Origin: Pseudovirgaria hyperparasitica | Taxonomy: Eukaryota | Direction: 5' to 3' (one strand) | NCBI GenBank assembly: GCA_010093815.1 | Contig: ML996565.1 | Length of the DNA stretch: 64,000 nucleotides | Shown: one piece after another, positions 1 through 64,000 of the stretch | How the letters are laid out: every line of letters begins with the position of its first letter | How positions within the stretch are numbered: position 1 is the first letter of the stretch | Program-made: the position numbers and the translations under genes | Notes under the pieces: model-generated | What the model was told of the DNA's origin: nothing | The model's database searches: none | The model's input: only the letters and a program-made list of their open reading frames with translations

Positions 1-3000
1 GGCGGTCTGTTCCCTTATTTGCAACTCTGGCTTGGACAGGACCCGGGGGCAGGCCACAGTCAGCTAAGACGCCTGGTTCGGGACTGGCCGCCCCGGTACA
101 CGCAGTGGCGCTTCATGCATGATGCATCATCGTCGAGTAATATGCTATTTCGGATTGCGACGTCAGTCTCGCCGAACTCGGGGTAGTTTACCAAGACATA
201 CGATCCTATCATTCTGTTTATATTCATTTCAAGGACCACGTGAAGGATTATTGGGCTGCTACTATTGTAGCTGTTGGTGTTTGTCCAGCAATTCGTCGAA
301 TCAGTTGCATACATAATCAAGGGAAATACCCAGTTAGGGGATATAGAGTGGTGGTGCATACCAAACTTCCGAGTCCGTCAGGCTCGTCGTAGCATTTGGC
401 AACTCCGTATCGGCGAACCACGGACCACGAGACGAAGACGAACCTTATGAAGCCACATCGGTGGATCAACGGGCCCTCCTAGGTTGGCCGGCTTGGATCT
501 AGGCAAGTCAACGTCACAACAGGTGAGTCGTCAGCATGCTACGAGTAGTAGCCATAATGTGTGTACTGCGATTCGTATCATGCGATTGCTGGTCGAAGCG
601 GGAAATGCGGCTTGGTGCCTGCATGCTGGGTCGCGTCAGTGTGTCGCCGGCCAATATCATCAGGTCAGGGTAGATGATACCGCCGACACAACAGGGGCTA
701 AAGATCGAAGTTGCACGTCTGGTCAGGGGTACAAAGATGAACGTCGACAACCGAGGCGCTGGGATCAGTCGGATGGGGATGCTAGCTGTTATTATTGGGT
801 CAATACGGCAGTTTATGGAGTAGGCGTCCATGTCCCGACTATGATGACAAACAGCATCAGCGTGTCCGTCTCCGTCCAATGCACGAAGCATATCCGTCTT
901 GCTCCGTATCACAGAGTTGGTATGTGTCGTGCGGATCCATGATCAAGACTCACGAGGGCATAGGACCGTTGGCTGTCCACTAGGCAGTGACACTACTGCA
1001 GGCTGCTCACTCTAATATCCTGCTAGAAGTAGTATAAGACCGTCGATCGGCTAATTACAGGTGACATTTATCGCAGCAGCCTGTAGACAGATCTGCGATA
1101 AGTGGAGCAGAGCCTTGCAGTTGAAAAATGTCAGGAAGACGGCAGAGAATCGCGGGTCAAGGCTGTTTCCTCTGGACTACTCAGTTGACCATTACTACAC
1201 TCCTATCTTGTTGTATAGTCTCGTTCCGAAAGACTATACGTTTCGAGAGCAAAAATTGAGGTCTGGTAGTTGGGGATGTGAACGTGTGTATCATGAATCT
1301 AAGCGACGCTGAGTCAGTCTGATGGCTTTCCTGCACCTATTTTACCAATAATGAATCGAGGAGTCTAGAGCAAAGGCAGATAATACTGGTTGTTAAGACA
1401 TGCGTGTTGCCGGTCACAAACTTTCATTAGCCACCCGCCAAGTTCCTTGAGTCGACGCCTTCTCCGCGCGGTGTCTGACAAAACCAGTTAAGTATGGTGT
1501 AGTTGGCGGGACGTCCTGGATGCCTGTGCTATCATGCATGCTACAAGCAACGATGCGGCGCGGTCTTGATCGCGCACTTGCGAAACAAGGCGACATTCTT
1601 GACCGCTTTCACAAGACCGGACACTAGCATTGAGATTGGTCGCCGTCTCGGATTGCCCTGACACGAGCGCGGGAATCGTACATGTGTTGCTAGGGGGTGC
1701 TGGTAAGTGACAAAGCCGCACATACCGCAGCTGTCTAGAATGTCCAGGCCAGTAAACTAGGCCTTGTAATCCTAGGTTTCGTTTTGCATGAGAACAGCAC
1801 CGAATAATCGTGGCATGTATGTGCTCAGCCTCGCGGGGACGTCACGCAACAAGGCTATTCATCCCAATTCTGGTTTCTATCCCCAGCTTTCATAGCTGGT
1901 TTTTATTCTACGCCTGTTCGACCCATGTATGATGGTGAGCTACCCTTCGACTGCCCCGAGATCATACGTTGTGCTCGCACGAGGCCTCCGTAACAACAGG
2001 TGAAAGACACTGCCTTCGCCTGGAGGGGCTCTGTTTCGGTAGAATGCAGCGCCAGTGAAAAGCATGTGCAAGCAAAGTTAGGAGTTGGACCTTCAGCTAG
2101 TGCCAGGTTTTGCTTTATGGGAAGGAACAGCAGTAATTAAAGATGGCCCACCGCAGACTCACGGTCCAGTAGATTAGCCTCTAGGCAACAAGTGTCTATA
2201 TTATACCATAGTTGGTAGTTTCATGACTATCGATAAGTCATTTGAGGCCATGTGGGTGTCCCAGACTCAACGCCATGGCCGAGTAAAGGATTGCCTTCTT
2301 TGCCGCACAGTCCCGCCCTCGAGTGGTATCCAATCCGGCTTGATCCTTGCTGGTTGGTATCACGAAGAACGAAGACGGATCAATGACCAAAAGTCCGGGT
2401 ATAGGTTCAATTATGCCGTGAAGCTATCGACCTTAACAGCCAATCAACGCAGCGTCTCGTTATGAAGGCACGCAGCACAGTGTGTCGGCTGAAAGGCCAG
2501 ACGCTGGCAAGAAGATTTTACGGAGAATGCGGTAGCATGCGGCACTGTGAGGGTGTGACAATCCTACAGAGGATCCCTCATTTCTGTGTGATACCTGGGC
2601 CGTTGGGCATGCGGGATCTGTGTCGCAATAATGTAGATCATCGGCGGGGACAAGGCTAAGGAGAGGCGCTTCGGCAGTGGGCTTTCATCTTCCATCACCA
2701 AGTCAAAGAGTGTATGATGGCTGGGGTTGAAGTACACCCCGGTCGCAGTCCAGCCTCTAGGATTTGTACATAGTCCACACCCACGCACACCCACGCACAC
2801 ACACAAACTCCCTCATACGACGGCGCACGCCCCTGAATAGAGCTCGTTACCATAGAGCTCCTAGTGACTGGTCCACCGAAGCCCCTTGGCCAATGTCATG
2901 TTGTCATGCTGTCATGTAATCATTTGTGACTCGTGAGCTGCTCCGCAGGTACCTTGGTAGCAGTGGTAAGTTCAGCATACGTACAGGCATCCATAAAATC

Positions 3001-5805
3001 TGCATCTTCGAGGTTCCTATTATCCTTTGAGGCCTGTCTCTCGCCCATGATGACTGCTGAGTTGTCTAGTCCTGATGCATTAACCCTGAACCCTTGGAAC
3101 AGAGCAGTATTCATAGCACCTTGTCTCGCTTCGACAATTTATGTAACTCATAAGTATCACAGTGCAGCTACCGTTGACAAACGCAGCAATCTCAAAAGGA
3201 CTTCGTCTTCTAATATGGGTGAATGAGAAGGTATTAACCAAAATCATCACGGAATGAATGCGCCAGCAGCTCGGCATAATTCCTCGGTCTGACTGGCCAC
3301 AGGACATATGGCGGGCAAGCTATGGCATAGTGTGTTGTGTACATTATACGTAGTACAATAAAAGCACGACCGGAAAAAGTATGTCATTGTGGAGACGGAC
3401 ATTCTGGCTCGTGCAAGTATTCCCATCAGCAGTTCGAGACGCACGCGTTGTGAAGTTCAAACCAGCGTGTATTACTCTGTAATAGCTCGTGGGTGGCGTG
3501 TGTGCAAGGCATGCCAGATGGGAATAGGATTGCATTAGCGTCCGAAGTGGTACATGGTAAGTCAAGTGTATTACAGTACTAATACTGTAGTAAGAACCCA
3601 GCCCCAGCTCGTTAAGACGTTAGTCCAGGCAGGGTCACACTTGGCCTTTTTGCCAGGATCAAGTGAACTGTTTTATACAAGTCCCCGCGGACACCGTCTG
3701 CAGAGTATGCAGGTCAATGCTTGTTTTTTTTTCTTTGCATCCACCAGTACCGTAGTTGTCAACAGTCCCGCTTGCTAATGTGGGATGAACAAAGACTTTC
3801 GTTGATGTGAAAGCTAGCCTGCTCCTTAGTGTGGTCCCCCTCTGTCCAAAATGCCATCCTCGTAGGAATGGAAATGGGACCGACTGGGATACACATATGC
3901 GCATCGCTCGCCGCCCGCCCGCAACATGCACACACGTACACCCTCTTCCCCCTCGTAAGCTCCACAACAGTGTCATAACCTCACAGAAAGCACAAATGCA
4001 CTCACACCCAAGCAACAATGGTCCACCCCGTTGAGACTCCACGTAAACGTAATCTGCCCACTACTGCCACGTAGACTCAGCTTAGAGCTGTTCATCCGTC
4101 TTATCTGGCATATATCTGTAGGGAAATCCTAAACCAAGTCACACATAGGCACCCCAGATTCAGATGCTGGTCTGTGACGTGACGACGAAGTGGATCTTCG
4201 ACATGTCTCCGCATGCAGTACCAACAACATACATAGTAAGGCTATGTCCGTCTACCGTAGATCCATATCCCTGTTAAGTTTGAGACTGTGCCAGATGAGG
4301 AATCCATGCGGAATGCCTAGTATTCTAAATTTTCTTCGAAGGCCCACTGTCTACGGTCTCCACCCCGGACGCATAGGCCAACCCATCGGGAGCAAGGCGG
4401 TTTCTGGAAAGTTTGGAATTGGACGAGGATCTGTTTGGGGGGCTTGATACATGGATCCGACCGACTCCAACCCCAACGCCGTCCGGCTGCAGTAAGCGAC
4501 TCTGCCTCGAACGGGCTCCCAAACCGCTCCTTATTTCCACAATGCAGGTCGCAGACATGAAAGGCCAGCCACCCAAGGCTAGGTCTGTTGTCTGTGACCT
4601 TGCCTGGACCTCCGGCCGAGCCAACCGTGGGGCTTGACGCCGATTTAGATTCCTCAGGCTGATGAAAGACGCAGGCGACCCTCTGTCCGAAACAGTCCGC
4701 TCTTCTAGGATGGGGCCCCCTCCTCCTCATCAGGTCCAGAGACGAGATCCCAAGGCCATGGTCTTAGGCGCGGTCGTGCTGCTTCTGTAGTCTTATGGAT
4801 ACCGCCCGCGCTACTCATTGCATGGTAGAATGTCTCCCTTCTCCATCAAGCTCCGGGGCTTTATTGTCGTTCCATCACACGTCTTTGTACTCGCGTGATT
4901 GGTTAGAATGCCCTGCCACAGGTCATACTCCAGCTAAGCTGCCTCCCGCGCTGTCATGCGGCTAAAGATGGAAGACGTTCCTTCATCTTGGACTTGCCGA
5001 GCACCATGCACTGTCTTCCTTCATCCAACAATGTTCCAGCGGCCAAACTAGCTTTAACGCTGTTTGACCGCTCCTGGCACACATTGCCCCCTACTACTAT
5101 GTACTACGCAAATTCTCTCCGGCTGAGTCGTTGCACCTTAGGATGTCCCGACCGTCCAGTCCCACCCGAACACACCACGGTAAACACTACTATTCACCAC
5201 CCATGTACGTATGCAGCAGGTCGTCGAATCTTCTCCAGGGCTGCGGCGTGGATTTGCTTTACGCCATGCTACAGACCTACCCGCGCGCTGAGTCTACCTC
5301 CTAGTCCCACCCTTATTATTCGGTCTTTATTGGTTTTTCCTTCGGCTTGATTGTTCCATGCTCTCTGCTTTGATGTCGTAGATCACAGCTTGCATACTTT
5401 CCAAGCCTCCCTGGTTGTGTCACTAGGCCATCTCGTCCCAGTCATTCCTACATTGTTAGATTCCCTTAGTGGCAGCTTTCCATATCAAGCCATATGTCCC
5501 GAATCCCAACCTCCGTTGTCCACTTTCCTGGTACCCCCAAGCCCGTCATACCACCAGCGAACGCCAAGCTCCTTCCACATGGATCATGTTGTGTTAGAAG
5601 TACCGTGAGGTGCCCACCTGTTTGATTTGTGTAAGAACGAGTCCGCCCGGCATGATACTCAGGTAGTCATCATATACATCACCCTCCCTTAGCTTCTGCC
5701 TTCTCCACGTAGCTCATATATTGGTCAATCGTCCCTTTCTACGCACGGCTCACCACTCACCTATACGAAATCATCATTGAGAAGTCATTGACACAGTTGG
5801 CAACT

Positions 5806-6915
5806 ATGCCGACGCACTCGCGCCGTGTATCACGGAGCTCTAACAGCCAGGTTGGCTCATCGCAATACCGACACACGAGTAGAGTTGCGAAGCCTCGCAG
5901 TGACCACAATTCTCCCCAGGCATCTAGTCGGAGAAGAACCACTACACCATCTTCGAAACGATATACTACACTAGACGACCACTTTAACATGATGTTCGGC
6001 TATACAAACGACGAGGAAGTTATTCACGATCTACAACCTGGGCACTCACATCGGCCCGTGAGTTGGCATCCAGGCTCATCACGCAACGTTCTCCAATCCC
6101 ATATGTCTCCGACGGACGGGTGGACACCTCAAAGAAGGCCTCGCGAACATTCTGAAAGCTCTCATCCGCAGTCCCCATTCGCAACTTTCATACCGCATCA
6201 GTCCAATTTTCACTCAAATAGTAACACAACAGCCGCTGTTTCATACGCAAACTCGCCATCTTGGTGCGACGTCCCGAGCGAGGTCGACTCTTCACACAGG
6301 CTATCTAGTCATTCAACATCCAATGGTCAACCTGATTCGTGGTCGGTACCAGACTGGGTACGGATGACACAGGTGCAATCAACAACTGTTTCACCAGATA
6401 TACTTCCAATCCAGGCTCCAATGGAGGAGATCGAGACGGATGACGAGGAGGACGAGGAGAAGGACGAGGCGGATGGGAGAGAGTTGGTGGGCATGGGACT
6501 CTATGATCCTCCTGAGGGCTACCACTCGTGGTTCGCATCCGGTACTGAACCCACTGGAAAGGGACTAAAGCTGGAGGAGACGTGGGAGCCACCATCAGAG
6601 GACGAGAACAGCGAAGCAGGAGAGGATGAGACAGACGAATCCGAGGACAGGATGGACGCTGGAGAGAATGATGCAAGCTCGGAGTGCGCCAGTGTCAAAG
6701 AATCTCTTCCTCCGGCTCCCATACACAACATCATATCACCACCAGTCAAAGATCTTACGCATGCTTACTCCGGACACAAAATTCACGATAATATGTCTGG
6801 GCACAGTTTCTTCTTCTCCGAACACGACGACGACAATGTCAAAAATGAGTGGTGGTACCAGCATCTGCGTTCCACCACAGCGCCTACTACGAGCCTTGGC
6901 TATGGTTGGCTATAG
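5806..6915 (+). CDS. Conserved fungal hypothetical protein, largely disordered, Ser-rich and acidic
   Basis: Single long ORF with first ATG at 5806. Contains RPVSWHP, ELVGMGLYDPP, GKGLKLEETWEPP and C-terminal GYGWL motifs, typical of an uncharacterised Pezizomycotina family. Upstream exons are not excluded. Confidence 0.75.
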   Translation: MPTHSRRVSRSSNSQVGSSQYRHTSRVAKPRSDHNSPQASSRRRTTTPSSKRYTTLDDHFNMMFGYTNDEEVIHDLQPGHSHRPVSWHPGSSRNVLQSHMSPTDGWTPQRRPREHSESSHPQSPFATFIPHQSNFHSNSNTTAAVSYANSPSWCDVPSEVDSSHRLSSHSTSNGQPDSWSVPDWVRMTQVQSTTVSPDILPIQAPMEEIETDDEEDEEKDEADGRELVGMGLYDPPEGYHSWFASGTEPTGKGLKLEETWEPPSEDENSEAGEDETDESEDRMDAGENDASSECASVKESLPPAPIHNIISPPVKDLTHAYSGHKIHDNMSGHSFFFSEHDDDNVKNEWWYQHLRSTTAPTTSLGYGWL

Positions 6916-7250
6916 TTGGCTATAAATCCATTAACGACGACGAACCGTCACGTTTCACTTCCCATGATACCCCTTTATGACGCCGGCGTCATACGACTAA
7001 ACGAACATAATTTTGTCGGCTTATACGACTTGGAATGAGAACAAGAGGTTTTCAATCCACACGATGACTCGCTGCCCGATGCATATCGGCTATGAGTACA
7101 CGGAGGCAGGAACTTATATCCACATGTAGATTAGAAATGCGATCACTCGCAAAGTGTTATAAAACGAGCGCAATATCATTACGTAGCTCTTTCAGAACTC
7201 ATATTGACTGACACGTGGTTATTGTATGTGTATTGCCCGTTCCCTGCCGC

Positions 7251-7260
7251 CCTGAGGCAT
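7251..7260 (+). promoter_or_regulatory. CCTGAGGCAT candidate promoter element upstream of LAS1 (CACGTG E-boxes nearby at 7212, 7327, 7351)
   Basis: The same 10-mer lies at almost the same distance upstream of the pseudouridine synthase gene. Confidence 0.35.
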
Positions 7261-7439
7261 TGCTAGGGGCCGATGTCAGTTTTAGCAAGCGCTAGTACAT
7301 CTAGCGCAGAGCTAAGCCTTGTTTTACACGTGCAGATCGCTGTACATCCACACGTGATCTATCTCGAAATTTCTTTGGCGAGTTGTTCGTGCAACGACAA
7401 TATCACGACGCCTTCCAAGGCCCGTGTTGACAATCATTA

Positions 7440-8917
7440 ATGGATGAAGGCTATGGCATAAGTCATCTCCAACACGAAGATGCAGACTATCAGGTAACGC
7501 CGTGGAAGACCGCGTCTGAGCTCCTCATCGTTCGAGCCCAGCTCTTTGGCCTCGAAGGTCAAGATACGGAAGAAAGCCGCAAAGATGCTCTACAGCGGGT
7601 ACACTACACTAACAGAAGTACTTGAAATACTGTCTGACCTTGCATTCTAGATATATGCCTGGCAGGCTCGCGGCGTCATTCCCTTGCCAGTTGAGAGCAC
7701 CGCTCTTCTAGTTCAAGCCCAGATGTTCGACAAAGTCCAGGACGACTCACAGATGGCTATGCGCATGGTATATGCAACAGCAGTCCTCAGGTAAACTGCG
7801 CTCCCTTGCACTATTTCCCCAAACTCATTCTCACGCAACCACCAAGATTTGTCACAGCTATCTGCGATGCCTTCCAACCAAACGGCCGCGAGAAATTGCC
7901 CATGCAGACCATCGGCACTCTTCTCAAGCTCCCTCCGGGGCTCGTGGAGACACGTCATGATGCCACTCACAAGGTTTTGCCTACGTTGAAGAGACTCCAA
8001 CACGCAACCGAGGAATCATTGACTTGGCTTTGGAACTACTACTGGAAAGACATTGATCAAGTCGTGTCCGAAATCGACCCGCCAGAGACGGAAGAATCGC
8101 TCGTGGAATCCAAAACTAGCATCCAAGCCGCGCTAAGAGCGTATCTAACATCCAGAAAATCAGAGGTGAAGAAGAAAGTCAGGGACGGCGTCGCCGGTCC
8201 AGAGGGCTGTCGGGAATGTCTAAAGCTCTGCGGCAAACTCCAACACGGACAAGCAATCCTCGTAGGACTGTTAGTCGGCGAGAGAATGATCCTCCCAGCT
8301 GACCGAGAGTACGTCTCTTCTCACCTCCAACCACATCTTCGCCCTCTCTTTTCCCATCTAACACGCCCATCAGACTCGGCAGCAGCATGGAAGGCGCATT
8401 CCTCCTCTGGAATCCCCTATTCCTCCAACTCGACATCTACCAGCCACGCTTCCTGAGCGCCCTAGTCAGCAGCATGACACAACTCATGAACGCATCAACC
8501 GCACATCGTGTATCCCTTGACCCCGTCAAAGAAGCAATGTTCGCCTGGCTCCACCACATTCTCACCGCTCCCGCGTGGGGGAAGCACCGGGCTTACGAGC
8601 ACGGCTTCCGCGACCTCAAAACCCAAATCTTGGCTGATTGCTTCTCAAACTTCACACATTGGAGTCAGAAGCTGGCTGCGGCGGTCTTGGAAACTGCTGC
8701 TGATGATGAGGAGGAGGACGGGGTGTTCGCTGACTGGGCTCCGGTCATGGAGGCGTGTATGGCTGCCACGGCTGGTGATGGTGTGGATAGTAAAGTACCT
8801 GCGGATGTCCCCACTTCGAATGTGAAAGTGAATGGACATGATAAGGCCGATTTCAGTCTTCCTTCTGGCTGGACTAGAGTCCTGCGCTCACAGCTTCCCA
8901 ATAACATTCTGAGCTGA
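7440..8917 (+). CDS. LAS1: Las1 HEPN endoribonuclease (pre-rRNA ITS2 cleavage); exons 7440-7598, 7651-7790, 7847-8308, 8374-8917
   Basis: N-terminal TPW..EL..VR, W..RG..P..VESTA.L, RFVT..D, catalytic RHDATH (RxxxxH) and WLWNYYW. Three GT-AG introns restore one frame. Confidence 0.92.
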
Positions 8918-8952
8918 TGACGTTTCGAACGTGACTTCAATACAATTCTCTA

Positions 8953-9044
8953 CACGAGACCACTGGCACCTAACGCAAGCCATCGTGATATCTTTAAGCA
9001 CGAGACCACTGGCATTTATCGCAAGCCATCGTGACATCTTTAAG
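8953..9044 (+). repeat. 46-bp tandem duplication just downstream of the LAS1 stop
   Basis: cacgagaccactggca...tctttaag at 8953-8998 and 8999-9044, with few mismatches. Confidence 0.9.
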
Positions 9045-9855
9045 CACAATACCAGTCTGCCAGACAAGCCGCCTCTCTGGCACTTCTACAAAAGCCTCAC
9101 GCCAAAGGCCAATCGCCTCACCGTCAACAGGCTCTTGCACCAATCACTATACCAGAATAGTACCAGCATAAAAACCTCTTGGCTCAGAACTACAGGATAT
9201 CGAAATAAAACAAATCAATCTTCAGAACATTCAAGGTCGACATATGTATGGATGTGGCCAACCTACAACCCTGATCGCTCAGGAAACCCCGGAGCCTGCT
9301 TTAAAGCTGTGCATATCACCGAGAAAGTCAATCACTGTGCTGCTATATGTCGCTAGTGTCTATCAACCTTGCAGGTGCTTTTATGCTATTGTTATTCTCT
9401 TTTCCATGGACACGTGAACGAGATTTATGGGGTGGGCTGGCTGAGTTAGACACATGGCATGATCTCTTGGGGATTTTAGATGACACGATCGTGACAATTA
9501 TACTTTCTTAAGCACAGAATGCAACGCTCCGTAAGGCCCTTGATGACGGAGTCGTAGTTTTGTACAGACTCGAAGTCAAAGTTTTATGGGACTGCCATAC
9601 TATTACGTGGTTTTGGTGGAACAACAATATGTTACCTACATTTGGCAAGCCTCCAGTAATGCATATATGAAGAATCGCGTCTCGGAGAGATGAAACTGGT
9701 AGTAGAATCGCACGAAATGCTTTTATGTACCTGTTTCTACTAAAACTATATTTTCAACTGAGAAAACTGCCGCCGTTTTCTGTGGTTGACTAATTTTTAC
9801 AATGGAGCGAGCAGATAGCGACACTGTTGATACTCAGAGTAAGCGATGACCATGT

Positions 9856-11482
9856 CTAACCCATAACCATGCCTTTGAGGCCAGCCATGTCACCTTCCTT
9901 CGCAGCGATCTCGAAGTAGCTGTAGATGATGGTGACGGCTAGTAGGATACCTGTACCGCTTCCAAGAGCACCAAGAAGATCGCTTCCAACAGAGAGTGCA
10001 CCAATGCACGCACCACCGAAGGCAGCAGCGGTTGGAATGACACGCTTAAGCTCCTTGTACATAGATTCCTCGCGGTGACCAGCCATGACGAGACCTTGCT
10101 CTTTGAGCTGCTTGGCAACGTCCCGAGGAGAGGAGCCGGAAACTTCGATCCAAGTCTTAGAGAAGACGGCGCAGGCGGTGAGCATGTAAGCGATGAATAC
10201 ACCGGTCTTGACCGGGTCGTAAAGAGCTTCAGTGAAATTCAGGGGAGGAGACCTATGACACAACTACGGTTAGCACACATTTTTCATGAAATGATATCGT
10301 GCTTGTTGACTTACATGTAGTATGCAAGGCCAGAGGCAGCATAGAGCTGAGCGGATCCCTCACGGGGCTCCCATACACCGATCAGACGAACAAGGAGATT
10401 GTCGGAGAACCGTTGGTAGAGCATCTGGCTAACGATGAAAATGTTGGAGGACAGAGCAGACTGAAGCATGATAGGCATGTTGGAGGTGTAGAACAGGCGG
10501 ACGGGGTACGAGCCGCGCATACCACGCTGGCGAGATGACTTAACGGGAATTTCGACGCGGAAACCCTGGAGATAGATGACGGCTCCAAAGACAACGACAG
10601 TAGCCAAAAGGTTCATGATGTTGGGTAGGTTCTGGCGGTAAAAGGCCTCGCGCAGAGCGAGCTGCTTGTTTTGCCACGTCATGAGAAGGTGGAACAGAGC
10701 AATGATGGCGCCCTCGAATTCTGGACCACGACCAGTGTTAATTGTGGTCGGGGAGAAAGCCTTCCAAACGATGGACTCGCAGATGTTTGTGGCAATAAAG
10801 AGCGAGATACCACTTCCAAGACCGTAGCCCTTCTGCAGGAGTTCGTCGAGCAGAATGACGATGAGGCCAGAAATGATAAGCTGAACGATGAGGAGCACAC
10901 AGATACCGGCACCAAGATCACTCGGTGGGCCATATAGACCAGTCAAAACGTAGACACAGGCTTGTCCGAACGAAAGAATGATGGCCAAGAGCTTCTGAGC
11001 TGTCTGATACAGCTCACGGTCAGACTTGAGGTCCAAGTTGACATCAATGAGGTGTGTACCAGCCAGGAGCTGGAAGACCATGCCGGAGGAGATAATTGGT
11101 GTGATACCCAATTCCATCAAAGTTCCTCTGTTACTCGCCATCATCATACGGAGCCAGTATAGCGGATCTGAGGTGTCGGAGGAGACAATGCCGTAGAGGG
11201 GCCTTTGGACGGGGTCAATATCTCTGGTCATCCGCTTGCGTGCAGGCTTCTTACATTTGGCTCATGACCAAGAAGATCAATAGTGTTACACCTGTCCATA
11301 CTAATCGTTGGTTGAATGGTGTCTTCGTCTCCGGAAGGGCGATCTCTGGTACGATCGGGGTGAATGGCTTCACCAAATCGAGGAACCTGACTGTGATGAA
11401 ATATGATGATTAGCTACGTGGCCGAGCTGAGAATGTTGCGCGAGGGAGCGCACGGCTTTGCAATATACTTACGGCCGCTCAT
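9856..11482 (-). CDS. SEC61: Sec61 translocon alpha subunit; exons 11482-11473, 11390-11255, 11202-10315, 10252-9856
   Basis: [78 protein letters not shown]. Canonical introns. Confidence 0.98.
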
Positions 11483-11889
11483 GTTTGCGTTACCCTTCCT
11501 GGGTAATAGAACGGATTGACACGGGGGAGATAATTGGATTTGGAGACGAAGGGTGAAGTGGAAAGGAGCGACGAGAATATGGCCTGAAGGAGGAATGTGT
11601 GTGGGAGCGAAACGTGTCCACGGTGAGGAAGCTTGCTTGACTAAGCAAGAGCTTAGCGGCGTCCGTCCTCTCACATCTATGAAGCGTGCGCTGCTCACTA
11701 CTCACCCCTATCTATTCTACGTTACTCAGACACATGTCACCTTACCATCACAAATGCCTTGGTCTTCCATGTAGTGATATTTATCAGACTTAAACCATCT
11801 TTATATTAGTCCACAGGTTTCGATGTGTCTCAGGCCGCCCTACCCTCACCGGCTATGCCAAACCAGTAAGGGAATATACGGATGTCTGT

Positions 11890-12633
11890 TCATGGCTTGC
11901 TTTCGGCTTCAACAGCGTCTGCCATCTCGCCAAGTGTACCATACATGCGGTCGTAAATGGCACCTTCTCGATTGCCCATTGCTGCACCCTTCCTTGCAAT
12001 CCATACACTCCTGATTCCTACCTTTTGTGCCGGCTGGTGATCATGGAACTGGCTTTGCGCCGTCTGGAGTACCTGAGCCTTCTCAACTCCTAGGTGCTCC
12101 TTGACATATTCCAGCATATACTCAAAGTTGCGAAGATCCGGCTTGTATGAGCCAATGTCCTGTGCTGTCAAGATGGCGTCGAACTTCACGCCCGCGAGTG
12201 GGCCAGCATTGGTCTTCGCGAATGATGCACGGTCGACATTTGATAGGACTACGAGCTTATATGTCTTGCTGAGCCGTCGCAGTGCGTCAACCGTGTCTGT
12301 GAAAGCTGGCCACTCGCCGACAGTATTTCCGAACGCGGTGCTCTCTTCATTTGTGGGTATAGGCAGGCCCATCTGCTCTGCGAATTGCTGATGCACAGTC
12401 GCGAGGAGCTCATTGTATGGCTTTGATGGGGTCCGGGTCTGCTGGTCAGCCTCCAACTTGTGGAAGGCATTCATCAACTCTTCCCTAGTCGCAGAGGCCT
12501 TGGAATCATCCTTGGTCAGAAGTGGTTGCAGAGCGGTAATAATACCGCCTTCCCAGTCGATCAAAGTACCATAAACGTCGAAGGAGAGTACTTTGTAGTC
12601 GAGAAGGTTGATTGTAGATGTATCCTTAGCCAT
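11890..12633 (-). CDS. HAD-superfamily haloacid dehalogenase type II-like hydrolase, intronless
   Basis: Motifs FDVYGTLIDWE, LSNVD, SYKPD and AQSQFHD. Confidence 0.9.
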   Translation of the reverse strand: MAKDTSTINLLDYKVLSFDVYGTLIDWEGGIITALQPLLTKDDSKASATREELMNAFHKLEADQQTRTPSKPYNELLATVHQQFAEQMGLPIPTNEESTAFGNTVGEWPAFTDTVDALRRLSKTYKLVVLSNVDRASFAKTNAGPLAGVKFDAILTAQDIGSYKPDLRNFEYMLEYVKEHLGVEKAQVLQTAQSQFHDHQPAQKVGIRSVWIARKGAAMGNREGAIYDRMYGTLGEMADAVEAESKP

Positions 12634-13355
12634 CGTGATGCGGGTACGGCAACTTGCTTGGGAATTTTTCTGGAAATTTTGTTTTCTCCTGTCATCGTTA
12701 GCTTTGAGGTAATATCTATATTCAATTGTCTAGTCATCGCAAGAACAACAGGGCGTAGACGTCGATCTTGGCGGCAAGGACCCCGCAGAGGCACCAAGCA
12801 ACAAGGCGTATACACACACTTGCCGCTTATGGGTAATTAAAGGTTCATCCATGGATGTCCGATGTGGATATGCCAAGATGAGATATTATGCGCATAACCA
12901 AGCGGGAACCATTAATACTGTGGTGACATATTGTCAATGCTTTCTAGATCGATCCTGCGCGCTGGTCGATCAGCCATCACATCATATATGTTCTAGAGAA
13001 GCATTCACTACACTCAATACCAAGGTGGTCTTGATCAGCGGACATAATATTTCTTATCATGATCTGCTATAAAAGAACTACCATGATCATATCGCAACTT
13101 TGTCGGTGTCTTAACATATTGCAAGCAAATGTCGGCCCCAAAAGCGGCACTAGAGCCATCGTCGCAGATGTCGCCGCTAAGAGCAATTGTGCAAGTGACA
13201 TTCTTGGGACGTGCGTCTGGTTTCTTCTTCTCTGCTCCGACAATATATTTCCATCCTCGCTTCGACTCGGGTTCAGCCCAGGTCAGTCGATATTTCAAGC
13301 ATACATTTCAAGTTCAATGGCTTCGCCGTGAGACGAGGGTTGTGTTTTGAACGAG

Positions 13356-16300
13356 ATGACGATGGTCAGTGATCCGAGTTCCTCCGCGGCCTCAGCCCCG
13401 GAGCACGAGGGACACGAGCAACAACATGCCAAGTCTGAGAAGAAAGTCTCACTTCCTAAAAGGATGTGGACGAGCTTGGATTTGGATCTGCCAACGGTAT
13501 TGATCATGGCAAAGTACGAATGCTGCTGTGGAAGTTTACACACGTAACTAATATTGATACAGGGGTGCCTTGCCACCTGCTATTGTTCTGGGAATGTAAT
13601 GAATGCCAGCATCAATGCCTTCATCTGATACTAACGGATAACAGGCTTCAGGCTAATGTCATTATTACCGAATTTAATACCCTTGGGTACTTGGTCGCCA
13701 TTGCCTCTGTCCTGGGGATGTGCATCTTACCTCGCGCCAAGTTTCTGCAATTTATGATAACAAATGTGGTCATGATTTGCGTGGGTGCGGCGGTGGTTCT
13801 CCTGGAGATATATTGTTCTGTAAAAGCAAGACAGCACACTGCACCACCTCCAACATCTGCGAAGCCCACTTACAATTCCTCAGCATCGGCTGTGTGCGCC
13901 ATATGGCTCTTCTTCATGACATGGTTAATCAATACCATAAGAGCCAAACACCCGCAATCTGCACTACCGACTGTCCTTGTCAGCATTTTCGTCGATGTTG
14001 CTTCGATCTACGGTGCCAATTTCACGACTATGACCCAAGGGATCACATTCACTAAACGTTTGCTCGAATCCTTTCTATTGGGTTTCGCCATAGCGACTGG
14101 TGTCTCACTGTTCATCATTCCGGTTACATCTAGGTCTGTCGTATTCAAGGAGCTTACTGGGTACATTGGACTGCTTCGAGCGACTCTGCAAGGCCATTCA
14201 GCTTATTTTGAGAGTCTGCGGAACGGGGACTGGCTCTCATTCGAAATGGCCGATGGGCAGAAGCAAGGAAAGGGGCTACACAACAAAGCAGCGAGAGATA
14301 TTCAGACCACACTAAACAAACTTACGGAGCTACATGGCAAAGTGGTAGGTGACCTGCCTTTTGCCAAATCCGAATTTGCCATTGGCTACCTAGGAGGTGA
14401 TGACATTGGCAACCTGTTTAAACTTCTAAGGATGACACTTTTGCCAATGACAGGCCTTTCATCTATTGCCGACGTGTTCAGCCGTCTGGCTGATCTAAAC
14501 AATCTGAATACATTCCGTGCCGGCATAGGTATGGAATCTGTCAACGAGGAGCAACGTCACACAATGATCAAGGAGTGGCAGGAAGTCATGAATACAGTAC
14601 AGCCTACCTTCCAATCCATTATCGATGTGATGGATGAAGGTCTGCAGCATGTGCTGTACACGTTGAAACTTGCAAAGCCTCCAAAGAAGACAGGCAGTGC
14701 TTCAGACTCCAACGATGTGGAGAAGAAGGCGGTACCGAGTCCAGGGGATGAAGGTTTCTCGGACTATCTCCAATTGAAGAGCCAGGAGTTCTACGAAGGG
14801 AAAGAAGTGGCCCTGCGGACGTGGTGCGAGGACAAAGGCATACAATTGAGCGCTGATTTCTTCCACCACAAACACGATCCATTAGCCCAGGACCTGCTGA
14901 ATGAAACTGCCAGCCAAGACTCGATCCTGCAACGCAATCAACGACAATTGTTCATTTTGCTCTATATGGAGTTCCTACTCTACAATATCAGTCAAACTAT
15001 CTTGGATCTTACGAGATGGGCAGATGGACGAGTGGCCAGTGGCAAATTGTCAAAGAGAAGATTGATTTGGCCCAATATGAAGCGACTCCGTAAATGGTTC
15101 AAGAGCGCCTTCGGTCACCAAGAGGACAGCGACGCCCATAGACTTGAGGACGGGGCAGGATTAGGGAAGACTTACGACCTAGGTTCAGCCTACAATAACA
15201 AGAGGGATCCGGAACATCTACCGCCCTCGACATCTTTCCAGAAATTCGGTAATTTGATCAGGTCTATCCCCAAGTTTCTACGTTCGTCTGAAGCTTCATT
15301 CGGATTTCGAGTTGCGTGTGCTACCATGTCTGTTGGTATCGTAGCGTTCCTGCACGATACGCAGAGCTTCTTCAACAAGCAGCGATTGGTGTGGGCAATG
15401 ATCATGATAGCAATCAGCATGAATCCGACATCTGGTGCTAGTGTGTTCAACTTCGTTCTACGCGTGGTTGGTACCTTCTTAGCTGTGGTCGCCTGCTTCG
15501 TTGCTTATTACATTGTTGATGGTCACACTGCTGGCATAATCGTCTTCGCATGGGTTTTCATCACCATGTTCTTCTACATCGTGTTGAAACAACCGCGATT
15601 CCTCATCATCGGCCTCATCTCGATTGTCACCGTCGTTCTCGTTCTAGGATATGAGCTCGACTCTCGCAAACTAGGCCGAGCAGCATCTGAAGCCACTGGA
15701 CAGCCTTACTATCCTATCTACGAACTTGCCCCTTACCGCTTGGCTTGCGTAGCTGGAGGACTGTTCGTCGCTTTCATCTGGAACTTCTTCCCCTATCCAA
15801 TCACCGAGTACTCGGCTCTCCGTAGCAGTCTAGGAGGCTCTCTCTACCTCCTAGCAAACTACTACTCTATCGTCCACGAGACAGTCAAAGTCCGCCTGCA
15901 CGATGCCGAGGGCGATGCGGGGGACAAGAACAGCCCAGGTCGGAGACTCGAGAAAGAGCGCTTGCGGGTCTTCTCCAAGCAGATGATGATGTTCACGCAG
16001 ATGCGGACAATATCAGATTTTACGAAATGGGAGGTCCCGATCGGAGGCCGTTTCCCGAAGGATACATACGACTCCATCATCCAAAGCGCGCAAAAGTAAG
16101 CACCCTGCACAATTCTCCCTCGGATCATGCATACTTACATTAAATCACAGTATACATAACTACAGCTCCCTAATCTCATTCGCCTCCCGCACGTATTCCG
16201 CCCCTAGTCCTTCCTCTTCCTCGCCCGACAATTCGACCGAATGGGTCTCCGACTTCCGCCGGCTGACAGCATCGATTCGCCCAACATCACACGCCATAAC

Positions 16301-16631
16301 ATCCACTCTCTCACTGCTCTCCGCATCCGTAACCAACGGCCTGCCTCTCCCGCCCTACATGACCGTCCCACACCCGTACGCCCTCGCCAAGCAGCTCGAA
16401 GAACTCGACCGCGACATCCTCAGCGTACGCCACGTCGCAGAGCCCGGATACGCTGCGTTCGCGGTGATTCAGATCAGTGCGAGGTGTCTAGTGGAGGACT
16501 TGGAGAGACTGCTAAGGGGAGTCAGAGAATTGGTCGGAGAGTTGGATTTCAGCTTTCATGTCGTGAGTACGGGAGATGCGGGCAGCAGTGAGGAGACGTT
16601 GGTAAAGGCGGACAGGGAGAAGGCTGATTGA
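13356..16631 (+). CDS. Aromatic acid exporter (ArAE)/FUSC-like multi-pass membrane transporter; exons 13356-13513, 13563-13595, 13645-16095, 16151-16631
   Basis: KGALPP..., TLGYLVAI, PRAKF, DPEHLPP, FGFRVACAT, RLVWAMIM, YELAPYRLA, WE..IGGRFP and EPGYAAFAV motifs. Two transmembrane clusters. Introns restore the frame. Confidence 0.9.
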
Positions 16632-17369
16632 GGAATTATGATGGCGGTAATATATGGCTACTAATTGCGATGCTAAGCGCATTGATGGCTCCATGGACAC
16701 AAGGGCTGAGAAGATAGAACTTGCATTAATACGGCGAAACGTGAGGTGAGGTGTACGCGACGTCGACCTTGGTCCCCGCGCACGCATTGTATCCCGTTAT
16801 TCTCCGTAGGTCCTGTACTGTATAAACAACGACGTCGATCACGACGGTCTCTCCATTTCCCTGTCCTTGACATTCCTCTGACACTTCACAGCATCAAGCA
16901 AGCTAATTCCCCATATCTACTACTCAATGCCATATCCATGCATATCACAGCGCAATCCAAATTCCATGCACGACCTAGAGTCCCCAACCTCCATGAGCTC
17001 ACAGCCATCACCCCTCTCAACGACATCCACGACCATCCGAAGAACCAAGCCCTAGTGTTCCAAAATATACAAGTTTCAATCCCCAGCCAACATACAGTAT
17101 TTTAACGCGCATTACCAACCCCTCACAACATAAATAAACATATGTTCTGCCTCTTCCTCTTCCAATCTTCCCCAATTTCCATCAGAATTGGTATACTTGA
17201 GCAAACTCGACAACCCCCTAAAACCAACAAAACATCGATTCTCTTTCACCTTAGCCCAAGCAATCCCTTCCAGACCACATTCTCCCCACATATACATCAT
17301 CGTCTTAAATTTCCCCCCTCCCTCATATCCCAGCCCCCTTCCCCAAAACCTTCCACTCTCCTCGCCAAT

Positions 17370-18416
17370 ATGTCCGAACCCCAGCACCCCGACCCCCAAC
17401 TAAACACCTCCCCCTCCCAAACACGCACGAAAGAAGAAATCACCTGCGCCCTCCACCACGCCGAAACAATTCTAGCCCGCCTAGCAGCAATGCAGCCAAG
17501 CGTGGAGGCAATGAACGTAAGGTCCCAGTACGAGGTCTGGAAGGTGAAGCATTCGATGCTGCGGCGGCAAGCAGGACTGCGAAAGGAGCTGCAGACGCAA
17601 CACCAAGAGTTCTACGAGAGCAGTGAGAGGTACGATATAAATCAGCAGGAACAAGGGCGGGAAGTTACAAGTAAGGCAGACGCTCATAAAACGGCTATCA
17701 AACAGCCAAATCCCCTATTCCACGCCCATGCACAGCACGGGAATATGAAGACCGGGGGACACAGACATGAATACACAACCCACCACACACATATTCCCGC
17801 ACAGCAAGCACAGCAAGAAGCCACCGAGAACCCAGCAGAGCCTCGAAAAAACACTATCAATCAGCCAAATCCCCGACTCCACACCCACACCCAGCACGCA
17901 AAAACTGCTACCAAGCAGCCAAACCCCAGATCTCACACGCCCACGCAGGCCATCCCACACGCACCATCACCACCACACCGCCTCCCCCGGCCACACATCC
18001 CATTCGCCGAGTGCTGCCCGTACCCAGCTATGTATTCCGCTACCACGCGGGTGTGCAACAGCCCGCCTAGCCCGCCTCTTGTTAGCCATCCTCCACCTCC
18101 CCTGCCTCCTCGTGCTTGTTCTGCGGCTACGGCATCAGCGGCTCCTGTAGCTACAGTACCAGATATAGCTGCGGTGCCGGCAGACGCGGTCACGGAGACG
18201 GGGTGTTTGGGTAGTGGTGTGGTGCGTAGCGAGGAGGACAGCGGGTGGATGTGTGTGCCTGTGTGGCGGGATGTGGAGGAGGATGTCGAGGAGGAAGGGG
18301 ATGAGGAGGAGGGGGAGTCGTCGGATTTTTTGTATGAGGTTGGGGGTGAGGAGGTTGGGAGTGAGGGGGGAAGTGAGAGTGAGAGTGGGGAGGAGGAGGG
18401 ATGGGAGATTCTGTGA
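17370..18416 (+). CDS. Orphan low-complexity protein with three 18-aa repeats, a Pro-rich middle and an acidic tail
   Basis: Open frame 17142-18416 with a plausible ATG at 17370. In-frame repeats K(T/N)x(I/T)xQPNPxxHxxxQ. No recognisable family. Confidence 0.5.
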   Translation: MSEPQHPDPQLNTSPSQTRTKEEITCALHHAETILARLAAMQPSVEAMNVRSQYEVWKVKHSMLRRQAGLRKELQTQHQEFYESSERYDINQQEQGREVTSKADAHKTAIKQPNPLFHAHAQHGNMKTGGHRHEYTTHHTHIPAQQAQQEATENPAEPRKNTINQPNPRLHTHTQHAKTATKQPNPRSHTPTQAIPHAPSPPHRLPRPHIPFAECCPYPAMYSATTRVCNSPPSPPLVSHPPPPLPPRACSAATASAAPVATVPDIAAVPADAVTETGCLGSGVVRSEEDSGWMCVPVWRDVEEDVEEEGDEEEGESSDFLYEVGGEEVGSEGGSESESGEEEGWEIL

Positions 18417-19239
18417 GGGGGGGAGGGCTTGAGGTAGATAGTGCAAGCCAGTGTCTGTCTTATCTGACATGGATGTCTCTTAGATCTTTTCTTATGATGC
18501 GTGATATATCCTGATTTCCTCTGTTGGATATGCTTTTTATTTTCATGTCTGTATGTAACGCAGATTCCTTCCAAGCTCTTAGGATACCGCATTTTCAGTA
18601 TCATGTTGACCTCTACGCGAATCTCCCTCGAGGCTACATCATAGATCATAGCAGTCGTGTATGTCGTTCTTTATCAGTCACAGCAAGCCTGGTAGATGCA
18701 TGAAGAGAAATGTTCACCGAAACCAAACAAGACAAGACATCATCATGGTATGAGAACGTCAAACTTCTCTTATTCCTATCTTTTGCTATACGCGCCGTCT
18801 CCCACTTACCAAGAGACAGCGCAACTCGTCTTCACAAAAGTCCTCTGACTTCCTTGCCGTCGATAGTGCTTCTAACAGCACTCGACACTAGGCTTTCACG
18901 CTTCAGAAGAGCCCTGGGCGTCCGTCCGCGTATGTAATACAAGATTAAACAAAAGGAAACTAGTATGTCAGCCAGACGGCCAAGCGAAGTTGAAATACTC
19001 CAGAAAACGCATGTACCTGCGGCCAATAAACGTGGCACTGTGGTAAGTATGCAAAAGAACCAGCACAAGCCAACTCCAAAGACTCCCCTCTTCCCCTTTA
19101 TAAAATGCAGCCAAACCCCGTAAGATGTGTTCGTAGCGTCGTGCTAGGTATGCGAAAAGAGCGCAAGGCCACAAGAAGATGACAGAAAGAAAATAAGACC
19201 GCATGGTGCTTAATCGACAAATGAGAGTATCCAGCGTGA

Positions 19240-20544
19240 CTACAATCGATGTGGCTCTGATGACGGAGCGGTAGACGCGTCGCTGGTATTTTTGCTGGCG
19301 CTGCGCGATTTCTGCTCTTCCTTGCGCTTGACCAAAAGACTCTTGAAAGCTCCAAGCCACCGGAACAGACCATCCTCGTCTGTCGCACAGCAGCGATAGT
19401 TTCGCTCTTCAGATATGATCTGCATGCAATGGATCTTAGTCTTCGAGACAGGATCAATCTCGACAACGTCTGTGATGTTGTGAAACGGGACGATCAGGTT
19501 TGCGCTGTACTCGCTTTGGTCTTTGTAAAAGGCCAATGTTTTTGCACGTAAGACCACCCAGAGCTTCTTCCATTGCCGTACGCCTCGTTTTGATTTGAGG
19601 AGATAAAGCCAGCCCTGGCAGACTACGCGTTCAGAATCCATACGCGGTGCATGTTGATTGCTGGGTTTGCGTTGTGTCGTATTCGAGGTATTGGATACGC
19701 CATATACGGCCTGTGCTTTTGTATTTGGTGATTGTGCGTTGTTGGGGTTGGAAAGGGAAAGATTAGATTCAATAACGCCCCCGGGACCTGCAGTGTCTGA
19801 AAAGTCTGAATAAGAGCCTTGCTCGTTGCCAGAGTAGTTTGCCGTATACGAAGCGTTCCTAGGATTGGAGTATCCTGTGCGCTGTGGTATAGGTATTGGC
19901 TGTCGCGAACTGGACCGCATGTCCTCTGACGAACTCGACACGATCCCTGCAGTCGATCTTTCGAAGCCTTGAAATGCATCCTTCTGGCCGGTTGGACTTG
20001 TGAGAATCATGTCCTCTTCGTCTTCGTCAATGCGAGCTTCTGTGCGTACCAGCTCCACCCAGTCTTGTGCCTCCTTCTCAGTCTTGGCAGCAAGGTGGAA
20101 GTTCCGTGATGGGGTGAAGAGCGCGAACACGTACTCATTCTTGCCCTTAGGGTCCTTCTGGCGAGCAACGGCAGTCAGCTCACTCAAATTGATCTGATGT
20201 CGAAGCTTCGTGGCGTCGGCATCTTTGTAGAGGGAGAGGACGTTCGGGCGGAGGACAATGTATATGGTTTTCCAGCTCTGCCCTGATTAGTCTGCATCGA
20301 AGCGCAAATAGCCATCTCGACAGACCTTTGTTCTTCGGGTCCTTTTCAATATCTGACCCTGCTTTAGCACTCGGTCAAAGTCGAAGCTGCCGTTCTGATT
20401 GACTGGCGAGAAGACTTGAAGACCATGCATTCCAGGTTGTGCCGGTATCTGGTCTTGAGGAGGCGGTAGTTTCATGTCGAGGTAAGGTACGCGTCTTGCG
20501 ACGTCTCGGTCGTTTGATTTAGAAGCAGTAGCTGAGGTAGCCAT
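19240..20544 (-). CDS. OPY1: Dual PH-domain protein, Opy1-like; exons 20544-20326, 20277-19240
   Basis: FSPVNQNGSFDFDRVLK.G..LKRTRRTK|SWK..YIVLRPN.LSLYK (PH1) and QGWLY.LKSKRGVRQWKKLWVVLR (PH2). Confidence 0.85.
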
Positions 20545-21688
20545 ACTCGCGACTGGTAGGGCAGACAGCAGGCCGGTAAAATTATCCAAAAAGTGTGTGA
20601 GCGAGTTGAAGAGATGGTGGAATCCAAGAACGTGTAGGCTACCGAATCATAGTCGCATCGAACTCGCAGAGCTCTGTGAAAGGGTATCTGGGAAGAGGAT
20701 ACTGTGATATTACTTTTGTCGCCTGACGAGTTAGCAAGTATAAGAGAGAAAAGGAGAAGAAGCACAGAAAAGGCGTGTTAAGACGATGGGGAAAGCGTGG
20801 AACGTGGAGCGAGTATGTTAAGGATAGAGGTGAAACTGTAAAGCGCCCACCACCACGAATGGGAAAGTGGAGCTGGGATGGACACGGCGGACAGTGTGCA
20901 GTGGCACTCGAGTTTGGCGGCACGGGCGCAGAATGAGGGGCAGGCAAGGGGCTCCTTGGTCCCCAAATCAAGGGTTTTTGGCGCTCTCTCAGGGCTTAGG
21001 CACGCACCGGTCACGGGCCATGGATTCATTAACTTGGGATCCATCAACTTTGCTTCACACTTCGCGTCTTGGCCACACCCACCACTGAACCACTCCTCAT
21101 CTCACTTCGTGCCCTTCCAGCCTTGATCGCGATCTCTGTTAGGGTCTATCTGGTTCTGCACCCTCGACTTGCTTGCCTTAGCACAATGACCGGCTTGTTG
21201 TCTCTTTCGTCGTCCACTGCTTCTTCTACAACGCAGATTCACGATGGCACGAGCACAGCACATCCTCAAACACTCTCTCGACACTACAAGCATGACACGA
21301 CTCCTGCTTGACATATCTTCTCCGTGGTCGAGTTGTGCAAACGCGTTGCTAGGATGCCGCTGTAGAGGAAAAGCCACACATCATTTGCTGCCAGCCTGCT
21401 CAGTGCACCTCTGTTCAGAACGTTCGCGCAATGCGAATACTTCAATTCGTCGTGAACTGTACGTAGTTAGGACAATACCAGCTCCTGGCTGCGTATCAGA
21501 CTTCACTTCTCTAGACTCCGTCTGTATGCATGCATGCAATCATCCGCCATCGAGACACTGCCTTGTATCTACAGCGTCATAAGGTCATTTGCTTCGCTAG
21601 GATTTTTTGCCCCCGACCGCCACGCTCCTCATCATGCTCATTTTACAACATGCCATCATCATACGCCAAAATCATGTGCTGTCAAAAC

Positions 21689-24600
21689 TCAATTCACAAT
21701 GCCGATGCCGCTGGACGGATTCGCTTCTGGTGCTAGACTCCCTTCGATGCGACGTTTGGCCTCTTGCTTCTCTTCGTTTGTTGGGTTGGCTTTGCGCATA
21801 TCTGGCGTATGCGGTGCGCGCTCTGGGCTGTGTCCTACTGACATGCCAACACGGATCTACGAATTATCAGTCTTGTCCCCTCAAGACAGGCATCAGAAGC
21901 ACATACCAAAGTCTCCAGGGCCCCATTCGAGTTCTCGACCATGTCCTCATCCCAGACCATCTGACCTGGCTCAAAGAGCAACAGGATAGTACTCCCACCT
22001 AAATCACTCAGCAATGTCCATGTGCCTATCCACTTACTTTTTGTCACTCACCAAATTTAAAGTAGCCAAGCTCCTCAGCACGACTGACTTTCTCGCCCGC
22101 TTTACGTGTAATGACAGTGCTTCCGACCATCATAGCCCCAACACAGATCACCATTACTCTGCCATGTGTGACTGAGTCTATCGGCACGCAGACACGTACG
22201 TTTTCACCATAGACATCCAATGCAGACCGGATGGCCATTGGGTTGACCGTGTAGTACTCTCCTTCGATAAGCTTCGGCTCGTCCATCACTCCGTCCACTG
22301 GTATATGGAATCGGTGATAGTCTTGTGGAGCCAGCCGGAAGATACCCAGCGCGCCACCTTGGAAGCGTTTCACGTCATCGGGGTATGCATTCCCGAGTAA
22401 ACGTTCAACTGTGAACTCTCGGCCTTTGACCCAGATGTTCTGCGCAATTTCTAGCGTATTGAACACCACCGAGCGACAGTCAGCTGGCGATACGATGACT
22501 TGTGGATCATCAGGTGCCGAGCAAGGACGCGCGTTTGGCTTCAGTGCGCGGTAGAAGAATTCGTTGAAGCTCTTGAACTGCTCCGTCGGTAGCAGTACTT
22601 CGGACATGTCCAACTGGTGAAAGTTGATGAAACCCTGAATCTGTGCAGTAGACGCTGGGTCGTCGTACTTTTTACCTTGCTTGATACTGAGAGACTTCAA
22701 AAGCTTGCGGACTACACCAAATTAGTCTCTCCTCGTTCTGCAAAATGCCCCGACTTACTTCGATTCTTCTCCATAGTACTTGATTTGAAACCCTTGTACA
22801 ACAGACGTATTCCGAGTCTTACGTACACACCCATGCGTTCCTCATTGATCTGACCTGTAATTCGGTCTTGAACCAAGATGTTGGCCGAGTTAGCGCCAAG
22901 TTTGTATCCGCCGTAGGTGATCTTTGAAACGACTTTCGAGTACCATTTACGCTGAGCCTGGCTTGAAGTCACGAAGCCGGCCATGACAATGTTGTTCACT
23001 TGCCTCCAGTCTTGACTTGCACAAGTTGCAACATGTGTGATAATGTCAGCGTCGGATTTTTTGTTCAAGCGAGGCTGGTGACAGATCGGACACTCCCGAA
23101 TCTCAATGACATGCTCTTCACCCTTGTCGTCTGCTAGATCGTCTCTCGACAGATGAGCACCTTCTTCGCCTGGCGTACCAAGTGGTGGTTGTTCAATAGC
23201 AGGAATAACAGAAGTCGTTGATCTGTTGTTGAGAGGGGTCTGCGTTCCGGATGGCGTGAGTGTGCCAGGTGTATCGTCAGCATCCGTACTCGAGCTGGCT
23301 GTGAGACTCCGCATCATACTGCTTGACAACGAATGTGCCGTTGGCTCCCGCGTCTTGTTAAGTTGGTCTTCCAAGCAGATGACTGCTTGATCAAACGTCA
23401 TCTGCGGTCCTTCAGGCCCGTCTTGACCAGCAAACCTCGAGAAGAAACCGTCGATAGTGGACTCATGCAAAGTAGAGCCCAGATTGTCCAGCATAGTGGT
23501 GAGCTCAATTTTGTCAATCATGCCACTGTCGTCGGCATCGTACTGTTTGAGCATCGCTCTCCAGAACTGTTGTCGTAGTGCAAGGTAGGGTAAGTACTTA
23601 GCACGAATGTACAGGACTGGTGAGTGTTTGGACTCCCACTTGTCTTTGTTCTTCATCTCTATCGGAATGGTAAAGCTTCTGAGTTCTGTGTCGTCGGCGG
23701 CTTGAGGGCTCACGTTGATCGCAGGAATACCACTGTTGCCGACCGTAGTATCACTCGAAGGTGCTACTTGAGGCACACTTAAAGAGGACGAAGTGCTCGT
23801 AGCGGAAGCTGTGGCGACTTGGTCTGAAGGCAAAGCGTTCGACAAGTTTTGTGACTTGAGCGGTGCTTTTCCTAGTTTGTACAAGCTATTGGCGGAGGTC
23901 GAGCGAGATATCGGCAGACGGAATCTAGATTTTTTGTTTTCCGCATTCAATGGAGGCGAGTCAGATGGCTGTGGTAGCTTATACAGACCAGTCGACTGGT
24001 CGGCCTCAGGCGAGACAGACAGGGCTTTCTCCATAGGAAAGTCAGCTTTGCCTATGAAGTCATTACCGGAAAATTTGTCCTTGTCAATGACGGTAAAGTT
24101 GAGTGAGTATGTCTTTTCGTGTTTTAGGACTTGGAATACCAGTTTCTCCTCGAAGACGGGATTCAAGTTATGGCGAATTACGCGTGTGCGATAGGTCTTT
24201 CTGCCCAGCGATGTGACAACGAAAGGATCCATATCGAAGGAAGTCCTCGTCACTGCACGGGGGTTAGATTTATGCTATTTCTTGCGATTGGGGAACTTAC
24301 TATTCTTCTCGGGGGGCAGATCTGTAATCTTCACGACCTCGAGGAACAGAACACCGGCGACCTCAGATTTGTCCGAGAACTCGTATCCTCGAAGAGTGGC
24401 CTTTCTCTTCAGATTTCTCATTCTCAGTCTGCGCTTCCTCTTCTCCACATCCTCTTTCTTATCGTCATCAATCTCGGAGCTGCTATCCTCTTTATCCTCA
24501 TCGCGCTCGCCGAGACTTGACATGCGATCGAGCGAATCTTCCTCCTCATCCCCGGGGCTCATGATGATGAAGCTCCTGAACTTCTCAAGAGTCTGGGCAG

Positions 24601-25326
24601 CAGACGAAGAAGGATTTTGTGTATCAACTAGGGTGAACTGTATGAGGACTTCGCCGGTCACAACGCTCTTCTTCTTGCCAGTCTTGCGGGACTCTAGTTT
24701 GTACCATTTTTGCTGCGAGTAGGTCAGGAAAGGGCCATCTCACACGGTGAATGGACGGGTTCGCTCATGTACCTCTGCAATTGTGGCCTCGCTGCTGAAG
24801 ATCTCCTCCAATGAGATATCAAACTCTCCCATGTAGTCTTTTCCAAACCGATCCTTATCCCAGCATACTGCCTCGAGCAGCAGGCTTTGGACTCCCACAA
24901 TGGGAAGGTCAAAGGTCTGGTTCCATTCAGGGTTCAGAGTCTTGCTAATAACGGGAGTGGCTTCTTTGGCATCGCCGAGAGTGAGGACGAGGTACTATAT
25001 GGAGGGTATTCAGAATCGCTCTTCCATGTCGAGACTGAAGATCACATACTGGGTCACTTGTACCACTCTTGTCCTTCGCTGCAAGGTCGCGAGCCTGTCG
25101 ACACAGTGTCAGTCTTCAAGCAGACGAGATACAGCAGAGAATCATGAATCACCTTGATGACAGTGGTCCGCAGCACCAATCCAGTATGTTTGATGTCAGC
25201 CATGCGGGCTTTTGGACTCTGACTTCGGCTTGAAGGACCGCTGGGAGGGTTAGAAGCAGTGCTGCCGTTGAAGCTCTTGAGTCGATTAGGCAGACTAATG
25301 CGCGAGGCAAGCGTAGGTCGAGGCAT
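21689..25326 (-). CDS. PSD2: Phosphatidylserine decarboxylase 2 (C2 domains, EF-hand, PS decarboxylase domain), multi-exon
   Basis: ARDLAAKDKSGTSDP and DMDPFVV (C2 domains), DADDSGMID (EF-hand), SPADCR, FRLAPQDYHRFH and the spliced FKFG|GST autocleavage motif. Last exon IRVGMSVG...GIVN*. Confidence 0.95.
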
Positions 25327-26411
25327 AGTGAATGGAAAGCTCGGCAGGGTAACGAGCGAGGAGAGGTCAAGCTATCCAATCGCACGCGGCGTAATCGTCG
25401 TCATCCACCCCGAGGGGATCGACCGGGCGGGTGTGTGTTGACTGGCGTCAGGGTACAACTTGGGAAGTGAAGGGCACGTCCCTGAAAGTCCGGATTACAG
25501 GCACACGTAAACACTGCTTGGTGCCTGATCAACCAATATGGATGCGGTAAACAGGACCAGCGACTTTTGGTGGTGGGGGAGGGGGGCAGACTTGGCTAGA
25601 GGTTTGAGTAGGTACCAAAGTTCGAGAAAGGCCAAGAAGTCGACTGAAGGACAATACAGCAACACTCGAGCAGGTACGATAAAGGGAGATATATATATGT
25701 GTATGTGTTTGTGTGCGTATGTGAGAGAGAGATACAAGATGTGTTAGGGATGAGAGAGCGACGAGAAGTAAGAGGCACAGGAAAATAGGACTCGTGTAAT
25801 ATGGCGGAGACAAAGCAGCAGCACGCACTGTTGGTATAACTGAATGAAAATGATCCACAGACCTGGGAGGGAACCCCCATCACCAGAAGAAGAAGTTGGC
25901 GGCGCGGGGGCTGAATTGCGCTCTTTCGCTAGCTACAGTACAGCTGGCGACCTGGGACCTTCTCCTGCCCACAACCACAACCGCGCCTCCAGTCACCACA
26001 AAACTCACTTCGCATCATCCGGGATGACCTGGCCTGGATGATCTGAGACATTTAATTTCTTCTCCTCATATCTTCTCGGTCGTCTATTGATTAATACTAC
26101 ATCCATGTCTCCATTCCGTTGACGCACGGCTGTGGATGTCCGTGGGATGGCGATGCTGCGTCCGACTTGAAGTCTACTATGAGCAGAATTGTATTCTCTA
26201 TATATGATTCTACTGCCCTTCAAGACTTCTATCCTGCTGAAGCAACGGATACGCAATGCTGATCCATGCCGGTCTCTCGTATTCCGTGTTGCTGTCGTCC
26301 GTATAGGGCTGATTCCGACGAAAAATGAATAACGCCAGACACCTGTCATCCCAATGCCGCTAAAAATACATTACAACATACATGTACGATAAAACATCTG
26401 AACATGACACC

Positions 26412-27404
26412 TCAGGCTGCTGGAGCTGCTGCGACCAGCTCTGGCTTTTCCATGGCCGTCTCGCTGAAAATGTTGGGCCAGACAAACATCTTCTCCTTGC
26501 CAGGTGACATGGCAGCGAAGACTGGGACCGCCTTGCTGCTGGAAGCCCGTCTCCACATGTTCGCACGTGGGTTGAACTTTGCTGGCATGCCTTCGCCCTT
26601 TGTTCTCTCCTCATCAGCCTTGGCGATCGCTGTCAGCTCGCGCTGGATGTCGGCAAACGTGTCGAACGGGATGTAGTCGAGTTTGTTCTCGATGCAGTAC
26701 TCTTCAAGCCTCAGTCCACGACGAGCGAACAGAACGTCGGCGTTTCGTGCAGCTGGCAGGTCACTGACACCGTCACCGATGAAGACGATCAATGGCACCG
26801 TACCGTTCTCGCAAGCCATCGTGACGGCTGCGCGTGCGTCCTTCATGGAGATGGCCTTGTCGTGTCCCTTTTCGTTGTCGTGAAGCCATTCCACTTTCCA
26901 GTCGCGTCCGTCTTCCGAGATGTGCGCGTCGTTGGCAACAATGTCAATGTGCTGCGAATCTTCCTCGCCGAGGAAATGGTCTAGCACACGGCGAAGTACA
27001 GGCTTCAGACCAGCCGAGATGACGTTGAATGGGATGTCGTTATCAAGGCAGAACTGGTGGAACTCCATGAAGTCGGGGTCAATCTCAAGTGCATCTTTCA
27101 TGACTTCAAAGCCGTCCTCGAATGGCACGTTCAGAGAACCCCACATCTCTTCCGAGACATCGCGGAAAGTGCGCTCTCCGCTGTTGATCTGCCTATCGAG
27201 AATCTCACGACGTTCGCTACCGCAGCCAAAGGCGTTGAAGAGAATGTGACCAGTGTCTTGCATGAAGATGGTCCCGTCAAAGTCGGAGAAGCACACAATC
27301 TTTCTTCGAACCCCCATGTAGGAGTTGTTCTGTCTGAGAGCAGGACGAGGCATCTTGAGCTCTTTGACCTCATGTGCAGGGGGTGTGATAGCAGAAGGAG
27401 CCAT
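26412..27404 (-). CDS. HAD phosphatase, MtnX/yeast Pyp1 (YNL010W)-like, intronless
   Basis: FSDFDGTI, VISAG, GHDKA and IGDGVSDLPAA..ADVLFA motifs. Confidence 0.88.
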   Translation of the reverse strand: MAPSAITPPAHEVKELKMPRPALRQNNSYMGVRRKIVCFSDFDGTIFMQDTGHILFNAFGCGSERREILDRQINSGERTFRDVSEEMWGSLNVPFEDGFEVMKDALEIDPDFMEFHQFCLDNDIPFNVISAGLKPVLRRVLDHFLGEEDSQHIDIVANDAHISEDGRDWKVEWLHDNEKGHDKAISMKDARAAVTMACENGTVPLIVFIGDGVSDLPAARNADVLFARRGLRLEEYCIENKLDYIPFDTFADIQRELTAIAKADEERTKGEGMPAKFNPRANMWRRASSSKAVPVFAAMSPGKEKMFVWPNIFSETAMEKPELVAAAPAA

Positions 27405-29178
27405 GATGAGGGGGGAGATATCTGATTGTGAGGGGTCGATGGTGGAGGAGTCTGTGACAGTTACTTTACTGTGAGCCAGTGGAATGGTCGTCTGGATATA
27501 TATTGCCCGCAGGCAGTGACGTTACACGGGTGCTCATCTCACAAGAGGACGCCAGCCGTACCGTACCAGAATTCGATCCCTTATCGTGGACCCTGGACAT
27601 GGCGTTTGGGCTGGTGTTGAATAACAATGCCATGCAAAGAGTGGTCGAAGCGACTGTACTGATTGGACACGGGGTTTCGATAGTGCATCTCCAGACGCAG
27701 TTCGACGTCAACGGGCACGGGCACGAAGACAACGCGACTGTAACTTTGACTAGAGCAAGCGTTCCATGCATCTAGCATGTGAAAGTGGCCCCGCCATCGC
27801 AGTCAGACGCGGGGAGTGCTTTCTCACGCTTCTCTGGGTCTAATTAGGAGGAGGATTCGATCAAGAGCTCGTTGACAGGAAACAGATCACATCAGACAGC
27901 AAGACGCACCCTTGCACGGCGTAATGCACTCCGATGCTCGACTGGTGGCTCTCCTACGTCACGCCCAAGACGAGACAGAGTCAGTACCAGGATAGTACAG
28001 TATGATAGTATCCCGTCCATGTTTACAGTACTTCTGAGGCCAATTGCACTTGGATCAAACGGCAGTTGGCTCGCTCGTTTCCAACGGTAGATGGACCGAT
28101 CGACCAGTCTAGCCGGCGATCCACGTTCACTCAGGTAGAGCCTCCTCTGAGGGGGCAGTACCAAGATATCAAGCTTCGAGATCCACCCACATTAACCTCC
28201 GTGTTACTTGCCACATCGACTTTTTCCAGATCGTGATGTTGGTACTCCATTGTTCCCGGCCGACAGTCACGTCAGCCAGCTCGAGCGTTGGATGCGGTGA
28301 GCCCCTCGATGGCACGACATGGCGCTGCAGCAATTTTTGCGTTGGTCCCGAATGCAGTATCCACCGTGAACCGTTGCGTCTGCCAATCAAACAGGGCCAT
28401 ACCGCATGAGGGTATGCCTGCTAACCCTGATAGGAAAGCCACGGTGGTAAGCGAGCGATAATGGATAACGTCGCGTCTAGCCCTCGAATCCTCAACAATA
28501 ATACACCGCGCCTTGCACCATCCCGAGCGCAACATCGGCGATGCAGAAGCTTAAGTCTCATCTGTACGGGCCAGCAGAGACATATTTGTCGTCTTCATAG
28601 AGAGCTGTCGACCAGCTTCTGGGCCGTCATGATGCTTATCGCCCGCAGAGTGGTGACCTCAGCATACCGGCTGACTGGCTCTGTAGGACCTGATATACAT
28701 GTCTGAGTAATTACTCGACCCAGCGGTAGAGGCCATGTACAATGACGGCACAAGTCAGCTGAACGATAGTTTGACCTTTGCGGGGCCCCCACCAGCCTTG
28801 CAGGACCAGAGCCAGAAACCAGAGACCAGAGGCAGAGACCAGAGACTTTCCCGCCTCCTTTTCCCATGATTTCACGGCAGTCGAACGGTCGAACGCAATG
28901 CACCGTCGAGACGAGCCCAGTCTCGCAACACATCCTTCCAGTCAACTCAGTGACTCGTATCCGGTAGACAATACGGAGTCTCCGTCACGTAGACAGAGTC
29001 TAGTATGTGCAATACTGTACAAACGACCTTGTAGCTTTACGTACACTTTTCCTCCCCTCGTACGCTTGTCGTCATGTCATGTATGCTGCTGCGTCTGCGC
29101 ATACAGACGGTGTGGCATGGCAGGTATACCTGGGCTGACAATGATATTCTCATCTACAGTTTATCCACTCTTCCTACG

Positions 29179-31028
29179 ACAGACAGACAGACAGACAGAC
29201 AGACAGATATCTTGTCACAAAGTCCTGTCTGAAATGTTAGTAGTCGTGAGCTCTCGCTTACTTGTGAACTCACGAAGGACGCTATTGCGATATATGAGAC
29301 ATCAACACAGTCTCCCAAATATGCTCCTCTCCACTCCCACTATGACACTAACCATCTCCAACCATCCATCCATTCATTTCTAAAATATCAACAGTCAATC
29401 GCTAACTTCTCCCCTATTCCCTAACTCTCCGAACATTTTCTCCCACCCACTTTTCCAGTCCCTAGTCGTTCCCTGGTCCATGCCGCGCGATATCTGTATT
29501 ACCTTCTCGTGTATCATGGGAGGAGAAGCTTTGTCCGTGACGGGCGCGCGCTTGGAGGATGATGGGGGTGGCGTGGATGGAGACGGAGATGTAGACGTAG
29601 ACGTAGCCGTAGATGTAGATGTAGATGTAGATGTAGCCATGTATATATATGTATATATATATATAAGAGAATACAAAGACACGGATATTTCGATTTGATA
29701 ATACTAGCTTCCGTGGATCATGATGGTTGGAAGAGGAGGGATATTAGATGCTGGACTAACGCAGGTGTTCTGTCAGACTATCTGGTGTTTTATACCTTCC
29801 CTCCTCGTCGTGCATATCAATTATACATGTATACATATATATATATATATATATACACGTGTATACTAAGATCTAGATAATCTGATGTAACCCCCCCCCC
29901 TCCCCCTCTTTCTCTAGCGAGACTAAATTACTACTGATACCTCGTGCTAATATATGCCTTGATGCTTTAGCTTCTATTTGTTCTGCTTTTATAAGTGCGC
30001 TGGGCGTGGGTGGTGGTGGTGGTGATGATGATGTGTAGATGTGTAGATGTCTAGTGGGTGTGGCTTCTAGGTTTTCTGGTTTTGTGAGTGTTTTGGTTGC
30101 TATGGCTGTGTGGTTGTGTGGTTGTGTAGATGGGTAGGTGGGTAGTTTAGTGAGTAGTTGAGTGAGTGGTTAAGTAGTTGAGTAGTCAAGTAGTCAAGCA
30201 GTCAAGCAGTCAAGCAGTCAAGCAGTCAAGTCCTCCAGCCATCTAGTCAACTAGTCACTCAGTCAAGAAAAAACTACCACAGAAGCAATATCCAAGCCAT
30301 ATGTTTCGTCCGTCCGGGATACATACCAAAAATCACTTTGTATAGTACTTGGCTACTTACCTACCCACCAACCTACTCATCTATCCACTCATCCATGTGT
30401 CAAGTACAAGTACCCAAAGTAATACCAAACCCCCTCCCTTCCTTCTCCTCTCCCCTCCTCCTTCTCCCCTCCCCTCAAAAATAAATCCATATACACTAAA
30501 AAACACACACACACACACATACATACAAGAAAGAAGCAGACGACAGCAACAACAGGGAGAATCGAAGAAAGTAACTTTAGAAAAGGGGGGGGGGGGGACT
30601 TTAGTAGAGGGGAGGAGGAGGAGGAGGAGGAGGAGGAGGAACAGGAGGAGGAGGAGGCTGGAGAAGGGCGGGGATGTTGGAAGGGGATTTAAGAGAGGGA
30701 TTCAAAGGGGGAAGAAGGGGATAAATAATAGCTTATAGAATTAGAGGGGGGCGGGGATAGAGCGTTGGAGAGGGGGGGAGGGGGGGTGAAGAAGGAGATT
30801 GGATATATTCGTGGTTGTTGTTTGTTGCTGGATATTGATGTTGTGGATGGGAGATAGGAGAGGATAGAATAGGATAGGATAGGACGGGATAGGATAGGAT
30901 AGGATAGGATAGGATGGGATAGGATAGGATAGGATAGGACGGGACAGGACAGGACAGGATAGGACAGGACAGGACAGGACAGGACAGGATAAGATAGGAT
31001 AGGATAGGATACGATACGATACGATACG
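29179..31028. repeat. Microsatellite cluster: (GACA)n, (GATGTA)n, (TA)n, poly-C/poly-G, (AGTCAAGC)n ~30184-30231, (CA)n, (GGA)n ~30611-30656, (GATAG/GACAG)n ~30863-31028
   Basis: Directly visible simple tandem repeats in the intergenic region beyond the NHA1 3' end. Confidence 0.95.
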
Positions 31029-31596
31029 CTAGATACTACTTACTATATGAATAAGTGAACAATAAAAGTGGATGAGTGACAAGACACAACACGAATGAAC
31101 AGAACAGCACGATATCAAACACATGGTATTTGACATCCAAAATGGCATGGCATCCAACATCCAAACATTGCACATTTACACTTCCCTCGTCAAACACTCC
31201 CCCTTTCCCTCTCGGCGACAAGTCTGGCGTATGGATGTTAAGCCATGTATGTCATATATGCGCCGCACGTATATGTATGTCAGGTATGTCATGTATGACA
31301 CGGTAGGTAGGCAGTAACCCATCCATAGATTCATATCTTTCCATCTACTTGAAACCGGTGCAGTGCATTTCAGTGCATTTCTCAGTTCAGACCAGTGCAG
31401 TGCATTTCAGTGCAATGTATTTCAGTCCATACATCATCACACACACATGCATCCCTCATCTCCCTCATTTCCTATTCCTTCCCCCCAATTCCCATCCCCG
31501 TGCCCATCCCACGCCCGGTCAACACCATCCACCCGCCCACGACATAACAACATAAAACCACATAACAAAAACCACTGCTCAATTCCCCAAATTGTC

Positions 31597-34500
31597 CTAC
31601 TTCCCCTTACTCGCCGGCCGCGCGCCTACATTCGCGCCCCACCGCAGCCTGCCCGTGGTGGCGGTGCCAGTCATGCTCCCCGTACCGCTCCTGCGCTCTC
31701 CCGCGCCGCTCGTCGCACTGCCCATGCTTCTCCTATCTCCTCCTCCGCCACCACCTCCACTACCACTTCCAGGCTCCGCGGGCGTATTACTATTATTACT
31801 ACTACTACCATTACCATTACCGCCGACAGCGGCGTCGGTCCTGGGAACGTCCGCGAACCGGATGCCGGGCGTGCGCACTGCCTTTTCGACGTCCTTGCCG
31901 CGCGCTTCTGATTCTTCATCTTCTTCTTCTTCTTCTACATCAGCATCCTCCTCCTCCTTGTCTTCTTCGGCAATCACATTCTCCGGCGACATGCTGGGTC
32001 GTCGGCGCAGACTGCCCTTGCCCTTGCCCAGACCCGAGGAGCCGGACAGGCCGCCTGTGGTGCTGCCGCCTTCGGGTGGGAGTTCGCGCATGCCGGTGCC
32101 TGTGACGTCGTCGTCGGACGCGCTGTCCGAGTCCGAGTCTTCGTGTGTCATGCCGAGCGCGCCCTCGCGGCGGCGGCGCTCCGCGGCCGTCTCGCCTTCG
32201 TCCATGTGTGATTTCTGGCTCGTCAGGAGGGGCACGTCGGATTTGGGGGCCGTGGGCACCGGGTTGATGGGCATGTCAGCGGATGAGATCCCCTGAGTGC
32301 CGGCGAGGCGGCGACGGCGCTGGGCGGCGGTTTCTTTGTTGTCTGCGCGCGACGCAATGTCTGCGCGGATGTTGTATGCGGGTACCGGACGGGACGACTC
32401 GACCGAGGACTGGTCGCCGCCGCCGCCAGGAGAGATCTGTCGAGAGAGGGCATGGTCCTGCTCCGACTCGACTTGGACGCCGTGCTCGCGCTCAATCTCC
32501 GTGGTCCGGCTCTTTGCCGTGGCAACGGATCTCTTGCGCTGGGCATGCTCTCTGGCGTCGGCGCGGGCCTCGCGCTTGACGGCCTCCGGGGCATTCGAGT
32601 CTTCGACAACTTGAGCGCGCGACTTGGGATCGAGTTGCTGGATCTGCTGGATGAACTCCGTCTTGGACATGCGGCGGCCGCCGGCGTGTATCCGGAACCG
32701 GATGTGGTCGTCGTCCTCTTCGTCCTTGGTGCGTTTCTTCGACGACGTGCCCGACGAGGGTCCGGCTTCGGCATTCTCGTCGATGGCGCGAGGTACGCCA
32801 AGGTAACGGCCCATGTTTGCGAGACGGGACTTGCTACTATCGACAAAGCTGCCCTGTCGGCCCGGTTGCTCTGGTCGTTTCTGCGCCGGGATGTCGTACT
32901 TCTTGAGCACCTCTCCATCTTCGTCTTCGACAATGATAGTGTTGCCGAATTGGTAGGCGCGGGCGGCACCGCGTTTCGGGGGCTGCTTCGTTTGCTCTGA
33001 ACCCTCGTCCGCGCCGTGCGTTTCGCGGCGGCGCAAGCCCCCCAGGCGGCCGCGCCAGCCCGTATGTTGCTGTTGTTGTTGTTCTTTCTTTGGCTCCTCC
33101 TTACGAGCGGTGGCGTGTGGTGATACATTGTCGTCATCATCGCCATCATCACCATCGTCATCTCCATGTCTGTGCTGGTGCTCAGTCTGTGCGACCCCAT
33201 GTTGCACATCGTCCTCTTTCATCAGACGTCGAGCATCGCGCTCATCTCTTCGCTTCGACTGCTCTGCTGATTCTCCGCGGGTATCTCGTATTTCCAACAC
33301 ATTGCCCTCTTCGTCTTCGATGATGTCGTTGTGGCCTTCGCGATATATCTCCTCTTGGGGCTCGTCGCCGCCGCCCTTCTTCTTCTCCAGAGAGTCATCC
33401 CTGGAAGAACTACCGGTTGCAACATTTGTGGTGTCAGAGTCCTGATTGGCCAACGTGATACCGTCTGATTCCTGGCGATCTACCTCCTGCCGTGGTCGCT
33501 GGGGCGTAATGGCAGACTGGCTGATGGGTCCGCCAGGCCCAAGGCCCGTGTCCCATTTCTTTCTCCTGTTCGTTGGACGAACACTGTTCGACCTGCTTGG
33601 GTTGTCTTCTTCCTTCTGCCGCCGCAGGAAGTTTCCAGGGAACCCAACAGGGCCGAGGGAGCCTGGTGCTGCCTTTTCGTCAAAGGAAGAGGACCTTGAC
33701 ATCATACTCTTGGAGCGTGACTGAATTCGAGGAAGTCTGTCCATCCAGGTTGGTCCGTCTTCAGCAGCTTGCGTGTATGACATGGTCAAGGTCAAGGTGT
33801 TGATGTGTTTTCCCAGAGTGAAGACAGCGATTGAAGAGCCATGGACGAGAATTGATACGATGACAAGGAAGACCGTGATTGGCCAGATCATTTCGATGAT
33901 GTTCCGGTGCGGAAATCCTTCTTCAGGCAATTGAGCCAAAGGCGTCGTCTCTTCCGTCTCGAGCTCTGCACGAGCCAGGATGGCGACAAACAGACCACCA
34001 ACACCAATCGGACCAAAGTGGCCGGCGAACAGAGACTCGCGCCAGGTCTTGATATCGGGAATGGCAGGCTTGAGCATCAGCATGATTGGGATCCGACGGA
34101 AGAAGAGTACCAAAAGGCCAAGCACGACCAGCCGCCACGGCGAGAGACCGATGATGCTCGAATTGAACTGCTCCCACGGAATGATGGTACCAAAGTAGAC
34201 GAAGAAGGCCAAATTGATGAGTAGATCGATCACGTTGGATACGTGCGCTTCTTCGGTCTTTTCAGTGAACCATCCGTCGTTACTGAAGCCCACCCCGCAA
34301 GCAAAGCCGACCAGCAAGTCGTCCATGCCAAGCAAGCTCCCAGCACCGGCGCAGAAGAGCGCGAGAACAAAGTAGAAGACGAGAAAGCTCTCACGATCAA
34401 TGAGATCGCGTTCGTGCGCATATCGAATAGCACGTCTGGCCGCGTAACCTACCGTCACGCCAAAGATGGCTCCAAATACACATTCATACAAGACAGTGTA

Positions 34501-35121
34501 GCAGAACCAATGGAAGGCGACCGCGTTCGTGTCCGGTCGGTAGCGGATCAGATATATTGCCAGATAGACAAAAGGAAAGGCCATGCCGTCGTTGCAGCCA
34601 GACTCGGCGGAGAGCAGATCACGAAGATGCTTTGGCACTCGTTTTGCAAACTTGCCTTTACCGACAACGGAGGAGGCCAAGACGGGATCGGTGGCAGTCA
34701 CACAGGCAGCGATGCAAAGACTATCCAGCCAGTTCACGTGCGACTTGAAGAGGCCCCAGATGAACAGACTCGTAATGAGCCAGCCGAAAGTCATGACAGG
34801 CACCAGCAGAAGAACCACGGACCTCCAATGGCGTTCCATGTACGATTTGGGCAATTCGACACCGACGGCGAAACATTGTACGACCAGAACGATCCTGGAG
34901 AACTCGAGCGTGATTAGGTCTGTGTTGCCCCATTCCAGCGGGTTGATGAGGTTTGCGGCGTGCGGACCGAAGATGATGCCACAGAGAGTGGCGACTGTGG
35001 CCTCGCCAATGTACAAGCGCTCCTTGATTACAGAGGAGCATAACATGAACAGGCTGGTGAAGCCTCCCAGGATTATGTACACCAGGTGCGGGCGGGTGAT
35101 TGAGAGATGTTCCCACGCCAT
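31597..35121 (-). CDS. NHA1: Plasma-membrane Na+(K+)/H+ antiporter, CPA1 family, with a long hydrophilic C-terminal tail
   Basis: 1174-aa ORF: IKERLYIGEA, ATDPVLASSVVGKGKFAKRVP, ESGCNDGMAFPF, MDDLLVGF, GHFGPIGVG, VHGSS. Confidence 0.97.
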   Translation of the reverse strand: MAWEHLSITRPHLVYIILGGFTSLFMLCSSVIKERLYIGEATVATLCGIIFGPHAANLINPLEWGNTDLITLEFSRIVLVVQCFAVGVELPKSYMERHWRSVVLLLVPVMTFGWLITSLFIWGLFKSHVNWLDSLCIAACVTATDPVLASSVVGKGKFAKRVPKHLRDLLSAESGCNDGMAFPFVYLAIYLIRYRPDTNAVAFHWFCYTVLYECVFGAIFGVTVGYAARRAIRYAHERDLIDRESFLVFYFVLALFCAGAGSLLGMDDLLVGFACGVGFSNDGWFTEKTEEAHVSNVIDLLINLAFFVYFGTIIPWEQFNSSIIGLSPWRLVVLGLLVLFFRRIPIMLMLKPAIPDIKTWRESLFAGHFGPIGVGGLFVAILARAELETEETTPLAQLPEEGFPHRNIIEMIWPITVFLVIVSILVHGSSIAVFTLGKHINTLTLTMSYTQAAEDGPTWMDRLPRIQSRSKSMMSRSSSFDEKAAPGSLGPVGFPGNFLRRQKEEDNPSRSNSVRPTNRRKKWDTGLGPGGPISQSAITPQRPRQEVDRQESDGITLANQDSDTTNVATGSSSRDDSLEKKKGGGDEPQEEIYREGHNDIIEDEEGNVLEIRDTRGESAEQSKRRDERDARRLMKEDDVQHGVAQTEHQHRHGDDDGDDGDDDDNVSPHATARKEEPKKEQQQQQHTGWRGRLGGLRRRETHGADEGSEQTKQPPKRGAARAYQFGNTIIVEDEDGEVLKKYDIPAQKRPEQPGRQGSFVDSSKSRLANMGRYLGVPRAIDENAEAGPSSGTSSKKRTKDEEDDDHIRFRIHAGGRRMSKTEFIQQIQQLDPKSRAQVVEDSNAPEAVKREARADAREHAQRKRSVATAKSRTTEIEREHGVQVESEQDHALSRQISPGGGGDQSSVESSRPVPAYNIRADIASRADNKETAAQRRRRLAGTQGISSADMPINPVPTAPKSDVPLLTSQKSHMDEGETAAERRRREGALGMTHEDSDSDSASDDDVTGTGMRELPPEGGSTTGGLSGSSGLGKGKGSLRRRPSMSPENVIAEEDKEEEDADVEEEEEDEESEARGKDVEKAVRTPGIRFADVPRTDAAVGGNGNGSSSNNSNTPAEPGSGSGGGGGGGDRRSMGSATSGAGERRSGTGSMTGTATTGRLRWGANVGARPASKGK

Positions 35122-35847
35122 TGTAGATGGGTTCCTATCGTAGAAGGACAGGATCTGCCCAGATTGTCCGCGATGACTGTGCTTTTGTCTTTCGATCGGC
35201 TACGTGGACTGAGGTGGTGTTATGGAGGGTATAGGACGAGTGGCCGGTGAGCTGAGGCGTCCGGCGGTCCGTTGTGAGAAGCGAATGGACTAGGTGGGTG
35301 CATAGAAGGTCTGGCCGCGCGCAATCGCCGCTCCCGCAAGCCCGACGAAGGCTGTCACAAGGTCTGAGATCGTCGTGAAAGACGTACAGGTGTTGTGATG
35401 GTTCAGAGACTGTGCGTAGTGGTGGTTAGCACCGCAGACAAGCAATGGGTGGAGTCTTGGTATTACCTGTGGTGTGACATGGAGATAGGTATGTATCTCT
35501 AGGCACAAATCAAGATAAAAAAAAAAAGAACACACACCCCAAGAGGCTTTGCGCAAACGGGCAAAGACACGAGGCGCAGGCTTTGGTATTTATTGGGGCG
35601 CGGCGGCGAGGCCGAGTCAGGTGGAAGTTGGGGGAGGAGTTGGGAGGAGGGGGGGGCGTGTTAATAGTGGAGTGAAAAGGAAGAGGAATGGCGATTGGAG
35701 ATGGAGACTAGCAAAAGAACGTCTTGGCTTCGTGGAGGTTGGACTTGGCAGCGTGGATAATAGTGGATCCATAGCTGTTGTTGGAAGGGCAGAAAAGAAA
35801 GAAAAGACGATGAAGTCGCGAACATGGGGCGTGGTGAATTGGGGGAA

Positions 35848-35849
<2 letters not shown>

Positions 35850-35880
<31 letters not shown>
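35850..35880. repeat. (AG)n microsatellite upstream of NHA1
   Basis: Uninterrupted AG run. Confidence 0.9.
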
Positions 35881-35881
<1 letters not shown>

Positions 35882-36897
35882 CATGGATATGATGTTCTCC
35901 AGCTTCCATCATGGATGCACGGCTGCTGTCCCCTCTCCTGCATATAAGAATAATTTAACGGCATGCGGAGATATATGCAATTGGCATCTGCAAGCAATTC
36001 TTCTACTGTGACTGTCAATTATTCTCCCACTGCCGTTCCCATCCTTGTTTTTTTAAATCCCCGGCCGACAACCTCCGCCACCGTTAATTAGGGCGGACTC
36101 TGCTATGTATGTATTATTAACTACATAATATGTACGGCTGCACAGCGGCAGCCTCGGGCCAATTGCACAGCGCTGCCAAGAGCTGATCTCACGCGTGGTG
36201 GGCTGGCGGCTGACCTGGGTACATTTGTACAATGCAGAAACAGACGATTGACTGGGCGGCTGGATTGGACTGGATGTGAACGGACATGGTGTTTGTTGTT
36301 CCTTTGAGATCTTATGTGGGCGAGTCTTGAGAGCTATGACCGGAGAGCGGAGCGGGTACCGGGACTGCAATTAACACGATTGATAACAGAGCAGGCCTAT
36401 TATTAGAAGGGAGAGGGAGAGGTCCGTGACGCGTCTGATGTGGTTTCGAATAATTAACCTTTTTGGTCTCTATCCAAGATGTATAATTATGCTAATCTCC
36501 TCCAAGCTAGGTTGTAGTAGTAGGCCTTGATGCCTGCGCGTGGCCCATACAGTGTGCCGTGAAATATGCAACGCCGTTGGTTCTCGAGCCTCGACGATAT
36601 GTACAGAATCTTCCCATGCAAAAATCTTAAATCCTCATACCCATACGATGATGAGAGACACACACTGTAGCTTGCTTGGTACAGTCCAAGTAAATACAGA
36701 CAGCTTCATATGTCCAATGCAAGCCTCAACGCCCCCCGCCTGGCCCCCCCCAAAAAACAGTGCTGACAATAACCGCCGCTACAACAACAACATGTCACAA
36801 ATAGATCCATTACTCATTGATCGCCTCTAGACGCATTTTCTCTGCGTCGATATTCAGGACAGCCTCGGTCACCGGTGCTTCCAGGGCATATCACCAC

Positions 36898-39524
36898 TCA
36901 TTGCGCAGCCCGGCCGTCCAGTTGAAAGTTTTGGAATTGCTGTTGAAAGTAGGTGCGTGGCACGTCCATACTCCGTGCAATTCTGCCGCCAGGCGTGAGC
37001 GGCACATCGATGCGGCTGCGACGCGTCCGCTCGTCTTCACTGTCATCCTCGTCGTCGTACGCGTCCGATAGCCGGGCAAAGTAGTCTGCAAGCCCGGACG
37101 TGGGACTTGCGATGCTGTTGTACGCTGGTGGAGGAGTTTCCAGCGGCGGTGGAGGTTGTTCCTCTTCAAATGCGGGTGGGTTGTACGAGGGGATGCGAAG
37201 CAAGTGCATGGGTCTTGCGAGCTCTTGGTGGATAGGGCCACCGAGGTGTGCTTGCTGTGGCCGGGCAAGTCCTGGAGATGAGATGTCCGTTGGCTCGTTG
37301 GTGCCGCGGGTGCCGTTGTGGAGCTCGAGTGTCGGGGCAAAAGAAGTCGGCGAGCCTCGTCGGGTGGCCGCGCCAGGACAGCCGCATTCGGAGAGCTGCG
37401 TGTCTTCGCCCATGCATTCTGGGCTAGAGTATGCAGGCAGGGATGTATTGCTCTGCGTTGCCCGGCAGGAGAGGATGTTGAAGGGCGAGTCGATGGAGAT
37501 TTCAAAGTGTCGTCGCTTTTCTGGATTGTTCGTGTCGGGTCTTGACAGTCGCATGACGAGCTGTGTGTAGGAGTTTGATTAGCTGTGCTGCAGACACACA
37601 CTTGAATGGAGGAGGGGGCGACTTCTTACCTTGATCCAGTGATGAACCACTATGTTTTGGTATGTCGTGTCGAAGTGAAGCCTCTGACTCCTCTCCTTGT
37701 CCTTCAATTGACTGCACGTGGGAAGCTGGACGTTGAACTCCATCTCGGTGGGTCCAATGCCATAATCACCAAGATTACCAAGAAGATTCGTCGTGTCCTG
37801 CAGCGTGACTTCTTCGCCACGTGCTGCTGCCTCGCGTTCATCGTATCGCACGCCGCCACCAGAGACGATCCTCATGGTACTACCAGGAAACACAGATGTA
37901 GCAGGCCCGTCTGCTCTCTTCTCGAACAGCTGAATCTTACGGGTGGGCTCTAGCCGATGCACCTTTTTATTCTGGCAAAAGTACTCGACATTCTCAGTCA
38001 CATACACCTTGATCCGGTGACATTGCACTTTGGCAAGCGGGGTGAGCTTGAATGCGATTGGGACCTGTGCGCCTATGGGAAAGGATTTGCCAGATATGAC
38101 GATATCATAGTGCAACTGGTCTTCCCAATTCCGGCTGATGGCAATCGGTTCAATCTGCTCCAGAGAGCCCTCGGAAGGAGCCCGAATAAGCTGTATCTCC
38201 TTTGTGCCCATCAGGTTCGCTCTGAAAGCTCCTGCTCGCTCGATGATTGCCTCGAGCTCGTACTTGACCGAGCCCAGCTCGACGTCGATTGTTTCAGGAA
38301 GATGGCTGTCAATTGGGAGTTCAAAGTTGTAGACATAGTCGCCCGGCTGAAAGGTTCGATAGCCCTTCTGAGCCACAGACGGACCGTTTGTGGAAGAATC
38401 ACCCTTGCCAAAACTGCGGGACTGGTTGACCTGGAGAGAGAGTTTCCTGTGATCGCGTGAGGTGAGATTCAAGGCCGAGCCGTTGCCGGTGGTGGTGTTA
38501 TTGTTGTTGTTGCGAAGAGAGTCTAGCGGGGAGAGTGCTGGCGATGCACCCGAGCTCTTGAGTAGCTCTACATGGTCTGCCCCGGTGCTTGCCTCGGCAG
38601 TGGGAAACTGGGCGTTGAAGAAGGGCCAGACATGCTTCATGACAATATTCTTCTCCTCAAATTCAGTCTTCCTGGGCGGTATGCCTGGATACACGTTAGC
38701 ATGGATAGATAGATCGCGCAGTCTTGGCTCCTCTCACCTTCTGGCCATTTTGTCAGAGCTCGACCGGCAAAGTTCAGGGTGACAGTCTTGATCTTTGTCG
38801 GTTTCGTGACGTGCAGATGCAGGCTTCCTCTCAACATGGCAGTCGAGCGCTCCGAGTGCTCATTCTGGTCGAAGCCCTGTAGGAAGAGGACAGGCTCGGT
38901 GAGATGGATGGCGATGCTGACACCGTTTCCCGAAGCCAAGGGCTTCTCGTCGGTGGCCAGCCTTGTGACAGAAGCAGACATTGACTTGCTCATGCGGTTC
39001 CGCACGTGTGAAGCAGCTCTTGAGGAAGTAGTGACCAGGAGGGGTGGACGCGGAGTTAAGGCGGGGGCAACCCCCCCCCCGCCGCCGCCGCCGCCGACCA
39101 CAGAACTGCGATTCGAGCGCATGCCGCTGGATTGGGTGGCGCTCGAATGGGAGCTTCTCCGGCTTTCGGACCGCGACGAGGCCGAACTCTGAGGCGTAAT
39201 CTGCAAGGATGCTCTACGTGATTCAAGATTCTCTTGGTCTTGCTGTGAGTTGTTGTTGCTATTGTTGCTGTTGGAGACAAAGGACCTGAGGAAGCGCTTT
39301 GCGGATTGGCGAGAGCTAGCCAGCTTTTCGACGAGGATGGCGCTGGTGGAGGTGTATTTGTTGGGGGTGGGTGGGTCTGGGACGACAGAGGCAATACAAA
39401 TGCGGTGTGGACGGCGTGCACGAGTTCGATATAGACCTCTCGGTGGGTTGGAGGGCAGGAGGTGGTCGGGTATGTATGAGAGACGACCGTGGTTGGAGTA
39501 GACGTAGGTTCGGTGATCTGGCAT
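36898..39524 (-). CDS. ALY1: Alpha-arrestin, Aly1/Aly2 (ApyA)-like Rsp5 adaptor; 3 exons; start uncertain (39524 or a downstream ATG)
   Basis: EPVLFLQGF, AMLRGSL, TKWPEG|IPP, GDYVYNFELP, SRNWEDQLHY, VHHWIK|LVMRLS, HFEISIDSPF, and PY motifs LPAY and PPAY. Confidence 0.9.
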
Positions 39525-39824
39525 TGTGTGTGAGAGGGGGGAAGGTGATTGTGAAGAGCAGGCGGAGGGACAGTGAGAGAGTGGGTGAGTGGGATTGTGG
39601 GTGGACAGCAGGAGTGGAAGTATAATAATTGTTTAAAACAAGAGAGAGGAGGCTTGACGATGAAATTGAAGGGACGGATGGGGACAAAGCATGGATGGTA
39701 AAAGCAAGAGCAAAGACCGAAAGCGTCTATGGCAACCAAACAAAGCAAAGAGAAGAAGAGGCCATAGCGCGTGCGAGAGGGCAAAACAGCACGAGGAAAA
39801 TGTCCGTAAGAATCAAGGACTAGA

Positions 39825-40645
39825 GAGTCGAGAGAGAGAGGGTGTGTGTGTGTGTGTGTGTCTGTGTGACAAGGACCGGGGATATTGCATGGCCGGAGAG
39901 CAGACTACCGACCGACTACAGTGACAATGAGCAGGGAGGAGGAGAAGGAGGGTACTCACAGAGCAGAGGGTGGAGGAGGTGGTGGGATGGTTCATGCAGA
40001 AGAGGTACAGGCTGGTGGTGGTGGTGGTGGTGGTAGGAGTAGTAGTAGCAGCAGCAGCAGTAGTAGTAGTGGTGATATGGGGCCGGCTGGAGAAAAGGAT
40101 AAAGGGTGCACGGTGAGGAGTGAGGTGTGAGCTGGGCTTGTTGTTGAAGCACATACACACACGCACATACGCACACCGTGGACATACACAGGCGCGTACA
40201 CACACACACACACACACACCACACACGATGATGATGACGGAGTGAGGAGATGCACGGACGGATGGTGTCGGGGAAGGCCCTTGCAAGCAAAAAAAGGACG
40301 ATGATGTGTCAGGGTGGTCGGGTATGGAGTGGAGTGGAGATGGTAATCAGTAGTAGTGGTAGGTAGGAATTAGTTAGGAATGGGATGAGATGGTGCAATA
40401 ATGGCAGTAAAGTGGAGGAGAATAGACAAGCAGCAGCAGTAGTAGTAGTTTATTAGTCTTAGTGGCAGTGATTAGTGGTATGGAGCAATAAGCATAAGAA
40501 TAGAAAAGCAAGTGTAGGAGCGGGCAGGCAGGGCTAGAAAAGCTTCTTCTGGGGACGAGATGGGGACGAGATGGGAGATGGGCAAAGCAGATTCGGGCAG
40601 ATTTGGGGGGCAGTCGATTGGCCCTAAGCCCGTCAAAGAAATCGA

Positions 40646-40700
<55 letters not shown>

Positions 40701-41757
40701 CCGGAGTGGAGCGAACTCTGGTTTCGGTCTTGGGCTGGCAGCATAGCATACAATAATAGGTGAATAGTATAGGATAATTAATGGTACAATATAGTCAGTC
40801 ACTGCCAATTCATGCATGCAATAATCATGTCCCGTCAATTAATCCTCTTCACTCATCAGCCATCTCTTTCTTCTCCCTCCCTCACTCACTGATCACCGTC
40901 CAGGAGCGCCGTGACGACGACGACGACGCCGACAACGAGGCGAGCCAGCGGGTCTTGACTTGACGCGCGCCGGCCATGCCTCTACTACTGTGCCTAGTGA
41001 TTAGTTACTACTTACTACTGCTGTACTACTACCACTACTACCACTACTACCACTACTACCACTACTACTACACATCTCCGGCTGCTGACAACGAGACGAG
41101 GACTGCAGCCAGCCAGCATGTCCTTGCTTGCAGCTTCACCTCCACCTCTGTTGCTGCTCCCTTCAAGCCAACTTGCCCTGACGAGCTAACAGTAACGAGG
41201 AAGACCCATGCACCAATTCTTGCCCTATGACATCAGCCACCCGATCATCTACTACCAATGTCAGTGTATCCAACGCCAACTCTGAAAACAAGGCTGTTCC
41301 TACGTGCTGCTTCCGCCCAAGTAATAGTGCTGACTTGACGGAATCATGATGGATGGAATAGACTCGCTTGATTCCGGGCGAGTAGCAGTGGGACTATCCC
41401 GCAGCGTATAGGATGTCGTCGGATCCCTCTGGGGCGGCCTGCCTACGTACGTTAATTACACCATCCACCTAATCACTCTACCTAACCTACTTATTATCCA
41501 TCCATCCATCCATCCATCCATAATACCTAGCATGTGCCAACTCCATCTTGACCTCCATTCCCACCATGTCGCAAGCTCGCTTTTGTCTCGGACTTGACAC
41601 TTGACGTACTGTCATGCTGACTGATGTCCTGCCGCCGATCGTCAACTGGGGAACCGGGGGCATCCCTCCTCACCGCCGAATCCATCCATCCATGTACTAG
41701 ACCTAATTATGCCTGTATCCACACTCCGCCCTATGACGTCGCATTTCAAGTGTCAGG

Positions 41758-41793
<36 letters not shown>
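39825..41793. repeat. Microsatellite-rich divergent intergenic region: (GT)n, (GGT)n, (AGT/AGC)n, (CA)n, (GCTG)n ~40647-40700, (CTACTACCA)n, (TCCA)n, (AAC)n ~41758-41793
   Basis: Directly visible repeats. Confidence 0.9.
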
Positions 41794-41794
<1 letters not shown>

Positions 41795-42570
41795 TGGATG
41801 CTTGCCAACGTCTCGAGCCTCTTTCACTTCAGGCCGTCCGTATCGGGTAAATCCGCATGCGCCAAAGTCATCCTCTACCGCCACTCCTACACTAATAATC
41901 ACTACCCATCTCGATCCAACCCTCATAACAAGGAAATTGTCATCTTGGGCTTTGGCGCAAGCTCCCTAGCCCATCTACTGCCCACTTAGCCTGTTGCGCT
42001 GTGCTGTGCTGGTGCCGCGTTTCAGCCGCCCTAGTACCATCTCCAAGAGCTTGTCCCATCGGGCATCACCACCATCACCGTCTAAAATGTTGCAAGTTCC
42101 TGGAGAGAGCCGTGCAAAGTGCACATGGCACATAGTCCATCGACCTGCAACACTCTATCCATCTCCCTAAACTTCGGCTGCCTGTCTCAAGGTTTAATGA
42201 CGGGGACCGAGCGTGCTTCTGGAAGCTTTTTCCCCTTCAGTTTCACCAACTTCTATAGATGCCCAAAGATCTAAGAAGCCCGGTTCATATTGCAGCATGT
42301 ACTTTGTGCCTAGATCTTATATATGCTATTTTGAGATATCCGTCAACACCGTGCGACGCGATGCTGAACGTGCTGAATCTTCTTGCGCCACCCAGACTCC
42401 GGCCCAGGGCCCAGCCTCAGCTTGGTCTCGGCTTGCTTATGTCATGATCGCGGGGACGCGACTTTGCCAAACACGCGACGCCACAAACACCACACTGCAC
42501 ACTGCCAAGGATCCTGCTTTCAATCATCTTTTGAAAGCTTTGCGCAGAATGTCGGGCCTGTACCGGAATC

Positions 42571-45326
42571 ATGGATGAAGCTGCAGACTATGGCATGCTG
42601 TTCACTCTCACTTCCCAACTATTTTGCTAACTTCTCCTGCAGTCAACGCTCAGCGGCCTCTCGCCGGTGTCGTGCTGTGCTGTACCTCGATTGCGCCAGA
42701 GCTTCGTGTATGTGTCCGCCCTTCCCCATAGACCGTCACTCGATCTGACGAGCCCTTGCTACAGACCGAATTGGCTTCTGTTGCCCAGCAGATGGGCGCT
42801 ATTCACAAGTTTGACCTCACTTCCGACGTTACACACCTGCTCGTTGGCGACGTCGAGACGAACAAGTACAGATACGTGGCAAAGGAAAGACCAGATGTCA
42901 AAGTAGTCCTCCCGCAATGGCTGGAGGCTGTACGCCTGTCATGGATGGAGGGGGGCGAGACAGATGTTGCCGCACTCGAGACAGAACACAAAGCCCCGCC
43001 ATTGTACAAACTGCGCCTGAGCATTACCGGGTTTGATGACCGTGAGTAGCCATGCCTTCATTCTTCCATCGTCAGCCAGCTCTGATCACCCGTAGTGCTC
43101 TTTCGACAGAGCCTGTCGGAAACGATCATCTCAAACGGTGCTCATTATTCTGGCGATCTCACAAAGCAGACCACCCACCTGCTCGCGGCACGCCCAGAGG
43201 GCAAGAAATACGGCTATGCGCGCCAGTGGGGCATCAAGGTCGTTTCCCTGAAATGGCTACAAGATACCATCACGAGAGGCATGGCCCTCGACGAAGCCGC
43301 CTATGATCCGCTAAAACCAGAAGAAGAGCAAGGCAAAGGCGCATTCACCACCCTCACAACAACAACAACAGTCGTCACTGGCAAGCGCTTACGACCCGAG
43401 CAGCAACACGAGGCCTCGGGCGAACCCCAGGTCCGGAAATTGAGACGGACTGCGAGTACAAAGCTGGGCAGCCAGAACGAAAGCATCTGGGCAGACATCA
43501 CATCGCACTCTGCCACTGATAGGCGTAGAAGTGACGGTCAGTGGCTTGACTTGGACAAGACGTCTAGTGAAAGCGCAATCCTATCACTTGTCCCTCCTGC
43601 TGCAGCCAGCGCACACGCGCCTGATGTCACAGCCGAGGCGGTTCCGGAACCTCGCGCCCCGGTGCTGGAGCTTGTACAGCCAGAGGATGGCATTTTCCAG
43701 AGAAGAGTAGTGCATATCCATGGGTTCGATGAGAAAAAGGTATTCATCATGACTTCCCGGCTCCTGCTGTGCTGACTTCAATCAGACCACCATTCTTCTC
43801 CAACATCTGTCGGCCAATGGTGCCATGGCCTGTACAAGACCGGCTGAGCTAGCGGCATTACCTTTGGAGAAGTTGGAAGACGGCTTTTTGATAGTCCCGG
43901 ATGATGCCCCTGTGACGCGACTCCCTCCACTTCCCGAGCTGGCTCAAAGGCTGCTTAAAGTGACTAACTGGTGGGTGGAGAAATGCCTCCACAACAAAAC
44001 CCTGATCGATCCAACGGAAGACGCCTTGTGCAGGCCATTCGCCAAAATCCACATCAATGGTATGTTGATCCCTCGACGGGTTTGTGCTCGCTTCTGACGA
44101 AATGCTCAAGACTTTAAAGGCCTCACGGTCACGTCTACGGGGTTTACTGGGATCGACCTTTTGCATGCATCAAAAGCTGTCAATTTGATGGGTAGGATTT
44201 GTTCCAACTTTGAATCCGCAACTGCTAAGTCATGCCTGCAGGCGCGGTGTATGACGAATATCTAAAGCCAACCACCTCGGTCCTGATCTGCGGTCCATTG
44301 TCGGCCAACAAGGAAAAGCTGTCACTGGCCGCCAAGAACAGCATTCCTGCTGTCACACAGGACTGGCTCTCACATTCCATTGAATCGGGTGAGAGGAGAC
44401 CGTACAAGCAATACTTGGTCCAGCCGATTCGCTCGATCAACCATGAGACAGGGGAACAGGCGATTGAAAAGCCAAAGCCCACGAAACAACTGCCCGAAGA
44501 AGAGAAGAGCGCGGTATCCAAAGGCAAGTCCGGCGCGAGTTCGGAACGAGCAGCAGCACATGGAAGAGTCCCACAGCGGCCGACAAACGGCAAGACGAAA
44601 CGGAAGCTTGGTGGTGAGCTGCCACCACAAAATCTAGGTCGCCCTGACGACAGCATCTCCAAGCCGCTTGCTGAGCTTCCTCAAGCTACCACGTCACCTC
44701 GCCGTCGCTCCGCAACAACATCGACCAACACGTCTAACAAATCTCACAAGTCGGCGTCAGAGCAAAACTTGGACCAACCGTCACGACCATCCTCACCAGA
44801 CCCGGAGCCCGTGATGGCCGTGGAGCAGCCCCATCTCGAGAATGCTATAGCTGCGCTGCGTGCACAGAAGCAGGCCGCCCGAGCACCGTCTGCCGCGGCC
44901 CCTGAGATGCTCGAGACCAACCGACAGCGACGAAGGCGGGGATTGTTAGGCCGAGCCCACTCATCCGCCACAAGCAACACTTCCACGGGCGACCCAGACT
45001 CGCACGTCTTGACCAACCACGCCGAAGCCAGCAGTTCCAACGTCGTCGAAGCGCCCGAGTCATGGCCGCAGCAAAATGCCGACTCCGCCGCCGCCGCTGT
45101 GGTGGAGCAGGAAGCCCCGCCGCAGACCCAGTTGGTCTACGACAACCCGGAAGCCAGACGGGCAAGGGAGATACTCCTCGCCAAGATGGGCGGGAAGATG
45201 GAAGAGGAAGCGTCGCCGGCCAAGGGGATTGGCGTGGTCAAGGATCTCGGCGGTGGTAGTAGTATCGGCGCCGGCTCCGGCGTGACTGGCGGAACCACCA
45301 CGCGGCAGGCCCGCCGAAGACGATGA
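42571..45326 (+). CDS. DPB11: Dpb11/Rad4(Cut5)/TopBP1 multi-BRCT replication and checkpoint scaffold; exons 42571-42592, 42643-42707, 42765-43041, 43096-43739, 43786-44059, 44111-44191, 44242-45326
   Basis: PLAGVVLCCTSI, MGA.HKFDLTSDVTHLLVG...T.KYRYVAKERPD, LSITGF, YSGDLTK.TTHL, WWVEKCL and TGFTGIDLLH..K...LMGA.YDEYL BRCT motifs. Confidence 0.93.
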
Positions 45327-45396
45327 GTCAGTCTGCGGGCTTGGGACGATGACTCAAGCCACGGACTTACGACGATAACTCAAGTCACGGACTTAA
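45319..45396 (+). repeat. Three imperfect 26-bp tandem units spanning the DPB11 stop codon
   Basis: Units begin gacgat at 45319, 45345 and 45371. Confidence 0.8.
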
Positions 45397-45922
45397 GGAT
45401 CCACACTGACGGGGGAAATGTCAGTGTATAGCATGCACTTTTCTTGAGTACACACTGCCCAAGGCCGGCATACATCTACAGAGCCGCAACGCAATGCCGC
45501 CATGGCCCGGGCCCGCGATTCTCGCACCCAAGACTGTCGTGACTTCAACAGGGCCCCCTGCATCGCGCTATTGGAGCATTCCTGGGAACACAAGCATCAT
45601 GGAAAAACCATCCCCGGTCGACCAGCAGGGGATGATGCCAAGAGCCATGGCAGTGTATGGATTCTCAAGAGAGAGCCAAGACACAGAGGAGCGGAAGAGC
45701 CTCTTTGATGAAGGGGAGGGGAGGGGGAAGGGGATGTGTTTGGCTCCGAGTGAGTCATGTGTAGGCAAGGGCCAGCATGATGAGCGAACGAGCAGTTGGG
45801 CAAGACGGCAAGGCGTCCTGACACTGATTCGTGTTCTGCCCTGTTACTTGCTTGCTTGCTCACTCACTCACTCGCGTTACTTACGTGCTTGACGCCCGGC
45901 AATGCACGATCGATGGACATGT

Positions 45923-46029
45923 ATGCAGGTCTCAGAATGCAGGTCTCAGAATGCAGGTCTCGAATGCAGGTCTCAGAATGCAGGTCTCGAATGCAGGTCT
46001 TGGAAGTGCAGGGATCTTGAATGCAGGGT
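45923..46029. repeat. 13-14 bp minisatellite (ATGCAGGTCTC[A]GA)n, degenerating at the 3' end
   Basis: About six near-perfect and two degenerate units. Confidence 0.92.
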
Positions 46030-46378
46030 TTTCCATGCAGGGCACGGGGCTGTAGATTAGATTACGGGCCGTAATGGCCATGCATATGCATGTCGATGGA
46101 TCGATGGATCGATGGTTGGATGGGCATTTTTACGAGAATGGCGCACGAATGGCATGGGGGTTTGGTTGGTGGTGGATCTAGAATTTAGAATCTGGATTCT
46201 GGTTTCTGGGTTGTGCTGAGATGGGTGAGATGGGATGGGATGACGCTCGTGCAGTGCACTTCATACATATAGTCATACATACACACATACGCACATACAT
46301 ACACATACATACATACATACATACATACCTAGCATCCACCCCAAGCCTGACATGCCCCTCCCACCCGAAGACTACACA

Positions 46379-46462
46379 CCCGAACATCCCGAACAACCCG
46401 AACATCCCGAACAACCCGAACATCCCGAACAACCCGAACATCCCGAACAACCCGAACATCCC
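46379..46462. repeat. 18-bp higher-order repeat (CCCGAACAT CCCGAACAA)n
   Basis: Strictly alternating 9-mers. Confidence 0.95.
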
Positions 46463-47809
46463 ACCCGCACCCTCTACCAGACCCGAACCAGACCCCAATC
46501 CCCAACCGCGCCGCCGCGTTCTCGTCTACGGGTCATCAATACTGTTGCCTGTTGTTCTTCTTACTGCATCACGGCGCGTGGTCTCGCACGTGTCTCGTGT
46601 GTTTTGTATATTCCATAATGAAGCGCGTTTACGGGCCTGGCTTGGCTACGCTGTGCATGGGTATGGGTATGGCATGGTATGGGTACGGGTATGGAATGGA
46701 ATGGGGATACGAAACTACGCCATCGTATGCATTCGTGATCTTAGAATAGAATGAGTTTGTAGATGGCTTGAGGATGGATAATTACCGTTACCGAGGCCGT
46801 TTCGGGGAAACGTGCTGGGATCTGATGAGGTATGAGTGTACACACGGGGCAGTAGCACATGGGCAAATCCGAGATATGGCGGATTCGTTCTTCTGCTCTT
46901 TAGCTATCTATCCATCGGACGCAGTGCAAGCAGACGCAGACGATGCAACGGATGGTAAGGTAAGGTCAGCAAGACAACGTAAGCAAAGCCTCGTCTAGCA
47001 ATGCATACATATACCCCTGTCGCCTCTCCTCCTCCCCCTCTCCATGCTGACACGGCCAGGCTACCAGCCTCCTGCGTGCGCCACAGACAGGCAGGGGGTT
47101 CGTTCGTTTGTATTCGCTTGATTGATAGCTTGGCTGTCCTTTATGTGCTTGGGGGGTTGGGTGTCTGGGTCTTCTGGGGTTTGGCGGCTTGGGTTTGGCG
47201 GGTTGGATAGAGATGTTAGTATGAGTATTGGTATGAGTATTGGTATGAGTATTGGCATTGCCATTTCGGGCACGGAGGGCGATGAGGACAGCTGCTCGTA
47301 CTGCGAGACATTTCGGCGCTGTGCTCGTGGAGTAGTGGATCGTGGTGCTTTGTATTGATTCTTCTCTGCAGGAGGAGATGGGTGTGATTGTATGACTGTA
47401 TGACTGTGTGATGGCCCCCTCCCCTTGTCGTTCGTATGGAGCGTGGCTTTATAGGCTGGGAGGAGTATTGGCAGGAGAACGGGGATATTGGGGGGATTCT
47501 GCCGTGTGTGTGAGGCGTGGTCTGGTCTGGATGCTTTCGTGTTGCTGGGATGAGCTTGGTTTTGGTTTGTTTTGTTTGTGTGTCTGGCTGTCTGGCTGTC
47601 TGTCTGGCTGTCTGGCTCTCTGTCTTGAGCCGAGGAGCTGGATGGAGGAGTAGGAGGCCTACGTCCGATGGGATTCGGGATATCGTATTCATGGAAGAGT
47701 ATGGTGTGTTCGTGGACTGTGGTTTCACATATAAAGGAGAGCGCTGCGCGTCTTCTGGTTCTTTTCTCAGGACATTTCCGTCGGGCTCATACCATCCACG
47801 ACTTCCAAC

Positions 47810-49748
47810 ATGAGGTTTCACGTCTTTCTGGTCGTTCTGACGGCCTGCCTGAGAAACGCCTTGGCTCAGGTTGCATTCTCGTTCACCCAGGACGGCATAC
47901 TCGACGCTGCCTCCTCGACAGGGACGGAGTACAATGCGGGTGGCTCGCTGACGCTCAACGGATACGTCGTCACCGTGCCGAAGAACTTCTTCGTCGAGTT
48001 CCCGGCCAGATGGGTCCCGTGGAAGGAGTTTGCCGCCGGCTCCTTTACCGGATTCGAGGTACGTTGTCTACCACCACACCACTCACTCCTCCAAGCCAAA
48101 CTGACATGTCCGTCATGCACAGGTGAATGTGTTTGGCAACATCGTCGACGGCAAGCCCATCGCGGCCATGATGCAGATCGCCCAGAACCTCCTCCACTTC
48201 GGCACCGGCGTCGTCGAATCCGTCGACATCCCCGACGGCTCCCTCAAACTCATCGGCGGCGCCCGTCTGCGCATCAACGACCCCAACGCCGTCTTCTCCA
48301 AGGGCTCCACCGCCAGCCCCCTCTTCCAGGCCGACGACGAAAGCCCCAGCATCCAAGCCTTCTCCGGCTTCCCCATGTGCATCCCCCGCAGCACCTCCGA
48401 CGCCCTCTGCCCCAGCTCCAACCGGCCCGCCGGCCAACGCACCTTCCAGGCCCCCGACCCCCTCGTCATGGCCCCCTTCCTCGCCGGCGACCAGCTCGAG
48501 TTCAGCGGGATCCGCGCCGCCGGCACCTCCGAGATCCTCGCCTACGAAATCGCCGCCGTAAACGTCCAAATCACCACCTCCGGCACCCCGGCCTACCTCC
48601 GCGTCGAAGACGCCATCATCGGCATCGTCGACACCTCCGCCAACACCGAATTCGCAGACTCCCGCTTCATCGGCTACACCTCCGACCCCGCCGTCACCGT
48701 CCTCGTCGAGGCCATCGACATCGACCCCTGCACCGGCGACCGCTCCCTCCGCACCATCGGCTCCATCGCCCCACGCGCCGGCGACGTCCGCAACAAATTC
48801 GAGCTCCGCTCCGAAGGCTCAAACCCTACCCTCAAATACACCCGCGAGTACCGCCTCTCCGCCAACACCGGCACCAAGCAAACCAAAAACGGCCTCTCGG
48901 CAGGCGAATACATCCAGCCCGTCACCGAATGGATCTTCCCCGAACTCGACGTCCCGGGCGCCGAACCCCCCGCCCTCACTTTCGCAAACATGCCCTTCCT
49001 CACAGACGGCTGGTTCCTCGACGGCAAGCCCTACGGCCCGCTCAGCCCCTTTCCCGCCGCAAATCCGCCCCCGCCCGCGAAATCTTGCCCTGCCCCCGCG
49101 CCCTCGAGTCCTTCCTCCCCCACCCCGACCGCGAACGCAGGCCCCGACATCACCGCCCGCGCAGGCACGCTCGTCGTCCTCACCGGCTCCAACGGCGCAA
49201 ACGCAGCCCCAGACCCCGCATTCAGCACATCCTGGCGCCAACTCCCCGGCGGCGGACCAAGCATATCCCTCACATCCCCGACCGCCGCAAAAGCGACCTT
49301 CATCGCGCCCTCCGCGTCCCCGTCCGCGGCCCTAACCTTCCAGCTCACGCTTACATCCACGACAAACACGTCTCTGACATCCACGGACACGGTGTCCGTA
49401 GTTGCGAACCCCGCGCTTGCCGATGCAGTGGTGATAGATAGCTATACGTGGACGAGCAGCCAGAGCGGGACGATCAGCGTGACGGCGCATAGCAATGTGG
49501 TCGATGGGAGTCAGCGGGCGATGACGCTGACGATTGACGGGGCGAGTGCGCGGAGTGTGCTGATGACGGGGTTGGGAGGGGGCAGGTGGAGTTATAGTAG
49601 TCGGAGTGTGAAGCTGCCGGGGACGGTGAGCGTGGCGAGTGATTTGGGGGGCAGTGCGTCGAGGACGACGACGACGGCGCGGAGGAGGAGGAGGGGGGTG
49701 GGGATTGGGATGGGGAAGAGGGGGAGGATTGGTGGTTGGGGGTTTTGA
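47810..49748 (+). CDS. Secreted ~624-aa uncharacterised protein with a PKD/Ig-like (K319L-like) domain; exons 47810-48058, 48123-49748
   Basis: Signal peptide MRFHVFLVVLTACLRNALA and a 64-nt GT-AG intron. PTANAGPD...VVLTGS...SWRQ...ATFIAP...LTFQLT...DTVSV is a PKD-like pattern. Strong codon bias. Confidence 0.88.
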
Positions 49749-50045
49749 GATGGGAGAGGGGGCGTTTCTGTGTGTATATATTTCATTTTTCAGGGGGATT
49801 GAGGGGGGTCCATGTCGTGCTGGTGGTGGGGTTGATATAGTATATACTTCCTTTCTTCATTATTTCCATCTTAGCACTCTCCGTACACTACCTTACCCCT
49901 TTCATCCGTGTAGTCCTAGATGCAAGGAGCAAGATGCTCGAAAAAAAGGGGCAGCCGAGGCACGAGTCCCGGAGATAATAGTATCTGTATGTATTGTGTA
50001 TGCCAGGGAGAAAGATGGACAGGAACAACGACTTTTATGATTGAC

Positions 50046-51656
50046 CTATACTGTGCTTGCTGCCTGGTCTTGTGTAGCTGGCGGTGTACATGCCACCTCG
50101 CTTCCGACCAGTTCGTTTCCTTCCCCACTCACGGCTTCCTTCTCCTTCACATCCGTGTCCCCGTCCGCGTCCGCGACCCATTTCTTCACCCCTGCATCCC
50201 CCGCGTGCGCCGGGTCTTCCAAGCCCAATTTCCCCAAGTCCACGGCCAGCGGATCGCTCTCCGCCGTGACATCCGTTGGCCCGTCCGCGCCACTCGGCGG
50301 CAGCGCCCACTGCGGCAAGGGCGTCTCATAGCTCCACGCGCCCGTCATACAGGCGTATTTCTTCGCATGCAGATAGATGCCCAGCTCGTGCACGCCCGGA
50401 TCGCTGTACAGCGGCGTGTTGCAGCGCTCACAGATCTCGCCCGTCATCTTCTCGGCCTTGCGCTCGTTGTACGCGTCGACCATCTCGTCGTGGTACGCGA
50501 CGGCGTCGGCAACCTCGTCCTTGCCCATCCGGCTCAGCCGCGTGATGATGTCGTCCTCGTCCTCGCTCGAGGTGTGGCCGCGGCCCAGATCGGACCCGAA
50601 CACGCGCTGGTTGCAGTAGATGGGGTCGTTGGAGATCGGGTGGCCGAGGAACTGCAGGTGCACGCGGATCTGGTGCGTGCGGCCCGTGAGCGGCATGCAG
50701 CGCACAATCGAGTAGCCGCGGAAGCGCTTCCAGGCCATGCCCATGGCGCGCGCCTCCTCCTCGCTCTTGACGTCCTGCTCGGCGGCCATGCCGGTGCGGT
50801 GAGGGTAGTAGGCCAGGCGCTTGAAGACGGTGCGGGCGTCCTTGCCGTTTGCTCGCACGCGGTTCAGCCCGAGCTTGGGGTTGATCTGCAGGATGGGCTG
50901 CTCGCACACAATCTCGCCCTCGGGGAACTCGCCAACCACGCGGGCGACGTATTCCTTCTTCACGGTGCGGTCGCGGATCTGCTTGCCGAGGTCTTCGGCG
51001 GCGCGGCTGTGCTTGCCGTAGAACATGATGCCGGATGTCAGCCGGTCGAGGCGGTTGACGGGCATCGGGTAGGGGACGCGTTTCTCGGAGCGCAGGATCT
51101 CGTTGATCGAGTTGTGCAGGTAGCGGCCGGCGGGATGCACGGGGATGCCGGCAGGCTTGTTGATAACCATGATATCGTCATTTTCGTAGACGATGCCGAC
51201 GGGCTGGGCAGACACGGCGGGCTCGTGGCGGTGTTGGGTATGGCTGATCACGTCGCCATTTCTCACAATGTGGTCGGTGGGGACTTTCTTGCCGTTGACT
51301 ACGACGAAGCCAGTCTCAATGGACTTTTTCTAACCTGGTATTACTAGCCGTTCGACTGACTTCTCTCCTGAGCTCTTGATACGCACGTAATACTCCATCG
51401 ACCGGTCTCTGAACTCGCTGGCGAAGATGTCGAGGATCTCTCGTCCGCGCCATCGCTCTTTACAGTTTGTGTTGTATGTGTGGTTGTAGGGCTTGACTCT
51501 CCGCAGGCCGCCTTCAAAGAAATAAGGCTCCGGGTCATTTTCGATGGGACCTGCCTGGTATGGTGTGATTATAACCTCTGGGGGCGGCTCGAATGTTTTT
51601 GGCTTGCCCTGTTTCTTTGACGGACGAGACGGACGCTCAACAGTAGTGAGAGCCAT
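50046..51656 (-). CDS. RIB2: RluA-family tRNA pseudouridine(32) synthase, Pus8(Rib2)/Pus9-like, with no obvious deaminase domain; exons 51656-51387, 51329-50046
   Basis: YFFEGGLRRVKPY, KERWRGR, S4-like region, NKPAGIPVHPAGRY, catalytic NRLDRLTSG and PLTGRTHQIRVHLQFLGHPISNDP. Confidence 0.93.
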
Positions 51657-51837
51657 GGTTGTAGGACGTGGCAGCCGCCCGCGGCGCAGAAGATATTCGA
51701 GAACGCGGGGAGACGGAGCCACGGTTTTTCCTTGTGCGTGATCAAACTCTCTACATGCGCTGAGGTCTTGGTTGGAGTCAGTTCAAAAATTACTTAATAC
51801 CTCCCTCGTTAGTCCCGCCAGGGTCTCGTGAATATTG

Positions 51838-51849
51838 ATGCCTCAGGCA
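51838..51849 (-). promoter_or_regulatory. TGCCTGAGGCAT palindromic candidate promoter element
   Basis: TGCCT-N-AGGCA palindrome. The 10-mer is shared with the LAS1 promoter. Confidence 0.35.
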
Positions 51850-52247
51850 CCACTATACAGACCTTCAACCCGTCCCGTGTAGTCGTGGCTGGCCATTCGT
51901 AGATTGGACGCCCAGACCTATATATATTTTGGGCATGTGTTGTGAAACTCAAATAATTGTCAATATCTAAGGGTCTAAACATAGGTAATTCCTATATAAC
52001 AGCAATATGTCGCTTGGTATATAACACATGTACTAAACACAGCTGGCTGCGTGCATTCAGTTCAAGGTGCATGTTCATCCCGCAAATGGGGCGTGAACCT
52101 GGCATCATTTGAATCTCATCACACCGCTGCTGCTGCTCCCCGTCTTTAATCTTCCTTACATTCCAGCCAGTCATTACGCCCGTAGACTTTGGTAGGCGGC
52201 CATATATCGATTCTCACGCACTTCCACGCTCCGCGTTCCACGTTGAT

Positions 52248-53766
52248 TCAAAACCTGCTCGTGGCCGCTCTTGGTGGCGGTGCATACACCATCCTCTCCG
52301 GCGCCGTATACGCCTGTCCACTCGCTGGACCGGCGCGCATCCGCGTGCTCTCCTCTCTACTCCGTATCTCCCGCTCGTTTTGGACGACTGTACAACAGCA
52401 GCAACAGCAGGCTCGGATAATATCAGACGAGAGCGATCCTTTGAGCTTGTATAAGTGGCGGAGGCGTGTGCGTTGAAACATGGGAAAGAGGCCTGCGGAC
52501 ATTAGCGATTGCTTTGTTTTGAAGGAATTGATGGGAAGAGTGAAACGAAGAAAGGGGTAAATGAAAAGGCGACATACACCATAGCCCACAGCTCGCCGCC
52601 ATACAGCAACACTGCCCATTCACAGCACTCCAGCCCAGCATATCCGTGGGGTCCTTCTTTTCGCTCTTTAGGCTCATTCGATACGCCGTCTTGCCATAGA
52701 CAATACACGGACAAAAGAACCCCGTCATGCATGTTCCAACATCGCTTCCGCACCCACACAGACCATTCATCCACGTCGAGTCCTCGCCAGGCAGGTTGTG
52801 ATTCATGTTCGGATGCACAATTTGACCCGGCTTGTGTATATCGAGCTGGGCACCATTCGGGCCGACGAGGGCGTCAGGGGCGAAGATTGCCTGTGGAGGT
52901 AACGTAGGCGTCTGGGCTTGGTGAGGAGTCCATGTTCGAGCGGGTGAAAGAGGCGTGTCGTGTCGGTTCTTGATGTCGTCGTCGCGGTCCGATTTCATAG
53001 GTCGGGGCGAGAGCGGAGGCGATAATGGCGGAGGCGGCGATTTTGGTGTCTCCGGAGGGTATTGGGCTTGTTGGTGGGGAGTAGTAGTCCGTGACGGATA
53101 TTGATGCATAGGCAAAGCCGGCTGTTGGGTATGTTGATATGGAGTAGTCGTCCGGGAAGGGTGTTGTGGAGTCTGCGTTCGCGATGGGTATTGCTGCTGA
53201 GGCATCTGATGCTGCGGTAACTGTTGCTGCACAGGATGCTGTGCTTGTGGCAGAGCATAAAAGGCAGGATGTGTCTCTGTCGGAGGAGCAAAATTGTACG
53301 GAGAGACACGTCCTCCGCCTCCCATCTCTTTCTGTCGCGCTTCCTCCTGCTGTCGTTGCTCCAGTGTCATCGATCGAGGTAACTGATATCCATGTCGGTC
53401 GATTGGAGAGATAGGGGAGGCGTCAATCGGAGTTATTGGTGAGCCCAGAATGTTCGTCGGCGAGGCAGGTATAACAGACTCCGACGGCTGGAAGGCCTGC
53501 ATTTGATGGAAGGTCGCATTCTGAGCTTCAATCGGTGTCTGGACGTAGGAGAAACGATTCTCGTTGGACGGCCGTCGTGTACCATATGACGGCCTCCTCT
53601 GCTGTCGTGGTGGAGTCGCAGTCGCAGTTGCAGTCCTCTCTTGCTGGTCCACCTGTTGGAGTGGCTGTAGATCGACTGGCATTTGCCATGAGAAGCGTGC
53701 ATGCGATCTCGACTCATCCTGCACTTGCTGCACCCGACTGTTTTGGTAGCCTCCTCGTTGTGCCAT
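52248..53766 (-). CDS. PLAC8-family Cys-rich protein with a long Gln/Pro-rich N-terminus; exons 53766-52578, 52492-52248
   Basis: W.NGLCGC..D.GTC..GFFCPCIVYGKT, QR..LR..YKLKGS..SD...ACCCCCC..VQNEREI. Confidence 0.9.
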
Positions 53767-54662
53767 ATTTCTGCGCGATCACTATTTAGACCTGTTCAAG
53801 CTTCGGAAATATAGGTGGCAAATGGCTCTGGCAGGCTGTTTGTGTATGTGTGTCAAGTCAACAGTATCTGATCACACATCACTCGTGCGACCAAGCCGCA
53901 AACCCCAGTCTCCTGATCTCTTTCCTGTCGCGACAACGTAACGGTAAGCGCGTACGGGGTACCTCGGTAGAAAGATGCGAATCGTAATTAGGACGAGCAC
54001 TCGAGAGCCAAGCGCGCAAGTGTGTTGATGTAGATGACGATGACGGCTTCACGTCGTGCTCGGGAAGAAGGCAAAGGACATGACGGGACTTTTGGCAGTG
54101 CCGTGCGACGACGACGACCCGGACATGTAGGCAAAGCGGCGCAGCATCATTGGCGTCGATGCATATGCATCAATCAGATCACAGGGAAGTGTCGGCACCA
54201 TTAGACGCGTGAGGAGATGGTAAGTGGAGAGGCGCTGGAGAGCTTGCGCAGTGATTTGAGTGTGATAGCGCAACGATCCCACGCCGAGACAAAGGCCCGA
54301 GCTGTGATTGGTGGAGCGGGTGTCTCTATTGTGGCTTCTAGCAACAGTAGTACATACTCGACCATCCCTGGTAGTCTGGTACGGCGCTTAAGACTCTCGT
54401 CAACTGGCCAACAACCGCTCACTTGCATATATATACACTTCGGCCACTTACACAGCCTTTTACCCTGAAACCCACTCCCATGGGTGTCTCGAGCCGTCAT
54501 CACCTGCAACACAGACGGCATGCTGCATACACAGCCTGCGTAGACAATGCATCCTACATACTGAACCCTCTTCCTACGCCACCACACCGTCCATTTATAT
54601 CACTCCATCTCTGCAGCTTCCGCCCTTTCTGTCCATCTCTCTCATCTATCGGGCCGAGTCGA

Positions 54663-57600
54663 CTAGAGCTCGTCTGGATTCATACCAGGGGGAATATGCA
54701 GGCCGGCCGTTGCCATCTCTTGCAGAAACGTCGACGTAGGATCCGACGATGAGAAGCTGGGGGCTACCAACTTCGCTGCATGTATCATCCCTGTGATGGC
54801 TTTGATGTTACCTTTCAGAATATGTCTCTGAAGCCATGTACGATGCGCCTTGGCCAGAGTCTCCGCGTCTTTGTATTTGCCCATAAGCTCGAGTTTGGCC
54901 TGTGGTAAGTTGCTGACCATGTCTCGCAACGTCTTTTCAATACTATCGGCTGTTGCTTTCATCTTGGTCCTTTGCGAGTCGTCTGCCATGTACTCCTGGA
55001 CGCGACCGAGGTTGGCAATGGCGCCCAGCTTCCATTCAGGTGGGTATTTGACTGTGTCTCTACTTGTCAACTTCCTATCTGCAATGATGCCTTTAGACAG
55101 GTCGTCGTTGAATACCTGCAGATCATAGTTAGTGACTGCCGATAGATCAGTATATGGTGATCGTTACCAAGGCCTTTGCTCCATTAAGTGTGTTCGTTAG
55201 CATCACCATGAAGTCTGCATTCGTCTCGGTGCCAATACTAGACATCAACGCCTGCGCCCAATTGGCAGATTGAAACGGTGCGGTCGGCGTAACGTCAAAG
55301 AACACGTCCTGTATGTCTGTACATGTCATTACGTCTTGGAGACTGGTGATAAACTCTCTCAGCCAGTTTCCCTCATAGATATGCTCCGTGTTGAACATTT
55401 CGGCAGCTCCAGGGTCCTTAGGAGGAGCCACCATAGCATGTGCGACCTTATAATCGGTGCAGTCATCCGTGGCTTTGGCAGAAAACCACTCAGTAATGCT
55501 TGGATTGGCTTGTGCACGAATCACCGAAGGCGCGTAATACTTGTCCAAGGTCATCGTTCTAGTAGCAGCAACGTCAGCAGAGCATTTTATCTCGTATTCT
55601 CGACCGCCAGCCCGCTTCCAGTACAGCTCTCGTTTCTCAGGTATGTTGGAACTCAAGTCTCCAGTGGCGTCCATAGGATCCACTTCGATACACGTTGCAC
55701 ATCCCGTAACAGGACATGCATCTGGTGAAGAGGTAGTCGTAACTGTCTGTAACGTCGATGTTCTGCTCGGAAGACTTGCAGATGGCGTAATTATGCTTGT
55801 GAGAAATTCCGAAGACCTGTCAGACGTTGGAATAGTCATCGAGGGTTCACTCGAGGAAGATGTAAGAGGGATGTTGCTCTGAGAGCCAACACTGCTCATT
55901 GGAAAGCTCGACATGATTGACGAGGTGTCGTGGAGTGTAACAGATCTAGACCCTGTTTCTATTGTCGAGGAAGCTAATGATGAGTCTGTCTTTGGAGTTA
56001 TTCGAGGGTCGGTCGAAGAGGTAAGCCTACGACTGATCGGAGACTCTTCTATATTTGAAGCAGTGTCTGACATCAAAGTCATATCTGATTTCGTGATAAC
56101 ATCCCTATCAGACGATACTCTCGTCTGACTAGGACTCAGACCACTCGAGCTTCTAGATAGAGAAGAGCTTTCCGGTATGGTCTTGGTAGGCCTCGATGTC
56201 TTCGAAGTCTGATGTCGCGAACTCGGTTCAAGCACCGTCAAGACTTTCGGTGGCAACGTAGTCGTATGATGCCTCGTTGGTCTTGCGGTTGGACTGGGAG
56301 TCTTCGCCTTTGATTTTGTCTTCGTCTTCTTCGGTCGCGACGCACCTCCGCCTCCGTCTCCGCCTTCCACAGCATTGTGGGGACCAAAGGCGATACAGTT
56401 GGAGGGCAGAGGCCAACTTTGCTGGAAGAGACTTTGCTCCCAGAACGGATCAGCTTCATTTCCTGATGTTGCAGCCTGTATCGAAAGATCTACGCCAACT
56501 TGTGCGTCTACATCGACGCCCAGCGTTTGGTCTCCTCCACATACACCGGCGGTGGAGATCATAGCGGCAAAATCGGCTTCGATGTAGGGCATCTTCATTT
56601 CAAGGGAGACCTCAAAGCCTTTACCGAGTGCTGATGCGCTGAGCTCGACTCCGACTTGTGCATAAACTTCGCTGGACCCTTCAACTTTTGCATCGGTCGT
56701 GAGTGGGATCGGTTTTAGAACAGGGTTCCAGCCGGAGAACTGGTTCTTGTTTGAGTTCACGAGATCTACTTTCACGACGGCAGCATTTGAAAGGTCTAGG
56801 CGTGCTCCGAGTGACGCCTGTGCGGAGCCAGTCCATTCCCCAAGCTCAAATCCGACGTCCTGGGATGTATGTTAGGCCTCTTACTCCGAATAGAGAATGA
56901 AAGAATGAACTAACCACGTCTAAGAAGGCACCAACTTTCAAGATCTTTGCGATCGAGAACCCTTGGATTGGAATGGAGACTAGGTTCTTCTGCCAGCTGT
57001 AAGGTTGGCCCAGGGTCCCTTGCGCGGAGAGCCCGAGTTCAAGGAACGCTGCGACGTCCCTTGGCTGGAGAGTCATCGATGCAGATTGAAGTTTGAACCA
57101 ACTAACATCCACATCGAAGTCTACATCTAGACTTCCTGTTGTACCACAATTCGAACAATCGACTGCAAGATCTATTCCTGATATGGTTGTACTGAACAAT
57201 TGACGGCTAAAATCCGACCTCAGTCCAATCTCCAGGTCTGGTTCATCTCTGATGTCAAGGCGATGATCTTCCAGGGGTTTGTGTCCAACACTGAGAGAAT
57301 AGGTACTGGCTATCTCCTCCCAGCCCCTTTGCTCCGCCGTCATGAAAATCTTGAAGTTCTTGTAGTCGAAATGGACTTCGGACACCACCCAAGGTTGCCT
57401 CTGCTCTTCTGGCGCGCATCTTTTGTCATCAGCAATGATCACAAATTGACGCTCTTTGAAGTCATTAACCCATTCCCAAGCTTTCGTAGCGTAGGCGAAT
57501 GTCGAATTATCGTAGAATGTAAGAGACATGCTCTTGTCGCAGTCCACCGACTTGAGCAAACTCCGAAAACGTTCCATCGATAAAACAAACTCGAATTCCT

Positions 57601-57908
57601 CTGGGAAGTATAGCGTTAGGTTCGCGAAGACAAAGCTCTGGGCACCTGGAGAAGGTCAGAATATATCATGTCTATCCACAATTCGACTGGCCATTAGCGC
57701 CCCAGAAGAAGTTCTCCTGATTGCGTAGATCAAGATCCGTAGTCTCGCCATCATACTTCCTCTTCCTATTGATAGGCAGAGGTGGTCGCCCCGTAATATC
57801 ATGAACAGTGATGGGTTGAAGTTGAACTGGCTCGGTCGCCGAGAGATCAGTAACGAGCGACAAGACGGAAAGCACTAGACTCAGTATGAGCGAACGAGAT
57901 AGCATCAT
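54663..57908 (-). CDS. Secreted modular protein (~1030 aa): signal peptide, conserved beta-rich fungal N-terminal region (DUF7029/DUF7223-like), Ser/Thr-rich linker, KR sites and a distinct C-terminal domain; exons 57908-57692, 57645-56915, 56859-55168, 55115-54663
   Basis: Four collinear minus-strand ORFs join in frame through three introns with branch sites. Hydrophobic N-terminus. Motifs FFWG, FAYATKAWEWVN, DCSNCGTTGSL and NTEHIYE. Confidence 0.85.
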
Positions 57909-59048
57909 GGCAGTATATGATTACACCATTAAATGTCGGCAAGGCGAAGAGGCGATGGGCCTACCTGTATGTATATTGAGCAGAATATCATCGAGTGTAT
58001 AATGATATGAGAAGGCATACGGAAATTCGCATGGCATCAACATGGCTGTTGTACGGATACGCTGGTACCTTGCAGCAAGCATATTTTAAGCCTGCTGCTT
58101 ATGTTGGCGCTCGTATTCTTCTACCGGGCCTGCTACTTCTATTAGCACCCGTATTCATGTTGTTCCTCGTAAGAAGATGCATTTCCCTTCGGAGATTCTT
58201 GCTTGATGCAAGTTATCCAGCTTGAAAGCATATCTCAACCCTACAGGGTATTGCAGGAAAATGATAAGTCAGGTTCACAATCACGAACGACTGTAACCTC
58301 CTTCTCATACGTCGATACGAAGCTCCTTCAAATGGCTGTAGCAGCTGTGGCCTTAGTCTGACAGGGCCATGGTGTGCAATAATGCAAGGCTATCATGCTC
58401 AGCTGAAAATCTGAAACTGCCTATTCGCTAAGGACAAGCAACTACGACGCTGCAGTCAACCCCGCCACCACCATGTATAAATATATCAGAAATGAATTCC
58501 TTGTATTGTGACGGAAAGTCCCGCATGTCAGCGCGGAAAATGTCCCCCTAACTTCAATAGTCTCCATGTCAGGTACGCGAGTGATACTTCTCAGAGCAAA
58601 GTCGAAATGAACTTTGCGTGTAACGGTGATTCGAAGTTGCCCCGTACCTTCGTGATGAAGCCAACGGAGCACTTGGAGCATGTTAGATGTTCCTCAAACA
58701 GTCAAGGTGCACATTCGAGACTAAAGACAGGTGATGCGATGAATCTGTACATCGACGAAATGCAGCGCTTGCGATGGAATTGGCTCGCACAGGGGTATGC
58801 GTTCGGTTTCATAGTATACAGTTGTAATTTGTGAACATGCCTACAGATGCTGCATATTGTAATTGACGCAGGAAATTCTACACTGTCTAAGGGAATTTAA
58901 CGTTGATTTATTCCTGTTTGAAGTTAGCTTGTGCTGCCTCATGAAGACAAGCTACTGACCTGCCCCCGCTCTGGGTCGACTGGACCTGTAATATGACCGT
59001 CAGCAAGCTTTAGGTATGTTCCCTGAGTTCCCTTTTTACCTGACTTTT

Positions 59049-59874
59049 CTATCTTGCTGGTCTTGCGGGATCAACAGTACCTTGTGTTTTCGCAGTCTCA
59101 GGGGAGCCTTCGGACTTCGTGCTTGATTTCCCACCTTCCGTTGGGTCGGTGCTGTGCTTGGTGTCCGTGTTGGATAGACCTTGCTGTTTGCCCGACATAG
59201 ATTTGGACTCTGCAGAATCGTTCTTCGCATCAAGCTTCTTGACAGGTTTCGCACTGGTATCGCCCCTTTCGGTGCCTTTGAGCCTACCAGAGTCTGATTC
59301 ACCCTTCGAGTCCTCGTCTTTGTTGTCACCTTCATCATCCCCGCCATCTTGCTTCTTGTCGTCGCCATCTTGTTTTTCTTCATCTTCCTTTTCCTCGCCA
59401 TCATTCTCGTCCTTGGACTCCTCATCACTTGATTCGTCTTCCCCTTCATCCTCTTTGTCATTGTGATCGGCATGAGAGCCGTGGTCAGCGTGGTGGTCTT
59501 CCTCTTGGCTAAGGATCCAAAATATAGCGGGTACAGTTATACCAATCGATCCGATAGCCCTGTGACGTATATGGTGAGTTTATTCGTCCTATACAGATCA
59601 AACACCGCGCAAAACTGGCGCGGTACAATAAGATTGAAAGGGTCGCCGATGCTATATTGAGCGATGCATGTTGTGGCCGATGGGATTTAACATACCAGGG
59701 AATATCACCACGATATTTACCGAGACCGCCAGATGTGGAAGCATAGCCTCGTCGTGACTGCTGCTGACCGAATCGTTGCCATGACTGCGAATAGGAGCAG
59801 CGAAAAGACTTGGTTGTGCTGGCGAGACCAGATCGCAGAGGCGATCGGAAGGCCATGGATCTAGGGACAGGCAT
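59049..59874 (-). CDS. Small conserved fungal protein, probably mitochondrial: Arg/Ser-rich presequence, one TM helix, acidic region; exons 59874-59696, 59559-59049
   Basis: SRRGYAS cleavage-like motif, DIPW|AIGSIGITVPAIFWIL, and C-terminal SGKQQGLSNTDTKHSTD...ETAK.QGTVDP.RP. Exon 2 is missing from the ORF track. Confidence 0.82.
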
Positions 59875-60536
59875 GATTGGGCTTTGGCAAATTCAATTGG
59901 CGAATTGACGGGCTACCGAAAAGCTTTGCAAGATAGCAATGCGATGGCAAGGCTGTGAATGAGGATGCTGTAGAGGACGTCGGACAAGGTGAAGCTCCCA
60001 CTAATTAGCAGCTTGCTAGGCAAAGCTCGGTTGGTGAGATGATGCACGCGCCACACACGCCACATACGCCACATCTAAACTACACCTAGGTAGGTAATTC
60101 CAATGAGCTTTTGGGGCAGAATCACGTGCTTCTTCTGATGTCAGGAAGCAGTTCAGGCTTCAAATGGAAATTCCAAGTGTCTTCTGCACAGCTTCCAATT
60201 GTCTGCTGCATGAGGACCAGGAGAACCTGGCACGATCTATAATAATACTATATCACTTATTCTAGTCCCCCCCTTGTTCTCCCTTCCAGCGTGGTAGCCT
60301 TGGTAGCACCAAATAACTCATTACACTGCCTGGTCCACTCTCCGTACTTTGTCTGTACCCCGCCGCATTCTTAGGCAACGCGTCTACGACCACCACAGGA
60401 TTGTGTTTCGTGTTTGGCACCTAATGTATTTCCACACTAACATCCGTGAAGGGCAAACACTCGTCTTTTCTCTCTGAACCTCAGACTGCTATCATCTCCG
60501 AACTGCCTATTCCATTATCTCTTTCCATACTCAAAC

Positions 60537-63500
60537 ATGGCGTCCGCTGCCATTCCACTGAACCCTCAAGCAAGCAATGTGGGCCACCTCCTGCCAAAGC
60601 TTTACGATGCAGACTCCGACCTAAGATATATGGCCTTGAACGACCTGTTGCAGATGTTCAACCTCGCTCACCCGAATTTTCTCTCCTCCGACTATAGTAT
60701 CTGTGCGAAGACGGTTGATGGCTTGCTCCACACCCTGAACGATACGAATGGCGAAGTCCAGAACATGGCTATAAAATGCTTAGGGCCTTTTGTAAACAAA
60801 TGTCCAGAATCTATACTATGTCCGTTACTAGACAAAGTCTCGCAGATCGAAACAGGAAACATTGTGGACAGCTCTATACCAGCACTGGCACTACGCGAGA
60901 TTGTTGTCTCTTTTCCACGGCCCTCGCCCGGTGTACCACGGAAGAAACAGGTTCAAGATGCATACGCTGCCATCAGTAAAGCTCTAATTCCTCGACTTGT
61001 CGGCCACAATGTCATGCCTTCTCAAAAGACACCAGCTACATCACCTCCGTCCATGTTACAAGCCGACGTTGACGCAGGCACCGATACCAACGCCATAGAC
61101 GCCCTTACTGAGGTTGCACGTTGTTTTGGTAGCATGCTACATGAAAGAGAAATAGAAGCCCTTCTAAAGACAACTTTCGATATACTACAAGCGGAGAAAG
61201 CGAATTCTGTGTTGAAGAAGAAGAGCGTGGTTGCAATTTCAGCCCTGGCGCCGCACTTCTCCGATCTACTGTTAAGCTCGTTCATTTCGCAGCTAATCGA
61301 AAATCTGGGAGATCCGCATCTCACGCATGGAAAGAAGAGATTGTACATCACAATCCTCGGATCCATGTCACGGTCAATCCCAAAGAAGTTCGGCCCATAT
61401 CTCAAGACGTTAGCACCTTTTGTTCTCAGCGCTTTAAGCCAAGAAGATCTTGATGAGGATATGGGTTCCGATGAGGATGAATCCCGCGATCCTGAGGTAG
61501 ATGAGGTGCGCGAGGCTGCTCTGACAGCTATAGACGGCTTCCTTGCGTCATGCTCTCAGGACATGTACATGTACACACCCGAAGTCGTCTCTGCGGCGAT
61601 TCGGTTCCTCAAATACGATCCTAATGTTCGAGACGATGAAGACGATGATGATGACGAAGACGAGATGGACCCGAACGACGATTTTGAAGACGATGATTTT
61701 GAGGAAGATGCTGGTCAAGATGACGAAGATGACAGCAGTTGGAAAGTGCGCAGATGTGCTGCGAAAGCCCTTCATACGCTTATAGCGACCAGGAGTGGTG
61801 ATCTGATACCTGATGGTACTCTATATCAGTCTGTTGCTCCTTCACTCATAGGCCGATTCAAAGAGAAGGAAGAGAGCGTTCGTCTTGAGGTATTGAGCAG
61901 TCTGTCAACGTTAGTCCGTAATACCGGCGACGGCTCTGCATCTGCATATCACCTGCAAGCAAATGGAGCTCATACAGCTATGGGTCCTCCACCAACCCGT
62001 AAGCGAAGGAGAGGTGGCAGCGATGCAAGTATGGTGGATTCTCAAACCTTGAAATCAGTGTCTGCTGGTTATGACTCTCCCGCTCCAGCTTCGCCACCGA
62101 CTGGGCCTCGGGCAAACCTAGCCTCAATTAGTCCAGACATCGTGCGTGGCTTAGATCCGCTTCTGAAGACTGGTCCCGTTCCTACTAAGCAGGCATCGAT
62201 CATTCTCCTGAGGGACATCGTTCTTACACAGCATGGAGGTCTGAGTGGTTTCCTAGACCAGATTATGGGACCCATTATCGATGCGATCAGAACATCTGGA
62301 ACTCATGCCACCGCAACGTCTGGATTTTCTTCGTCCGTAACAGCTAATAGTCTGAGGATGGAATCTTTACGACTGCTGGGATCCATCGCAGATCTACATT
62401 CGTCCAAAGGCCTACAGCCCTTCCTTGCCAAAGTTGTACCAGTACTTATTGTAGCCGCACAGGACAAATACAGCAAAGTCGCAGTCGAAGCACTCATTAG
62501 TGTCGAACAGGTGATTAAGGCGCTCACCCCTCCCAGAGCAGCCTCTCAGGAGCAACAAAATCGGGTCTATTTGGAACAACTATATGATCTCCTAGCACAT
62601 CGAATCTCTTCGAAAGATGTCGACACAGAGGTTCGCCGAAAGGCTGTTCATGTGCTAGGTCTCTTGATTGGTAGAACCTCGGGTACTCCTGACCTTCTTT
62701 CTCCTAGTAAGAGGCAAGAGGGCTTGGACGCACTCCTTGTCCGTCTCAAAAACGAGCTCACACGGCTGGCAACCGTCAGGGCAGTCGACGTGATCGCAGC
62801 CCATACCCAAAGCACTCATGATCTAAGTTCGCCTTGGGTCAGAGAGGTGACGACAGAGCTAGGCGCGCAGTTACGCAAGTCAAGCAGATCCCTCAGAGGG
62901 GCAAGCCTGTCTGCTTTGAAGACTTTGACCTTATCATCCCCATGCCGAGAGCTTTTGGATGCTCCCACAATTAAGGCAGTAATCGAGATGCTGCTACCGA
63001 TCCTATCAGGCGAAGACCTACATATGCTTGGTCCAGCCCTAGTGATTCTGGCAACATTCATCAAGGACAATGGTAAGAAATATGCCACACCTGACTTTAA
63101 CAGTGCAGTGTGCAATGTTACCACTTTTACGGTGACGGGATTAGCGTTGGAAGCATACCTTGCGCTCGTCCGTGCTATTGGTGAACAGGGCGCTGGCAAA
63201 GATTTGATGCAAAAGTTCCTCAGCATAGGGGTTAGCGGAGCGCCAGACATTACTGGTAGATCTATTGGCACATTGCTGGTATATGGTAGTCAAGTGGACT
63301 TGGGTGTCAAGCTGGAGCAGTTTCCCCAAGAGCTCAAATTTCCAGAAGATCGCCGTCAATGCCTCGCCGTAACTGTGCTCGGAGAAGTCGGGTTCCAAAT
63401 GGGCACAAACTCGCCTCTACCACCAAGCCAATTCATTGAATGTTTTCAAGCGCGTTCTGATAAGCTACCCTTAGCTGCGGCTATCGCAATGGGACGAGCT

Positions 63501-64000
63501 GGCTCGAGCAATATCAAGGTATTCTTGCCTAAGATTCTATCAGCTATGGGACAGCAATCGAGCCCCCAATACCTTCTCATGCATTCTATCAAGGAGATAC
63601 TGCAGCACAAGGAAGCCGAGGCTGAGGTCCTCCCATACGCGCAAACCCTCTGGCAGAATCTTGTTGCAGCTTCACAGGCCGAGGACAATCGCGCTATTGG
63701 TGCCGAGTGTATCGGCAGACTAGCTATCATCGATCCCAAGACATACCTCCCACAACTTCAGGTAGCTTCGACTCCAGCGTTTTCGGACTTGGTACTGACA
63801 TGAGTAGAATATGCTGAGCGACAGAAACGTTATTGTTCGCGGAATGGTGACGGCAGCCCTGCGTTACACGCTGGCAGATACAGATGAAAGCTATGACCAA
63901 TACCTCAGGCCAATCGTCATCGGTATGCTTTCGAAGATGCTGAATGAGAGTGATCTGGAAAATCGCCGTTTGGGACTTACAACTTTCAACTCTGCCATGC
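60537..64000 (+). CDS. CAND1: Cullin-associated NEDD8-dissociated protein 1 (TIP120), HEAT repeats; intron 63762-63807; truncated by the window end
   Basis: D.DLRYMALNDL, D.NGEVQNMAIKCLGP, YDPN, DD.SWKVRRCAAK, RFKEKEESVR, RLKNELTRL and AECIGRL motifs. Confidence 0.97.

What the first reader, a model, noticed from the sequence alone, without database searches (positions are those of the whole stretch)
54663..57908. Candidate fungal polymorphic-toxin/effector precursor: carrier, linker, Kex2 sites, EHxxE domain, C-terminal PDEL
Seen in sequence: signal peptide; RKRK propeptide site; ~450-aa beta-rich N-terminal region; ~230-aa Ser/Thr linker; a CPxxGCxxC cap; two KR dipeptides (55630-55635, 55612-55617); then a ~300-aa domain carrying NTEHIYE and ..MLTNTLNGAK. 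Established: Kex2 cuts after KR, and HNH-like nucleases use (D/E)H..E plus downstream N residues. Inference: a carrier module delivering a cleavable, swappable, possibly nuclease-like toxin domain. Similar (D/E)HxxE tails appear on killer-toxin-like GH18 chitinases, as I recall. The gene sits between housekeeping genes with long empty flanks.
Basis: partly seen in the sequence, partly recalled or inferred. Interest (0 to 1): 0.75.

Follow-up and report, generated by a model that had tools for sequence, protein, structure and literature searches.

The report
Secreted fungal carrier with nuclease-like tail
A fungus that parasitises rust fungi makes one long secretory protein whose conserved front half is joined, through a long flexible linker and a conserved protease cut site, to an undescribed end domain with the hallmarks of a DNA-cutting enzyme, and some relatives carry a different DNA-cutter-like end on the same front half, much as bacteria build swappable toxins.

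Summary
The gene is real. It is annotated as a hypothetical protein of Pseudovirgaria hyperparasitica. Two intron-less contigs cover it as one transcript.

Layout: DUF7029+DUF7223 module, then a ~220-aa Lys-rich and Ser/Thr-rich linker, a Cys cap, a conserved dibasic site, and a ~300-aa domain with no Pfam, PDB-sequence or clear fold match.

The C-domain's invariant residues are EHxYE, then N..K about 66 residues later. In a good AlphaFold model (pLDDT 81) they sit on a strand end and on a strand-helix unit, in the order of a His-Me-finger nuclease. This is an inference, not a demonstrated match.

In all 9 metagenome loci with enough upstream DNA, the C-domain follows the same N-module. No GH18 link was found. 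Two N-module homologues carry a different, NucB-like C-terminus behind a Cys-bracketed dibasic site, and one carries none.

Verdict: a Kex2-processed carrier-plus-effector precursor is well supported. "Swappable" has thin support, and nuclease activity and toxicity are untested. PDEL is not conserved.

The parts
54663..58131 (-). Extent of the gene covered by the two intron-less contigs within the stretch laid. They run further at both ends: a 5' leader resumes at 58189, and the 3' end runs at least 242 nt beyond 54500.
   Evidence: tables 5, 7 and 8
57965..58082 (-). First coding exon of the deposited model (ATG at 58082). It encodes a 39-aa N-terminal extension without a classical signal peptide.
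57875..57964 (-). 90-nt GT..AG interval spliced out in both contigs.
   Evidence: table 5
57837..57908 (-). It is collinear with the leaders of homologues. Only its last 13 codons are in the spliced transcript.
57756..57767 (-). RKRK. The dibasic pro-peptide site aligns with KR in the homologue N-termini.
57646..57691 (-). 46-nt GC..AG intron.
   Evidence: table 5; agrees with P0001
57299..57592 (-). DUF7029 (PF22974).
   Evidence: (E 1.5e-26)
56389..57226 (-). DUF7223 (PF23865), interrupted by the 55-nt intron 56860-56914.
   Evidence: (E 7.2e-83)
55723..56352 (-). Linker of about 210 aa. Its start is Lys-rich (12 K+R in the first 60 aa after the module) and the rest is Ser/Thr-rich.
55690..55716 (-). 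Cys cap CPVTGCATC (C3, C8, C11 of the C-terminal part).
55612..55635 (-). Two KR dipeptides. The second (55612-55617) is the conserved dibasic site. Both lie in the segment with pLDDT below 50, just before the folded domain.
55168..55605 (-). First part of the folded C-terminal domain: a beta-sheet followed by the core with the invariant residues.
55372..55386 (-). EHIYE (E113 H114 Y116 E117), at the end of predicted strand 110-114.
55174..55185 (-). NGAK (N180, K183), in predicted helix 177-186 directly after strand 172-176.
55116..55167 (-). 52-nt GT..AG intron inside the C-terminal domain.
   Evidence: table 5
54666..55115 (-). Last exon: the helical-bundle half of the C-terminal domain, ending in PDEL (54666-54677).

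Best explanation
The locus encodes one expressed secretory-pathway pro-protein of about 1,030-1,060 aa. It belongs to a small, patchily distributed ascomycete family.

Order of parts:
- a leader and a KR pro-peptide;
- the DUF7029+DUF7223 module;
- a Lys-rich then Ser/Thr-rich linker, presumably O-glycosylated;
- a Cys cap;
- an acidic, disordered stretch with a conserved dibasic site;
- a ~300-aa C-terminal domain.

Inferred mechanism. The Golgi protease Kex2 cuts at the dibasic sites and separates an N-terminal carrier from the C-terminal effector. Because conserved cysteines lie on both sides of the cut, the two pieces may stay linked by a disulfide, like a nicked AB toxin.

The effector is most likely a metal-dependent nuclease of the His-Me-finger kind. 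E113-H114 at a strand end would be the metal ligand and general base, and N180 (with K183) on the following helix would be the second metal or phosphate ligand. The loop between them would hold a large helical insert.

The protein would act outside the producer, most plausibly in antagonism against other fungi, since the host organism is a mycoparasite of rusts.

Shown: gene structure, single transcript, domain architecture, conservation of motifs and cut site, and a variable C-terminus on the same carrier. Inferred: Kex2 cleavage, the disulfide tether, nuclease chemistry, and the target.
For: Gene and transcript:
- Two contigs of 3,805 and 3,886 nt join across four intervals with splice-site ends and span both modules.
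- The protein is identical to the deposited P0001 over the query.

Architecture:
- DUF7029 and DUF7223 score far above their cut-offs, and no other Pfam family matches at E<=10.
- The same architecture occurs in Polyplosphaeria fusca, Madurella mycetomatis and 3 unnamed proteins.
- In 9 of 15 metagenome loci the N-module lies upstream on the same strand. The other 6 have at most 1,245 nt upstream.

Cut site:
- 16 of 18 distinct sequences reaching at least 95 residues upstream of EH have KR or RR 72-92 residues before it, with Cys on both sides.
- Residues 1-39, including both KR sites, have pLDDT below 50, and the fold starts at about residue 40.
- The N-terminal KR aligns in all 7 N-terminal sequences compared (this gene and 6 homologue rows, two of them near-identical).

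Catalytic-looking core:
- E113 H114 Y116 E117 C134 L175 N180 K183 are invariant in 15 sequences.
- 26 distinct sequences carry EH[IV]YE, and 25 of them have N..K 57-85 residues later.
- The model (28 sequences, pLDDT 81.4, pTM 0.82) gives strand 110-114, helices 118-161, strand 172-176 and helix 177-186.

Precedent from papers (passages read):
- Vvn uses Glu79-His80 plus Asn127 (PMC5758888).
- The loop between the two strands can carry extra secondary structure, as in Vvn and endonuclease I (PMC5714182).

Weak leads: the atlas lists GmrSD_C (0.80) and AHH (0.79) clusters, both His-Me families.

Sibling warhead:
- P0014 and P0015 have the same carrier and a Cys-x-dibasic-x-Cys loop, followed by a different domain.
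- That domain's nearest atlas clusters are NucA/NucB (features 0.84; structure TM 0.47 by query, 0.60-0.70 by row).
- In P0014 (P0015 ends before this region) it carries RDE and then ENGG 27 residues later. NucB has DRDE and DNRG with E94 to N117.
- Their N-modules nest with the EHxYE carriers P0016 and P0017 at 99/99 support.

Faster divergence of the C-domain: identity is 24-35% there against 42-59% in the N-module for the same 5 proteins (the two figures come from different methods).
Against: - The catalytic half (residues 40-200) was barely tested by these fold searches. I could not see the model's coordinates, so clustering of E113, H114 and N180 in space is unverified.
- The atlas leads at about 0.8 are at a level that shuffled proteins reach a third of the time.
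- The 66-residue gap between H114 and N180 is long for this fold.
- The NucB-like call for the sibling C-terminus has no Pfam or PDB sequence support.
- 'Swapping' rests on 2 related proteins and 1 possibly truncated model, from a search limited to proteins of 581-1852 aa that share words with the query.
- The only transcript form seen removes the canonical start and signal peptide. Secretion therefore rests on a weaker internal hydrophobic stretch or on an unseen isoform.
- No immunity-like neighbour was found. The neighbours are ordinary genes.
- No experiment of any kind bears on cleavage, activity or toxicity.
Confidence: 0.5

Rival explanations
1. It is a secreted or cell-wall-associated mucin-like glycoprotein. 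Its C-terminal domain is not a nuclease and not a toxin. It could be another hydrolase or a binding or structural domain that serves the fungus's own wall, adhesion or matrix. The dibasic sites would be ordinary pro-protein maturation sites.
For: - No nuclease family matches by sequence or fold.
- Half of the C-domain is a long helical bundle whose weak matches are TPR and 14-3-3-like repeats.
- A Massarina homologue keeps the N-module and a long Ser/Thr tail with no C-domain.
- A source names the Madurella homologue 'Proteoglycan 4'.
- The neighbours are ordinary genes.
Against: - A strictly invariant acid-His-x-Tyr-acid plus Asn..Lys set across 26 distinct, otherwise 24-40% identical sequences argues for catalysis.
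- The alternative C-terminus on the same carrier has the NucB-type motif pair and NucA/NucB atlas neighbours.
Confidence: 0.27
2. It is a genuine secreted nuclease, but a housekeeping one. It would scavenge extracellular DNA or RNA for phosphate and nucleotides, or clear extracellular DNA from matrices. The N-module and linker would only anchor it to the producer's wall. It would not be delivered into other cells.
For: - NucB itself is a secreted biofilm-degrading enzyme, not a toxin (PMC5758888; abstract and passages).
- There is no immunity-like partner in the window.
- The C-domain always occurs with one carrier rather than on many delivery systems.
Against: - The distribution is patchy: only 9 related clusters among 1.84 billion representatives.
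- The C-domain diverges about twice as fast as the carrier.
- The C-terminal domain has been replaced within the carrier's tree.
- The cut site is bracketed by cysteines.
These features are more typical of conflict genes than of nutrient enzymes. None is decisive.
Confidence: 0.2
3. The long reading frame is an artefact: two neighbouring genes, or a gene plus a pseudogene, wrongly joined.
Against: - Single contigs bridge all exons with splice-site ends.
- DUF7223 continues seamlessly across an intron.
- The same order of modules recurs in 5 of 8 N-module homologues found and in 9 metagenome loci.
Confidence: 0.02

Closest known systems
Bacterial polymorphic toxins with C-terminal HNH/AHH/NucA-type nuclease domains (Zhang et al. 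2012, PMC3482391; passages read)
   Same: A conserved N-terminal secretion or trafficking part, a processing site, and a C-terminal domain that differs between otherwise related proteins. The warheads look like nucleases. The C-terminus diverges faster than the rest.
   Different: This is a eukaryotic, chromosomal gene with introns. It uses the ER-Golgi route and a Kex2-type site instead of a bacterial secretion system or autoprotease. No adjacent immunity gene or spare cassettes were seen. Only two warhead types have been seen so far. That paper says eukaryotic toxins are mostly not direct counterparts and names plasmid-borne yeast killer toxins as the closest.
Yeast killer toxins processed by Kex2 (K28 preprotoxin; K. 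lactis zymocin) - recalled from general knowledge, plus the passage in PMC3482391
   Same: A secreted precursor is cut at dibasic sites in the Golgi into subunits that stay disulfide-linked. One subunit binds the target wall and the other acts on nucleic-acid metabolism. K28 also ends in an ER-retrieval-like tetrapeptide.
   Different: There is no sequence or domain relation. No GH18 or chitin-binding domain is present. Killer toxins are encoded by viruses or linear plasmids, whereas this is a nuclear gene of filamentous ascomycetes. PDEL here is not conserved.
Vvn / endonuclease I and NucB, secreted His-Me-finger nucleases (PMC5758888 and PMC5714182; passages read)
   Same: An acid residue immediately before the general base at a strand end (Glu79-His80 in Vvn). 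An Asn on the following helix (Asn127 in Vvn, Asn117 in NucB). An elaborate, helix-bearing loop between the two strands. Extracellular location.
   Different: No detectable sequence or whole-model fold similarity. The gap between His and Asn is 66 residues, against 47 in Vvn. There are an extra invariant Tyr and Glu (EHxYE) and a 120-residue helical bundle.
CCTX2, a fungal AB-toxin-like chimerolectin (EMBO J 2026, PMC13324453; passages read)
   Same: A fungal multi-domain toxin with a functional kexin (KR) site between the binding and effector parts and a KDEL-like C-terminal tetrapeptide (HSEL). The fragments stay associated after cutting.
   Different: It is a basidiomycete lectin-based anti-nematode toxin, and its domains are unrelated. 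Its KR site lies on a helix inside a compact fold, not in a disordered linker.
Pfam DUF7029 / DUF7223 proteins
   Same: The N-terminal 400 aa are a clear member.
   Different: Pfam gives no function. I found no paper that mentions either name. The C-terminal domain is not covered by any Pfam model.

Membership tests
Pfam DUF7029 (PF22974) + DUF7223 (PF23865) | Score above the curated gathering cut-off (27 bits each) | tested here: met
   91.2 and 278.1 bits on P0001. Exon translations give 92.8 bits for DUF7029 and 108.3 + 150.7 bits for DUF7223.
His-Me finger (HNH, beta-beta-alpha-metal) nucleases | Conserved His (general base) at the C-terminal end of the first core strand, often preceded by an acid | tested here: met
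   E113-H114 are invariant and lie at the end of predicted strand 110-114.
His-Me finger (HNH, beta-beta-alpha-metal) nucleases | Second strand followed directly by a helix that carries the metal-binding Asn or His | tested here: met
   Strand 172-176 is followed by helix 177-186 with invariant N180 and K183. This is the order of secondary-structure elements only.
His-Me finger (HNH, beta-beta-alpha-metal) nucleases | The two strands pair, and His, acid and Asn converge on one metal site in 3D | not testable with these tools
His-Me finger (HNH, beta-beta-alpha-metal) nucleases | Sequence or fold match to a known member | tested here: inconclusive
His-Me finger (HNH, beta-beta-alpha-metal) nucleases | Metal-dependent nuclease activity | not testable with these tools
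   Needs an enzyme assay.
Polymorphic toxin systems | Related N-terminal regions carrying unrelated C-terminal toxin domains | tested here: inconclusive
   Of 8 N-module homologues, 5 carry the EHxYE type, 2 a NucB-like type and 1 none. The variants nest inside the EHxYE carriers (99/99 and 100/100). The sample is small and limited by length and shared words.
Polymorphic toxin systems | Cognate immunity gene next to the toxin | tested here: not met
   The neighbours are a PLAC8-family gene, a CAND1-like HEAT protein, a pseudouridine synthase and others. No small partner gene was identified. A eukaryotic producer may not need one.
Polymorphic toxin systems | Toxicity of the C-terminal domain to target cells | not testable with these tools
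   Needs expression or killing assays.
Kex2-processed pro-proteins | Accessible, conserved KR/RR site; entry into the secretory pathway | tested here: inconclusive
   The site is conserved in 16 of 18 sequences and lies in a low-pLDDT segment. The signal peptide is canonical only from ATG 57908, which the observed transcript lacks. Cleavage itself is untested.
   No GH18 hit in P0001 or in 16 relatives scanned. All 9 loci with upstream DNA have DUF7029/7223 instead.
NucA/NucB DNases (for the sibling C-terminus of P0014/P0015, not for this gene) | PF14040 match; DRDE and DNRG motif pair | tested here: inconclusive
   No Pfam or PDB-sequence hit. Atlas neighbours are all NucA/NucB (0.84; TM 0.47 by query, 0.60-0.70 by row). 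RDE is followed by ENGG with a spacing of 27, against 23 in NucB.
ER-retention (K/HDEL) proteins | Conserved C-terminal xDEL | tested here: not met
   PDEL occurs only in this species: 0 of 10 homologues with a complete C-terminus have it. That Pro is not an accepted first residue of the motif is recalled, not tested.

The most novel reading that the evidence does not exclude
Filamentous ascomycetes have a chromosomal counterpart of bacterial polymorphic toxins. One secreted carrier (DUF7029+DUF7223 plus a glycosylated linker) is armed with interchangeable His-Me-finger nuclease warheads: a new EHxYE type and a NucB-like type. Kex2 matures it by nicking inside a cysteine-bracketed loop, as in nicked AB toxins. 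A mycoparasite uses it to kill or disarm other fungi.
Probability: 0.22. Interest if true: 0.85.

Novelty: new variant of a known kind. Interest (0 to 1): 0.6.

Why it matters
- It would give two Pfam domains of unknown function a role as a delivery module.
- It would define a new nuclease-like domain that no library covers.
- It would show that the carrier-plus-swappable-warhead design, so far described for bacteria and, at a distance, for plasmid- and virus-borne yeast killer toxins (PMC3482391), also exists as ordinary nuclear genes in filamentous fungi.
- The organism is a hyperparasite of rust fungi, so such a protein is a candidate weapon in fungus-fungus antagonism.
- A homologue exists in Madurella mycetomatis.
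- The claims are directly testable with a nuclease assay and secretome proteomics.

Tried and rejected
Identity of the C-domain
- Pfam on the exons, on P0001 and on 25 family members gave no consistent family. NCBIfam gave nothing.
- PDB sequence searches were run with the single protein, the whole-domain profile and a 92-position core profile. The only hits were a halogenase at E 0.46 and a calcium vector protein at E 1.1, both judged spurious.
- The first AlphaFold model (10 sequences, pLDDT 58.9) was too poor to use, and Foldseek found nothing with it.

Relatives
- The near-length and longer word-based searches with the C-domain found only the protein itself.
- P0011, a 1,932-aa bacterial repeat protein with a secretion-system sorting tail, was dropped as a repeat-driven false hit that lacks the EH motif.
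- No relative was found in bacterial or archaeal genomes with the motif pattern.

N-module
- The N-module profile against PDB hit only the low-complexity linker.

My own 34-nt GT-AG guess for the first coding intron was wrong.

RNA and context
- No RNA holder was listed for the locus. The two holders are of unrecorded kind and come from one sample and one study.
- Complex prediction (N-module with C-domain) was never run. The queue was full and the tool was then declared unavailable.
- No whole genome is held and the genome search could not use my loci. Paralogues, copy number and synteny were therefore not tested.

Literature and earlier findings
- 0 papers mention DUF7029 or DUF7223.
- 0 papers mention Madurella together with 'proteoglycan 4'.
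- Searches on polymorphic toxin + fungi + Kex2, on His-Me finger + fungal + secreted + toxin, on killer toxin + Kex2 + nuclease, and on polymorphic toxin + Ascomycota listed no title or abstract that describes this family; I read passages of only four of the listed papers.
- The search on the organism name listed 12 of 21 papers, and none of the listed titles or abstracts concerns this gene.
- Earlier-findings look-ups returned nothing.
Full report
WHAT IS THERE

On the minus strand between 54663 and about 58100 lie four long coding blocks.

Translated exon by exon, they match Pfam DUF7029 (E 1.5e-26) and DUF7223. The DUF7223 match is split over two exons with contiguous profile positions 2-102 and 103-254, which confirms that junction.

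The protein is in the public record as 'hypothetical protein EJ05DRAFT_506488 [Pseudovirgaria hyperparasitica]' (P0001, 1058 aa). It is 100% identical over the query. On P0001, DUF7029 covers residues 119-216 and DUF7223 covers 241-501. Nothing else matches at E<=10, and no PDB chain matches at E<=1.

TRANSCRIPT EVIDENCE

No run on record as RNA was listed (see Tried and rejected). Two runs of unrecorded kind, from one sample and one study, hold contigs of 3,805 and 3,886 nt. These contigs lie on the locus and skip four intervals:
- 55116-55167 (52 nt, GT..AG on the gene's strand);
- 56860-56914 (55 nt, GT..AG);
- 57646-57691 (46 nt, GC..AG);
- 57875-57964 (90 nt, GT..AG).

The simplest reading is that these contigs come from cDNA.

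They also correct two details:
- The first coding intron is the GC..AG one used by the deposited model, not the 34-nt GT-AG one that I first drew.

The contigs continue into a spliced leader that resumes at 58189. The 5' UTR is therefore long, and the minus-strand sequence there shows upstream ATGs.

The spliced form read from ATG 58082 has a 39-aa extension. Its hydrophobic maximum (9-residue Kyte-Doolittle mean 2.4) lies at residues ~39-48. For the ATG-57908 form the maximum is 2.9 at residues 7-15.

Against the spliced form, the ATG-57908 N-terminus is collinear with the N-termini of P0012, P0013, P0016 and of loci L001, L009 and L013. Each has Met, a hydrophobic leader, about 20-30 residues, KR, and then the conserved start of the module.

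Which start is used remains open. An isoform that retains the interval would turn the upstream frame into a short upstream ORF and restore the canonical leader.

THE FAMILY OF THE C-TERMINAL DOMAIN

An exhaustive HMMER search of 1.84 billion representative proteins, using the 185 residues of the domain encoded by exon 3, found 11 proteins at E<=0.001. These were the protein itself, nine relatives (P0002-P0010, E 2e-18 to 1.5e-8, 184-694 aa) and P0011. I dropped P0011 as a bacterial repeat protein that lacks the motif.

The nine relatives look N-terminally truncated:
- P0002 begins inside DUF7223.
- Others begin in the Ser/Thr linker or at an internal Met just after the Cys cap.

A pattern scan of metagenome contigs gave 25 pattern matches, 15 of them confirmed, as 15 loci. 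With HMMs built from my alignments, 9 loci have the N-module upstream on the same strand: L001, L002, L003, L008, L009, L010, L011, L013 and L015. The other 6 have at most 1,245 nt upstream and cannot show it.

No relative was found in bacterial or archaeal genomes.

None of the 16 relatives scanned with Pfam has a GH18 hit. As far as can be seen, the domain always rides on the DUF7029/7223 module.

THE FAMILY OF THE N-TERMINAL MODULE

A word-based search with residues 100-505, restricted to proteins of 581-1852 aa, found 8 homologues:
- Five have the same full architecture: Polyplosphaeria fusca P0013, Madurella mycetomatis P0016 (named 'Proteoglycan 4' by a source), and P0017, P0018 and P0019.
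- P0012 (Massarina eburnea) has the module and a long Ser/Thr tail but no C-domain.
- P0014 and P0015 have the module, the linker, a Cys, a dibasic site (KR or RR), 6-8 residues and another Cys, followed by a different domain.

That different domain has no Pfam or PDB-sequence hit. Its nearest atlas clusters are all NucA/NucB DNases, with features at 0.84 and structure TM of 0.47 by query and 0.60-0.70 by row. In P0014 (P0015 ends before this region) it carries RDE followed 27 residues later by ENGG. In NucB the essential residues lie in DRDE and DNRG motifs, at Asp93-Glu94 and Asn117 (PMC5758888, passages read).

I built a maximum-likelihood tree of 15 N-modules. Two rows with fewer than 180 filled columns, P0002 and L010, were left out. 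The tree was rooted on the divergent metagenome subgroup. It places P0014 and P0015 with the EHxYE carriers P0016 and P0017 (99/99), and P0012 with P0013, P0018, L001 and L003 (100/100).

So the C-terminus has been replaced once and is absent once on an otherwise conserved carrier. It rests on few sequences from a search with known blind spots.

THE CUT SITE

Among 26 distinct sequences with EH[IV]YE, 18 extend at least 95 residues upstream. Of these, 16 have KR or RR 72-92 residues before the motif. The exceptions are L001, which has a single Arg there, and L010.

Conserved cysteines lie on both sides: the cap, 97-125 residues before the motif, and a Cys 62-82 residues before it.

In the good AlphaFold model, residues 1-39 (the cap, the acidic stretch and both KR sites) have pLDDT below 50. 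The fold begins at about residue 40.

A conserved, exposed dibasic site bracketed by cysteines is the layout of nicked, disulfide-held AB toxins. That comparison is my inference from general knowledge. Neither cleavage nor the disulfide has been shown.

WHAT THE C-DOMAIN LOOKS LIKE

With 10 sequences the model was poor (pLDDT 58.9). With 28 sequences it reached pLDDT 81.4 and pTM 0.82.

The order of elements is:
- five strands (42-114);
- helices 118-130, 134-142 and 155-161;
- strand 172-176;
- helix 177-186;
- a helical bundle, 211-322.

The invariant residues in 15 sequences are E113, H114, Y116, E117, C134, L175, N180 and K183. EH..YE, W120 and C134 are also invariant in a 12-sequence core alignment that includes the divergent subgroup. 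N..K follows EH by 57-85 residues in 25 of 26 distinct sequences. The 26th ends at a contig end.

Thus an acid-His pair sits at the end of a strand, and an Asn (plus a Lys) sits on the helix that directly follows the next strand. [quoted passage not shown] Vvn, for example, uses Glu79-His80 and Asn127, and the loop between the strands can carry extra helices, as in Vvn and endonuclease I (PMC5714182).

Weak atlas leads point the same way: GmrSD_C at 0.80 and AHH at 0.79. Scores of that size are common for shuffled sequences.

I put the nuclease reading at a little over one half.

OTHER FEATURES

- PDEL is unique to this species: 0 of 10 complete homologue C-termini have it.
- The linker starts with a Lys-rich stretch in 9 of the 10 proteins examined (11-25 K+R against 1-3 D+E in the first 60 residues). 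P0012 is the exception, with 7 against 8.
- The C-domain is 24-35% identical to those of P0013 and P0016-P0019, whereas their N-modules are 42-59% identical (different methods, so only the trend counts).
- The neighbours are a PLAC8-family gene, a CAND1-like HEAT-repeat gene, a pseudouridine synthase and others. No partner gene suggests immunity.
- The window holds only this one copy of either module.

COMPARISON AND VERDICT

It works most like a Kex2-matured two-part secreted toxin or effector. Its domain logic is that of bacterial polymorphic toxins.

It is a clear member only of DUF7029/DUF7223. Membership in the His-Me finger superfamily is plausible but unproven. Membership in the GH18 killer-toxin group is rejected.

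I found no paper on these DUFs or on this family. Zhang et al. [quoted passage not shown] A nuclear fungal family of this design would therefore be a new variant of a known kind.

Nuclease activity, cleavage, secretion of the observed isoform and toxicity all remain to be tested.

Noticed in passing
window 57875-57964 and 58132-58188 (minus strand): The assembled transcript splices out the canonical start codon and half of the signal peptide. It also carries a long spliced leader with upstream ATGs. The leader joint (57 nt) has no canonical GT-AG or GC-AG ends in any of its four possible placements. This may reflect alternative 5' forms that decide whether the protein is secreted.
   Followed up: partly
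window 57646-57691 (minus strand): A GC..AG intron of 46 nt in the coding region, supported by both contigs.
   Followed up: yes
P0012 (Massarina eburnea), no window coordinates: This homologue has the full N-module and a ~370-aa Ser/Thr-rich tail but no C-terminal domain. It is either a natural warhead-less form or a truncated gene model.
   Followed up: no
loci L009, L010, L011, L013, L015: A divergent subgroup of the family: the N-module scores only 69-194 bits and the C-domain matches mainly in the 80-residue core. In L008 and L010 the linker is much shorter. L001 lacks the dibasic site and has a single Arg there.
   Followed up: partly
window 56200-56352 and homologues: The linker begins with a conserved Lys-rich (KKTK-like) stretch right after DUF7223 in 9 of the 10 proteins examined. 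This could be a polycationic surface- or nucleic-acid-binding patch.
   Followed up: partly
window 52423-53778 (minus strand): Neighbouring gene with a long Gln/Pro-rich N-terminal region and a C-terminal PLAC8 (Cys-rich) domain (E 5e-10).
   Followed up: no
window 59000-59600: A strongly strand-asymmetric stretch (AT skew -0.48) with overlapping Lys/Arg/Met-rich reading frames on both strands and no Pfam match. It lies between this gene's leader and the CAND1-like gene (60450-63803, plus strand).
   Followed up: no
window 44229-51347: Other ORFs with Pfam matches: BRCT (44229-45326, plus strand), a PKD-like domain (48105-49748, plus strand) and an RNA pseudouridine synthase (50046-51329, minus strand). 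All look like ordinary genes.
   Followed up: no
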